Positions 1 to 64,000 of a stretch of DNA of 64,000 nt are shown here, piece after piece. The position numbers and the translations under genes were made by a program. Source of the stretch: Eledone cirrhosa (lineage: Eukaryota); contig OZ024742.1 of the NCBI GenBank assembly GCA_964016885.1, forward strand, positions 21,514,001-21,578,000. The letters are read 5' to 3'. Every line of letters begins with the position of its first letter. The first letter of the stretch is position 1. The notes under the pieces were generated by a model. That model saw only the letters and a list, made by a program, of their open reading frames with translations, made no database searches and had not been told where the DNA came from.

Positions 1-849
1 ATTTTCTACAATGAAATTCTGTTTATTATTTGAATTCTGTTTAATATTTGAAATGAAATAAAAGTGCCTGAAAACTATGTTTTGAAATTTTAGATCTGCT
101 TGTTAAACATAAATGCTTTCTGCATCAGCTTTCATATTATCTCTGCGTTTCACGCACCAAAACCTTATACAATTTCCGGATTTTCTGGGTTATTGTATTT
201 GAAATTCCCTAAATTAAGCAATTTATTAAGCATTATTTTCCATTTACTGACCTGTTGTCTATATTATATAAGATAATAACCCAAGAAGGAAAACGGGAGA
301 AATCTGCTATTAATTTTTCACCCTTGAATGCCTTTTTCGAATTGGGTTTTGAAATTGATTTGTTCAATATAATGTTAAACCTTTTGTTACTTCAAAATAA
401 AGAATGTTAGAAACATTTTCATCAATCTGATGTAATAGGCCATCTAATTACATCGATATATATATATATATTCATGTGTGTGTGTATGCATATGTATATA
501 TATATATATGTGTGTGTGTATATGATATATATATATATTTATTTATTAACATATCAGATTAAAACTTAAACAAAGAATAGCTGTTTTCACCCTTAACGGG
601 ATCTTATCGAACCCTCTTTGGATTTTAATCCACACATTTATTATTATTTCTATTGTTGAAGGTGAAGCCATGCTTCTTATTTATTTAAACCTGCAGTTTA
701 TTTTCAACAGTTTACCTCGTTTTCAATCGTTCTAAAAGTTTAGAAGTGACCCACCTAATACAGGGGTTCACTCGTAAATAATACGGCACCCCTTTACGGG
801 ATGTCGTATTGTGTAAAAATATTATTTTAAAAAAGAAATTTCTTTCAGC

Positions 850-2494
850 ATGGATAACAAAAGAAAGAGAGAGAGCGCTGTCAGACAACAGAGAGAGAGG
901 GAGACTTTGTCAGCATATCAACAAGACAGCGTTCCAGCGAGGGTAAATATAAAAGAAAATATTACGAAGGAAAAGAGGAAAATAGCATTTTTAATGATAT
1001 TGTTACAGATTTAAAGTTACCAAATATTTCTAACACAAACGACACCAACAATAACACCAACACCAACACCACCAATAACAACAGCAACAACAAAAACAAC
1101 AGCGGTAAAGTCGAGAACGACAATAACAATGACAATAACAACAGCCACAACAGTACCAACGAAAACATCAACAATGACATCGATACCTGTAACAGCGATC
1201 TCAGCACCACCAGTAGGACCAGTAGCGGCAGCAATAGTGGTGCTGCTGAAAAAGGTACCACTTCTTTTGCAGGTGTCACCCGAAATATCGAAACAGTGTT
1301 AGTCACAGAGGAGGAGATGACAGTCGCAAGGGACATGGTGACAAGAAGCGCAAATAGAGTTTCCTTGAAACCACCACACAATTTTTTCAAGGACCAGCAG
1401 CTACGGACGGTAACTTACCGCACCGTAAGCAAAATGTCACATCGGGTGGAGAGAGCCACGGAGGCTCAAATCCAGAAGGCCTTGGGGTGCGTCGGGGCTC
1501 GCAAGATCCACATCACCCGAGACAGAAAGTACGCCACAGTAGAGGTACATTTCACCACGCCCCAAGAAGCGAAGTCTCACTCTTTGGAAACCCTAAAGAG
1601 TGAGGAGATAGTCTTGGTGCCCTCCTACTGCGGGCAGAAAATTGTGAGGGTCAAAGCGAATAAGAAGGCCCCTCTCCTTCGATTACCTGGTCCGCTGCTA
1701 CCAAGAGCAGGGCAGGCAACAAACGCAGAAGCTCCTTCCACGGTGTGCATGAGGGCAACGTCCGGGGCACCCGTACCAAGGCCACGGACAACAAAAGCAG
1801 CAACATCAGTAGCGGCAACACCAGTAGCTACATTTGCAGTAGCTGCACCAGCAACAAAATTGCTGGAGAGGGATCTACTACCACCACCAACAACCGTGGA
1901 GCACATACCCCTCCCAGACGCCACGGAATCCGACATGGAGTTTGAGGCGGGAATGAAGTGGCCACAAAAAAACAAAAAACAAAAAAAAACGTTAGTTTCA
2001 ACCGCCAAAAGCGAAGGCACACAAGGAGACTTGCAGCAACACCACCACTATCACCATCACCAGCACTAGCACCACCGCCAACAAAAACCACACCACCAGC
2101 ATCACCAAAAATACCAACAACGCAAACAAAACAAAACACACACACCAAACAGCAACAAGAAAAAAACAGCAACAAAATCACCCCTCCCCTAAAATAGTAC
2201 ACAGCCATAAACATGACAAATAAAGAACTCATACAATATATAAAGCAGCACACAGACATCACAGAAAAGAACTACTACACCCCCACCAACACTATGAACT
2301 CTCCCGACAAACATAAGCATCTTCGAAATCTCAATAGAACAGTACAAACTTTTAAAACAAAAATTTCCCAACGCATTTGGAGACTTCAGATGGTCAGTTA
2401 CCAAGAGGATATACACTGACATCCTCTTGGAAACCCCCATGATCAGTCAAAGGGACGGTTCTACTGTCCCTTCACCACACGATCAAGGTAAGTG
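850..2494 (+). pseudogene. Copy A ORF1, disrupted; zinc-knuckle region deleted near 1655
   Basis: ATG at 850; ORF 1296-2069 is homologous to D/E ORF1; ends DGSTVPSPHDQGK-TGA. Confidence 0.8.
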
Positions 2495-2527
2495 ACCCTT
2501 TATCACTTTCCACGTTTCTCATCCAAC

Positions 2528-5500
2528 ATGGCCGTACTTGGAATAGGCAGTATAAATGAACGTGGCCTAGGTCATCTTGGAAGCAAGGTCACCTGCTCAA
2601 CGACCTCAGGTCACTAAACAGAGAGGTGGTGGCCATCAGTGAGATCAGAATCTCCGAAACACGAGCCTTCGCACCGATCTTCGGCGGCTACGATGTATAC
2701 GCATCTTCCAGCCATCCAGGATCGGAGAGGCTTGGATCTCGCCATACGGGCCATCTTCCTGGATCCAGAAGGTAATTCGGTGGTGCAGGACGTGACCGGC
2801 AGCGAAGGCAATGCTTTCAGGCTACTAGCCGTCTATGCCCCAACTGGAGCAGGATGGCCAGATTTCTTCAGACGTCTAGAGATCTTTCTTGGAACGTCCC
2901 GCTCTTTAGTGTTAGTGGGCGACTGGAACGGCATCTTGGATGCACGCTGGGATTGTGTGGGGCTAGTGGATAGGGGAGCAGGGTGCAAGAGCCTCACCAA
3001 CCTGCTCAGACGTTTTGAACTGTCTGACAGGTATCGACTGGATCACCTGAATGTGCCAAAGTGGACTTGGACAAACCGCATCGGATCATCCAGATCGTAT
3101 CTAGATAGGGTATTCTGCAGAGAACTAGATAAGGCTAGTATAAGTTGTCCACAATTTAAAATAGTCGACTACACAGACCACAAATTTGTGATCTGTGAGA
3201 TCGACATAGACTAACTTCATAGACGAGGACCTGGTTACTGGAAGCTGAACGCTTCTTTCCCGGCGTGCAAAGCCTACAGAGACCGGATTAGCGTATTAGT
3301 TAAGCGGGTTTTATTATTAGTTAAGCGGGTTTTATTATTAGTTAAGCGGGAATTAAAGTAGAGTCGATTAGGTTTAGTAAAGGACTAGTGATAGAGGAAA
3401 ATAGAATAGAGGGAGAGCTAGTCAGAAAGCTAGAAGAGGCGTTTAGGACAGGCATCGCAACCGACGTGCTTGCGGCGAGATTGGCACTCTACCAATTCTT
3501 CAACGCAAAACACGAATGCTGCGTTGTCAGAGCTAGAGCGCGTGCTCTGAAACACGAGGGGACGAAAGCTGTCCAATGGGCCCGGGTGGCAGAGGCGCGT
3601 TGTGGCAACAAAGCCACATTTCGGTCTTTATCTGACCAAAACGGGCGCGTGTTGCTCTAACCCGAGCAGATGTGTAAGGCTTTTCAGCAAAACTTTGCTG
3701 AACTGTTCGGGAGCAGCGGCGGGCCGGATCGGGGTATGCATTTCAGTGCATACCTCAATGGACTGTTTCGACTCTCGAAGACCGCATCACAGTGTTGCTA
3801 AAAGCCAATAAAAGCCGGTGAAATACGGGAAGCGATGGCTAACTGAACGAAGGGTAAATCGCCAGGTTTGTATGGTCTGCCCTACGAACTTTATGCATTT
3901 ATGTCAGACTTGTTCGGTGACCTTGGCAGACGTCTACTACAACTGGCAGCAGAACGGGAGTATTCCCAGTTTTGTGAGCCGGGGAGTGGTGGCGCTGCTG
4001 AGAAAAGAGGGATGTTATCGATAACTTCAGGTCCATAACCCTGCTAAATGCGGAGTTCAAGATTTTGGCCAAGGTGTTAGCAACGAGGTTGGTGCTTGTC
4101 GTCGGAGTTCTGGTGGGAGAGGCGCAGATATTCGCCATTCTGGACAGATCCATACACGACAATTTCCACCCATGCGATAGATCGTAGTGAGGGTGTTTAA
4201 GGAACCTGGCACGGGTGGGGCCCTGATCAACTTGGATCAATCCAAAGCATTCGATAGGGTCGACCATCGGTACTTGGAGGCGGTCCTCGAGGCAGCCGGT
4301 TTCGGGCCTGTTTTCAGGAGTTGGATCGCTGCAATGTACAGCGACATCTGCTCAGTTGTGAAGGCGAACGGTCACCTGTCGCAGCCGTTCAGCATCATGT
4401 GCTCAGTTCGCCAGGGTTGTCCCCTGTCGTCCCTCTTGTACATATTGTCTCTCGAGCCGTTACTGCACAAACTGGGGGCGATGAGGGGTGTCCCACGCGA
4501 ACTAGGATGCGGGAAATCCGAATCGGCTTACGCCGACGATGTCACCGTGGTGGTGTCGACCACCAGACACGTCCAGATGCTCGGCACTGCTCTCAAGTAA
4601 TACGAAGCTGTGACAGGAGCAAAGATAAACCACGAAAAGTCGGTGGGCTTGCAGCTCGGCACCTGGAGAGGCATGACCATGCCGTCCAACTGCGTCGTCG
4701 GGCGTTGGACGGACGGACGGTTAAATTTCTCGGGGTCTGGTTCGGACCGGACCTCCAGATGGATAAAAACTGGAGCGAGGTGACGAGCAGGGTGGCCTCC
4801 CTCATCCAGAAATGAGCCGAGAGGAAGCTGTCCTTGAAAGGCCGGACGGAGGTCGCGAATGCGTACATCACATCCGTCATCTGCTACTGCCTCACCGTTG
4901 CCCCTTGCTCCGGCCCACCTCTCACCAAAATGGAGCGCCTCCTCTTCCGCTTTTTGTGGAGGGACGCGCTCGCATGGTCAGACGAACCATCTGCTGTCAA
5001 CACCCGTTGCGTGGAGGACTGGGCATGTCACGGCTGATGATGCGCAAATATACGCTGAGGCTGCGACATCTCTGGTGCTTCCTTGACGGTGAACAGGTGT
5101 GGTCGCCGTACGCCAGGCACGTTTTCCCACAGCTCGTCTCCTTGATAGAGCTGCAGTCCTGGGGCAGGAAAAGACCGAGGGATAGCGCTTGGAAACTGGA
5201 ATGTCTCTAGGCACTCATCGCCCTCTGCCAGCTGGGCACCAATATCAGTGGAACATCCACCTCGGCGTTCTATAGAGGACTAGTGGAGGGGAAGCGCGAC
5301 TATGTTCTTAGAGAGATCCTAGGCATCGAAGAAGATCAGCTGTTTGCTCTCTTCCGGAGAACTTTCAGCCCAGGGCCTATGGATAACTTCCAAAAGTCCC
5401 TGGCCTGGCAGTGTTACCGGGGAGCGCTGCCGGTTCGAGATGAGCTCTACAGGCACGGAAGTGCCGTCAGCCGAGCCTGTCCGAGATGCGCGCAAAGCGA

Positions 5501-5857
5501 CGAAACCGTCGTGCACGCACTCGTTCAGTGCCCGAGCATTGCTGACTTGTGGAGCTATGTCTAACAGTTGCTGTCGCGTGTAGGATTGATCCGGTTATCG
5601 ACTGAGTCGATTGTGCAGATGGTCTCGCCGTCTTCCTTCGAGGAGGAAGGGCAGACGGTTTTCATCAGCCTGGTGGCCATGGCGAAAGAGATTGTGTGGT
5701 GGACAAGGTTGAAAGGGTTAAATACAGATAATTCCTCTTCGGCGAATCCCTAATTAACTTTTTCAAGTTTCACTTGAATAGGAAAATCAGGGTGGAGAGT
5801 GCTGCCTTCTAGCAAGTTTGTTGAAAGGTGGGTGAATGTAGCGAGAATGGTCCGAGC
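2528..5857 (+). pseudogene. Copy A ORF2 (APE endonuclease-RT-zinc finger), disrupted
   Basis: ORF fragments 2639-3214, 3388-3660, 4187-4600, 4812-5210, 5283-5564 and 5568-5753 match successive parts of the 1139-aa ORF2. Confidence 0.9.
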
Positions 5858-6083
5858 TGCCTAATTTCGATATCGAGTGAGTCAGTCGTCCGGGCATACT
5901 AATATTTAGGTATCAGCCGTACTAAGAGTGAGAAATGAAATTTCGTTTCATTCCTTTCCATTTATCGTTTTCGGTATGCCCGGCCGACTAACTCACTCGA
6001 TATGCAAATTGGGCTGCTCAGCCGTTAATATGCATAAGGAAAGTATATACTTTCAGACGTTCAATCATCTGACAGAAAGGTAT

Positions 6084-6126
6084 ACGATGCTGACGATAGC
6101 TAATAAGCTTGAAACTAGTAAATCGT
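6084..6126 (+). ncRNA. Minimal type I hammerhead ribozyme
   Basis: ACGATG-CTGACGA-TAGCT AATA AGCTT-GAAAC TA GTA-AATCGT: core, stem II, palindromic stem III, stem I ACGAT/ATCGT, extended by CTGACA/TGTCAG. Confidence 0.75.
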
Positions 6127-6400
6127 TCCTGTGTCAGTGTTGAACAAAAGGGCGACGATGGTTGCCGAGCACTGTACGGCGTAATTCGGGCTGTTTTTTT
6201 ACAAACAAACCGAACATTATAATAAATGTTCAGTAAGCCCATACGTACATATATATATATGTGTGCATGTATGTATATATATACATACTACTGTACGTCT
6301 GTATACATATATGTATGTACGTATACATACTTATATATATATATAAATCAAGAAAGAAGGGTGACACGGTTTGCTATACAATAAGGGCTTTAATTACATT

Positions 6401-6507
6401 GCTGACAATTGTTTCTCTGAACTGGTAGGTGTAGAGATCGCTACGCGCCTATTTCTGCGTCAATCGATCACCAATACATAGTTATAACCAGTCAATTCAT
6501 CAGAGCT
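6401..6507 (-). ncRNA. Type I hammerhead ribozyme with long stem II insertion
   Basis: Minus strand GCT-CTGATGA-ATTGACTGGT...ACCAGTTCAGA-GAAAC AATT GTC-AGC. Confidence 0.65.
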
Positions 6508-7417
6508 TGCGAGATTGAAGGGAATACACAGGCATGGCTTCTATATATAGTAGTGGCATTAAATCAGAACAATAATAACAATACTAACAATGCTAGCAAT
6601 AAATTAGTTGAAATAATCACAACATCAATCTAAGTAAGACTTATGACTTTAGCATGTAAAACGAGCTGATATGAGGCAGATGTATTAAATTGACATGTAA
6701 AAGCTGTCATGGGTGTATTATATATAGTGTAGAGATAAGCCGGGGCTTTAAACAATGTACCATTTCCTTTACCGTAGGTTTGCTGACCGTAAGAATTATT
6801 TATTATCTGACAGATAAAATATTTTCATTGTAGTGAGGATAGTAATTGTTATGTGGTGTAAAGCGGATTCAATATTTAAGTGGTCTATATTAGATGAAGG
6901 GATTGTTAGTTCGAATCATGGGGTTGTTTAGCTTTCACATCATCAATAACATGCATCTAAAAGATAACATCAACAGAGTAGCAATATAATAGGCAAGTTA
7001 ATACAGAGGTTAAGGAAGCAATATATATATATGGAGAGAAAACATGCTGACTACAATTATAACAACAGGAAGAAGGTGATGTTTTACGGACTGTGGTAGT
7101 ATTCTAATAATGTACTTGGATTTAGTTTCATCTGTTGAGAATCAAGGGTGAGGAAGTTGTGTTGACAGCAGCTGAGAAGAGATATATTTATGGGTTGATA
7201 AGATATTTGCAGACATTATTGTGGTATAGAATTAAGGAGGCTAGAAGCTGCTTAAAGAATATTATAGTTCTGTGGTGGTCTGTGTGAGAGTGTGGATTTC
7301 ATATGTTGAATGCTAAGTTATGTTGGTTGGATTCACGGTGTCTTAAACATTGTGAATTTAGTACCGATCCTATGTCTGCATCTAAGTGGACTACCTATGA
7401 CAATAATTTGTTATCCC

Positions 7418-7482
<65 letters not shown>

Positions 7483-8286
7483 TTACGAAAATCTATGATG
7501 ATATTTCACCGATTTCCAGCCATGACCCACTATATGAATCTATAAGATTGCAGTAATGAAACAGCTTCCCGTTGTTCAGAGTGCACACATTTTGGCTAAT
7601 AGCAAGTGCAGTGGGTGTGTTTTTTTTTGGTGCAGATACATTATGTATCTAGGTTATACCATATAAGGTTACACTAATTAAGTGATACATTCAATCACGT
7701 ACATCACCAATCCACCACAGAAATATGTTGATGCATATATATACAGATATATACACAGAACACAGATAGATATTAAAGATAATAGAATTTAAATTTAATT
7801 ACCTGACCAAATACCTAACATAAGCACACACACCATCCGACTCGAGTATTTTTGTCATAAACACCACAGTTCCATCAAGACTACCTAATTACCTGCCCCA
7901 CCATTATATATAAATGTCTTATATCTATATGGCAGACGCTGATCCTCAGAATTCCCAAGTAGATCATTTTTTTTTTCTAAATACATTTTATATATATCCA
8001 ATCAATTTATAATTGCTCCCACTGACAATATGCTGACTGAGATAAATAAAGTCCAGACAGCTAAATTTATTTTCCATTCAACCATCGAACTAATTTAAAT
8101 ATGACATGACAGTTAGGCTAGCATGTAATGAGGAATATTCAGTTTACTGTTATTTATATATCCAGTACAAACTTGAAAAAAAAGAGCTCTTTGAAATAGT
8201 TATATTTTATATATATGAGTGTGTTTGTATATATATATATATGTGTGAGAAGGTGGGGGTGCCGGACACTGGAATCAATAACTCTT

Positions 8287-8326
<40 letters not shown>

Positions 8327-8550
8327 CATACTAAGAGCTATTGATTCCAGAGTGGGGCACGATCGATACAGATCGAACCTTGAGCTGATCAAACGCGAGT
8401 CGTACGCTCGCACATACATGAACATTAATAAAAGATAAATAATTTCCCCTGTACGACAATAAACACGGGTTTTCCGTTGTCTTACATCTACGAATATCCT
8501 ACATAAATATACATACATATATATCTATTCACATATAGACACACATACAC

Positions 8551-8634
<84 letters not shown>

Positions 8635-8656
8635 TGGGTGTATGTGTGTGGGTGAA

Positions 8657-8689
<33 letters not shown>

Positions 8690-10009
8690 GTGCGTGCGTG
8701 TGTGATTGCACGCGCGCGCATGTGTGTGGGTGTGTGTGTGTAATTGTGTGTGGCATTCTCTCAATAAACATTCATTTAAGTTGCTATCAAATGTGTTAAG
8801 TGTTCGGTGAATAAACAAGGAATCGATAGGGACGTGTTTTCCCAAATGTTTTCGTTTCCGAAGGTTAAAAGTTCTGTTAATGACATCTCCTTCATCTCAT
8901 ACCCACTTTAGCTATTAGGCTGTCAAACATTGCAAAACAATTGATATATAGTGAGGAATTATCACTATCAACACTAAGGTACATATAGACAAGCGGAGTA
9001 GTGCTCTGTCCCCAATTTCTCTTATTGTAGCGTGCTTTAGAAACGTTTAAGTGCCCTGTTTATCCCATTATCCCAGCTAAATATAAACTGGATTGAAATT
9101 ACTCATGATTGTTTACATGAAATTATGTACCTTGTCTTTAATTATCGTGAAATCTGTCGTTCTAGGCAATGCTTTTTAAATTAGATTTGATGGTTAACTA
9201 ACGTCTATGGAAATGGTTTATTTGAAAGTAAATCAGTCAATGTTTCGCGTAACCCCGACAATATTTGAATTCAGATCATAAATAACTCGTTGAAAATATA
9301 GACACATTCAATGTAAGCAATGAAATATATAATAAATTTGTATAGAATATACATTATTGTAAGAACTTTTCTGCTCACCATTTGTATTTGATTGTGTCAA
9401 TTTCGTGTGGTATAATAATTGTGTCGACAGTAAAATCATTCCATTGGTGCACCAAACCACTTCAAATGAAATACAGGGCAATGTCCTTCATGTGTGAACA
9501 CACTATGGAGTCGATCTAAAGATGGAGTGGGTGTATCTATTGCTTGGAAAACGAAAGAAACACTTAAGGCAATATACGGCTAAGGAGACATTTTAAGGCC
9601 GTTGCTGTTAGATAACCCTTTAACTTAAGAATGACATTATTTGTTATATTTGCCAATCCACTGCGCCCCCTATACTGGGGTGCGGGGTGCATAGCGACGG
9701 TTGTAGCAATTTATTTGTGCCCTCAGCTGATATTTTCTAGTTTTAGGATGGTTAGTATTTTTAAATTTAATACCTGTATGTATAACTTTTCAATTTCAAT
9801 TATTTGCACCAAGCTTACATTTATATCTAAAATTAGGGAAGGGTTTGCTGTGTATTTTATTGTTTTGTGTACCCCCCCCCCCCGCCATCGGTATAAATTC
9901 AACCTTGGTCATGACATACATTCCACTAATCTTTTTGTTTCTGCTAATTTGACAGGCCAAGACCATTTGTAATGGTGAGACAATTTAAGTAATAATGACC
10001 TGCTAGCAG

Positions 10010-10186
10010 TGAATTGGCAGTATCGGTAGAGGGTCGGACATGCTTTCCAGCATAGTTAGGCCCCGTTACGATCAAATCCCGCCGAGCTTAACTTCTGCCT
10101 TTCATCCTCACGGGGTCGATAAAATAAAGTACCAGTAATGTACTGGGATAATTGCTGGCCTTGTGCCAAAAGTAGAAACAATTATA
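10010..10186 (+). mobile_element. tRNA-derived SINE with Nin/Deu-like core
   Basis: A box TGGCAGTATCGG, core GCCTTTCATCCTCACGGGGTCGATAAAATAAAGTACCAG, 3' GGCCTTGTGCCAAAAGTAGAAACAATTAT. Confidence 0.85.
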
Positions 10187-10600
10187 TATTTCTTATATAT
10201 GGTAATGTATAAGGTCATATAATATTGAATTTGTGTTGTAATGTAACATATCTATGATGTGATATTTACTGTAGTTGCTATATATCATATCATATGTATG
10301 GTAAGTTATGAGGTGTTATATCATTTTCACTGTGCATGATAAATTATAAGCCATTTTCTGTAATCGTCCATATAGTGAAACATGAAATGTTGTATGTTAT
10401 TCACTGAGTACAATATGGTTTGGGCTGCTATGTGGTATCATCTATGAGAGGTAATGCATGATATGTTAAATGATATCCACTCTGAATAGAATCTTTAGAT
10501 CTATTATCTAATATCCACTGTATGTAAACGTATATCATATGTGGTGTCTTCTGTGTAAATTAACGTAATTGTTTTAAGATATCTGTTCTCTATATGAATG

Positions 10601-10771
10601 TACGAGAGTCGCCTGAAAAGTTCATAGGCTGATCAAGATATTCTCATGGAATGACCAAATGAGGTTTTTATTTTCCAAATAGTCTCTGGAAAGAAACAAT
10701 TATAAAAACAATTGAAATATTGCATACAAGCTTTCACAGTCAGCCTATACACTTTTCAGCTTCCCCTCTTA
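10601..10771. mobile_element. Tc1/mariner-like MITE
   Basis: Imperfect TIRs TACGAGAGTCGCCTGAAAAGTTCATAGGCTGA / TCAGCCTATACACTTTTCAGCTTCCCCTCTTA with TA ends. Confidence 0.65.
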
Positions 10772-12799
10772 TGATCACTCATATGATATCCTCAATATAT
10801 GGCAGCTGTTTTAAGATACCAACAACATATGGTAAAATATGCGATTTTATATGCTATATCTCTATGCATATTATATGAGTTATTGCGTGATGTCCTCTAC
10901 ATATGGCAACCTAATGTATTTGAAATTCTCTTCACATAAGCTTGCATTTTTATTTTCGTTTTTTGACATTCAACCACTTTCCTTCTATCATTACAGTCAT
11001 TTTATATTTTATATTTTCACTGCAGAGATTTGTTGTCATATTCTGATCTTAGATTTGACATATACTCTAAACGTTTGCATATATGCGAGCATTAGAGAAA
11101 TATCATACATATTTTTTCAAAACTTTATCTCGCGTTATTTATATTTCTTCATTTCAGCATCAGACCTGGGATGAAGATTGTAAACTCTCAACATTCCAGC
11201 CTTTTTCCGATAGGTTTGTCTCAGAGCTCAAGCAGTGGAAACATCTGACATCATTTATCCTCTAAACATTTCCCTAATTATTGTGATCTGGATGGAGATG
11301 GTCCTCAGAGAGAATGAGTCCCGCGAATTCTACTGTCTCTTTAATCGTAAATTCCTCACCATCTCCCAGGGCAACGCGTTCATCAATCTCTCCAACGGGA
11401 ACATGAGGCAAAAGTTACATATTTGTTGCATCGATATAGTGGTTATAATATTGATACACATAAATATACAGGGTGAATCATAAGTCACCAGTCAATCCAA
11501 CATCTATAAAGCCATATGATAATATTTACTAAACTTCTGGCCATAAACAACGAGGTAATACTATATTAAACCGAAGTAGATAAAAATATATAATTAACAT
11601 AGTTTATACAATTTCTGAAAATCTGTCTATATAGTTCAATTCATAATTTAATGAAAAACTTTAAATGTTTGTGTGACATCCATGTATTTCTCACATGCAT
11701 TTGGGATTGAATGAAAGTGAACGTGTCTAAACTGAGGATATATTAGATATAAATTAATACAAACTATATATATTTTAAGTTGGATTTATCAATAGGTACA
11801 TTTTCTATTGTTAATAACAGATTTCCTCGAAATGTTGAGTAAACAGATTTGAAATATCAAAGTCCATCAATCATTTAATGTGAATGTCACTGACTCAAAT
11901 GATATTTATATGTTACAAGTCGTATTCAAAATTATTTTCAATATTAACTCATTAGATTCGACAGAGAATTAGCAGTAAATGAACAGTAGACATCAGATAT
12001 AAAAGTTGAATAGAAATTTTCATGAAACGTGTCTATTTTTAATATAATTTTTAAGTCAGACATTTTTAGTTTAGTAAACATATTGAGTTAATAGAGCTCG
12101 ATCAATAAATACATTCATACATGCCAAAATTTATGTTAAATGGATCCAAGGAAATGTTAAAGGTTACTTCAGATAATATTCTATAATTGTATATCATAAT
12201 GGTAATGAAGAAAATACCATATTTTTACTGGCAAAGGAAACTATAAAATGAACTGATCTAGCAATGTATTTCATACATATAATATTACACCATATCCAAT
12301 CATATATAATGAGAAATTCTTTTTTATATTAGTGGTTGAAGACAAACTTAGGGTTCATCCTCAGAAATGATTGATATTTGGGATTGTTATGTACACATTA
12401 GTTTATTTTAACTTTTATACAGTTTTCTAATCCTAGATTTCAAATAAATTACGAACACTTACTTCTTGACATACGGTGTGTCCTGGGTATTCGAGACCTT
12501 GTTCAGACATTCTTTCAGTAGGTGGAAACACAATTGATTTCTTCCAAAGGGAGAGAGTGACAAAGACAGGGGTGGGATGATGAATCTATCCCAATATTTT
12601 ATCGACCTCGAAATGTTTCTCGAAGGCATACAAGGCTTGTTCGATGTTCGGAACTCACAGTACATATGTTATATCAGCTCGAACAAAAAGCACTAACCCC
12701 ATTATCACTCTCGCATCACTCAACTCTCGCACCTCATGTTAACCACAACAATTCATGCATTCCAGAATCCTCATAATGTTTATTACCAACATTACTATT

Positions 12800-13345
12800 A
12801 CCAATATCACCATGTTAATATTATAGGCTGAATATTATCATTAACATCTTCAACGGAATCACCATGACAGTTACCAGCATTATCATCCTCATCAACGTCG
12901 ATCATCTTGATAATCTGTAGCATCGTCACAAATACGACCGCCGTCGTCACCTCAACCACGACCATCATATACATCGCTATCGTCATTACACATATCACCA
13001 CAGCCATCATCATCATCAACATTGGCATCATGATCGCCATCATAATCTTCACCATAACTCTCTCTACCAACATCCCCACCACAGCCAACACGACGACACC
13101 GCCGTCGCCTCTTCAGCCGTCGGTGGCACAAGCATCACGCCATCATCGGCATCACCATCACTATCATCATGACAATTACCATCACCACCACCACAATCAT
13201 CTCCACTCTCACGATGATCCCCACTACTAGCACCACCACCATCACCACCATCACCACCATCACCACCACCACCACCACCATCACTACCGCCTTCACCAAC
13301 ATCAACATTATCGTCGTTATCATTATTAGCATCATCATAACCAGC
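12800..13345. repeat. Degenerate (CAT/CAC)n low-complexity tract
   Basis: Direct inspection. Confidence 0.9.
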
Positions 13346-14582
13346 ATTCTAGTCATAATTGAAATCGAATGTTCATTAGTAATTTGTTGCAATAGGTTCA
13401 ATAGAAGACTGTTTCGTGGTAGAATATAATATTGGCAAGAAGTTATTTACATTGTGTCTTGGGGGAATCAACAATTATTAGCTTATAATTTAGTTACAAC
13501 AATCCCCATCTCATCGACTCAACTTCGAAATGGAATTAAAGCCATTATTTTCTCATGTTCTAAAACTGTTTTGTTTTAGCGCTAACCAGAACATCATATA
13601 AAGTAGCACAACTCTTCTGCCCATTAGATAAATGATTCGACAAGCTATATTGTTTCGTTTTTCAATTCAAACCCGAGTTTCATATATTACACATTATTGG
13701 GAATACTTATTAGCTAAAAAGAAATTGAACATTAATTATTCAAGATAAAACAATTCCCCCGCTTATATTAGCAAATTCTAATTTAAAAATGAATTGCCAA
13801 TTACTTTGTCATGGATTAGTTGGCATTAAAGTCATTATATGACCTTTGTCGATATCAAGTTTATATACTCGACTTTAATCATTGCAATCTTTGAAAATGA
13901 TTCACTTTGAAGAATAAATAAATACACTAACGAAATATTTGCTAAAATTAAGAAATAATATAAAAGCTAAATTATTAAATTTTCGCCATCAATTAGTTTA
14001 TATTCTATTTCATATTATGTTACATGCATTCAAGTCCAACATTCAAGTTATATTTGTTAGTTATTCATTTTAGAATTTTAGAAAATGTCGATAAAGTTCA
14101 TACGTCTAAGTGTTTCAGAATTTTGTTTAATTTTAGAAAGTTTATTGAATTTTAATAAAGTTATAGTTGTTTGAATTTTCTTATATTTATTTTCTTCTAT
14201 TTAAGAAATCTTAATTACTTCGTAATTTTGAGAATTAAGAATATTATTATTTGAAAGAGTAATTACTGGAATATTATTTAGAATTTAGAAAAGTATTTGC
14301 TTCACTAGCAATAATTGAAATTTTACAATATGTAGGACAGTTCGATATCTTCATAGGATAAGAGTGGAAATTTCATTGATAAACATTTAAATTAGTGCAT
14401 TAAAATAAATGTTAAACTTTGTTCACGTTAAAGTTGCCGATCTATAAAAACGTGCACAATGCTATCAATACCTCGATCTATACATTATGTTATACTCTTC
14501 TCTTACTATGTCTGGACATAGCTCCCAATGTTAGACGTTATTATGAGAAATAAAAATATACTTATTTATCCAAACTAGTATG

Positions 14583-14776
14583 CAGACCTGTCAACCTCTA
14601 AAACCCAATCGGGGAGTACCATGAAAAAAGGTGTTCCAAAACGGGGAGAAATGAGGCAAAATAGGGAGATCTTACAGTATGAAAACTATACCTATTTTCA
14701 CAAGAGAAGATATCAATCACCCACCATAAAGTGAGTGGGCGATCTCCCCGTCGGACGGGGAAAGTTGACAGGTCTG
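14583..14776. mobile_element. MITE with CAGACCTGTCAAC TIRs and 6-bp TSD
   Basis: CAGACCTGTCAAC...GTTGACAGGTCTG, flanked on both sides by AGTATG. Confidence 0.8.
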
Positions 14777-14837
14777 AGTATGTATCTTTTTGGAAAATTT
14801 AGTGCTAAAGTATAAAAACTAATGATAACATCAATAG

Positions 14838-15055
14838 GATTGGTAGTATCGGTAGAGGGTCGGACGCTATGCTTTGCAGCATAGAGTTACCGCCCTTTAT
14901 GATCTGAGTTCAAATCCCGCCGAGGTTAACTTTGCCTTTCATCCTTACGGTGTCGATTAAATGATGTCCCAGTCACGCACTGGGGTCGATTTAATCGACT
15001 CTCCCTCCCGCCCCCCAAAAATTGCTGGCGTTGTGCCTATATAAGAAACCAATAT
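14838..15055 (+). mobile_element. tRNA/Nin-core SINE (long variant)
   Basis: A box, B box GAGTTCAAATCC, Nin-like core, 3' motif. Confidence 0.85.
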
Positions 15056-15326
15056 ATAGGTAATTCAACACTAGGTCCCTGATTCTTAGAACTTGCTCAA
15101 GTCATGTTTCCGCCACCATTTCAAAGTGAAGCCAATGTCGTGACATACATTTAACTCTAGTATTGTAATCTTATCAAGTGCATGTGTACGTTGATAACGT
15201 TATTATCATTAGCACAATTATTTGAAACTTACTATGAATTCTGCTTCTTTCTCAAATTAGGTCGAGAGTCAACCTCACACCTGAAGCAAAATGTAATAAT
15301 ACACACATTTTACAATCAAATATCAT

Positions 15327-15500
15327 GTGGGTTGGCAGTATCGATAGAGGGTCGGACCCCATGCTTTGCAGCATGGAGTTACGGCCCTTTATTGCCTGAG
15401 TTCAAATACCGCCGAGGTTAACTTTGCCTTTCATCCTTACGGGGTCGATAAAATAAAGTATCAGTAATGTGCCAAACGTAGAAACAATTATTATTATTAT
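15327..15500 (+). mobile_element. tRNA/Nin-core SINE ending in (ATT)n
   Basis: Same consensus as other copies; (ATT)n tail 15487-15500 abuts Tx1 copy B. Confidence 0.85.
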
Positions 15501-16912
15501 AAGAATTGGGACGAGGTAACGAGCAGAGTAGCCTGTCTCATCCATAAATGGGCTGCGAGGAAGCTATCGCTGAAAGGTCGCGCGGAGGGGGCGAATGCAT
15601 ACATCGCATCCGTCATCTACTATCGCCTGACCGTCGTGTCTTTCCCCCGTCCACGCCTCGTCAAGTTGGAACGGCTCCTCTTCAAATTATTGAGAAGAGG
15701 ACAAGTTCTGTTGGTGAGGCGGTCCATCTACTGCCAGCACCCTCTACGCGGAGGCCTGGGCATGCCGTGGCTAATGATGCGCAGATATGCGCTGAGGCTG
15801 AGACATCTCCAGATATTCTGCCTGAACGGTGAACAGGTGTGGTCGCCGTTTATTAGACGGGCCCTTCCGCAGCTCTTTTTTTTACTGAGCTGCAGTCCTA
15901 AGTCAAGAAGAGACCAAGACTGGGTGACTGGCACCTGGAATGTTGCCAGGCACTTGATGCCCTCTACCTAGCGGGCAATGCGATCAGTTGAACTTCCACT
16001 CTCGAGTTCTATACAGGATTCGTGGTAGGCAAGTGCGAAGACGCACTCGGAGAGGCTTTAGGCCTTGACGAAGTCGAACTGACCAGTCTGTTCCGGGGAA
16101 CTTTCGAGCCGGGAACGATGGACAATTTCCAGAAATCCCTCGCTTTGCACTGCTACCGGGGGGCACTGCCGGTTCGTGATTAACTCTACAGGCACGGAAG
16201 TGCTGTAAGACGGACCTGCCCAAGATGCGCATTGAGCGACGAAACCGTTCTGCAAGCACTTGTCCAATGTCCGTGTATTACTGACTTGTGGGGTCATGTC
16301 GAACAGCTACTGTCGAGTGTATAACGGATCCGGCTATCGGCCGAGTCCATAGTAAATAACGAGCCGCCGCCTTCCTTTGGACAGGAAGAACAGGCAATGT
16401 TCCTGTATCTGGTGGCAGTTGAGAAAGAGGTTGTATGGTGGACCAGATTGAAAGGACTGAAGACAGACATTCATCTCTTCGACCAATCCCTCATCAACAG
16501 TTTCAAGTTTCACCTGGAAAGGAAGGTAAGTGTGGCGAGAAAAGTCCTGCTCCCAAGTACATTTGCTAAAAGGTGGGTGAATGTGGCGAGAATGGCCCGT
16601 GTGAATTGGCCTACTCTATCCATCGCATATAGGCTAGCTAACTTGAGGAGAGGGGTTCGAACCCTGGGTACCCTAGAAGCGCAGGGTGGTTCAGGATTGG
16701 TGGGGTACCTGAATCACCCTAGGGTCGTCCACCCCCGATAGGGGAATTTATTTATTTGTTATATTTATACATAGTTAATTTTATATTTGTATATCTTCAT
16801 TGTTAAATTAGTCTTGCCATTGTGCACATTTACTCGACCTTATTGTAAACCCCCACTGTCTCTGTCTTTATATTTTCCCCTACATTTCGTCCCTTGTGGC
16901 CAATAAATGAAA

Positions 16913-16943
<31 letters not shown>
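15501..16943 (+). mobile_element. 5'-truncated Tx1-like element, copy B (diverged subfamily, different 3'UTR)
   Basis: ORF2 C-terminal homology (CQHPLRGGLGMPWLMMRR, VWWTRLKGLKT), AATAAA, (ATT)n tail 16915-16943. Confidence 0.9.
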
Positions 16944-16945
<2 letters not shown>

Positions 16946-17315
16946 TTTGAGTCTCCGTCATTGATGTTATTTAACTGGAAAGTTTGTTGAAATGAATATC
17001 AAGCCGCTACCAGCAGCCTCAGATATTCAGGTCGTATCGGAGTGTTCTTGATGTTCCCAGCAAGCATGCCTTTTGAAGTGTTCCAAAAAGCGGGGCTGGA
17101 CTAATTTTCTTTAACCATCCTTTGAAACTCTGAGATAGTACCTAGTGCGCCTATGACAATCGGCAAGACTCTGACATGGCAGTAACAAATCCTTTTTACC
17201 TCCAACTTTAAGTCCTGGTATCGATTAATTCTCTCCCTCTCCTTTTCTTGCACTCTCGTGTCAAATGAGCAGGCTACATCTACAATCAGGCAAGATCTTT
17301 TTTCCTTGTCCAAAA
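16944..17315 (-). mobile_element. 3' fragment of an R4/Dong-like LINE with restriction-like endonuclease
   Basis: VLDKEKRSCLIVDVACSFDTRV...KE.E..NRYQDL...LPIVIGALG, later LQKACLLGT; ends in (TAA)n on the minus strand. Confidence 0.8.
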
Positions 17316-20153
17316 CCATCACCAACAAGAACAAGTGAAAGAGTGGCGTTGGTACCCCTCCCCGACCTGACAGAATCGGGCATGGAGTGTGATGTGGGAG
17401 ACGGATGGCAAAAGGTCGCAAGAAGGCACAAACGCAGAAGCAGCGCATCGTCGCCTTCGAAAAGGGAGGGAAGAAATGAAAAAAGGGTAAAGGCTACTGC
17501 AAAGTGACTTACAACAGCAACACCACCAACACCATCACCACCCACACTAATACCACCATCACCACAGGCGGCAACCCCACCGCCTACAACAACAACAACA
17601 TCTTCAACACCACCACCACAAGCACCAACATCGCAAAAACAACAACAAAACACACACACCCAGCAACAACGACAAGAAAATAGCAGAACCACACCCCACC
17701 CCAGAAAAAGAAATGCACAGCAATAAATACACACAACAAGAAACTAATGACTTACATAATTGAACACACAGACATTTCACAGCACGACTACATAATACCA
17801 GCACCAATCAAAACACCAACGAACATAAGACTGGTGAGAATAGTACAGAAACAATACACAAACATTAAAATAAAATTCGAACAGATGCCAGACTTGTTCG
17901 GAGGCCTCTTGGCGGACGTCTACTGCAACTGGCAACAGAAGGGGAGAATTCCCAGCTCTGTGAGCCGAGGAGCTGTGGCACTGCTGAGAAAGGATCCGAA
18001 CAAGGGGGATAACAAAGATAATTTCAGGCCCATAACTCTGCTAAACACAGAGTTCAAGATTTTGGCCAAGCTGATAGAAAAGAGGTTGGCGCTTGTCGTT
18101 AGTGGTCTGGTGGGAGAGGCGCAGACGTGCGCCATTCCCGACAGATCCATTCACGACAACCTCCACCTCATGCGATACATCGTAGAGAGGGTAGCTAGGG
18201 AACCTGTCACAGGTGGGTCCTTGATCAATTTAGATCAGTTGAAAATTTTCGATAGGGTGGACCATCGTTACCTAGCGGCAGTCCTGAGGGCGGCCCGTCT
18301 TCAGAGGCTGGATCGCTGCCATGCACAGCGACATCTGCTCTGTGGTGAGAGTGAACGGTCACCTTTCGGAACCGTTCAACATCATGCGCTCGGTCCGCCA
18401 AGGATGTCCCCTCTCGTCCCTCTTGTACGTATTGACTCTCGAGCCATTACTGCACAAACTGGAGACGTTGAGGGGGATCCCGCGCGAACTAGGATGCGAA
18501 AGATCTGTGTCAGCATATGCGGACGATGTCACCGTAGGGGTGTCGAACGCCAAACACATCGAGGCGATCAGCACTACTCTAAGAGAATACGAAGCGGTGA
18601 CAGGAGCAATGATAACCAGGAAAAGTCAGTGGGCCTGCAGCTCGGCACCTGGAGAGGCAAGTCTATGCCGTCCAACAGCGTCATCGGGCGCTGGACGGAC
18701 GGACAATTTAAATTTCTCGGGGTCTGGTTCGGTCCGGATCTCCAGACGGACGAGGTGACGAGCAGGGTGGCTTCTCTCACCCAGAAATGGGCCGAGAGGA
18801 AACTAACCCTGAAAGGTCGAGCGGAGGTGGCTAACGCGTATATCACGTCCGTCATCTACTACCGCCTGACCGTCGTACCTTGTCCTAAGCCCCGCCTGAC
18901 TGCGCTGGAGCGTTTGCTCTTTCGCTTTTTGTGGAAGGGACGCGCTCCGATGGTCAGGCGGTCCATCTGCTGTCAACACCCGCTACGTGGAGGGCTGTGA
19001 ATGCCGTGGCTGATGATGCGCAGACACGCGCTCAGGCTACGACATCTCCACCTCTTCCTCGACGGTGATCAGGTGTGGTCTCCTTTTGCTAGACGCGTCT
19101 TTCGCCAGCTCGTCTCTTTGACGGAGCTGCAGTCCTGGGTCAAGCGAAGACCGAGAGGGAGCGCTTGGAGACTTGAATGTCTTCAGGCGCGCATAGCCCT
19201 CGACCAATCGGGCAATGAGATCGGTGGAAACTCCACCTTGGCGTTCTATAGAGGATTAGTGGAGGGAAAGAGCGACGACGTACTTGGGGAAACACTAGGC
19301 GTCGACGAAAATCAACTAGCCAATCTCTTCGGAAGAACTTTCGGGCCTGGGCCTATGGACAACTTCCAGAAATCCCTGGCCGGGCAGTGCTACCAAGGAG
19401 CTTTGCCAGTTCGGGATAAACTCTACAGGCATGGAGGTGCCGTCAGCCGGGCATGCCCGAGATGCGCGCAGGGCGACGAAACCGTCCTGCACGCACTCGT
19501 CCAGTGTCCGAGCATTGCTGACTTGTGGGTTTATGTCGAACACCTGCTGTCGCGTTTAGGACGGATCCGGCTATCAGCTGAGTCCATCGTGAGGATTGCC
19601 CCGCCCTCTTCCTTTAGCCGGGAAAGGCAAGCAGTTTTTATCTGTCTGGTGGCCATGGCGAAATAGATAGTATGGTGGACACGTTTGAAAGGGCTGAAGA
19701 CGAGCACTTACCTCTTCGGTGATGCCCTGATTAACTTTTTCAAATTTCATTTGAAAAAGAAAATCAGGGTAGAAATGGAAGTACTCTCTTCCCAGCATTT
19801 TGTTGAAAGATAGGTGAGGGAGGCAAGAATGGCCCGAGTGAATGGGCCTACTCTGAGTATGTGTCTGTAAATTAAAGGTGGAAAACTGGGAGAGGGCACT
19901 TGTCCTGGTGGTCAGGGTCACTGTGGCTTTTTAATGGGCTTTCTCCACGAATGTCCTTCGGAAGTCTCCCCCCTATTGTGGAATGTTTTCATTGTTCTAT
20001 TATTACATCCTCTGTTTCTCGTTTTATACACGCAGAAATGCCCATTTGTACCGCCCTGTATTGTCCTGTACTGTCCTTAATGTCTACTTTATGTAGACAC
20101 TTGTGGTTAATAAAGAAAGCATTATTATTATTTTTATTATTATTATTATTATT
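17313..20153 (+). mobile_element. Tx1-like copy C: 5'-truncated, with an internal deletion joining the ORF1 C-terminus to the RT region
   Basis: 17313-17878 matches D ORF1 (~21730-22286), then jumps to D ~23903; 3'UTR and (ATT)n tail 20121-20153. Confidence 0.92.
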
Positions 20154-20366
20154 GAATGCCATGGTTGACGGAGGCTCGGCTCTGTAAGGTATAGTAATTT
20201 TTAACCGTTAAAACAATTGTAAATTGTTTAAAACTTGAACCAAATTGTTGATAAAGACACCCTCCTCCTCGTGAGAGGGGTCTTTCTGTCCGTTATTTGG
20301 CCCTTCGGGGTTAAATAACCAGTTATTGGGGTTTTGTACCCAAAATTTCATTTTAAACAAAAAAAC

Positions 20367-22462
20367 ATGGCTACGAAAAAGAAATTTCATACGTCACTCC
20401 CACTCATTCCGTCTTCTTCTTCCTCAATCATCACTACAGCAGAGAGAAGATTGTCTCTCTCCCTCCCTTCTTTAAATGTGTCTCTCTCCCTCCCTTCTCT
20501 TTCGCAAGCGACGAAAGAAAAGAAAAGTCTCGTGCAAAGCGTGCAAGGTTTCTCCACGACGACGACGACAGCGACGAAACAGGTGTGCGGGAAATACGAA
20601 AACCCAGTTCATTCGTCTGACGTCAGGAATAATAGCAGTAGCAGCCGTAATAACAACAGCAACAGTGACAATGAAAACAACAGTAGCAGCCGCAACAGCA
20701 TCACCAGCAGCATAAACAACAACAGCATTAGCAGCAGCAACACCAACAACAACCACAGCAACAGCGGCGGAGGCAGTAGTCGTAGTACCTGCAGCAACAA
20801 CAAAAGTACCAGCAGCTCTGACGACAACAACAACAGCAGAGAAAAACCAATCTCATTTGCAGGTATTGCGAAAAACTTGGAAACAATCCTCATAACAAAT
20901 GAGGAATTAGAGGAAGCGAAGAAGATGGTGACAAAGAACGGACACCGAGCAATCTGCAAGGCAGCGAAAAATTTTTTCGAAACCCAAGAGCACCGTACGG
21001 TCACGTACCGTACAGTAAGTACAAAATCCCGTAGGGTGGAAAGAGCCACATAGGCCCAAATACAAAAAGCCTTGGGGTCTGTGTGGCAGAGGAAAACGCA
21101 CATCACCCGAGGCAAAAAATACGCCACCGTAGACGTACTTTTTGCCACACCCCAGGAGGCAAAGGCCCAATCAGTAGTGACCCTAAGGAGCGAGGAAATG
21201 GTGTTGGTGCCCTCCTACTGCGGGCAAAAAATTGTGAGGGTCAAACTGACCCACGTCCCCCCGGAATGACCCCTTCTTGGCTGGCCGCGTCTGTCCTCGT
21301 CGGAATCGAGGACAAAACAACTGTACTGCAAGTACAGAAAAAAGTAAGAGAAGATTGGGTCGGCTCCTCCATTGAGATGCTAATCCAAACCAACCAGGAG
21401 TGCATCGAAGCTATCCCGGATGTGATAGACTTCGATAACGGCACTCAACTGCCCATAAGTGTTGAGGGCAAACGCCCGAAATGCTTTCGCTGTGGATCGA
21501 AGACTCACCTCAGGGCCTTCTGCAACGAGAAGACCCTGAGAAAGGAGAAAACCCCCCTCCTTCCGAATCCGGCTCCACGGCTACCAGCAACAGGACAAGC
21601 GGCAACCAGGAACGATAGGTCCGTGGCACCCATACCCACTCCACGGAAATCAAAGACAGCAGCAGCAGTGGAAATATTAACAACAACAACAGCAATACCA
21701 AATGCAGCTGCAACAGAGACTCCAGTGCAAACATCACCAACAACAACAAGTGAAAGAGTGGAGCTGGTACCCCTCCCCGACCTTACAGAATCAGACATGG
21801 AGTGTGAGGTGGGAGAGGGATGGCAAAAGGTCGCAAGAAGGCACAAACGCAGAAGCAGCGCATCGTCGCCTTTGAAAAGGGAGGAAAGAAATGAGAAAAG
21901 GGTAAATTCTACTGCAAAGAGACCCACAGCAGCAACACCACCAACACCATCACCACCCACACCAGCACCACCATCACCAACGGCGACAACCCCACCGCCA
22001 ACAACACCTTCAACACCACCACCACAAGCACCAACATCGCAAACACAACAACAAAACACACACACCCAGCAACAACGACAAGAAAATAGCAGAACCACAC
22101 CCCACCCCCAGAAAAACAAATGCACGGCAATAAACACACACAACAAGAAACTAATGACTTACATAATTGAACACACAGACATTTCACAACAGGACTACAT
22201 AATACCAGCACCAATCAAAACGCCAACTAACATAAGACTGCTAAATATAGCCCAGAAACAATACACAAACATTAAAACGAAATTCCCCAACGCAGTTGGT
22301 GATTTCAGGGACCTAGGAGGAACCATCAATCGAAGAGTATATTCAGACATTCTCTTAGAAGAGCCGACGACCAGCCGAAGGGACGATTCAACGGTCCCTT
22401 CACCAGACGATCAAGTGAAAAGGGATGTAAAAACCATCCCTCCTCTACCAAAACTACGGTAA
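20367..22462 (+). pseudogene. Copy D ORF1 (RRM-like region, one CCHC knuckle, Thr/Pro linker, conserved C-terminal domain); one nonsense codon and one frameshift
   Basis: TAG at 21051 where homologues have Glu; frameshift near 21260; CFRCGSKTHLRAFC. Confidence 0.88.
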
Positions 22463-22497
22463 GTGGTCTTTCCCATCTTTTCCACTCTATTTTAAAC

Positions 22498-25400
22498 ATG
22501 ACCTCACTCAGAATAGGCAGCATAAATGCGCGTGGCTTGGGGTCGTCATGGAAGCAGGGTCACCTGCTCAACGACCTCAGGTCACTAAACATAGATGTAG
22601 TGGCCATCAGCGAGACCAGAATCTCCGAAGCACGGGCCTTCGCACCGATCTTCGGCGGCTACGATGTGTACGCATCTCCCAGCCGTCCTGGATCGGGTGG
22701 AGGAGTTGCTGTGCTTTTTCGGAGAGGTTTGGATCTCGCCATACGGGCCATCTTCCTGAACCCAGAGGGTAAGCTGGTGGTGCTGGACGTGACCAGCGGA
22801 GACGGGCAAGCTTTCAGGCTAGTGGCCGTCTATGCCCCGACAGGAGCAGGGCGGCCTGATTTCTTCCGGCGTCTGGAGACCTTTCTTGGAACGTCCCGCT
22901 CTTTAGTGTTAGTGGGCGACTGGAACGGGATCTTAGATGCACGCTGGGACTGTGTGGGATTAGCGGATAGGGGTGGAGGGTGCAAGAGCCTCACCAACCT
23001 GCTCAGGCGTTTTGAACTGTCTGACAGGTACCGATTGGATTTCCCGAATGTGCCAATGTGGACTTGGACAAACTGCATAGGGTCATCCAGATCATATCTA
23101 GATAGAGTATTTTGTAGGGAAATAGATAGGTCTAGCATAGGCTGTCCACAATTCAAGATAGTCAGCTACACGGACCACAAATTCGTGATCTGTGTGCTTG
23201 ACCTAGATAGGCTTCATAGACGAGGACCCGGCTACTGGAAGCTAAACGCGTCCTTACCAGCGCGCAAGGCCTACAGAGACCGGATTAGCGAACTAGTTAA
23301 GCGGGCGTTGACGGGGGCCATCGTCAACAACAAGTGGTGGTTTGCTCTGAAAAGAGCGATTAGAATAGAATCGATTAGGTTTAGTAAGGCTTTAGCAATA
23401 GAGAAAAATAGAGCAGAGGGAGAACTAGTTAGAAAATTAGACGAGGCGCTTAGCAAAGGCATTGCGACCGACGTGCTTGCGGCGAAATTGGCCCTTGACC
23501 AATTCTTCAATGCAAAGCACGAAGGCTGCGTTGTCAGAGCTAGGGTGCGTGCTCTCAGACACGAGGGGACGAAAGCCGTTCAATGGGCCCGAGTGGCGGA
23601 GGCGCGTCGTGGCAACAAAGCCACGATCCGGTCTTTGGTGGACCACGACGGGCGCATGCTACTCGATCCCGGGCAAATGTGTGAAGCTTTTCAGCGACAC
23701 TTCGCTCAGCTGTTCGGGGGCAGCGGGGGGCCGGGTAGAGGGATGGACTTTAGTGTCTACCTCGACGGACTGCCGCGGCTCTCGGCCACTGAGGCGAAGT
23801 GTTGCGAAAAGCCGATAACAGCCGCTGAAGTAAGGGAGGCAATGACTGGCTGCACAAGGGGTAAATCGCCTGGTTTGTATGGTCTGCCCTATGAACTTTA
23901 CGTACAGATGCCAGACTTGTTCGGAGGCCTCTTGGCGGACGTCTACTGCAACTGGCAACAGAACGGGAGAATTTCCAGTTCTGTGAGCCGAGGAGCGGTG
24001 GCACTGCTGAGAAAGGATCCGAACAAGGGGGATAACATAGACAATTTCCGGCCCATAACTCTGCTAAACACAGAGTTTAAGATTTTGGCCAAGGTGCTAG
24101 CAAAGAGGTTGGCGCTTGTCGTTGGTGGTCTGGTGGGAGAGGCGCAGACATGCGCCATTCCCGACAGATCCATCCACGACAACCTCCACCTCATGCGATA
24201 CATCGTAGAGAGGGTAGCTAGGGAACCTGGCACGGGTGGGTCCTTGATCAATTTAGATCAGTCGAAAGCTTTCGATAGGGTCGACCATCGTTACCTAGCG
24301 GCAGTCCTGAGGGCGGCTGGCTTTGGGCCCGTCTTCAGAGGCTGGATCGCTGCCATGCACAGCGACATCTGCTCTGTGGTGAGAGTGAACGGTCACCTGT
24401 CGGAACCGTTCAACATCATGCGCTCGGTCCGCCAAGGATGTCCCCTCTCGTCCCTCTTGTACGTATTGACGCTCGAGCCATTACTGCACAAACTGGAGAC
24501 GTTGAGGGGAGTCCCGCGCGAACTAGGATGCGGAAGATCCGTGTCAGCATATGCGGACGATGTCACCGTAGTGGTGTCGAACGCCAAACACATCGAGGCG
24601 ATCGGCACTACACTAAGAGAATACGAAGCGGTGACAGGAGCAATGATCAACCAGGAAAAGTCAGTGGGCCTGCAGCTCGGCACCTGGAGAGGCAGGTCCA
24701 TGCCGTCCAACAGCGTCGTCGGGCGCTGGACGGACGGACCGGTTAAATTGCTAGGGGTCTGGTTCGGTCCGGACCTCCAGACGGACAAAAACTGGGACGA
24801 GGTGACGAGCAGGGTGGCTTCTCTCACCCAGAAATGGGCGGAGAGGAAGCTATCCCTGAAAGGTCGAGCGGAGGTGGCTAACGCGTACATCGCGTCTGTC
24901 ATCTGCTACCGCCTAACCGTCGTACCTTGTCCTAAGCCTCGCCTGACTGCGCTGGAGCGTTTGCTCTTTCGCTTTTTGTGGAAGGGACGTGCTCCGATGG
25001 TCAGGCGGTCCATCTGTTGTCAACACCCGCTACGTGGAGGGCTGGGCATGCCGTGGCTGATGATGCGCAGGCACGCGCTCAGGCTACGACATCTCCACCT
25101 CTTCCTCGACGGTGATCAGGTGTGGTCGCCGTTTGCTAGACGCGTTTTTCCCCAGCTCGTTTCCTTGACGGAGCTGCAGTCCTGGGTCAAGCGAAGACCG
25201 AGAGGGAGCGCCTGGAGACTGGAATGTCTTCAGGCGCTCACAGCCCTCGACCAATCGGGCAATGTGATCGGTGGAAACTCCACCTCGGCGTTCTATAGAG
25301 GATTAGTGGAGGGGAAGAGCGACGACGTACTTGGGGAAACTCTAGGCGTCGACGAAAATCAACTAGCCAATCTCTTCGGAAGAACTTTCGGGCCAGGGCC

Positions 25401-25917
25401 TATGGACAACTTCCAGAAATCTCTGGCCTGGCAGTGCTACCGAGGATCCTTGCCAGTTCGGGATAAACTCTACAGGCATGGAGGTGCCGTCAGCCGGGCA
25501 TGTCCGAGAAGCGCGCAGGGCGACGAAACCGTACTGCACGCACTCGTCCAGTGTCCGAAAATTGCTGACTTGTGGGTTTATGTCGAACACCTGCTGTCGC
25601 GTTTAGGACGGATCCGGCTATCATCTGAGTCCATCGTGAGGATTGCCCCGCCCTCCTCCTTTAGCCGGGAAGGGCAGGCAGTTTTTATCTGCCTGGTGGC
25701 CATGGTGAAAGAGATAGTATGGTGGACACGTTTGAAAGGGCTGAAGACGAGCACTTACCTCTTCGGTGATGCTCTGATTGACTTTTTCAAATTTCATTTG
25801 AAAAGGAAAATCAGAGTAGAGAGGGAAGTGCTCTCTTCCCAGCATTTTGTTGAAAGATGGGTGAGAGAAGCAAGAATGGCCCGAGTGAATGGGCCTACTC
25901 TGAGTATATATCTGTAA
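22498..25917 (+). CDS. Copy D ORF2: APE endonuclease, reverse transcriptase, C-terminal zinc finger, 1139 aa
   Basis: SINARGL, ISET, GDWN, TDHK (EN); NFRPITLLN, DQSKAFDRV, RQGCPLS, YADD (RT). Has PGLYG and CPRS substitutions at motifs that read PGLDG and CPRC in copy E. Confidence 0.96.
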   Translation: MTSLRIGSINARGLGSSWKQGHLLNDLRSLNIDVVAISETRISEARAFAPIFGGYDVYASPSRPGSGGGVAVLFRRGLDLAIRAIFLNPEGKLVVLDVTSGDGQAFRLVAVYAPTGAGRPDFFRRLETFLGTSRSLVLVGDWNGILDARWDCVGLADRGGGCKSLTNLLRRFELSDRYRLDFPNVPMWTWTNCIGSSRSYLDRVFCREIDRSSIGCPQFKIVSYTDHKFVICVLDLDRLHRRGPGYWKLNASLPARKAYRDRISELVKRALTGAIVNNKWWFALKRAIRIESIRFSKALAIEKNRAEGELVRKLDEALSKGIATDVLAAKLALDQFFNAKHEGCVVRARVRALRHEGTKAVQWARVAEARRGNKATIRSLVDHDGRMLLDPGQMCEAFQRHFAQLFGGSGGPGRGMDFSVYLDGLPRLSATEAKCCEKPITAAEVREAMTGCTRGKSPGLYGLPYELYVQMPDLFGGLLADVYCNWQQNGRISSSVSRGAVALLRKDPNKGDNIDNFRPITLLNTEFKILAKVLAKRLALVVGGLVGEAQTCAIPDRSIHDNLHLMRYIVERVAREPGTGGSLINLDQSKAFDRVDHRYLAAVLRAAGFGPVFRGWIAAMHSDICSVVRVNGHLSEPFNIMRSVRQGCPLSSLLYVLTLEPLLHKLETLRGVPRELGCGRSVSAYADDVTVVVSNAKHIEAIGTTLREYEAVTGAMINQEKSVGLQLGTWRGRSMPSNSVVGRWTDGPVKLLGVWFGPDLQTDKNWDEVTSRVASLTQKWAERKLSLKGRAEVANAYIASVICYRLTVVPCPKPRLTALERLLFRFLWKGRAPMVRRSICCQHPLRGGLGMPWLMMRRHALRLRHLHLFLDGDQVWSPFARRVFPQLVSLTELQSWVKRRPRGSAWRLECLQALTALDQSGNVIGGNSTSAFYRGLVEGKSDDVLGETLGVDENQLANLFGRTFGPGPMDNFQKSLAWQCYRGSLPVRDKLYRHGGAVSRACPRSAQGDETVLHALVQCPKIADLWVYVEHLLSRLGRIRLSSESIVRIAPPSSFSREGQAVFICLVAMVKEIVWWTRLKGLKTSTYLFGDALIDFFKFHLKRKIRVEREVLSSQHFVERWVREARMARVNGPTLSIYL

Positions 25918-26176
25918 ATTAAAGGTGGAAAACTGGGAGAGGGCACTTGCCTTGGTGGTCAGGGTCATTGTGGCTTTTTACTGGGCTTTCACCACAAATG
26001 TCCCTCCGAAGTCTCCCCCCTATTGGGGAATTTTTCATTGTTATTTTCATTGTTATTTTTGTTACATCCTCTGTTTTTGTTTTTTACACGCAGAAATGCC
26101 CATTTGTACCGTCCTGCATTGTCCTGCACTGTCCTTAATGTCTACTTTATGTAAACCCTTGTGGTTAATAAAGAAA

Positions 26177-26220
<44 letters not shown>

Positions 26221-26429
26221 GGCGACCTACGTAGGAAATCGTATTATCGTGAGCTCCGCAAAGGTTTGTTATTTCCGTTTGTTTAAAAATTGCCATTTAT
26301 GGAAAATTTTATTGTAAACTGTTTATAAGCACACATACATTGTTTTCCGAAAAGGACACCCAAAAAGATTGGGGCCTTGTGCCCAAAATTTTAACTTTTA
26401 TTATTATCCAAAAATTTCTTTGAAAAAAA

Positions 26430-28416
26430 ATGGCTAATTCCCCTCTGCACGAAGCAGCTGAAAGCCTTCCTCACAAAATAACACCTCACACCGACACCAC
26501 CATTGTAAATGTTACTACGTTTGCCAACACAAAAAAAAATATAAGCAGTAGCAATATTTTAAATTTGTCTCAGGCAGACATTCATTTCCCGCCATTACCA
26601 ATGACTGCAGGTGTTAAACCCTCCACCACCACCACCACCGCGACAACCACCACCACCACCACCACCGCGACAACAGAAACAAAAGAAGAAAAAAATAAAT
26701 TAACTCGTGACGTCGAAATGAAATCAAGCAAAATGGACTCTTCCCCACCAAAGACAACTGACGTCACCACCAGCACAACTGAAAATAAAATTAATATTAA
26801 CGATAGCAACAACAACAACAATGACATTATAAAACCGACCCTCAGTTTCGCCATCGTAGCAAAACAATTCGAAGCGTTCACGGTAACTCAAGAAGATTTA
26901 GAAAATGCCAAACAAATGGTAAAGAAAGATGGGTACAGGGTCAGCCTCACCCCCCCACCTAATAAAATGGAGCATCGGCGCCTGTGCACCGTGTCGTATA
27001 GAACAATAAATGTAAAATTGCGCCGAGTGGAACGGGCATCCGAGTCCCAAATCCAAAAAGCTTTGGGACATGTGTGGGCAAGAAAAACCCACATCAGACG
27101 TGGGCAAAAGTATGGAACCGTGGATGTGTTCTTTGAAACACCAGAGGAGGCTAGAGAACACTCCATGGCCCCATTAAAAAGTGACGACTTCACACTCGTC
27201 CCAAGCTATTGTGGCCAGAGACTCGTAAAGATCAGGGTGACCCACGTTCCACCGGCCATCGAAATTCCCTGGCTAATAGCGGCTGTCATCGCCGGCATCG
27301 AGGCCAACACGAAAATAATAACAATAGCAAAAGAAAAGCAGGAAAACTGGTCCGGATCTGGGATGGAGCTCCTGATCCAAGCGGACCAAAAAAGCATTGA
27401 GGAGATCCCAGAGGTAATAGACCTCACTGACGGCAGCCACCTCACGGTAATTGTCGAGGGCAGAAGACCTAGGTGTGTCGTTTGTGGTGAAGGAACCCAC
27501 CTAAGGGCTTTCTGCCCTCAGGCTAAAAGGTTGAGGCCACCTCTCCTACCCACCCCAGTGACACAACCATCAACACCACCAGAAGCAGAGATGCCAGCAA
27601 CAACTGTAGCAGCAACAACAGAAGCAACTATAACAGCAACAACCCCAGCAACAGTAGCAAAAACCAACACCACTACCACCACCAGCAAAACGAACACCAC
27701 CACCACCCAACGCTTCAGAACAAGCACCAGCGCCTACACCATCCACCACACCACAACCAAAACTAACGGCTGTGGAGGATTTTCCACTCCCCGGCCTATC
27801 ACAACTGGAGACAGATTGTGACGACGAGGAGTGGGAAACGATATCCGGAAAAAAAAAAAGAAACCAAAAAAGAAAAAATTCTCTTCCTTCCCCCTCCAAA
27901 AACAAAATACAGAGGGAAACAAATAAACTAAGAAACAAAAAAGTTAGGACAGATATGCCACCATCCACACCATCATCACCAACCCCATCAACCCAAACAC
28001 CAACACCATCACCATCATTATCCCCAGCACCACTATCACCTACACCACAAAAGTCACCAAAATACGAAACAGAAACAAACCCACAACAAACGCAAACAAA
28101 ACAAAACAACCAAAACGATACACACTACACAGCATTAAATTTGAACAACAAGCAATTATTACACTGCATCCAACACAACACCAGCATCACAGAAAAAGAC
28201 TACACAACAACCCCAAAATTCACACCACCTCCACACATACAAATCACTCGCATCACACAGAAAACGTACATGACACTAAAACAAAAATTCCCCAAAGACA
28301 TCGGAGACTTCCGACAAGCACTCTCCAGGAGGATTTATAAGGACATCCTTCCTGAGGAGGCCACAAGCAGTGAAAAGGATGGAAAAGCCGTCCTTCCCCT
28401 ACGAGAAGTAAGGTAA
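26430..28416 (+). CDS. Copy E ORF1 (CCHC knuckle protein), with a single frameshift near 27705 in the Thr-rich linker
   Basis: ORFs 26430-27821 and 27772-28416; CVVCGEGTHLRAFC. The frameshift may be a mutation or a sequencing error. Confidence 0.85.
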
Positions 28417-28450
28417 GTGGTCTTTCCCATCTTTTCCACTCCTTTTCAAC

Positions 28451-31400
28451 ATGACCTCACTCAGAATAGGCAGCATAAATGCGCGTGGCTTGGGGTCGTC
28501 ATGGAAGCAGGGTCACCTGCTCAACGACCTCAGGTCACTAAACATAGATGTAGTGGCCATCAGCGAGACCAGAATCTCCGAAGCACAGGCTTTCGCACCG
28601 ATCTTCGGCGGCTACGATGTGTACGCATCTCCCAGCCGTCCGGGATCGGGGGGAGGAGTTGCTGTGCTTTTGCGGAGAGGTTTGGATCTTGCCATACGGG
28701 CCATCTTCCTGGACCCAGAAGGTAAGTTGGTGGTGCTGGACGTGACCAGCGGAGACGGGCAAGCTTTCAGGTTAGTGGCCGTCTATGCCCCGACAGGAGC
28801 AGGGCGGCCTGATTTCTTCCGGCGTCTGGAGACCTTTCTTGGAACGTCCCGCTCTTTAGTGTTAGTGGGCGACTGGAACGGGATCTTAGATGCACGCTGG
28901 GATTGTGTGGGATTAGTGGATAGGGAAGGAGGGTGCAAGAGTCTCACCAACCTGCTCAGACGTTTTGAACTGTCTGACAGGTACCGAATGGATTTCCCGA
29001 ATGTACGCATGTGGACTTGGACAAATCGCATAGGGTCATCCAGATCATATCTAGATAGAGTATTTTGTAGGGAAATAGATAGGTCTAGCATAGGCTGTCC
29101 ACAATTCAAGATAGTCAGCTACACGGACCACAAATTCGTGATCTGTGTGCTTGACTTAGATAGGCTTCATAGACGAGGACCCGGCTACTGGAAGTTAAAC
29201 GCGTCCTTACCAGCGCGCAAGGCCTACAGAGACCGGATTAGCGAACTAGTTAAGCGGGCGTTGACGGGGGCCATCGTCAACAACAAGTGGTGGTTTGCTC
29301 TGAAAAGAGCAATTAGAATAGAGTCCATTAAGTTTAGTAAGACTTTAGCAATAGAGAAAAATAGAGCAGAGGGAGAATTAGTTAGAAAATTAGATGAGGC
29401 GCTTAGCAAAGGCATCGCGACCGACGTGCTTGCGGCGAAATTGGCCCTTGACCAATTCTTCAATGCAAAGCACGAAGGCTGCGTTGTCAGAGCTAGGGTG
29501 CGTGCTCTCAGACACGAGGGGACGAAAGCCGTTCAATGGGCCCGAGTGGCGGAGGCGCGTCGTGGCAACAAAGCCACGATCCGGTCTTTGGTGGACCACG
29601 ACGGGCGCATGCTACTCGATCCCGGGCAAATGTGTGAAGCTTTTCAGCAACACTTCGCTCAACTGTTCGGGGACAGTGGCGGGCCGGATCGAGGGATGGA
29701 CTTTAGTGTCTACCTCGACGGACTGCCGCGGCTTTCGGCCACTGAGGCGGAGTGTTGCGAAAAGCCGATAACAACCGCTGAAGTACGGGATGCAATGACT
29801 AGTTGCACAAGGGGTAAATCGCCTGGTTTGGATGGTCTGCCCTATGAACTTTACGTACAAATGCCAAACTTGTTCGGAGGCCTCTTGGCGGACGTCTACT
29901 GCAACTGGCAACAGAATGGGAGAATTCCCAGCTCTGTGAGCCGAGGAGCGGTGGCGCTGCTGAGAAAGGATCCGAACAAGGGGGATAACATAGATAATTT
30001 TAGGCCCATAACTCTGCTAAACACAGAGTTCAAGATTTTGGCCAAGGTGCTAGCAAAGAGGTTGGCGCTTGTCGTTGGTGGTCTGGTGGGAGAGGCACAG
30101 ACATGCGCCATTCCCGACAGATCCATCCACGACAACCTCCACCTCATGCGATACATCGTAGAGAGGGTAGCTAGGGAACCTGGCACGGGTGGGTCTTTGA
30201 TCAATTTAGATCAGTCGAAAGCCTTCGATAGGGTCGACCATCGTTACCTAGCGGCAGTCCTGAGGGCGGCTGGCTTTGGGCCCGTCTTCAGAGGCTGGAT
30301 CGCTGCCATGCACAGCGACATCTGCTCTGTAGTGAGAGTGAACGGTCACCTTTCGGAACCGTTCAACATCATGCGCTCGGTCCGCCAAGGATGTCCCCTC
30401 TCGTCCCTATTGTACGTATTGACTCTCGAGCCATTACTGCACAAACTGGAGACGTTGAGGGGGGTCCCGCGCGAACTAGGATGCGGAAGATCCGTGTCAG
30501 CATATGCCGACGATGTCACCGTAGTGGTGTCGAACGCCAAACACATCGAGGCGATCGGCACTACACTAAGAGAATACGAAGCGGTGACAGGAGCAATGAT
30601 CAACCAGGAAAAGTCAGTGGGCCTGCAGCTCGGCACCTGGAGAGGCAGGTCCATGCCGTCCAACAGCGTCGTCGGGCGCTGGACGGACGGACCGGTTAAA
30701 TTGCTAGGGGTCTGGTTCGGTCCAGACCTCCAGACGGACAAAAACTGGGACGAGGTGACGAGCAGGGTGGCTTCTCTCACCCAGAAATGGGCCGAGAGGA
30801 AGCTATCCCTGAAAGGTCGAGCGGAGGTGGCGAATGCGTACATCGCATCCGTCATCTACTACCGCCTGACCGTCGTACCTTGTCCTAAGCCCCGCCTGAC
30901 TGCGCTGGAGCGTTTGCTCTTTCGCTTCTTGTGGAAGGGACGCGCTCCGATGGTCAGGCGGTCCATCTGCTGTCAACACCCGCTACGTGGAGGGCTGGGC
31001 ATGCCGTGGCTGATGATGTGCAGACACGCGCTCAGGCTACGACATCTCCACCTCTTCCTCGACGGTGATCAGGTGTGGTCGCCGTTTGCAAGACACGTTT
31101 TTCCCCAGCTCGTCTCCTTGACGGAGCTGCAGTCCTGGGTCAAGCGAAGACCGAGAGGGAGCGCTTGGAGACTGGAATGTCTTCAGGCGCTCACAGCCCT
31201 CGACCAATCGGGCAATGTGATCGGTGGAAACTCCACCTTGGCGTTCTATAGGGGATTAGTGGAGGGGAAGAGCGACGACGTACTTGGAGAAACTCTAGGC
31301 GTCGACGAAAATCAACTAGCCAATCTCTTCGGAAGGACTTTCGGGCCGGGGCCTATGGACAACTTCCAGAAATCCCTGGCCTGGCAGTGCTACCGAGGAG

Positions 31401-31870
31401 CTTTGCCAGTTCGGGATAAACTCTACAGGCATGGAGGTGCCGTCAGCCGGACATGTCCGAGATGCGCGCAGGGCGACGAAACCGTCCTGCACGCACTCGT
31501 CCAGTGTCCGAGCATTGCTGACTTGTGGGTTTATGTCGAACACCTGCTGTCACGTGTAGGACGGATCCAGCTATCAGCTGAGTCCATCGTGAGGATTGCC
31601 CCGCCCCCTTCCTTTAGCCTGGAAGGGCAGGCAGTTTTTATCTGTCTGGTGGCCATGGCGAAAGAGATAGTATGGTGGACACGTTTGAAAGGGCTGAAGA
31701 CGAGCACTTACCTCTTCGGTGATGCCCTGATTAACTTTTTCAAATTTCATTTGAAAAGGAAAATCAGGGTAGAGAGGGAAGTGCTCTCTTCCCAGCATTT
31801 TGTTGAAAGATGGGTGAGAGAAGCAAGTATGGCCCGAATGAATGGGCCTTCTCTGAGTATGTGTCTGTAA
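28451..31870 (+). CDS. Copy E ORF2: APE endonuclease, reverse transcriptase, zinc finger, 1139 aa, apparently intact
   Basis: All EN and RT motifs present, including SPGLDGLP, YADD and CPRCAQGDETVLHALVQC. Confidence 0.97.
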   Translation: MTSLRIGSINARGLGSSWKQGHLLNDLRSLNIDVVAISETRISEAQAFAPIFGGYDVYASPSRPGSGGGVAVLLRRGLDLAIRAIFLDPEGKLVVLDVTSGDGQAFRLVAVYAPTGAGRPDFFRRLETFLGTSRSLVLVGDWNGILDARWDCVGLVDREGGCKSLTNLLRRFELSDRYRMDFPNVRMWTWTNRIGSSRSYLDRVFCREIDRSSIGCPQFKIVSYTDHKFVICVLDLDRLHRRGPGYWKLNASLPARKAYRDRISELVKRALTGAIVNNKWWFALKRAIRIESIKFSKTLAIEKNRAEGELVRKLDEALSKGIATDVLAAKLALDQFFNAKHEGCVVRARVRALRHEGTKAVQWARVAEARRGNKATIRSLVDHDGRMLLDPGQMCEAFQQHFAQLFGDSGGPDRGMDFSVYLDGLPRLSATEAECCEKPITTAEVRDAMTSCTRGKSPGLDGLPYELYVQMPNLFGGLLADVYCNWQQNGRIPSSVSRGAVALLRKDPNKGDNIDNFRPITLLNTEFKILAKVLAKRLALVVGGLVGEAQTCAIPDRSIHDNLHLMRYIVERVAREPGTGGSLINLDQSKAFDRVDHRYLAAVLRAAGFGPVFRGWIAAMHSDICSVVRVNGHLSEPFNIMRSVRQGCPLSSLLYVLTLEPLLHKLETLRGVPRELGCGRSVSAYADDVTVVVSNAKHIEAIGTTLREYEAVTGAMINQEKSVGLQLGTWRGRSMPSNSVVGRWTDGPVKLLGVWFGPDLQTDKNWDEVTSRVASLTQKWAERKLSLKGRAEVANAYIASVIYYRLTVVPCPKPRLTALERLLFRFLWKGRAPMVRRSICCQHPLRGGLGMPWLMMCRHALRLRHLHLFLDGDQVWSPFARHVFPQLVSLTELQSWVKRRPRGSAWRLECLQALTALDQSGNVIGGNSTLAFYRGLVEGKSDDVLGETLGVDENQLANLFGRTFGPGPMDNFQKSLAWQCYRGALPVRDKLYRHGGAVSRTCPRCAQGDETVLHALVQCPSIADLWVYVEHLLSRVGRIQLSAESIVRIAPPPSFSLEGQAVFICLVAMAKEIVWWTRLKGLKTSTYLFGDALINFFKFHLKRKIRVEREVLSSQHFVERWVREASMARMNGPSLSMCL

Positions 31871-32112
31871 ATTAAAGGTGGAAAACTGGGAGAGGGCACT
31901 TGCCCTGGTGGTCAGGGCCACTGTGGTCTTTTAATGGGCTTTCTCCACAAATGTCCCTTGGAAGTCTCCCCCCTATTGGGGAATTTTTCTTTGTTATTTT
32001 ATTTCAACCTCTGTTTTTTTACACGCAGAAATGCCCATTTGTGCCGTCCTGTATTGTCCTGTACTGTCCTTAATGTCTACTTTATGTGAACCCTTGTGGT
32101 TAATAAAGAAAA

Positions 32113-32168
<56 letters not shown>

Positions 32169-32169
<1 letters not shown>

Positions 32170-32395
32170 GGTGGTCGATTGGCAGTATCGGTAAAGCGTT
32201 GGACAATATGCTTCATGTCATACAGTTACACTCCTATATGATCTGAGTTCAAATCCCGGCGAGGTTAACTTTGCCTTTCATCCTTACGGGGTCGATAAAA
32301 TAAAGTACCAGTAATTCACTGGGGCCGATTTAACCGACTTTCTTCTCCCCAAAAATTTCTGGCCTTGTGCCTTTATAAGAAACCATTATTATTAT
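32169..32395 (+). mobile_element. tRNA/Nin-core SINE (long variant) directly after the copy E tail
   Basis: A and B boxes, core, 3' CCTTGTGCCTTTATAAGAAACCATTATTATT. Confidence 0.88.
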
Positions 32396-32739
32396 TCATA
32401 ATATTTATGGAAAAATTCATAGCGCTGTTCATCGGTTCTAATCGTACCGAAGTCATGTTATCGGGTTCGATGAAATATAATATCAATCAATGAAGTAATG
32501 GTATCGATATAATCGATTGATCTCTGTGACTAAATTGGCAAATATTATATTTTTATTCTTTAATCTTTTAATACGAGGCAAGCTATTGTATGCATGTATT
32601 GTATACGATGTCCATATGAGATTCGACAAAAACGATGACTGATGTTGGAAACTGGTGTATAATTATTACCTCAGCCTCTATTATAATGACATGATAGAGA
32701 TGATGGGAACAATATGGCGACCATGATTATAACTACAAT

Positions 32740-33084
32740 GATGGATTTGATGACAATGATAGTATGGAATACTGAGATAATGACAATGATGATTTGTGAT
32801 TATTATAACGATTAAGGTTGATAATTATAATGATGACGATGATGATGGTTGTGGTGGTAATGGTAGTGAGGGTAATGCTGTTGATGATGAAGATGATGAT
32901 GATGATGATGCTGATGATGATGACGATTATGATGATGATGTTGGTGGTGGTTGTGGTGGTGGTGATGGTGGTGGAGGTGGTGGTGGTGATGGTGGTGGCG
33001 GTGGTGGTGATGGTAATGATTATGATGGTGGTGGAATTGGTGGTGGTGATTGTGATAATAATGATGATTTTGATGATGATGATA

Positions 33085-33116
<32 letters not shown>

Positions 33117-33236
33117 GGTGATGATGATGATAAATATGATGATGAACATCATGATGATGTTGATGATGATGAGGATGATGATGATGAGGATGATGGTGGG
33201 ATTGGTGGTGGTGGTGGTGGTGGTGGTGATAATGAT

Positions 33237-33270
<34 letters not shown>

Positions 33271-33400
33271 ATGATAATGATGATGATAAGTTGGCGGTGA
33301 TAATCATTAATGACATGTATGTGAACGCTAATGATGTTAATAAAATCCGCTATGTGGACAACTATGGTTATGTTTGAGGATAATAATAATGTTAATAATA
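32740..33400. repeat. (GAT/GGT)n low-complexity tract
   Basis: Direct inspection; produces spurious poly-D/G/M/V/I ORFs. Confidence 0.92.
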
Positions 33401-34739
33401 ATATTTTTCTTTCAGATAACACCACTGAACTCATTGTACCTAGATTACAAAGGGGCTGAAATAAAATTAATTGAAGACTTTGTCTAACTTCATTACTTTG
33501 GATCAGATATCCATCTCAACTCATTAACGTATATTTCAGTCAGCCGATTATCTTAGAGGATTAATTCTCTTCATAAAAATAACGTATCAATTACCAGAAA
33601 ATATCAGAAAGACAAATTATCTCTGATTTCTAAATTCTGAAACGTCGTTATCCAATTAATTCCTGGTGATTTAATCCTTACATTCCATTCTCCCTGCCAA
33701 ATAAATATTGTTCTATCCATATGTGCTTCACAATGTCAGCTAAACCACAATGTAAGGAATCCTATACAAAAGCCATGCTTTCAAACTCGGTTATGTATTA
33801 TCAGTACATTACCTAATAATTCAAGCTCAGACACACATGATTAGACTTAATGTAAACACATTCCAATTTTCACCTCTTAATAGAAAATAAGAATAGGATC
33901 CACGAGCATTTTCATAGACCCTATCACTGGTGGAAGGGAAATAGAGAGGTTTCTCACTCTCGGAGAACTAGTCCAAAAGCTTACACCAGAGACGACTTTG
34001 ATCAAACACAGACGGATTATATGTGGTTGAACCAGACAATGAATTAATTCAAACAGTTGGCTTCGATGGTACTGGAACTCCAAATGCCATGGGCCACCTT
34101 TCGTTTTCTCTCAATCTGGCACAAATATATTACACTGAAGAAAAATCTTTTATGCTACAGTCCTTCTTTTCTTTTTCTTCTATTCATTTCCATTTTTCAT
34201 AACTTTTTGTTCCATTTTAGAGATTATCTGCCTTGGCGGTAAGAATTAAGAACGTCAGAATTTTATTAGATTTCTCATATTTTGATTTCAATCCAAGGAA
34301 ATGTTAATACATAATCTGAGTTGGTAAAAATATAATTGATTATCGCAATAAAATCTTTTGCCAAATTATTGATTCTTTCACTATTAGTTATATAGGAATA
34401 CTGATAAGAGTGCAATGTAGTTTTCCTGAATTGTTGTGCCAAATATGGCGGATTGTGTGATTTAAAAGGACTACAGCTATGCGAATAGGGCATTACATTT
34501 TAAATATGTCGTTGAAAAAGATGTTGAGTAGTCGTTAATATTTTGGGTATAAAATTCCTCCGTGAAACGAAGAAAAGTAGAAATTAATTCGGAGCAGGAC
34601 ATATAGTGTTTAGCTTATGCATAAGAACAACACATAATGTGCTGCTCCGATTACGTATATTTTGTTTGGAAGCCTAATTTCTGTTTTTTCTTTCCTCTCT
34701 TAAGTTTCAGAAAGAGGTGTTCGATCTGAAATAATTTTC

Positions 34740-34938
34740 GGTTGATTCACCGTTGAGCGTCAAGGCCAATTGCTTAGGCGTGTATTTTTCAGCTCTTAAT
34801 ATTCTGGGTTCAAATCCGGCCGAGGTCACTCATCCTAGGTTGATGAATAAAGCGATACAGTCAAGTAGGGTGGTCGACACAATCAAAGTCTCCTTGCCCG
34901 CCAAATTGCTCGCCTTGTGCCAAACTTAGAAACATTTT
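34740..34938 (+). mobile_element. Degenerate SINE copy
   Basis: GGTTCAAATCCGGCCGAGG and CCTTGTGCCAAACTTAGAAAC. Confidence 0.7.
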
Positions 34939-35049
34939 TATCCGAAATTTCTGGAATAAATAAACATTTTGATAAAGTTTTATTAATGTAATTGCTTACA
35001 TAGATACAAGGTCAGACAATATATAGGGAGGAGGCCGTCAGTTATACTA

Positions 35050-35524
35050 CAGACTGTCATATCACTGTTTTGGCTCACTTCTCCCCGTCTGCCCGTTGTG
35101 TGAAAATAGGTATATTTTTGTTGTTATACTTGGGTACGGTCATATTGTTATAATAATATTATCAGAAATAATAACAGAACACACTCACTGTTTGGTTGGT
35201 TTTCGTTTCTGTATCTTTAAATATCTCCATAGTTAATTTATTTGGCAATCAATGTTTATCATTGATTGAACAACGGTTAAAAAATACGGATATGAATATA
35301 TATAGTCTATCAAAGTTCTTTCGTTGCACATCTGCAACATCATCAGTGGTACTATCATTATGTTCCCTCCTATTGTATTGTATTGTAATGTCTACGCCAT
35401 TTTTGTTTTATTTATTTATTTACTTTATGTAAAATCCTCCCATTTTTCCTCATTTCTCTCCGTTTGAAGGCACTTTTTTACTCATGGTATTCCCCGTTTG
35501 GGGTTTTAAAGGTTGTCAGGTCTG
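35050..35524. mobile_element. Longer, degenerate relative of the 14583-14776 MITE in opposite orientation
   Basis: 35432-35524 is the reverse complement of the left arm of the 14.6-kb MITE, ending GGTTGTCAGGTCTG. Confidence 0.55.
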
Positions 35525-37419
35525 CTACCCCATAACTAGCATTTTATTTTAAACACCCCAGACAGAAAATATGAAACGGTGCCTTTGGGTGAATTTGAAT
35601 TCAGATCGTAAAGAACTGCGGCAATACTGTAAATTATTTTATTTCAGGTGCTAAAATGTCAGAAAAACAATTTTAATTCCTCACTTCTCTCGAAATAGGT
35701 GCTAATAATTTAGATTAGTTACATAAGTCACTATTGATATTTTCGGCTTTATTTGATTTAAATACTTTTAAGGCAATTGAAAAAAAATACAATTTTATTG
35801 ATTACGTTAGTTTTAAATATTCTGTACCATTGGTATAGAATTCCAGCGTTTCCTAGGAAATACATAACATAGAAATTGATAACAAAAGTCAACGTGAGTT
35901 CCATTGTAATTCTCTAAGTATCAGACTTCGTTTCAAACAAAATGAAAATAAATATTTCCTACATACTTATATATTCTTATAGAAGTCACCATTTCTGTGA
36001 CGAAACGGAGACTGCTATAGCAATTTCTACATTTTTTTTCTTTCAATATACATTTAGAAACTCAACTACAGCTTTCAAAGAAAATAATATACATGTGGAT
36101 ACCTAGAATATTATGCTAATCTAGAATTCTCACCAGAAACAGCATGGTGAAAGAGAAACGAAATCTACGATATTTCTTGATATTGATAAAGCTAGGCAGT
36201 AGAAAACTATTTTCCAGTATTAATCTGTATAATGATATCTGGAAGGCCGTGGATCTAGAATTATAAATGAATCCCACAAACAATTCTCCAAAAAGTGATA
36301 ATATAAGAAGGGAACGTCTGAAGATGCTTCTAAAGCTGGTGTATTGTGATAAAAGCAGGTTTCTGAAATATGTATTAGCTTCCTTTGTATGGGATTCTCT
36401 TTATTCTCATAAAACTTCCCGTGTATTATGTCTGAATAAGATATATATATATATATATATATTTTTTTATTATTCAGATTTTTCTTCGACTGCCTCGTAT
36501 ATATATATGTGTGTGTGTGCGTGTATGTGTGTGTCTGTATATGTGTGTGTATGTGTGTGTGCGTGTGTATATATATGTATGTATGGCAAAAGAAGGGACA
36601 AGTGACAACTCTGATTAAATTAACACGGTAGAGTACGTTCTTTGAAGCTGGTTTGATGAAAGGCAATGTCGACATATCTTCTGGAGACATTAACTATAAA
36701 CTTGCAACTTTTTGCGATTCCAAATATTTTTGGACATATTCTTTAAAATTCATCCTACCTTTCTAAAATTAGACTACATGACAATTATATATTGTTTGTT
36801 TCACGACAAAACAAAGGAAAGGATATTTATTAGAGTTGCAACAGTTTGTAGTGAAAGAAAATTACTTCCCATAGTTATAATTATATAGACTTGACGGTTG
36901 CGTTTACCTTCGAAGACAGTTGCTAGGTAATAAAATCTGTGATCAGAAGACATTATCAAAACCGAGGAAAACAAGATAAATCATTATATAAGGATAAAAT
37001 AAATAAAAAATTGGCGTAAAACAAATGAAATAGATTTCTTATATTGCATAGAAATATCTATATGTAATATTATTAGAATTCTTATTCATATTTCATACTG
37101 TACATTTTATTGTTGTTCATAATATCAATCTTCTTCAACATATTAACTCTATTATAGTAGGTTATTTTCTTACTTATGAAAATGGAAAAAAATGATAGTT
37201 AAGACAAACATTTATATGAACCAATGACAAAAATATGCATATGTACAGATATAGGAGCCTGCTAGATTTTTTATCCATCCCTATTCGTTGACGGAATATG
37301 TTCCGAGAATTGAATTTAAAATGTTCGGAATTTTGAAGCGTTGTCAAAGTAAAGACAGGTAACATATCAAACATACATATATCACATCCATAACACTTCC
37401 ATCTTCTTTTTCTATTTCT

Positions 37420-37840
37420 TCTCCTCCTCCGTCTTCTTCTTCGCCCACTTATGCCTGAGAGGGTCGTGGGCAAGAGTCGTGAAACACTCCTTCTAACATG
37501 ACCTTTAAGAAGCAACCTTCTCCAGCTGATCCGGCTAGATGCACAAATGAGACCAGCCATGCCGTTGGATGTTATCCAACCATCTTGCTCGAGGTTTACT
37601 CCTGTCTGTCTTACCGGTTGGTTTTGCCGTAAAATATGTCTAGCGATTATTTGCTGAAATATTCTAACCACATGCCCATAGTATCGAAGCCGTGATCTCT
37701 CAATTCGGAGAAGTAGCGGCTCTACTTGGAGTGACTCTCTGATCTCCGAGCTACGCACTCTATCAAGTAACGTTACTCCAAAGACCATTCCGAGGAATCC
37801 CATTTCGGCCGCTTCTATGCACGATCGTTTTCTTACGTAC
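37420..37840 (-). mobile_element. RTE-clade LINE 3' fragment
   Basis: GVTLLDRVRSSEIRESLQVEPLLLRIERSRLRYYGHVVR, followed by a GAA-rich tail. Confidence 0.8.
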
Positions 37841-38419
37841 AGTACCTAAGATCCATCGTTTGAAGGATGGAAACTCTCACATACGAATATATATTGTAGT
37901 TGCACTAACACAACATATTATACACACACATACATACTCAGACACACATGCCCATACATACACACACGCCCACACACACACACGCAAACTCCATGACAAA
38001 ATCCTAGTTTGTAAATAGGAATTTGCATATCAGAGTGGATACAATACGTTACAGAGTGGAACAAACAGTGTTGTTTGGGAACACAAATATATATATAACT
38101 ATGATAATTTTGGTAGGTTTAACCAGTATTGGTCCAGGCCAGGTCTTAATAACACTACCTGACGAAGTCTTTCAAATTATGTTTCACACGCCAGTCATAA
38201 TTTCGACACCGTTGCCCTCTCGAGAAGAGAGCTATTGTTTTAGGAGACAAATCCTGGTGTAGGGTGTGAATCCGGAATTTCTTGGAGGAATTTGTCTAAT
38301 TAAACTTTAGAGAACTTGAATTTTCATAAAACTTTGTTTCGTGTGATGAGACTTCCGAAGACAAAAACATTCAATGTTGTGCCTGGCAAAAAAAGGGAAG
38401 AGAATGATTATGGTGTGAA

Positions 38420-38711
38420 TATCTCATAATCCTGCGGGTTACGCCAAATTTGATGTTTATATGAGTAGCTCAGATTAGGTTGTGATCAGCAACTACTCTA
38501 AGGGCTGTAGTGATGCAGGTTGCTTCGAGGGTTTCACCTAAGTGAGGGGAATATGATACCTTCAATGCGTTCCTTTTTCTAAAGTGGATTAGTTCAAATT
38601 TTTATTTGTTTGAGTAGAGCCGATTGAAGGTATGTCAGATCTACTCCACTGATGCCCTTTTGGAGCTTGGGATCATCTGCGAAGATTCTTATGTTGCGGT
38701 GCTTGATGACG

Positions 38712-38713
<2 letters not shown>
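38420..38713 (-). mobile_element. CR1/L2-like RT relic
   Basis: Minus-strand [19 protein letters not shown], resembling the FADDTKL motif. Confidence 0.5.
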
Positions 38714-38796
<83 letters not shown>

Positions 38797-38806
38797 GTCA
38801 TCAAGC

Positions 38807-38839
<33 letters not shown>

Positions 38840-38877
38840 GGGGGTGCGTGTGGGTGTGTGTGTGTGTGTGTGTGTGC

Positions 38878-38913
<36 letters not shown>

Positions 38914-38949
38914 ATGTGTGTGTGTATATTTATATATACATATATGTGA

Positions 38950-38990
<41 letters not shown>

Positions 38991-39010
38991 GTATTTATGT
39001 ATATATATAT

Positions 39011-39550
39011 GCGACTAAACTGACAACCCCACCAAGGTTTCTTGGTGAGGAGGGTGACTTTGGACATCCTGCAGGACTAAAAACAAAACCTGTCAAAGGG
39101 CAAAGGAGCACTTAAGAGTCAATGGCCATCCAAAATCACCGGGGGAGATGACACCCTTAGCCTTTGTCAAGGCAGAATTCTAGGAGAAGGAAAACTCTGA
39201 TATAATACCTGCAACCCTGATGGTATCCAATGATGTTGACTTGTTCTTCTTTTTGGGAAATATCATCTTGGTTAAGAGAGTGGGACTGGCTTTGTGCAGT
39301 GCCTTTGCTCACTATAAAAGCTTCACGGCACAGGCATTGCTTTATATCTGGAGATCTCTCTGCACTTGTCGTCACATGGTACCATGGGCCCAGCACTATG
39401 TGTCAATAATTGTCACAAGTGCAGTGTTTGTACCAGAGTTTTCAAGTTGCTGGCTGGACTAAAATGTCACACTTGTTCAGCGCATCAGCAGGGGTTCTCC
39501 TACATGGATATAAAGTAGTGGCCGTACTTGAAAACGAGTTGGCAGCCACC
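39011..39550 (+). mobile_element. ~600-bp non-autonomous interspersed element, 5'-truncated copy
   Basis: Highly similar to the inverted copies at 53711-54317 and 54389-54978. Confidence 0.85.
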
Positions 39551-41009
39551 ATATATATATATATATATATATACATAAATACATAATATATTCCTTCCAT
39601 ATACTATACCGATTGTGTTGTTATTTCTGTTTACCTTATATATATATACACCGGTCAAAGTGAATGTAGGTAATTTTATCAGTATTAGTCTGTAACTAAT
39701 CCGTTATATCCAATAATTCTTCATATTTGATGGTGGAAAACTAACAAAACCATTATTAATCTACACCGACATACTAACATGCACAATCTCATGCTCTCAT
39801 GAACATACATATACTCTCTTATGTTTTCATGCACATACATACACACTCTCACGCTCTCGTGCACATACATATACAATCAAATGAAAGCCTAGCCCCATAC
39901 GGACATACAATGTCTCATAAATAAAATTATTCGCATTTATACAAACAGATTTTTTTCATTTATTATATTTACTTCAAATTCCATATATTTACTACATCAC
40001 ATACTAATAAATCAAAAGAAACTTTCTTTTACTCAGGTAATTTTCTATATTGAATTTTTATTGATTTTCAATACAAATTGTTGAAATATCTTCATTTTGT
40101 AATGATTTTATTTTTTCATAAACTATGGTATCTTTATTTCTTTTTTTTAAATTAAAATCAAAACTATGTTCATTTTGCTGAAGCTACAGAAACAGTATTG
40201 CTATTAACATTAGTATCATTAGTAAATTCTTTTTTTCCCGTTTCATGTTCTCACTAGTGGTATGCACTGTCGCTTTCAAACTAAAAGTGTTTATATTATT
40301 GTTATTTTCTACGCAGAAAATTCTTCAGAAATTCCGGTTTTGAAATGAATGAGTTCTCTCTAGTGTATGTTTCCAATACAACTATGTCTGCCAGAAAGAT
40401 CTATTGTTTGGATTACTTTATTTCACTTAGTTAATAATCGCAGACATGTGAGTTGAGATTGAAAATTAAATTTCAACATCTGTCAGTGCGAACTATGAAA
40501 CACGAATGGACATTTTCTTTTCAGTTTTTACAGATTGAAAATGTCAGTTCTGATTAGTCTGCTAACATTTGTGTTTCTGAGATTTAAATTGATTGAATAT
40601 GTTGGTAAATAGGTTGATATATACTATTGAAGTTATACATTTTTGTTAGAGGTTTTCGTTTTGAACAATAGTGCATGCCAACATTTCTAATCAAGCAGCT
40701 TCCATCGTCAGTGTATATCTCTATTCAGCGTAGGCTTTATTACAAATATCATTTGTTTTATTATTTTCAAATATGTACTGCGAAAGCATATTATTAAGGT
40801 CATATTTCCTAATTAACATTTGATATATGTCTCATTCATAAACATTTTGTATGCATTAGTAATCTCCTTATAATATATAACCAGCAATTTCTCTGTCTGT
40901 CGGAGAGTGGAAACACGTGAGCGCGTGCGATTGTTTTTTGCGCACGCGTAGAGAGAGAGACTACAAGAGGGGGATAGCGGGAGGGAGAGAGGGGGGGAAT
41001 GAGGAGTGC

Positions 41010-41167
41010 TACAGAAACATATATACATTTCTGTGTGTGTGTAATATATATATATATATACACACACAGAAATATATATACACAGAAATATATATACATT
41101 TCTGTGTGTGTAATATATATATATATATACACACACATAGAAATATATATATACATTTCTGTGTGTG

Positions 41168-41230
<63 letters not shown>

Positions 41231-41387
41231 GAAATATATATATATTTCCGTGTGTGTATATAATATATATATATATATATATATTACACACACAGAAATG
41301 TATATATATATTTCTGTGTGTGTATATATATATATATTACACACACAGAAATGTATATATATATATACACACAGAAATATATATACA
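41010..41387. repeat. Palindromic TTTCTGTGTGTG-(TA)n-CACACACAGAAA minisatellite
   Basis: Direct inspection; a second block lies at 41957-42205. Confidence 0.85.
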
Positions 41388-41645
41388 TCCCTTAACTACT
41401 GTACTGTATCTGTTGCTATCTCTCTCTCTCTCCAGCTATCCCTCTCTTTTAGTCTGTCTGTTTCTCTCACTCTCACTCTTTCTCTTTGTAACACACTAAC
41501 ATTCCTCCCCTCTATCGCTGTGACGAATGGGGAGATGGAGGAGGAGGAGGAGGAGGAAGAGGAGGAGGAGGAGAGAGTCACTTCGTCACTTCACCTCTGC
41601 CTTTCTTTCTCTCCCCTCTCACTCCATCATTACGTACAGACATTA

Positions 41646-41838
41646 GGGCGGTGGATTGGCAGAATCTGTAGAGAGTCGGACACCATGCTTCATAGCATGG
41701 AGTTACGTCCTTTTATGGTCTGAGTTCAAATACCGCCGAGGTTAACTTTGCCTTTCATCCTCACGGGGTCGATAAAATAAAGTACCAGTAATGTACTGGG
41801 TATTTGCTGGCCTTGTGCCAAAATTAGAAACAATTATT
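41646..41838 (+). mobile_element. tRNA/Nin-core SINE, full-length
   Basis: GGCGGTGGATTGGCAG...GAGTTCAAATACC...core...CCTTGTGCCAAAATTAGAAACAATTATT. Confidence 0.9.
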
Positions 41839-41956
41839 AGAAACATTGCTTCATTTTTACATATCTAAGCATTAGTAAAATAACTAATAATTTCAAAAGT
41901 AATTTTTCAATTCCAATTGTTATGAACAGCAAAACATTAATAATAATTTTGTTCTA

Positions 41957-42041
41957 AGAAATATATATACATTTCTGTGTGTGTAATATATATATATATA
42001 TATATACACACACAGAAATATATATACATTTCTGTGTGTGT

Positions 42042-42085
<44 letters not shown>

Positions 42086-42111
42086 GAAATATATATACAT
42101 TTCTGTGTGTG

Positions 42112-42196
<85 letters not shown>

Positions 42197-42205
42197 GAAA
42201 TATAT
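41957..42205. repeat. Second block of the palindromic (TA)/(CA) minisatellite
   Basis: Same unit as 41010-41387. Confidence 0.85.
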
Positions 42206-42743
42206 GGGCATTTCTCTGTTTGTCTGTCTGTCTGTCCTTCCCTAAAACTCAAATGTAGGTGCTACAGAAATATTACCTTCCCCTTCCTTTCTCCACTTTG
42301 GTACTACCAAGAGAAACACTGTCGCTATAGAAACATTACCTTCTCCTCTCCACTGACTTTGGTCACTGACGCCGAGGGAATCGCTGGTTGCTATAGAGAC
42401 ACCTTGCACAAACCAGAAGTAACCAGTTCGAGGCGGTTCTGACTTGACACCATGCCAAGGACCATTTGAAGATATATTTCCATCGTTATATCATAACGTT
42501 TATGTATCATAACGTTTATATTTCCGTCACTAATCTCTTTTTCTCCATTTTCGTTTTAACATATATTTATTTCAAAGATTTCACCGTATTCATAACATAT
42601 ATATTTATACATGCATAAAAGACACACCGAGAGACGGTGAACAGGTGGTGCCGAAAACATTTCTCATCCAAATCTCAACAATATCAGTATATACACTAGA
42701 TCTGCTAGCAGAAAACCGCCCACATGGTGTTTTTCTGCTAGTG

Positions 42744-43720
42744 AATATATATAACACTGAGGATGTCTGTCTGTGTGTGTGTGAGTTTGAATCCCTAAAA
42801 CTAGAGGAGCACCCAACCAACTGTTTTCAAACTTTACACATGTAATACTTTTGTTTCAGAGAATGTTCTGAGCAAAAACAAATGTCAAATTTTCAATACC
42901 CTAGGGACCTCATTAGGCGATTTAACGATCTCTCTCTATAATTTTTTGTCTTTCTATTTTTAGATAGATACATACATATAACGTCCCGCCCTTATAATAT
43001 CTGTCTGTATGTCTGGCTGTTTGAATTACGTCACTTCCCTGAGGATGTCTGTGTGTGTGTGTGGGTGTGTGTGCGTGCGTGTGTATGTGCGCGTGTGCGC
43101 GTGTGCGTGTGTATGTGTGTCTGTGAGTTTGAATCCTTAAAACTCGAGAAGTACCCAACAGATTATTTTCAAACATTACATGTGTATTACTTATGTTTCA
43201 GGGAGAGTTATGCACATAAAAAATTCAATTTGTTGATCTCCTAGGGCCCGCATTAGGGGAAAAACTTCGTTTTTTCAGGTTTGTAGGGGTTACTTGAGGC
43301 ATTACGTCAGACCGATTTCCTTGAAATTGTAACTATGTATTAATCAGTCTCTTCTTCATACCGTGAGCAAAGAAAATCCATCTTTTTATAGCCTAGGGCC
43401 CGCATTAGGTGAACAACTTCATTTTTCAGCTTTTTAGGGTTTTTTGGAGGCGTTACGTCTAACCGCTTTTTCCCGAAATTTCAAGGCATATTATGCACAT
43501 AAAAAAACTTATTTTCTTGATCCTCTATGGCCCGCATTAGGTGAAAACCTGCATGTTTCCTGCTTCATCGAGGAAAATCTTAAAGATTATCCAGCCATCA
43601 GAGTATTCGGTTTATTTTCTTTACATATTTTCCAGGCAAGCAGTTTTTCCACGATTAGGTCTGTTGGCGGCCCGCGTTCAAAAATACCTTATCCCGTGCA
43701 ACTCCGGGTACCACTGCTAG
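42744..43720 (+). mobile_element. Non-autonomous Helitron-like element
   Basis: 3' hairpin CCCGTGCAACTCCGGG followed by TACCACTG-CTAG|T; (GTCT/GT)n near the 5' end; internal duplication (~42758-42920 vs ~43040-43260); repeated CTAGGGCCCGCATTAGG. 5' boundary approximate. Confidence 0.65.
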
Positions 43721-46289
43721 TAAACAATACAACTATAATTTTTCTCAATTATACAAATGTTCAATTATAATATTATGATTTACATTCATGGAAATATTCT
43801 GTGAAATGTATCGTAAGATAAATTTAAACTAAAGCATAGCAAACATATTGAAAAATATATACTGTATTTAGCATAGTAAAACTAATGTATGTTTGAAATA
43901 TAGCACCTGCATTCGAGCAGTCACTATGCTAAAATAAACACCCACTTGACATTCACTAAACTATATACGAAATATAAAAAATAAAAACATATAATCAAAA
44001 CCACGGCACTGCACTACGCCGGAAGGCTGTGTTACCTCTATAGCAAGAAGAATCATTGCACTACTTCCCATTAATTTAAATCAAATATCATACAGCTAGA
44101 TTGTTACTATGTAAACAATGCAAAGTAACCAGTAGTGAGAGTGAAATATATGATTATGTTTTGTTTAATGCAAACTCTATTTTATACACTGCGTAGTAGC
44201 AACATTCAAACCAGTGAAGGACGGTTAAAATATATGTAATAACAATGAACAGAATATGTTGCTACATAAAAAGCTCAGTCTGTTGGCCGATCATATATGT
44301 GTGTATATAATAGTAGTTAATATATATGACTGTCTGAAAGCAATCGAAGCTGCTCCACCTCCTCTTTTGTGTTTGCAGTTTTATTGCAGACGGAAGTGGT
44401 TTGTGTGAAAAATATTAAATGTTTTTCTAGTATAGAGCTACCATTTAGAGAACTAGGATAAACGTCTATGTTATTGAATTATTGCCCGTTCTAACTGTGC
44501 ATTTTATACATTAAATATTTAGTGAATTATACGATTGTAGATTTGCCAATTCGATAATTTTATTTGATTTCAAATATTCTCGATCAACAGGTATTTCTTT
44601 ATAATTCTTCAAAGTAACATTAAAGTAAAAACCTTCTTAAATTTCATTTTAAACAGTCTATTAAGTCTCGTCTAATTCATAAGCAGATCTGTATCTGTGT
44701 TGCACCATTACAGAAAAATGGATATGTTTCCAAGAAAAGCTGTTATGGAAAAATGTATCAACATTACGACATAACGAGTAATGCTGTGTTGAGAAAAAAA
44801 TCTCCTTTCCTCTTAGTCTAAATGATCAAATTAAAACAATTTAAACTGCCTTTACATATTCTTTCATTTAAACACATTATTTCTGTTTGCTTTAAACTGA
44901 ACAATTTTCCTTTTATGAATTGACAAAATCTACTTATCCGAATAAGTGACTTAATACATCAAGTATGTTGAACAAACACTAAAATAACATTTAACGATTA
45001 TGGTAACGCATCTTACATTTCAGTTCTATTATGGACAATAAAAATAATTCCATTGAAGAACGATATATTGCACATCATACAATGTATACACCAGCTTTCC
45101 ATCGCTTTTCTTAATGATTTGCTTTGTGTTGTATAACTATCGATTCACCTATTTCTGCCTTACTCACATCAGAAGATCATATGTGGCTATTTATGGAGAT
45201 AGACACTAAAGTATTCACTATACAATCACTGTCATATTGCTACAGAAAGCACAAGACTGGTGAATATCACATAATTGACTGTACACAAAGCCTAAAACAC
45301 CTGTTTTGTCCATTAATTATCAAATTGTTTTCTGCTACTATTCTTGGAAATATGAAACATTCAGCTTTTGTTTACCTATTAGGTAAATATGATCACTGAT
45401 GTATTGATTTCCTATCAACAGTCCACGCGGCTGATATTTCCAATATTGATTGAAGTCGATTGAATTGACACAATTGTATTACCATTACCTATACTTTGAA
45501 ACTTCGAGAATGGAAAGTATTAGCTGTTGTATCTGAATATGTTGGTGGGATTAGATCACGTAATATCTTTTGTGTTAATCTCCTGGCTATGCCAACATAA
45601 ATATTCTAATGCACACACACACACACACACACACACTTATATATATATATTCTGTATCAATCCTTTCTCTAAAGTCCGACCCTCCGGCTGTAATATGCAA
45701 CTTTGATAAAGAAACTCCACATGTTCATCTACTCTTTACAGTTCGGTAAATTACTTATGGAAAACAAAACGAATACATCTACTGGGAATGGGGTTTCCTT
45801 CGTCGGCCAATGTCTGTTCCCACAACATACGTTTATACCTATCGAAGAACTTTCATTATCTTGTACTTTAATACCCATGCATCAATTCTAAATTAGGCTT
45901 GGAGTTTAGGGTAAAAGAACTTGTCAAGTGCTACTTTTAACCCTACCACTGTTACTATGTTATACCAATCACTTCTATAACAGCTGTTATCTCTCCCTTT
46001 TTTTACACCATTACTACTCTTATTCCCTTTTTACAATGTATCGGTCTTAATTTCACGTTTAAGCCAAGATTGCCTTTTATATTTACGATCCCCTCACTCA
46101 CACACAAACAACATCACCCAAACACACAGTCCAGTTCTTCATCGCTCAGATCGCTAATATGGTCACTATAACATTTCTGTGTTATTTCGTTTGATAAAAT
46201 ATTGTGAAGGCGGAGTGATATTGTTGCTGTTGCTGATTCCTAAACATATCCTTATAATTGTTTACATAAGTTACATTGTCTATAGAAGT

Positions 46290-46437
46290 GGTTTCTACAT
46301 TTGACACAAGGCCAGCAATTCGAAGGGATAGGGAAAGTCGATTAAAACGCCCCCTGTGCGTTACTGGTACTATATTTTATCGATCCCGTAATGATGAAAG
46401 GCAAAGCTAACCTCGTTGAGATATATGAACTCAGACG
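46290..46437 (-). mobile_element. SINE copy, 5'-truncated
   Basis: Reverse complement of core and 3' motif. Confidence 0.75.
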
Positions 46438-46689
46438 TGACATCATTTTAGCTCATTTTCTTCTGCCGTAGACTATTCATATTAGTATTCTCACCTGTTA
46501 TTGTTTGTTTAAACGCTGAATATCTACGTTCACTTCCATTTAGTTTTAAACTAGTTGATCGACTATCTATATTGTACATTTGCGTCAACATATACAAGGA
46601 AATTAAATTTATCTAGCAACAGGTCGTACGTATTTTCGTCTGCAATCTGTATGTGCAGGAAAATATACATGTCACAAGGTGATAATAAT

Positions 46690-48878
46690 TACGCAGTGTA
46701 GCATGTCATCCAAATGTAAAGCTCGGGGCTTTGATGGTATTCAATGAAATTGTTTAAATAGATTCAAACCACTACGCGAGAGAAGATGCGTGGATGTTAA
46801 TAAGATTATAAGGAAGAAGGATAGATCATCTGCATAGATAATACACGAAGGAATGATTTTGGTGTTAAACTACCAAACAAAAGGAAATCATGTCGACAAT
46901 TTTAGTTCAATATCATTCCTAGCTTTGATGCGGAAACTTTTAACTGGAATTTTTGCAGATAATATGTATTCATTTGTGAAAGCACAACGGCTATTGCCAG
47001 AGAAAGAAAAGGTTTTCTAAGAAGACCAGAGCAACTATAGATAAGCTTCTAATAGACAAAATGATATTGAAGAATTGTAAGAAATAATCTACGAAATCGG
47101 TAATGGCCTGCGTCGATTACAAGAAAGCATATTATTTGGTGACCCACTCATGGATAATTGAATGTAAGATGTTATTTCGTGTGGCAAACAATGTCTTTGA
47201 ATGTAACATGAAAATGGGGAAATGTAAACGTACGTAATCGTGAGCGGGGGTGATTGAAATTTAGAAAAGAATCTCTCGGGGTGACAGTTTATAACCACAA
47301 TTGATCGTATTATACCTGGTATTTTAGTATTGATTTTACAAATAACGGGCATTGGGAATGCCTTAGGAAAACAAACAATCCACAATCAGCTATTTATTAT
47401 TCATGGATGACCTTACAATGTATGGAATGAACAAATATCAAATAAATTCACTAGCAAACACTCCAATTATTCAGCAAAAGTATGGAGTACTGATTTTATG
47501 GAGAGGTTAAGAATTCTCATCTAATAGGATAGTGTTACCAAATGGACAGGTAGTAATGAAAGACATAGAAGACAGATAATAAAATATTTAATCATATATT
47601 GGAAACATAAGATCAAAGCAAATGCAATGAAAATTACATTGCTAAAATAATATATTTGAAGGACGAAGTTGAATCTAAAAAACAAATAGATTTGAAAAGC
47701 AAATGTATGACAATAAACGGTGAACTGTTTGAATTAAGTAAAGGACTAAGCTAATTTATCAAATAGAGAATAGAGTAGAATAGGCGCAGAGATACTGAGA
47801 CGTGGTAAAACTATTAACTATGAAGGGTATGCTACATTCAATAGGTGTTATTTGCAGAATATATCTCCTCCAAACCAGGTGTGTGGTTTAATAAGCTACG
47901 AAAACTTTGTACAAAATTGAGGCAAATAATATGTTTTTAAATAATTGCTTCTGATTTAGGAACAAAGGCCAACAGTTTTAGGGGAGGAAAAAGTCTGTTT
48001 ATATACGAGACATAGGGAATTAATTTAAATTCCAGATTTAAATTTCGCGATCGAAACCCTAATACGTACAGTACAATGACAATCTACAAGAAATAATTGT
48101 TTCTACTTTTGGCACAAGGCCAGCAATTACCAGTACATTACTGGTACTTTATTTTATCGACTTCTGTATAGATGAAAGGCAAAGTTAACCTCGGCGGGAT
48201 TTGAACTCAGATCGTAAAGGGACGTAACTATGCTGGAAAGCATGTCCGACCCTCTACCGAAACTGCCAATTCACCGCCCTCCAAGAAATAATAATGTGGA
48301 ATATAACATCAACAAAAGCCTACAGTCACCATTATGTAGATTATATGAATAATAGGAGATACTTTCAGCTACGTTGTAAGTGAATGTAGTAAACTGGCTC
48401 AGACGAAATACAAAATGAGATATGATAGTATTTCTACTACTGGACAATGGGTTTTGTACGGGAACGTAAGCTACATAGAATAGATAATGGGCACGAGCAC
48501 CAGAATAACTCAGTTGTAGTTTCTAATGAAGGGGTGGTCCAACGGAGTTTTAACCTCCAATGTGATCCCGAAATACATGAGAGCAAATAGGATATTGACA
48601 TCGTTAAAAAATGTAAAATATAGTGATGGTTAATCAATATAGCGAATCATACCAGTCCTAATTGTATCTAATATAAGAACATTTGGAACTGAAATCAAAT
48701 ACATCTTCAAATGTGGTCAATATTGAGAACTCTTCGGATCCCAAGAAAGGTACATGGTTCTTAGATAAAAAAAATAACTAAGGAGAAAAATCTGATAAAC
48801 CCCTAGTCTTTTGTTATGGCTGGCTCCCCAGCATATCTATCAGCTCGGTTAGAGTGTTGAATCAGAATAATAACTAAA
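46690..48878 (+). mobile_element. Highly decayed R4/Dong-like LINE (RT region to 3' end)
   Basis: Remnant motifs KARGFDGI, DNFSSIS..LMRKLLTGI, MACVDYKKAY, LLFMDDL. Confidence 0.65.
48093..48279 (-). mobile_element. tRNA/Nin-core SINE, full-length, with TSD
   Basis: Reverse complement of consensus; CAAGAAATAAT repeated on both flanks. Confidence 0.9.
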
Positions 48879-50020
48879 AGGTAAAGACGAGCAAGGAGAA
48901 AGGTTAAAGAAAAAGGTGAGCTATATACAAACCCTTCGCAACGATGTCTAATATAGTCGTTTGTTTACGATATTTCATAGAATATAACATTTAATCGTTG
49001 GTTCAAATGCTGTGATCACGAACATTAGCGAGGGAGCATAACATCTTTATAGTTTCCTAATTTTTGATAAATACTTTTAATGAGAAGAATTCAAATTGAA
49101 ATTCTTCAACGCTAGTAAAGCTCCGTCCTTATATATTTTGTTTTTGTTTCTTCACATACTGTAATTGTTCCATCAATAAAGTGTCAGAAAGAGAAAAAAA
49201 AACAATATTTAAATCCTTGAGATGGCTTATTCCGTCACTAACCTCTGGATTCTATTTCAATTAATTCCCTTAAAAGATATTAAAGCAGGGTGTGTAATTG
49301 TGAAACAATTATGCAAAATTCTCATCCTATATACACGAAATGACCATTAATAATATGAAGTACTTGGCTGATTAAATAAACCGATAGTTTTACAATATTC
49401 GTTTTCGATTTTAAATCTCAAGTAATTTAGACGATTTTTAATACTTGAATTTTTTTCTTAATTCTTCGTTTTGATATTCGTAAAATTACTGTTCTGAGAA
49501 TGCTCTGATGTCCTCAACATCGATGTGCATGTATAATATAGTGCGACTGTAAAATAAAACTATTTGTAGTGCACACGTAAAACTGCGAAGGCTATAAAAA
49601 TAATGCAAGGCTATAAACCCAAATAATAAAGAAATGTTGATATGGGTTACTCAGTCATGTTGATATTTGCAATTAAATAGGTTTTATTTCCTTTTTGATT
49701 TTGAAAAATAAAAGAAATATAATGAATTATTTAAATTTACAGCAGTTTAGTAAAGTTTTATGAGATCCAAAATTAACACATCCATAATTTATTTTATAAT
49801 GTTTCTTCCGATGCCAGAATATTATTATGTTAAAGTTGCTTTGAAGTAGAAACACTCAGCTGCAACAAACCTTTCTCTTTATAGTTGTGACTTTCTATTA
49901 TAGCAATATGTAAATAACAGAATGGTATCTAATGGTTCAAAATTATTATCAAGATGTTATTGTCATATCTCGATTAAACATACACACACACAAACGCAAA
50001 GACCAGTATATATATACACA

Positions 50021-50116
<96 letters not shown>

Positions 50117-50355
50117 GAAAGGAAGATGAAATCGAAAATGCAACTCGAGTCTTATTTTTAACAAAATATATCTATTTATTTGGTTCCTTTACCTGTTTCG
50201 CAGTCCTTCTGCTTTTCAAAAGTAGAGTTGAGATGGAGGGTCTGCGGTTTTTCTCACATATATATATATATAGGGAAAGAGTCAGGAACCCCCGACGCAT
50301 GAGCTCTGGCCGTTTCGACAGCTAGTTCCGAACTAAGTCAGCAGTACTCTTTCCC

Positions 50356-51564
<1,209 letters not shown>

Positions 51565-52401
51565 GTATATATATATTCATATATATAATGTGACATGGAA
51601 ACTTATATTGTGATATTTATATATTTCCAAGACTATTGGTGAGGTAAGGAAATAGGTTCTGAAAATTGATATCGTATCACTAAGTTACTGCTAAGCACAT
51701 CAGGTCACGTCTGTCCTTCTTAATAACATATAAATAAAGAAAACAGATACATTTAAAGGATATATTTGTATATACCGTTTCTGAATTTGTTTAGCAAGAT
51801 TCTTTATCTGAAAACGTGTGTTGAAACAGATATTGTTATACTTTGGGAGGGTCATGATGCAAATAAAAACACACACACCTGTTGCTTTCACTTCAATTTA
51901 TTATAATAAATTTATAAATTTAGCAATTTATAAATTTCCGGTTGGTTGGTTGGTTCCACAACCAGATGGTTGTTTATATATTGTCAAAGTTCTTTCGTCA
52001 CACATTCTGTGACCTCTTAAGTGACTGGGGATTCTTTTCTTTGATTCTTGTGCCTCTCCCTTGTTCTGTCCTACGCCATCTTGTTTTTGTGTGTGTGTTG
52101 TGTGCTTAGTTTGCGCATGTGTTACATCCGGGTGTCTCTCTGTGTTTATATTCGTTTATTTATTTGTTTATTTACATGTTACTGGTTGTTGGGTTGTTCT
52201 ATGTGCGTGTGTGTTTTCATTTTGTCCTTAATTGTAAGTTGTGATGTTGCTGTTCCACTCATGTTTTCTATTTAATTTTGGTTGTAATTCATTTATGTTT
52301 ATTGCCTCTGTGATTTGTCTAAACATTGCGTCTTTTCTGTGTGTAGATTCTATTTTTATTTCTATGTTCTCTAATTTACACTTATTAGCAAGATATACAC
52401 T

Positions 52402-52755
52402 TTTCAAAGACCTCCCTGTATAGATAAGAAATGTATAATCTGTAAATTAAGCCCCCATATTAACTGTAAAACTAGAAATGTAGTATATAGCATAATATGT
52501 ACTGAAGGACAATGTAGAGATAAAAATATAGTGTACATAGGTGAGACAGCTCGTAGTATAGGGGCACGGATAAATGAACACTGGCGAGACCTTCAAGATA
52601 GTAAAGAATTATCTGTACTCCACCAACATGCTAAAATAGAACATAAGGGTAAATTGGAGAACATAGAAATAAAAATAGAATCTACACACAGAAAAGACGC
52701 AATGTTTAGACAAATCACAGAGGCAATAAACATAAAAGAATTACAACCAAATTAA
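52402..52755 (+). pseudogene. PLE Cys-rich linker and GIY-YIG endonuclease fragment
   Basis: PPCIDKKCIICK...CKTRNVVYSIIC...C...VYIGETARSIGARINEH...RQITEAINIKELQPN. Confidence 0.85.
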
Positions 52756-53001
52756 ATAGAAAATATGAGTGGAACAGCAACATCACAACTTACAATTAAG
52801 GACAAAATGAAAACACACACACACATAGAACAAACAACCAACCAGTAACATGTAAATAAACAAATATATAAACGAATATAAACACACACAGACACCCGGA
52901 TGCAACACATGCGCAAACAAAGCACACAACACACACACAAAAGCAAGATGGCGTAGGACAGAACAAAGGAGAGGCACAAAAAACAAAGAAAAGAATCCCC
53001 A

Positions 53002-53044
53002 GTCACTGAAGAGGTCACAGAATGTGTGACGAAAGAACTTTGAC
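53002..53044 (+). ncRNA. Minimal hammerhead ribozyme in the PLE pseudo-LTR
   Basis: GTCA-CTGAAGA-G GTCACA GAATG TGTGAC-GAAAG AA CTT-TGAC; the inverted copy at ~51983-52025 has a mutated core (CTTAAGA). Confidence 0.8.
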
Positions 53045-53710
53045 AATATATAAACAACCATCTGGTTGTGGAATCAACCAACCAACCGGAAATTTATAAA
53101 TTCCTAAATTTATAAATGTATTATAATAAATTGAAGTGAAAGCAACTGGTGAGTGTGTTTCTTATTGGCAACAAGACCCTCCCAAAGTATAACAATATTT
53201 GTATATACCATTTGTTGTTAAATTGTTAGTGGATGCTAATTCGATATTTAAATAATTCGCTAAGCAACTCTATATATCTTAATCAGAATATTATACTTCC
53301 AATACGAATTCAATTTTGAAACCTTACTCTTTCCTGTGGTTCACTTAAATATATTTGGCTGATACTATCTGATATAATCTTTTGTTGATTTGACTAATTT
53401 TTATCAGATTGCGAACGTAATTCGGTATAATCTTCAAAGCTATTTTACCATCGATTTATAAATACATTTACATTGACATGAATCTAATATTTCCTTGAAC
53501 TATATATATTGAAATGATAGTATCATATTGCCGCTTTTAATAGAAGAGGATTCATTCTACTTAGGTATGCATTTTGATGTACAAGTAGACTTAATTTGTG
53601 GAAAAGTACATATTTAGTATATTCTAATTAGTGTTTTTATACATACACACACATACACAGATACATACATACGTACATACATAGATACATACATACATAC
53701 ATACATACAT

Positions 53711-54317
53711 GGTGGCTGCCAACTCGTTTTCGAGTACGGCCACTACTTTATATCCATGTAGGAGAACCCCTACGGATGCGCTGAACGAGTGTGACTTTTT
53801 AGTCCAGCCAGCGATTTGAAAACTCTGGTACAAACACTACACTTTTGACAATTATTGACACATAGTGCTGGGCCCATGGTACCATCTGACGACAAGTGTA
53901 GAGAGATCTCCAGATATAAAGCAATGCCTGTGCCGTGAAGCTTTTATAGTGAGCAAAGGCACTGCACAAAGCCAGTCCCACTCTCTTAAACAAGATGATA
54001 TGTACCAAAAAGAAGAACAAGTCAACATCATTGGATACCATCAGGGTTGCAGGTGTTATATCAGAGTTTTCCTTCTCCTAGAATTCTGCCTTGACAAAGG
54101 CTAAGGGGTCATCTCTCCCGGTGATTTTGGATGGCCATTGACTCTTAAGAGCTCCTTTGCCCTTTAACAGGTTTTGTTTTTAGTCCTGCAGGATGTCCAA
54201 AGTCACCCTCCACACTAAGAAACCTTGGTGGGGTTGCCAGTTTAGTCGCCAACGACCCGACCATGAGACAGGTTGTACTGGGATACATGTTACCAGTAGC
54301 ACCAACTGGTGACCTGA
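53711..54317 (-). mobile_element. ~600-bp non-autonomous element, tandem copy 1, with (ATGT)n tail
   Basis: Bounded by (TACA)n; same family as 39011-39550. Confidence 0.85.
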
Positions 54318-54388
54318 CATACATACAAACATACATACATACATACATACATACATACATACATACATACATACATACATACATACAT

Positions 54389-54978
54389 GGTGGCTGCAAA
54401 CTCGTTTTCGAGTACGGCCACTACTTTATATCCATGTAGGAGGACCTCTACCGATGCGCTGAACGAGTGTGACTTTTTAGTCCAGCCAACGACTTGAACA
54501 TTCTGGTAAAACACTACACTTACGACAATTATTGACACATAGTGCTGGGTCCATGGTGCCCATGTGACGGCAAGTGCAGAGAGATCTCCAGATATAAAGC
54601 AATGCCTGTGCCGTGAAGCTTTCATAGTGAGCAAAGGCACTGCACAAAGCCAGTCCCACTGTCTTAACCAAGATGATATTTACCAAAAAGAAGAACGAGT
54701 CAACATCATCGGATACCATCAGGGTTGCAGGTGTTATATCAGAGTTTTCCTTCTCCTAGAATTCTGCCTTGACAAAGGCTAAGGTCTCTCCCGGTGATTT
54801 TGGATGGCCATTGACTCTTAAGAGCTCCTTTGCCCTTTGACAGGTTTTGTTTTTAGTCCTGCAGGATGTCCAAAGTCACCCTCCTCACCAAGAAACCTTG
54901 GTGGGGTTCCCAATTTAGTCACCAACGACCTGATCATGAAACAGGTTGTACTGGGATACATGTTACCAGTAGCACCAA
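54389..54978 (-). mobile_element. ~600-bp non-autonomous element, tandem copy 2
   Basis: Bounded by (TACA)n on both sides. Confidence 0.85.
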
Positions 54979-55138
54979 CACATACATACATACATACATA
55001 CATACATACATACATACATACATACATACATACATACATGTATGTATGTATGTAAAAGGTAAACAGAAATAACAACACAATCCGTACAGTATACGGAAGG
55101 GATATATTAGGCTAACGCTTGATATAGCAGGAAAGGGT

Positions 55139-55172
55139 CCTAACGTTTCGGACGCTAGTCCTTCATCAGAAG
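55139..55172 (-). ncRNA. Minimal hammerhead ribozyme
   Basis: Minus strand CTT-CTGATGA-AGGAC TAGC GTCC-GAAAC GTT-AGG. Confidence 0.7.
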
Positions 55173-55479
55173 AAAGAATGAGAAATAAGATAGATTGAGG
55201 GGACGGGTGGGTTGTAATTGGAAAAAATATATATATATAGATTCATCCATAAAAATCACTTTAATATTTAAAGTAGACGAAACCAAAATAGCGACGAGGA
55301 ATGATCCACGGGTATTTCTGTAAATTATATTCATATATATAAAAGTGTACACTTGTGTTGATATATATATATATATATATATATATGAGGGAATTAATGA
55401 CAACATTAAAAATGCCACTTTAGCATTTTGAAAACTAAAGAAACGGATATGGTTTACTCGGGGCCTTCATTACAGATCA

Positions 55480-55620
55480 TGCGCGTTAAGTGTATTATTT
55501 TATGGATCTGAAGTGTGGACAACCTACAGGCGTCATATAAAATGGCTTAAAAGGTTTCATCAAAACAGTCAGAGTTTAGAAATTAAGGGGACATCATTGA
55601 CACCAGATATTATAAAAGCC
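55480..55620 (+). mobile_element. RTE-like LINE relic
   Basis: LFYGSEVWTTYRRHIKWLKRFHQ. Confidence 0.6.
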
Positions 55621-56029
55621 ATTTGCCACTATTGTTTTAGGATATGGAATTTCCACACACGGGTTTAGGTACTGTTCTCTCAGTAGTGGACAGGAGGTCT
55701 TCATAACACATCTCATCGAATTGCCGTAGTGACCTCAAGTTTAGTGAATAGTTTCTAAGAGTATTATAGTGGCTAGCATCTAATAAATATTTTCATACCT
55801 CATTTAAGTATTACAATGTTTTGAGGTAACTTTGCTCTCTCAATAGTCACCGGAAACTCTTCATTACTAGCTTTATTTACAATGTTACTAAACAACTGTC
55901 GTAGTTGGCTCAGTTTTAGTGAATAGTCAGAGGGTTTTATAGAGCCTAGCACCTAACAGATTTTTATGGAGGGAGGTTATAATTACAGTAATTTTATTTC
56001 GATAAGTGTATTTTTATACCGAGGGGGAG

Positions 56030-56215
56030 TTTTGCTGTGCGGCATTTAGAAACGACTTTCTAAGTTCCGGGTTCAAATCCTACCGAGGTTAGCTTTGCAT
56101 TTCATCCTTACAGGCTCGATAAAATAAAGTACCAGTAACGAACTGGGGTCGATTTAGTTGACAATCCCTTTCTCTCAAATTGCCGACCTTGTGCCTAATT
56201 TAGAAAACCTTATTA
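56030..56215 (+). mobile_element. SINE copy
   Basis: B box, core, 3' motif. Confidence 0.8.
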
Positions 56216-56272
56216 GAATGCAGGTTGATTGTTGCTATCGACACAATACCAGCCAACATTATTAAGGAATTG

Positions 56273-56463
56273 GCGGTGGATTGGCAGTATCGGTAGAGGG
56301 TCAACTCCATGCTTTGCCGCATAGAGTTACGGCCCTTGCCATTCTGAGTTCAAAGCCCGCCGAGGTTAACTTTGCCTTTCATCCTTACGGGGTCGATAAA
56401 ATAAAGTACCAGTAATTCACTGGGTAATTGCTGGCCTTGTGCCAAAATGTAGAAACAATTATT
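56273..56463 (+). mobile_element. SINE copy with TSD
   Basis: Full consensus; ATTATTAAGGAATT duplicated on both flanks. Confidence 0.9.
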
Positions 56464-56569
56464 AAGGAATTGATAAAATAAGATACAGGTAACGCGATTT
56501 AATCGACATTCCCCTCCCCAAAATTGTTGGTCTTGTGCCAGAATCACAAAACATTATTCTTAGCTGTTA

Positions 56570-56722
56570 GAGCGGTGGTTAGATAGTATTGGTAGAGCGT
56601 CGGACAACATGATTTGTCGCATATAGTTACATCCCTTTACGTTCAGAGTTCAAATCCCACAGAATTTAGCTTTGCCTTTCATCCTTACATCGACATCCAA
56701 CCTCCAGAATTGTTGGCCTTGA
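56570..56722 (+). mobile_element. Partially deleted SINE copy
   Basis: A and B boxes plus start of core. Confidence 0.7.
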
Positions 56723-57256
56723 GCGGTATGACTGACAAATGAACCACTTAACTGTTCTGCTATTCGAGGATCCTGTATCTGCGGTGCATCCTTATTTTAT
56801 CATCGTATGTATATCACTGTACGTTTATCTCTAAACTGATCTGTCAGTTGTAATATATCTTTGTGTACTCTTCAATTATATGATGAATAAAAGACAAAGT
56901 TTTCTCACACAATTGAATTATTTTTGTTTCATAATAAAACTTATTCTTTGTCATCATTTTTTTATTCATTTTGTTGGTGAAGTAAATTGTTTTTTCAGAC
57001 ACATTATTAATTTTATTAATTGATTTGTCACATCGGAGGCGAAAATAGGAAGTATATCTGTGTATCCTTATTATCTGTGATACGTTGGGGAAATTAATTG
57101 TTGCAGCCAAACTACGTTTTCTTCAACACAATAAGACTGATATTTTTTGTTCATACATAATTATATATTCATACAGATATAAATGATATCTGCATATAAA
57201 AACGAATACATACATACAAACATATATTCATACAAATTTTATATATACAGACATCA

Positions 57257-57337
<81 letters not shown>

Positions 57338-57689
57338 CTATTTGGTGAGAGGCCTACATACTTAATTACTGTTCCATTTCAGCTGAACTCGTTCAGAAAC
57401 CTTCCACATTTAACTCTGTGTACCAGCTAAACAAATATGTTCTTTTAAAAAGATTAATTACGAGAAAAGGAAAAGCTGATTAAATGCCTATACAAAACAT
57501 TTCATTAGGTTTCAGTCAAAAATGCTAACACCTGAATTTTGGAAACACAAGTTATAATTGGAGTAGGTAATAGGAGCGTTGAGTTCTTTTATTGTATGAA
57601 CGCGACGGCTTCTTACCCCACGGTGGGGTGTTGCTCTTATTCTTCATACATTGTATTGCACAGTTCACCCAATGCTAAGCAAGAAACAT

Positions 57690-58585
57690 CTGGAGGAACA
57701 ATTTGATCCTTATCTTACATACAGCGACTTCCAAAAGGTTTTAGCCGTTTACTATGAGAGTCTTTGATAGATTAGGAAGGGTTACCACATCGTCAGCAAC
57801 CACATCCAAAGGATCCGAGCACGAAGTGAAAGATCAAACATTGACTCTCTCCTAAACAACAGCGTAGAACGGAGAATTAGTCAAGGTAACAGCGAGTGTG
57901 TTTTCAACATCCTCGTGGAGAACATCATGCTAGAGACACTCCAAGACTTCCACATCTCATTGGCGGACAGCCCATTTCCAGCCTGAGCTTTACTGATGAC
58001 ATTCAATTGTTAGGAAGAAGCAGTAAGGCAACCAACATCATGATGCGGAGAGGGAGATCTCGAAAACTGGACACATCATGAAACTAGGACCCATTCTGAC
58101 CAAGAACGGTTGGACTCAAATGATGAAAATCACAATACAAGGCCGGGCTCTTCTAACATCATGAAGCTGATCATTATATGGAATAGAAAAGCTGTTAGAT
58201 GTCCAACGTTACCCAAATTTTACACGGGTTTGGTGTATTTTATCCGTCTGTATGACTACGAGAGGTGGATTCTTACAGCTGATATGTAACGAAGAATCCC
58301 GATATTCCAGCTCAAGTGCCTCAGAAGACTGGTACACATCCCGAGTACAGAACAAAACACACACGGCTTTGTCAGGAAACAAATCAGCAAATACTTTGGC
58401 AGACATGAACCGCTGCTTGCGATTTTGAAAAGAGGTAAGTCTGCCTGGTACGGTCACAATAGTGTGAATCTTCTGCGCATGACAGAGAATAGAGACCCCA
58501 TAAAGACCCCATAAAGACTGAATACGAAAGCGTTTAGAATGGCACTGCAACGACTGGCAGCACTAGATGCCGGAGCTTCATGATA
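57690..58585 (+). mobile_element. Decayed RTE-like RT relic
   Basis: DFQKV, FNILVENIM, LSFTDDIQL, and a WYGH-like motif. Confidence 0.6.
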
Positions 58586-58586
58586 G

Positions 58587-58648
<62 letters not shown>

Positions 58649-58651
<3 letters not shown>

Positions 58652-61430
58652 AATATAGACATAGAATATTCGAAAATATTCTGTATGTTTATAATAAACA
58701 TTTTGAAGACCTAATCGCTATAGAATAGAATACGTCACGTATTACAATTAGATTCTCGATAAAAGCAAGGGAAGTAATCTACGCGTTTCATTCTTGTTAG
58801 AAATCATCAGGACTACATATCCAGTGCTTTTATCGAGAATGACACAGCTAGAGACTTATAGAATACTTAGCTGTGTACAGGAACTGGTTTGAAAGAGCGG
58901 TTGCCGGTCCGGCAGAAATTAGAAATTGGAATAAATGCTCTGAAATAGCGATATATATGTGAATATAGACATAGAATATTCGAAAATATTCTGTATGTTC
59001 CTGTACACAGCTAAGTATTCTATAAGTCTCTAGCTGTGTCATTCTCGATAAAAGCACTGGATATGTAGTCCTGATGATTTCTAACAAGAATGAAACGCGT
59101 AGATTACTTCCCTTGCTTTTATCGAGAATCTAATTGTAATACGTGACGTATTCTATTCTATAGCGATTAGGTCTTCAAAATGTTTATTATAAACATACAG
59201 AATATTTTCGAATATTCTATGTCTATATTCACATATATATCGCTATTTCAGAGCATTTATTCCAATTTCTAATTTCTGCCGGACCGGCAACCGCTCTTTC
59301 AAACCAGTTCCTGTACACAGCTAAGTATTCTATAAGTCTCTAGCTGTGTCATTCTCGATAAAAGCACTGGATATGTAGTCCTGATGATTTCTAACAAGAA
59401 TGAAACGCGTAGATTACTTCCCTTGCTTTTATCGAGAATCTAATTGTAATACGTGACGTATTCTATTCTATAGCGATTAGGTCTTCAAAATGTTTATTAT
59501 AAACATACAGAATATTTTCGAATATTCTATGTCTATATTCACATATATATCGCTATTTCAGAGCATTTATTCCAATTTCTAATTTCTGCCGGACCGGCAA
59601 CCGCTCTTTCAAACCAGTTCCTGTACACAGCTAAGTATTCTATAAGTCTCTAGCTGTGTCATTCTCGATAAAAGCACTGGATATGTAGTCCTGATGATTT
59701 CTAACAAGAATGAAACGCGTAGATTACTTCCCTTGCTTTTATCGAGAATCTAATTGTAATACGTGACGTATTCTATTCTATAGCGATTAGGTCTTCAAAA
59801 TGTTTATTATAAACATACAGAATATTTTCGAATATTCTATGTCTATATTCACATATATATCGCTATTTCAGAGCATTTATTCCAATTTCTAATTTCTGCC
59901 GGACCGGCAACCGCTCTTTCAAACCAGTTCCTGTACACAGCTAAGTATTCTATAAGTCTCTAGCTGTGTCATTCTCGATAAAAGCACTGGATATGTAGTC
60001 CTGATGATTTCTAACAAGAATGAAACGCGTAGATTACTTCCCTTGCTTTTATCGAGAATCTAATTGTAATACGTGACGTATTCTATTCTATAGCGATTAG
60101 GTCTTCAAAATGTTTATTATAAACATACAGAATATTTTCGAATATTCTATGTCTATATTCACATATATATCGCTATTTCAGAGCATTTATTCCAATTTCT
60201 AATTTCTGCCGGACCGGCAACCGCTCTTTCAAACCAGTTCCTGTACACAGCTAAGTATTCTATAAGTCTCTAGCTGTGTCATTCTCGATAAAAGCACTGG
60301 ATATGTAGTCCTGATGATTTTTAACAAGAATGAAACGCGTAGATTACTTCCCTTGCTTTTATCGAGAATCTAATTGTAATACGTGACGTATTCTATTCTA
60401 TAGCGATTAGGTCTTCAAAATGTTTATTATAAACATACAGAATATTTTCGAATATTCTATGTCTATATTCACATATATATCGCTATTTCAGAGCATTTAT
60501 TCCAATTTCTAATTTCTGCCGGACCGGCAACCGCTCTTTCAAACCAGTTCCTGTACACAGCTAAGTATTCTATAAGTCTCTAGCTGTGTCATTCTCGATA
60601 AAAGCACTGGATATGTAGTCCTGATGATTTCTAACAAGAATGAAACGCGTAGATTACTTCCCTTGCTTTTATCGAGAATCTAATTGTAATACGTGACGTA
60701 TTCTATTCTATAGCGATTAGGTCTTCAAAATGTTTATTATAAACATACAGAATATTTTCGAATATTCTATGTCTATATTCACATATATATCGCTATTTCA
60801 GAGCATTTATTCCAATTTCTAATTTCTGCCGGACCGGCAACCGCTCTTTCAAACCAGTTCCTGTACACAGCTAAGTATTCTATAAGTCTCTAGCTGTGTC
60901 ATTCTCGATAAAAGCACTGGATATGTAGTCCTGATGATTTCTAACAAGAATGAAACGCGTAGATTACTTCCCTTGCTTTTATCGAGAATCTAATTGTAAT
61001 ACGTGACGTATTCTATTCTATAGCGATTAGGTCTTCAAAATGTTTATTATAAACATACAGAATATTTTCGAATATTCTATGTCTATATTCACATATATAT
61101 CGCTATTTCAGAGCATTTATTCCAATTTCTAATTTCTGCCGGACCGGCAACCGCTCTTTCAAACCAGTTCCTGTACACAGCTAAGTATTCTATAAGTCTC
61201 TAGCTGTGTCATTCTCGATAAAAGCACTGGATATGTAGTCCTGATGATTTCTAACAAGAATGAAACGCGTAGATTACTTCCCTTGCTTTTATCGAGAATC
61301 TAATTGTAATACGTGACGTATTCTATTCTATAGCGATTAGGTCTTCAAAATGTTTATTATAAACATACAGAATATTTTCGAATATTCTATGTCTATATTC
61401 ACATATATATCGCTATTTCAGAGCATTTAT

Positions 61431-61436
<6 letters not shown>
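58649..61436. repeat. 310-bp hammerhead-bearing repeat, array 2 (about 1.1 units, then about 7.9 inverted units), within (TA)n
   Basis: Period 310; inversion near 58997; units nearly identical (one substitution seen at 60321). Confidence 0.96.
59065..59107 (+). ncRNA. Minimal type I hammerhead ribozyme (array 2 variant; repeats every 310 bp to 61235, eight plus-strand copies)
   Basis: GTAGTC-CTGATGA-TTTCT AACA AGAAT-GAAAC GC GTA-GATTAC. Confidence 0.9.
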
Positions 61437-61485
<49 letters not shown>

Positions 61486-61489
<4 letters not shown>

Positions 61490-62020
61490 AAAGAATAGAG
61501 GTGTAACACACAAGTTATTATATATTGGTAAACGGAATAGAAAATGCTGACAAATTGTTCACAGTTGAAAAATGGTTTAATTAGGAATAAAAGAGTATTA
61601 GTGATTGTATGGGTTAGTATTCAGTTGTGGTTTTAAGTTTTTAAGTTTTTACCGGTTGCGCATTTCTAAATGCTTTTCAAAAATAATTTTGAGATAGAGT
61701 GTCCGTGCTGTTTGCTCTGATCTGAGGTGAAGTCGAGGTAAGTGTGGGAGTCGGTGGGTTTGAAGAAGGCGGAGGTGACGAGGGAGTGGTGGGAGGGGCA
61801 CGGACACTCTATCTCAAAATTATTTTTGAAAAGCATTTAGAAATGCGCAACCGGTAAAAACTTAAAAACTTAAAACCACAACTGAATACTAACCCATACA
61901 ATCACTAATACTCTTTTATTCCTAATTAAACCATTTTTCAATTGTGAACAATTTGTCAGCATTTTCTATTCCGTTTACCAATATATAATAACTTGTGTGT
62001 TACACCTCTATTCTTTTAAC
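61486..62020. mobile_element. Foldback element: ~223-bp inverted arms around an 89-bp spacer, within (TA)n
   Basis: 61486-61708 vs 61798-62020, one mismatch seen. Confidence 0.9.
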
Positions 62021-62069
<49 letters not shown>

Positions 62070-62468
62070 GGGAGGGTCATATTTGTGTAATAATATTACA
62101 CAAATATGACCCTCCCCAAGTATAACAACATTTATTTCAACACACGATTTCATATCAAAAACCTCGCAAGACTAATTCATCGCCGTTATATATATATATA
62201 TATATATATGGGAGGGTCATATTTGTGTAATAATATTACACAAATATGACCCTCCCCAAGTATAACAACATTTATTTCAACACACGATTTCATATCAAAA
62301 ACCTCGCAAGACTAATTCATCGCCGTTATATATATATATATATATATATGGGAGGGTCATATTTGTGTAATAATATTACACAAATATGACCCTCCCCAAG
62401 TATAACAACATTTATTTCAACACACGATTTCATATCAAAAACCTCGCAAGACTAATTCATCGCCGTTA
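62070..62468 (+). repeat. Three 140-bp tandem units, each starting with a near-perfect palindrome and separated by (TA)n
   Basis: GGGAGGGTCATATTTGTGTAATA-A-TATTACACAAATATGACCCTCCC at 62070, 62210, 62350. Confidence 0.92.
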
Positions 62469-62642
62469 TATATATATATATATATACAAATCGAAGGTAT
62501 CACAACATGCGTAATATGTGTCATGCTTGTTTATCTCAAACGATATATAGTTCTTTCCCTCTCTCTCGCTATGAATATATCTTATAATTTGAATTATATA
62601 TAAATAAAAGAAAATATAATATATAGATGTATGTATATATAT

Positions 62643-63734
62643 ACGCCCGAACTGTACGGTCGTTACATTGACGACTGTATCGGAGCCACGACCCTCACCC
62701 GAGTACAGCTCGACTCCTTTCTCCCCTTCTTCTGCTCCTTCCACCCCTCCCTCCACTTCACCACCTCTATCTCCACCACCCACGTCCACGTCTTGGACAT
62801 CTCCGTCGCCTTCGACCCCTCCCACCACTCCCTCGTCACCTCCGCCTTCTTCAAACCCACCGACTCCCACACTTACCTCGACTTCACCTCTTCCCACCCC
62901 ACCCACACTAAACTCTCCATTCCCTACTCCCAACATCTCAGGATCCGCCGCCTCTGTAGCCGAGATGCTGACTTCGAGTCCCAGGCCCTTTCCCTAGTCA
63001 GCCATTTCATCCGCAGAGGTTACACCCCTCTCTCGTCCACACCGCTCTCACCCGCGCCCGTGCTATCCCCCGCTCCACCACCCTCACCCCACGCCACCGC
63101 ACACCCACCCACCGTCTCCCCTTCCCCATCACCTACCACCCCGGCACCTTACCCCTTTACCGCACCATCCGCCGCCTCTTCCGACACCTCCAGTCCGACC
63201 CCTCCACCTCCCACATCCTCCCAATCCCACCACTCCCCTCCTTCAAACGCGCACGCAATCTCCGCACCCTCCTCGTCCACAGCTCCCTACCCCCAACCCA
63301 CGCTCCGTTCCCCCCCCGGTTCCTTCCCCTGTTCCAGGCCCCGCTGCAACACCTGTCCCCACATCACCAACACCACCACCTTCCAGGGTCCCAACGGCCA
63401 CCCTCTCTCGGTCCGGCATGCCTTCCGCTGCACCTCCTCCAACCCAGTCTACGGACTTCGTTGCACGAGGTGCAGCGCGACTTATGTCGGACAGACGGGA
63501 CGCCGCCTGGCGGACCGAGTCACGGAGCACCTCCGGGACATTCGTCTCGGGGGCAGTTCCCCCATTGCCCGCCACTTTGGTGGCCCTGGACACTCCGCAC
63601 GACATCTCACAGTCTGTGGCCTACTCCAGTGCCACGGAACACCCGCCCATCGCCTTACGATCGAACAACGTACTATCTTCATCTTACAGACCCACACTCC
63701 CCCCGGCCTGAACTCCCCACCCTTATTCCTTTAG
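62643..63734 (+). mobile_element. 5'-truncated Penelope-like element (Neptune-like): RT C-terminus, Cys-rich linker, GIY-YIG; internal frameshifts
   Basis: YGRYIDDCIG, FKPTDSHTYLDFTSSHP...SIPYSQHLRIRRLCS, CSRPRCNTC, CTSSNPVYGLRCTRC..TYVGQTGRRLADRVTEH, PGLN. The element probably continues to the window end. Confidence 0.9.
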
Positions 63735-64000
63735 CGTTCGACCGCCCCCCTCACCCCACTTATCCCCCACTAACACCACTAACACACCCCTCCTTTTCAC
63801 CGCCCACACTAACAATACTAACACCTCCACTCCACCCCTCATCTGACCACCCTTCCCCAACTAACATACTAACATCCCTTCCCTCCCCTCTTCTCCTCCT
63901 CCCCCTCCTTATCACACGCACACACGCACCCACTTACACCACCCACCCCACACGCAACTAACATCACTAACACCCTCCAACCCCACGCACACGTACCCAC

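Follow-up and report, generated by a model that had tools for sequence, protein, structure and literature searches.

The adjacent full-length elements D and E represent two LINE subfamilies, both multi-copy, whose deeply diverged 5'UTR-ORF1 cassettes are carried on nearly the same ORF2-3'UTR. They lie head-to-tail within the window, the 64,000-nt stretch of the Eledone cirrhosa assembly analysed here (GCA_964016885.1, contig OZ024742.1, 21,514,001 to 21,578,000). We consider it very probable that recombination has been recurrent among such elements, and it is likely that it keeps ORF2 as one common pool. ORF2 and its reverse transcriptase (RT) are the basis on which LINE families are sorted and dated. 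A single RT type here conceals several ORF1-promoter cassettes as distinct as separate families, so that catalogues built on RT overlook most of this diversity, and a consensus would be a chimera. The elements and copies concerned are as follows.

850..5860, forward strand: copy A, decayed, 5' end approximate, without 3'UTR or tail
15499..16944, forward strand: copy B, 5'-truncated, a remoter relative (73-75%), TTA repeats on either side
17314..20153, forward strand: copy C, 5'-truncated, with a D-type ORF1 3' half, the remaining ORF2, 3'UTR and (TTA)n
20154..26220, forward strand: element D, full-length L1/Tx1-like LINE with a (TTA)n tail, abutting the tail of copy C
20367..22462, forward strand: ORF1 of D, broken, with a low-complexity N-terminus, an RRM-RRM-CCHC core and a C-terminal domain
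22498-25917, forward strand: ORF2 of D, 1139 aa, with APE endonuclease, RT and zf-RVT
25918..26180, forward strand: 3'UTR of D, candidate splice acceptor with AG ending at 26093, AATAAA at 26167
26221..32168, forward strand: element E, full-length, abutting the (TTA)n tail of D, its own tail at 32114-32168
26430..28416, forward strand: ORF1 of E, of the second type, with two RRM-like domains plus CCHC
28451-31870, forward strand: ORF2 of E, 1139 aa, APE-RT-zf intact
31871..32113, forward strand: 3'UTR of E, 92.9% identical to that of D, candidate acceptor with AG ending at 32028, AATAAA at 32102

The elements belong to the L1 group (L1/Tx1) of non-LTR retrotransposons. Among Pfam domains, ORF2 has only Exo_endo_phos, RVT_1 and zf-RVT, with no RNase H domain detected; the first Cys pair of the zf-RVT knuckle is altered in D. 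Against solved structures, ORF2 matches L1 ORF2p at E 1.6e-53 over residues 5-855 and R2 at 6e-21 at best, and the 15 structure matches listed are of L1 and R2 types only. The model of the E ORF1 core (pLDDT 75) has tandem RRMs as its top Foldseek matches; the ORF1 atlas matches are CCHC/ZCCHC3-RBD clusters (0.91-0.93), and zf-CCHC was found in 11 of 14 aligned ORF1 members, all of the second host described below. A polyadenylation signal with a simple-repeat tail and the truncation of B and C are further traits of the L1 group: AATAAA followed by (TTA)n closes B, C, D and E, which have no LTRs. TTA repeats stand on both sides of B, D and E and are absent from A and from the 5' side of C, among these few copies; those flanking B are consistent with a (TTA)n target. 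The ORF1 3' half of copy C is 91% identical to that of D. Copy C also has an internal deletion at 17878, which was considered as a splicing product and rejected, as it is not at splice sites. ORF1 is intact in neither full-length copy: in D it meets a stop at 21051-21053 and its frame breaks near 21260, and in E the frame breaks somewhere between ~27660 and 27950.

The following features bear on the contrast between the two halves of D and E.

20325..20355, forward strand: the sole alignable motif of the D 5'UTR, matching 26368-26400 in E
22458..22487, forward strand: 30-mer at the D junction, identical in D and E, start of high identity
28412..28441, forward strand: 30-mer at the E junction, with AG/GTAAGT
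22377..22415, forward strand: first ORF1 tail of D, A-like (34/39 to A), predicted hairpin
22416..22458, forward strand: second ORF1 tail of D, E-like (29/39 to E), predicted hairpin

In sliding windows of 150 columns with gaps counted, a comparison proposed in the earlier sequence-only reading, D-E identity steps up from 41-65% upstream to 91-100% in the window that begins at 22424 and in all later ones through ORF2. That reading had placed the onset of similarity abruptly at GGTAAG; high identity does begin there, but it is preceded by a 44-nt shoulder of about 75% (29/39 identical). Its estimate of roughly 40 differences between the two ORF2 proteins proved exact, with 1099 of 1139 residues identical. 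The ORF2 pair has a dS of 0.093 and a dN of 0.016, and dS in eight bins ranges from 0.055 to 0.139. The ORF1 proteins, as had been described, align only in blocks (84/161 and 53/118 aa identical); they are nonetheless homologous, with two RRMs plus CCHC and ~52% identity. ORF1 dS is saturated or at least 1.7 in all four blocks. The sequence-only reading had also raised host defence as a possible driver; dN in the ORF1 cores is well below dS, and whole-domain dN/dS gave no sign of positive selection on ORF1. The 5'UTRs are largely unalignable, as claimed, except for one 33-column motif just 5' of ORF1, whose local score of 35 was reached by none of 500 shuffles; the 5'UTRs are thus diverged homologues and not unrelated sequences.

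It could be argued that no exchange took place, and that the step reflects faster evolution of ORF1 or a chimeric assembly at the junction. ORF1 is indeed low in complexity and less constrained, and the window holds near-identical repeats. This explanation is largely refuted and, in our view, extremely improbable: synonymous sites between D and E are saturated in ORF1 and only 6.5% different in ORF2, the pattern recurs in a second host, and the rank order of A, D and E flips between the two ORFs. The third ORF1 variant noticed in copy A is confirmed and lies nearer D, its core being 71.0% identical to D and 53.7% to E. The 5' part of its ORF2 is equidistant from both (82.9% to D, 82.6% to E, with D-E at 96.7%), and its ORF2 overall is 79-85% identical to D and E; A therefore sides with D in ORF1 and falls outside D+E in ORF2. 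Mis-assembly, which the sequence-only reading had named as a possible refutation, is unlikely, since independent contigs carry both ORF1 types to the junction and both are multi-copy in sequencing run X1. A contig from run X4 covers 21114-22524, across the junction of D. In run X5, from another organism, the contigs matching 20973-22487 and 27954-28441 both stop with the final base of the shared 30-mer, just where two paths through a 31-mer graph would be expected to merge; the E junction is not bridged under the 31-letter rule.

The second host carries relatives whose ORF2 is 41% identical (aa) to that of the window elements, in 65 units on 15 contigs, forming tandem arrays of 2-10. Among adjacent or same-array units, ORF1 core dS values of 0.72, 2.57 and saturation are accompanied by ORF2 dS values of 0, 0.012 and 0.003, respectively, and ORF1 core identity across types is 58-91% (aa). 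Separate ORF1 and ORF2 trees, the other comparison that had been suggested, conflict, and AU tests rejected the cross-gene clades in four of four tests (p <=6e-5, for clades named after the trees had been seen). Relative to the first base of ORF2, the breakpoints are staggered at about -87, -137, -720 and -1250 nt, in register and away from the donor motif. Within 28 units of one ORF2 type, the minor allele occurs with both ORF1 types at 16 of the 30 ORF2/3'UTR columns that are informative. Of 406 column pairs, 127 do not pass the four-gamete test, and these conflicts could in part be recurrent mutation or repeat assembly error. The sole ORF1-linked column is the one nearest ORF1 (12/12, p 0.0003), so that any decay of linkage with distance depends on this one column. 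Mean differences are 6.8 and 8.5 within contigs and 7.6 and 7.3 between them, and the variants are thus without contig structure. Further afield, the 54 metagenome loci with relatives are all distant; none of 960 candidates was retained from an ORF1 core search of a 5.8-billion set, nor any of 85 candidates among viral contigs, and the SINEs of the window have no clear match in the second-host flanks.

Taken together, the conflicting trees, staggered breakpoints and shuffled ORF2 variants indicate that exchange is recurrent and bounded by homology. The modular exchange proposed at the outset is supported by them and by the incongruent distances in the window, but its fixed junction is not: in D and E the donor is simply the start of long homology. 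ORF2 conversion within this array, which had also been put forward, is not needed, because other runs contain multiple copies of either ORF1 type and because the ORF2 of copy C, unlike its ORF1, fails to pair with that of D (8/6/5 informative sites). A whole-ORF1 swap is also less unusual than had been implied, given the precedent of mouse L1 Gf/Tf (PMC3600994).

As to the route, we propose, at about even confidence, that a new copy lands at an existing element's tail and, as it completes its insertion, pairs with that element's ORF2 and replaces it. The units stand head-to-tail at (TTA)n or at family-specific spacers, which suggests that the elements may target their own tails; a nascent cDNA stalled inside ORF2 would then sit beside an ORF2 that is 93-100% identical, and strand annealing could join them. 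The upstream 5'UTR-ORF1 would be retained and would acquire a younger ORF2-3'UTR. Replacement would extend 5' only to the limit of homology (GGTAAG in D/E; in the second host, a point within the conserved C-terminus of ORF1), so that ORF1 types would survive as islands and drift to synonymous saturation. The same route, through an RNA/DNA heteroduplex at the insertion site, has been proposed for mouse L1 (PMC3600994). Against it, D-E ORF2 divergence has no 3'-to-5' gradient, and an identical 5' truncation occurs twice in tandem within one second-host array, which implies that DNA-level duplication acts too. That duplication is rather in favour of gene conversion and unequal crossing-over at the DNA level, with tandem or ectopic copies as partners; these processes would homogenise ORF2 as the sole long homology and spare the ORF1 cassettes. 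The staggered, in-register breakpoints agree with them, and tandem transposable elements grow by unequal exchange (PMC5932611). The usual objection to conversion in L1, that the partners are dead copies (PMC3600994), is lifted by the long arrays, in which most units are intact and ORF2 is full-length in 52 of 65. Local concerted evolution would, however, cluster ORF2 variants by contig, which they do not; furthermore, the 114 positions at which D and E differ in ORF2 are distributed almost evenly (p 0.033 for the longest identical run), which argues against recent long conversion between these neighbours. We hold conversion to be an unlikely contender. Alternatively, during target-primed reverse transcription RT may switch from one element RNA to another that is co-expressed with it, independently of tandem position. 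Such switching yields in-register, staggered breakpoints without contig structure, requires co-active families, which are present here (both types are multi-copy in X1), and is preferred for most mouse L1 cases (PMC3600994). It nevertheless makes no use of the striking tandem habit in both hosts and has to presuppose co-expression, and we regard it as quite unlikely. Sequence alone has no power to tell own-tail replacement from RNA switching or ectopic conversion; tandem arrays with intact units let these three routes proposed for L1 recombination be separated, which dispersed mammalian copies do not.

The end of ORF1 has features of its own. The shared 30-mer contains the ORF1 stop and opens with GGTAAGT, a 5' splice-site consensus, and copy A has AAG/GTAAGT at 2488. 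A, D and E have all retained the perfect donor motif, as have 65 of 68 units of the second host, and it is intact at 64 of 64 ORF1 ends examined in the second-host arrays; before ORF2 it was found at none of 27 distant loci (26 of the 54 metagenome loci plus L092; 23-32% identity). D bears two homologous ORF1 tails, A-like and then E-like (quartet sites 9:0:0), an out-of-register join for which homologous replacement does not account. A read-through RNA spliced from an upstream ORF1-end donor into a downstream element would swap cassettes at a fixed point, and the conserved donor would suit it: the A-like tail of D ends exactly where A has its donor motif, and D then runs into E-like sequence that in E follows an AG. 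This AG lacks a good pyrimidine tract, though, and GTAAGT is kept by both D and E at the main step; the second-host breakpoints lie elsewhere, and none of the 64 ORF1 ends examined there has lost its donor. Tail duplication with later loss in A would also fit, and the similar A-D fourfold divergence in ORF1 (16/42) and ORF2 (130/428) fits E, not D, as the recombinant. As a general explanation, splicing is very unlikely; at most it would account for the one join in D's doubled tail, and even that is unlikely. The predicted tail hairpin has z of -2.8 to -4.1 in four windows picked after it was noticed, and two compensatory pairs, a count equalled by 58 of 500 shuffles; it was not significant in three second-host units, and is retained as a mere lead. 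Rfam gave no match in six sources, and no tRNA was found.

Copia-type elements make a spliced subgenomic gag mRNA. By analogy, and from sequence features, we suggest with some reserve, as a less probable but conceivable scheme, that many ancient and interchangeable 5'UTR-ORF1 cassettes ride one freely recombining ORF2 pool and that ORF2 lies in a facultative intron, from AG/GTAAGT to the 3'UTR acceptor, giving an ORF1-only mRNA; occasional mis-splicing into the next tandem unit might give rise to new chimeric families, D among them. Use of the conserved donor, if real, would be a simple answer to how ORF1p far exceeds ORF2p in a bicistronic LINE. No joint from the ORF1-end donor to the 3' acceptor was among the 15 listed of 2763, the predicted spliced C-terminus was absent from all related proteins retrieved, and none of 64 second-host array units was an ORF1-only copy.

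The exchange of ORF1/5'UTR itself has a precedent in the mouse L1 families Gf and Tf (Sookdeo et al, 2013, PMC3600994), where the 5'UTR-ORF1 of one lineage stands on the ORF2 of another, with breakpoints near the ORF2 5' end and several independent events; here too the ORF1 and ORF2 trees are incongruent with a breakpoint near the ORF1/ORF2 border. The mouse partners are, however, a few million years apart and dispersed, whereas the present elements have synonymous saturation in ORF1, a recombining common ORF2 pool and head-to-tail arrays. The depth of ORF1 divergence and the common ORF2 pool look new, and the literature covered, outside most subscription papers and Repbase Reports, describes neither such a system nor a LINE with a conserved donor at the end of ORF1. 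The Tx1-clade elements Kibi and Koshi (PMC4494074) share the APE-RT-zinc knuckle ORF2 and prefer microsatellite targets, as the present elements may also do; theirs are (TC)n or (TTC)n, and the candidate target here is (TTA)n; the accessible parts of that paper do not mention ORF1 exchange. Repeated insertion at one target likewise gives head-to-tail tandem arrays of non-LTR elements by double insertion (McGurk and Barbash, 2018, PMC5932611), and these, with the Drosophila telomeric arrays (PMC13534243), include 5'-truncated members and later duplication. Unlike those arrays, the ones reported here mix ORF1 types on one ORF2, showed no ORF1-only unit (0 of 64) and have not been linked to telomeres or rDNA. 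In CR1/L2 (Metcalfe and Casane, 2014, PMC4120745), ORF2 is similarly tree-like and constrained while ORF1, including an RRM plus CCHC type, is swapped between lineages. The CR1/L2 transfers are ancient, took place between different ORF1 types and were deduced from family consensus sequences, whereas here homologous ORF1s have been exchanged repeatedly and recently, as is visible in adjacent copies.

The window, AT-rich eukaryotic DNA dense in microsatellites, contains five related LINE copies, all on the + strand, and a SINE family, represented many times, with tails terminating in TTA repeats.

Copy A: about 850-5860, + strand, decayed LINE without a tail
Copy B: 15499-16944, + strand, 5'-truncated LINE, 73-75% identity to the other copies
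Copy C: 17314-20153, + strand, truncated LINE with an internal deletion
Element D: 20154-26220, + strand, LINE head-to-tail with C and E
Element E: 26221-32168, + strand, LINE head-to-tail behind D
SINE copies: 10006-10206, 14837-15055, 15327-15470, 32165-32390, 41643-41839, 46289-46436, 48076-48297 and 56033-56689

D and E each start directly after the preceding (TTA)n tail. A domain search places APE, RT and zf-RVT in ORF2, the nearest solved structure of which is L1 ORF2p, and the core of ORF1 consists of tandem RRMs and one CCHC according to predicted fold and domain matches; by structural tests, the elements belong to the L1 group. An Octopus sinensis gene model includes a fragment of 64% identity covering 5% of the query, which, together with a SINE resemblance, makes a cephalopod host probable, and the accessible part of one study reports 13 recently active L1-Tx1 families in Octopus vulgaris (PMC13282606). 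Copy B is inserted in a SINE TTA tail, and such tails may therefore serve as LINE landing sites. It joins, tail-to-tail at a single TTA/TAA run, the 3' fragment of a different LINE (16945-17448, with a - strand ORF at 17101-17448), which had no match in a Pfam search and carries a motif resembling a restriction-like endonuclease that we take to be Dong/R4-like. Elsewhere, a 310-bp tandem repeat occurs at 50427-51513 and 58589-61485 (2.6 and 7.9 copies, 99%), where inverted terminal portions and AT-repeat ends are found; these loci could be a non-autonomous DNA element with a minisatellite. A 272-bp inverted pair (99%) sits beside a tandem repeat with a 140-bp unit, present in 3.1 identical copies (61437-62486), repeats of 560-740 bp (92-95%, direct and inverted) lie at 39011-39572, 53641-55039 and 51826-53202, and a C-rich frame at 62631-64000, with a weak GIY-YIG match under the cut-off (E 0.074), resembles the 3' portion of a Penelope-like element.

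The order of relatedness among A, D and E reverses at the ORF1/ORF2 junction. The ORF2 proteins of D and E are identical at 1099 of 1139 aa (dS 0.093; 36/556 fourfold sites differ), whereas their ORF1 core blocks share 84/161 and 53/118 aa, with dS of 1.7 or more, or saturated, in 4/4 blocks. In its ORF1 core, copy A is 71.0% identical to D and 53.7% identical to E, and the 5' part of its ORF2 is about 83% identical to both, D and E being 96.7% identical there. The sequence-only reading had counted some 40 differences between the ORF2 proteins, ORF1s alignable in blocks only and a third ORF1 variant in A, all of which these values bear out; its description of the 5'UTRs as largely unalignable holds almost throughout, save for a 33-column motif upstream of the start codon, the sole stretch in common. 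A faster protein rate in ORF1 cannot explain the step, since its synonymous sites are saturated and those of ORF2 differ at 6.5%. The ORF1 of copy C is of D type; its ORF2 does not side with that of D (8 sites for CD, 6 for DE, 5 for CE). ORF1 is broken in both D and E; at the D stop nearly all depth in 4/4 runs has another letter, so this break is private to the copy or its assembly.

The stretch is present, whole or in part, in 20 of 24 listed sequencing runs, and contigs of four runs (X1, X4, X5 and X8) were compared over 20130-28460. Mis-assembly, named earlier as a risk, is countered at the D junction by an X4 contig of 1412 nt that crosses it (21114-22524) and partly at the E junction, which an X5 E-type contig reaches at 28441 with no formal bridge under the 31-letter criterion. 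In X5, a different organism, the D-type contig terminates at 22487, and both positions are the final bases of a 30-mer identical in D and E, the pattern that two paths converging in a 31-mer graph would leave. We regard a rate difference or an assembly artefact as extremely improbable. At the listed ORF1 variant sites, X1 has up to 47 contigs of D type and up to 67 of E type, and X8, at most sites, 6-32 and 1-3; although run depth does not measure copy number, both types have the look of multi-copy subfamilies, and the exchange would then be older than the insertions of D and E. Over 26229-28460, where depth is likewise no copy number, X8 has many D-type and few E-type ORF1 contigs and X1 many of both; the types may amplify differently among organisms.

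The exchange of ORF1 types over a shared ORF2 is real and replicated. A scan of genome contigs yielded 41 loci, 39 of them from a single bacterial bin, the small contigs of which look like co-binned animal DNA, judging from microsatellites and SINE-like flanks. Contigs C3-C19 of this bin, G001 (loci L055-L091 and L094-L127), hold what looks like animal DNA consisting of LINE arrays, amounting to hundreds of kb and likely host contamination. The relatives in this second host have 41% identity in ORF2, and their ORF1 is homologous too, at 24-29% across the core; after stitching, 15 contigs carry 65 units, arranged in arrays of 2-10 (full ORF2 in 52, 8 broken, 5 cut by contig ends). In the 16 tabulated of 32 units, ORF2 is 92-100% identical and mid-ORF1 identity falls to 52%. 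Nine pairs were compared for dS, one yielding no ORF1 block; in same-contig pairs, dS was 2.57, saturated and 0.72 for the ORF1 core and, respectively, 0.012, 0.003 and 0 for ORF2. The ORF1 and ORF2 trees, proposed earlier as a check, are incongruent: L075/L077 group with L062 in ORF1 and with L074/L076 in ORF2, L071 likewise changes partner, and AU tests on 14 representatives, with clades named post hoc from the trees, reject the cross-gene clade in 4/4 cases (p <=6e-5). Breakpoints lie at about -87, -137, -720 and -1250 nt relative to the ORF2 start and none at the donor, which speaks against a swap at a fixed junction; in D/E the step coincides with GGTAAG since that is where the long homology begins. 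Among 28 units that share a single ORF2 type and fall into two ORF1 types, the minor allele occurs with both ORF1 types in 16 of 30 informative columns, linkage to ORF1 is found in a single column, the closest to ORF1 (12/12; p 0.0003), 127 of 406 column pairs fail the four-gamete test, and ORF2 variants are not structured by contig. The second-host ORF2 behaves as a common recombining pool.

The splice-donor motif GGTAAGT stands at the ORF1 end of A, D and E and precedes 65 of 68 second-host ORF2 starts, the three misses all belonging to another family, whose stop and start overlap as TAATG; the probability of meeting the motif by chance within 45 nt is about 0.003, for related units that amount to a few independent lineages. 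No donor motif was found before ORF2 in 27 distant loci. The ORF1 stop lies inside the donor in D and E, after it in A and before it in the second host, and therefore does not account for the conservation. Locus L087 and G001 contig C13 carry a related tandem family with the TAATG overlap instead of the donor, hinting that the two may be alternative controls of ORF2. A pyrimidine-rich candidate acceptor in the 3'UTR ranks 2/67 in D, 3/64 in E and 3/39 in C by a crude score, and the reading frame past it stops at the same codon (TAA, TGA and TAG, respectively); in the second host, a further donor motif just 3' of ORF2 occurs in 51/59 and a 3'UTR acceptor motif in 48/59. The conserved donor and candidate acceptor make a spliced ORF1-only mRNA plausible, and splicing at this donor is a lead drawn from sequence motifs: no joint at the ORF1 donor was seen among the 15 displayed of 2763 joints in the runs, nor a spliced copy among 64 second-host ORF1 ends. 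Second-host 5'UTRs also have donor-like and strong acceptor-like motifs (L064 3786, L055 3832, L081 340-418); these and the further donor behind ORF2 may mark UTR introns.

The end of ORF1 is present twice in D, as homologous tails of which one (D1) matches A at 34/39 and the next (D2) E at 29/39, and quartet sites (9:0:0) favour (A, D1) versus (D2, E). The A-like tail ends precisely where, in A, AAG is followed by GTAAGT, and the E-like tail starts where E has a preceding AG. Splicing of an A-type unit to an E-type unit lying downstream of it would produce such a join, as would a tail duplication later lost in A. That splicing creates the swaps generally is very unlikely, given the position of the second-host breakpoints. 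The fourfold divergence of A and D is alike in ORF1 (16/42) and ORF2 (130/428), which fits E as the recombinant. Each tail has a predicted 7-10-bp hairpin, lying just 5' of the donor in all four (2445-2487, 22373-22458, 28369-28412); a covariation test found two compensatory pairs, not significant among four sequences.

Mosaic structure, staggered breakpoints and a tandem habit are what the sequences show. We propose, with roughly even confidence, insertion-coupled ORF2 replacement at tandem tails, which is the second among three routes that PMC3600994 gives for mouse L1. Elements would target their own tails, which are (TTA)n in the window, whereas the second host has family-specific spacers; a new cDNA halting within ORF2 would adjoin a nearly identical ORF2 and, if joined to this older copy, would provide the upstream 5'UTR-ORF1 with a younger ORF2. 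The absence of contig structure and the decay of linkage away from ORF1, both predicted by this route, match the data; against it, D/E divergence has no gradient along ORF2, the decay depends on the single column, and one truncation present twice in tandem in an array indicates that unequal exchange is also at work. Conversion between copies at the DNA level would also yield the pattern; we judge it a rather unlikely, though appreciable, source of the exchange. Switching of the reverse transcriptase between RNAs is doubtful.

A literature search, with Repbase Reports, most subscription papers and supplements outside its scope, found no description of saturated ORF1 types over a common ORF2 pool, nor of a donor conserved at the end of ORF1; the term 'splice' did not occur in the searched text of PMC5381506, and PMC13534243, in its accessible part, deals with telomeric elements having ORF1 only. 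From the accessible portions of the respective papers, tandem non-LTR arrays in Drosophila arise by double insertion (PMC5932611), targeting of microsatellites is known for Tx1 (PMC4494074), and CR1/L2 elements have undergone ancient transfers of ORF1 (PMC4120745). The exchange is like that of mouse L1 Gf/Tf, in which, according to the part of the source consulted, the 5'UTR-ORF1 of one lineage rides the ORF2 of another (PMC3600994), and it is a new, extreme form of known L1 recombination.

Follow-up and report, generated by a model that had tools for sequence, protein, structure and literature searches.

In EVADE and other Arabidopsis Ty1/copia elements, a conserved U1-type donor lies at the boundary between the structural and the enzymatic region, and U1 bound to the EVD donor inhibits premature termination and protects the full-length RNA (PMC5580714, in excerpt). 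In retroviruses, the negative regulator of splicing (NRS) of RSV is a U1-binding decoy donor that stays unspliced, while foamy virus makes a spliced pol mRNA and so has separate mRNAs for its structural and enzymatic genes (PMC9143442, in excerpt). The human L1 5' UTR contains a conserved donor that is rarely used but whose mutation cuts RNA about 5-fold, and spliced copies (SpIREs) account for about 2% of full-length human L1s (PMC5860796, in excerpt). For L1 and SART1, termination-reinitiation has been proposed as the route to ORF2 (PMC5972666, in excerpt). A survey of vertebrate L1s found no spacer structure in common and does not mention splicing (PMC5381506), and a report of 13 recently active L1-Tx1 families in Octopus vulgaris mentions neither splice signals nor introns (PMC13282606).

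We analyzed a window of 64,000 nucleotides from contig OZ024742.1 of Eledone cirrhosa, which holds copies A, C, D and E of a LINE lineage, all features described here lying on the plus strand. Copy E is a full-length element (26221..32168) that starts directly 3' of the trinucleotide tail of copy D (20154..26220), itself full length. The ORF1 of copy E (26430..28416), with one frameshift near 27659, is RRM/CCHC-like by language-model features, its neighbors in that comparison being CCHC and ZCCHC3-like RNA-binding proteins (0.91-0.93), while a Pfam search of ORF1 returned nothing above the cut-off. Its intact ORF2 of 1139 aa (28451..31870) encodes APE endonuclease, RT and zf-RVT domains. ORF2 of the lineage is of the L1-group type, with an APE endonuclease, an RT and a C-terminal zinc finger, and is closest to L1: it matched PF03372, PF00078 and PF13966, and its best solved relative was human L1 ORF2p (E 1.6e-53), with R2 at 6e-21. 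The elements end in tri- or tetranucleotide tails, the next copy begins directly after the tail (insertion into repetitive targets), and tandem arrays with a period of about 5.8 kb are formed. The lineage is very abundant, with more than 20,000 endonuclease candidates in the genome. In its APE-RT-zinc-finger ORF2, microsatellite tails and head-to-tail stacking it resembles the target-specific LINEs of the Tx1 clade (PMC4640811, in excerpt), and the Tx1 label that it had been given earlier is plausible.

The first-pass annotation had placed a donor-consensus GT at the end of ORF1 in copies A (2488), D (22459) and E (28413), and all three were seen in the window. The 5' splice-site consensus of copy E, a predicted U1 site, spans 28410..28418 with the GT in phase 2, and the ORF1 stop (28414-28416) lies within it; the inter-ORF spacer that follows (28419..28450) is C/T-rich, contains no AG and ends in a conserved start context (A at -3). 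In copy D the consensus (22456..22464) is also in phase 2 with the ORF1 stop inside, and is followed by an intact ORF2 (22498..25917) that is 96% identical to that of E. The 5' UTR and ORF1 of copy D are unlike those of E, and the identity of 96% runs from about 45 nt 5' of the donor through ORF2; since it covers the donor region, D and E count as a single junction and not as independent evidence. Copy A is decayed, with its consensus at 2485..2493 in phase 1 and its ORF2 start at 2528..2546.

The claim that the donor is conserved could be extended to the lineage as a whole, as a donor-like motif was found at or just 5' of the ORF1 stop in 11/11 families (A, D/E, B, F, G, H, H2, I, J, K and M, with H3, H4 and N examined additionally). 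Family independence was judged from a matrix of ORF2 identity, which ranged from 66 to 89% among the eight families with an intact ORF2. Each of the eight motif columns from -2 to +6 was common to 10-11 of the 11 families; for comparison, 61 of 264 4-fold columns (23%) were invariant across eight families, and pairwise third-position identity between families was 50-78%. When ORF2 starts were located by ORF2 sequence alone, the donor was present at 147 of 161, and the 14 donor-less starts comprised 13 whose motif was altered by base changes or a small indel, and a single truncated one. A strong donor, by a pattern defined after the families had been seen, occurred in 10/10 family junction windows and in 18/520 windows of the ORF2 body. 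By a crude U1-pairing score, the junction donor was unbeaten by any other site in 9 of 12 representatives; in K it was outscored only by the 5' UTR donor, and in D and H several sites were equal or better. The variants observed (+3 G, +4 G, +5 T and -2 G) are all U1-compatible and tolerated by splice donors, +3 G and +4 G being present also in the host myosin donors inspected. The conservation of the donor is far above chance. Outside the lineage, the motif was not enriched in distant L1/Tx1-like metagenome relatives of 23-31% identity (1/46 vs 37/855 background windows); its rarity there indicates that the clade does not generally require it, and a clade-wide motif was rejected.

Neutral inheritance, by which a stop codon with chance flanks would have been passed on by common descent, is scarcely credible. 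Each of the three common motif variants does include a stop codon, and all families have a single ancestor; however, the motif was kept while adjacent spacer columns and synonymous sites diverged, it occupies all three ORF1 phases across families, and in families B and J ORF1 reads through it, which argues for retention at the nucleotide level and not merely of a stop. These sequence comparisons suggest that selection maintains a 5' splice-site consensus where ORF1 meets ORF2 in this LINE lineage. The fallback proposal of the first-pass annotation, a U1-binding site, thereby gains support from motif conservation and donor-like variation.

A conserved donor at this boundary makes the lineage like EVADE and other Ty1/copia elements, but those are LTR elements that encode Gag-Pol in a single frame, have conserved acceptors and demonstrably produce a spliced Gag RNA (PMC5580714, in excerpt), whereas the lineage here is a two-ORF LINE without a conserved acceptor. 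RSV and foamy virus are retroviruses, and the NRS, which is located within gag, binds U11 as well (PMC9143442, in excerpt). Human L1 shares with the lineage a conserved donor in a LINE, but that donor belongs to the 5' UTR, has been explained by a RUNX3 site and is accompanied by about 2% processed copies; the excerpt of PMC5860796 describes no junction donor, and the searches run on the lineage here found no processed copies. The short spacer or overlap between ORF1 stop and ORF2 start is as in L1 and SART1, for whose junctions a splice-site consensus is not mentioned in the excerpt of PMC5972666.

Instead, the motif might belong to an RNA or DNA element that serves packaging or the translation of ORF2, such as a hairpin between the purine-rich ORF1 end and the pyrimidine spacer that holds the terminating ribosome. 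Donor bases were predicted to pair with the spacer in most families, both the start context and the distance from motif to ORF2 start (25-54 nt) are conserved, and reinitiation is the route to ORF2 proposed for L1 and SART1 (PMC5972666, in excerpt). However, the fold was no stabler than that of shuffled spacers (mean z -0.39, 14 sequences), for which a specific hairpin over the donor was rejected; the pairing register varies between families, the variation tracks the donor consensus, and 5' UTRs carry the motif again, a long way from any stop. We regard such an element in place of a U1 site as rather improbable. In family J (623 matches) ORF2 lacks an AUG; the codon in its place, ATA in all of the first 100 matches listed, is overlapped by the ORF1 stop, an arrangement that agrees with reinitiation. 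Translation of L1 ORF2 is AUG-independent.

The donor was originally read as the start of an intron of 52-59 nt whose removal would fuse ORF1 to ORF2 in frame. In the window copies the details of that proposal hold: the spacers of A, D and E are pyrimidine-rich and AG-free, the first AG ends at 2546, 22511 and 28464 to give 59, 53 and 52 nt, and the donor phases (1, 2 and 2) match those of the acceptors. In copy E this AG (28463..28464) falls in Arg codon 5 of ORF2. Copy A was said to have lost the phase-2 AG and regained the match, but the loss proved private to the window copy; in its family, 27 of the 29 copies scored (30 were fetched and one was not anchored) retain a pyrimidine-AG in codon 5 of ORF2, where it is not in frame with the donor of phase 1. 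Across the 11 families, donor and first AG match in phase in five (D/E, B, H2, I and M) and mismatch in five (A, G, H, J and K), F being mixed, so that the conserved in-frame mini-intron failed the phase test which its own proposal had set. The Arg and Ile/Val-Gly codons at the start of ORF2 supply phase 2 and phase 1 AGs in most families, which makes a nearby in-frame AG nearly automatic. The first AG is in frame also in H3 and H4, sisters of H2, a later in-frame AG lies 50-59 nt from the donor in A, G and H, and branch-point-like motifs were seen by eye in several spacers. Nevertheless, J and K lack any in-frame AG upstream of the conserved Asn motif of the endonuclease, several first AGs are in poor context, and the distance from donor to first AG (26-61 nt) compares with 89, 90 and 93 nt for the short host introns read by hand, three introns that do not fix a minimum. 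A 3' splice site in matching phase was not found conserved across the 11 families, its position and context varying. A fused RNA would moreover carry the RT in cis, yet precise loss of the intron, which genomic copies could have recorded, was found in none of 25 variant D/E junctions beside 4,242 intact ones, with search patterns that covered both first-AG and second-AG products. Removal of this intron is thus very doubtful.

More widely, no acceptor at the junction, within ORF2 or in the 3' UTR was conserved across families. In the main rival explanation, splicing runs from the donor to an acceptor that is distal or specific to the family, whether in the 3' UTR, at the ORF2 stop or together with early polyadenylation, to yield an ORF1-only subgenomic mRNA comparable to Ty1/copia Gag. 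This would fit a donor that, as in EVD (PMC5580714, in excerpt), is placed between the structural and the enzymatic gene, and it draws on several acceptor-like sites. In H, H2, I, J, K and M, the AG at the ORF2 stop is among the top seven acceptor scores, and strong 3' UTR acceptors occur in D/E/F and B, the tract of copy E lying at 32005..32028 (tract end 32028) and those of D and C ending at 26093 and 20035. By a post hoc hand reading, ORF1 joined at the ORF2 stop would terminate within three codons in six of eight families. However, no acceptor is common to all families: the 3' UTR tract of C, D and E is not conserved in G, H and K, which have no AG in the U-rich tract, and the stop-match rule failed prospectively, with A fitting, H3 and H4 not, and N ambiguous. 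A processed ORF1-only copy was found neither for E nor for G/B or H/H2/K/M. An ORF1-only RNA would lack ORF2 in cis and hence would not be copied into the genome, so the cis preference would account for the missing copies (PMC5860796, in excerpt). Overall, we consider this explanation possible but unlikely. As general rules, a distal 3' UTR acceptor was rejected since it is missing in G, H and K and E has no joined copy, and ORF2 as one whole intron was rejected since the post hoc match in six of eight families was not upheld prospectively and joined copies were not found.

By hand reading, 9 of 13 distinct 5' ends have the exact donor hexamer close to their start, and these 5' UTR donors have an AG 57-73 nt downstream and resemble real short introns. 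Copy D has a donor-like site near 20184-20189, while the 5' UTR of copy E (26261..26329) has a weak one (GT 26264) with a 66-nt AG-free stretch. The second donor raises the alternative that ORF1 behaves as a cassette exon, with the 5' UTR donor sometimes spliced to the start of ORF2 to give an ORF2-only mRNA as in foamy virus, and the junction donor limiting this by steric interference. An AG just 5' of the ORF2 AUG is indeed present in five families, with an acceptor context that is strong in H, H2 and one F copy but weak in G and B, and by hand reading the first exon of D and I contains an in-frame AUG. Against this, A, D/E, I, J, K, M and H3 have no AG upstream of the AUG, the first exons of E, J and K have no AUG, and a processed copy joining the 5' UTR donor to the ORF2 start was found neither in I nor among 27 H-lineage variants or five D/E variants. 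The cassette-exon arrangement is accordingly judged quite improbable.

Other searches for processed copies were likewise negative. Loss of the 5' UTR intron was found in 0/356 I-type copies and in none of the 50 inspected of 102 E-type variants, which included all six listed that begin with C. Two D-type copies (L433 and L434) carry a deletion across the spacer, but with 3-nt microhomology and out of frame, so they do not represent intron loss; the ORF1-ORF2 join of copy C (about 17878) was discarded as a splice product because its ends are not GT..AG. Four runs of unrecorded kind, aligned as contigs to copy E, showed GT..AG ends at none of the 15 joints listed, with 526 more beyond the listing, an uninformative count that carries no weight here. 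The missing processed copies are compatible with spliced RNAs from which ORF2 or the 3' end is missing.

A donor with no conserved partner signal, for which no spliced copies were found, would most readily be understood as a docking site that protects full-length RNA. We tentatively favor, at somewhat less than an even chance, a U1 snRNP site under selection that mostly stays unspliced and preserves the bicistronic RNA at full length, ORF2 being translated by reinitiation. U1 snRNP would bind the donor consensus at the ORF1 stop and seldom lead to splicing, the spacer being probably too short and the AGs too poor for a complete spliceosome. The C/U tract downstream may aid binding, as such tracts do in TIA-1-type enhancement of U1 binding. 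Bound U1 would block premature cleavage/polyadenylation or decay of the A-rich transcript, the second donor near the 5' end may give the same protection to ORF1, and ribosomal reinitiation on the unspliced RNA would likely yield ORF2. The inhibition of premature termination by U1 at the EVD donor and the RSV NRS decoy donor speak for docking (PMC5580714 and PMC9143442, both in excerpt). Most canonical poly(A) signals lie in ORF1, 5' of the motif, and ORF2 has only 0-3, so the need for downstream protection is not obvious. The intron-like 5' UTR donors, the five families with an AG just 5' of the ORF2 AUG and the lack of enrichment in distant L1/Tx1-like elements speak against docking. It is also possible, at a probability well short of even, that the lineage uses the host spliceosome as an expression switch, in which the 5'-end donor and the ORF1-stop donor allow a separate spliced mRNA for ORF1 (or for ORF2 or a fusion of the two), only the unspliced RNA being copied.

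Splicing is regarded as harmful to LINEs. Here, an abundant LINE lineage retains a near-perfect donor at the ORF1 stop despite heavy synonymous divergence, usually together with a second donor at the 5' end. Natural differences between the families in start codon, phase and spacer length provide a ready test set. If U1 docking is true, a LINE would have converged on the strategy by which Ty1/copia elements and retroviruses protect full-length RNA. If the RNA is spliced, this would be a new route to ORF1:ORF2 balance, an open question for all L1-group elements, and the use of the spliceosome as a switch would represent a retrovirus-like, splicing-based ORF1:ORF2 program in a non-LTR element, of which no description was found in the literature searched. 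On either reading, thousands of copies spread strong donors across the host genome.

The window lies on a contig (G000:C3) of a 3.0-Gb animal genome and holds five L1-group LINE copies, for which the label Tx1 is plausible: copy A is decayed, B is a 3' fragment, C is internally deleted, and D and E are full length with an intact ORF2 of 1139 aa each. ORF2 carries APE endonuclease, RT and zf-RVT domains, and among the solved structures compared the nearest was human L1 ORF2p. The first-pass annotation had proposed a mini-intron of 52-59 nt running from a donor consensus at the ORF1 stop (GT at 2488 in A, 22459 in D and 28413 in E) to the first AG, fusing ORF1 to ORF2 in frame; on re-reading the window, its coordinates, lengths and phases at the three junctions were all as given. 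D and E, taken there as separate cases, count once, since their junction and ORF2 are 96% identical from ~45 nt upstream of the donor; up to that point their ORF1s and 5' UTRs differ.

Further families were gathered using diverged endonuclease proteins and the copy B ORF2 as queries, the junction never serving as bait, and the donor motif was present 15-62 nt upstream of 147 of the 161 ORF2 starts found in this way; of the other 14, one was truncated and the remaining 13 differed within the motif by base changes or a small indel. With one copy taken per family, each donor column from −2 to +6 was common to 10 or 11 of 11 families, bearing out the expected conservation of the motif, and the flanking columns were common to just 4-9. 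Among the eight families with intact ORF2, the ORF2 proteins are 66-89% identical and 4-fold codon third positions 50-78% identical, with 61 of 264 such columns invariant. A strong donor, defined by a pattern written after the families were seen, occurred in 10/10 junction windows versus 18/520 ORF2-body windows. The variants among families (+3 G, +4 G, +5 T and −2 G) are tolerated by splice donors, and +3 G and +4 G were also present in the host myosin donors read. The donor is in phase 2 in families D/E, H2, I, K, M and F, in phase 1 in A, G and H, and in phase 0 in B and J, where the ORF1 frame runs through the motif; these three phases and the read-through indicate selection on the nucleotides and not on the stop codon alone. 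The conserved donor at the junction is real and selected, and it is very improbable that the motif arose by chance. At the junctions of distant L1/Tx1-like elements on metagenome contigs, it was found in 1 of 46, the background rate, and the motif is therefore lineage-specific. In one such element (L279, ~1747-1843), a perfect donor precedes a pyrimidine tract and an AG a short way upstream of ORF2.

No such conservation holds for the acceptor at the junction. The distance from donor to first AG runs from 26-32 nt in B through 34 in H, 36 in G, 39 in H2, J and M, 42 in I, 52-53 in D/E and 54 in A to 61 in K, with 49 or 60 in F. Families D/E, B, H2 (H3 and H4, its sisters, behave the same way), I and M have this AG in frame; in A, G, H, J and K it falls out of frame, and F is mixed, so the idea of a conserved in-frame fusion fails. 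Because ORF2 opens with Arg and Ile/Val-Gly codons, it almost always offers AGs in both phase 2 and phase 1, and in families J and K no in-frame AG was found upstream of the endonuclease Asn motif. By a crude acceptor score, junction AGs are very poor in I, K and M and near zero in D/E. Family A numbers 1,779 candidates in the genome; 30 loci were fetched, of which one was not anchored, and the pyrimidine-AG of ORF2 codon 5 is retained in 27 of the 29 scored, so that in this family a phase-1 donor meets a phase-2 first AG. This AG is gone only in window copy A and one other, and the phase compensation read into copy A is an accident of one copy. Three short host introns in myosin genes measured 89, 90 and 93 nt, too few to set a minimum.

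Spliced RNAs of a LINE leave a record in the genome: in humans, copies of such RNA make up about 2% of full-length L1s (PMC5860796). Beside 4,242 exact intact D/E junctions, the suggested check for genomic copies with exact intron loss found none. Three patterns pairing the D/E exon end with other sequence, including both nearest predicted products and, in part, other second exons, gave 9, 4 and 12 matches; all 25 variant junctions were read, and they comprised point changes, small deletions, inversions and one microhomology deletion, with no exact loss. Sought from the acceptor side, exact loss was likewise absent from 5 D/E and 27 H-lineage variants. A fused RNA would supply RT in cis and so ought to leave copies; the missing processed copies therefore count, together with the unconserved acceptor, against the mini-intron, which is not supported and which we regard as improbable. 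Two D/E-type copies (L367 and L370) invert right at the donor and fold back into ORF1.

The missing copies are no argument against RNAs without ORF2 or the 3' end. An RNA carrying ORF2 only is unlikely, at about the level of the mini-intron or slightly above. Splicing to an ORF1-only RNA is a doubtful but appreciable possibility: D/E and F have a strong 3' UTR acceptor (ending at 32028 in E), and in most other families the ORF2 stop forms an AG, which together suggested that the whole of ORF2 might be an intron. After the join, 6 of 8 families would meet a stop within 3 codons, a post hoc match that failed on new families, with A fitting, H3 and H4 not fitting and N ambiguous, and searches for copy E and for families G, B, H, H2, K and M found no ORF1-only genomic copies; ORF2 as a whole-length intron was set aside. 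A translation or structural element is also rather unlikely, as the hairpin predicted over the donor in most families does not exceed shuffled-spacer controls in stability (mean z −0.39).

L1 ORF2 translation is AUG-independent. In family J (L348, L349, L371-L380), the ORF2 start was ATA in all of the 100 first-listed of 623 matches, the ORF1 stop overlaps this codon, and the sole type of 5' exon seen contains no AUG. This arrangement suits termination-reinitiation, the route suggested for L1 and SART1 in PMC5972666, or else a −1 slip where ORF1 stops, and does not fit a spliced fusion; family J, with at least 623 copies, is a natural case of AUG-independent ORF2 expression or of such a slip. 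A second, exact donor hexamer was read by hand within ~25-65 nt of the element start in 9 of 13 distinct 5' ends, several of which are homologous and so not independent counts; it is weaker in D, E and B, and A has no clear one. Most of these 5' UTR donors have an AG 57-73 nt further on, at times with a branch-like motif (20184-20256 and 26264-26329 in the window; L347, L350, L355, L357, L385, L393, L401 and L528). Copies without the intron-like stretch numbered 0 of 356 I-type and 0 of the 50 E-type inspected among 102 variants.

Copies C, D and E form a head-to-tail stack in which each begins directly 3' of the trinucleotide tail before it; such arrays arise at the preceding copy's microsatellite tail (window 16947-32168; G000:C1:423365215-423418066), the largest having ~10 copies at a 5.8-kb period. 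Tails are trinucleotide in families D/E, A, B, G, F and N and tetranucleotide in H, I, J and K, and copies of family M (L352, L353, L391 and L392) sit within a longer tandem satellite with a unit of several tens of bases, possibly a change of target. In copy C, a deletion whose ends lack GT..AG links late ORF1 (17261-17878) to mid-ORF2 (equivalent of 23905) in one open frame of 438 aa. Modules of 5' UTR and ORF1 are exchanged among ORF2 lineages (20154-22414 versus 26221-28369; L341 3' flank, L533 and L540), and I-type 5' UTRs were also found on H-lineage copies. An endonuclease piece at 64% identity opens an Octopus sinensis 'tectonic-3-like' gene model (P0002 residues 41-101), either exonised or an annotation error; from this match the host is probably an octopod. 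Elsewhere in the window, a frame at 62604-63734 resembles a Penelope-type RT end with GIY-YIG endonuclease and one at 37174-37845 resembles the C-terminus of an RTE-type ORF; 32733-33515 is a long low-complexity trinucleotide repeat with open frames on both strands.

Overall, the junction has a selected donor consensus with neither a conserved acceptor nor processed copies. We tentatively favour a U1 docking site: the donor would be bound by U1, the short spacer would mean that the spliceosome is rarely completed, U1 at the site may protect full-length RNA, and ORF2 would be made through reinitiation. Such protection would resemble that at the donor of the Arabidopsis Ty1/copia element EVADE (PMC5580714) or at the decoy donor of the RSV negative regulator of splicing (PMC9143442). 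Counting against protection, poly(A) signals are concentrated in ORF1, upstream of the motif, and PMC5860796 ascribes the human L1 5' UTR donor to a RUNX3 site. Full-text searches, largely of open-access papers, turned up no LINE in which this junction carries a conserved donor; a term search for 'splic' had no match in PMC5381506 and PMC13282606, and PMC1636488 concerns splice sites in Drosophila TART. The conserved ORF1/ORF2-junction donor is a variant of a known regulatory kind, apparently new to the literature for LINEs.
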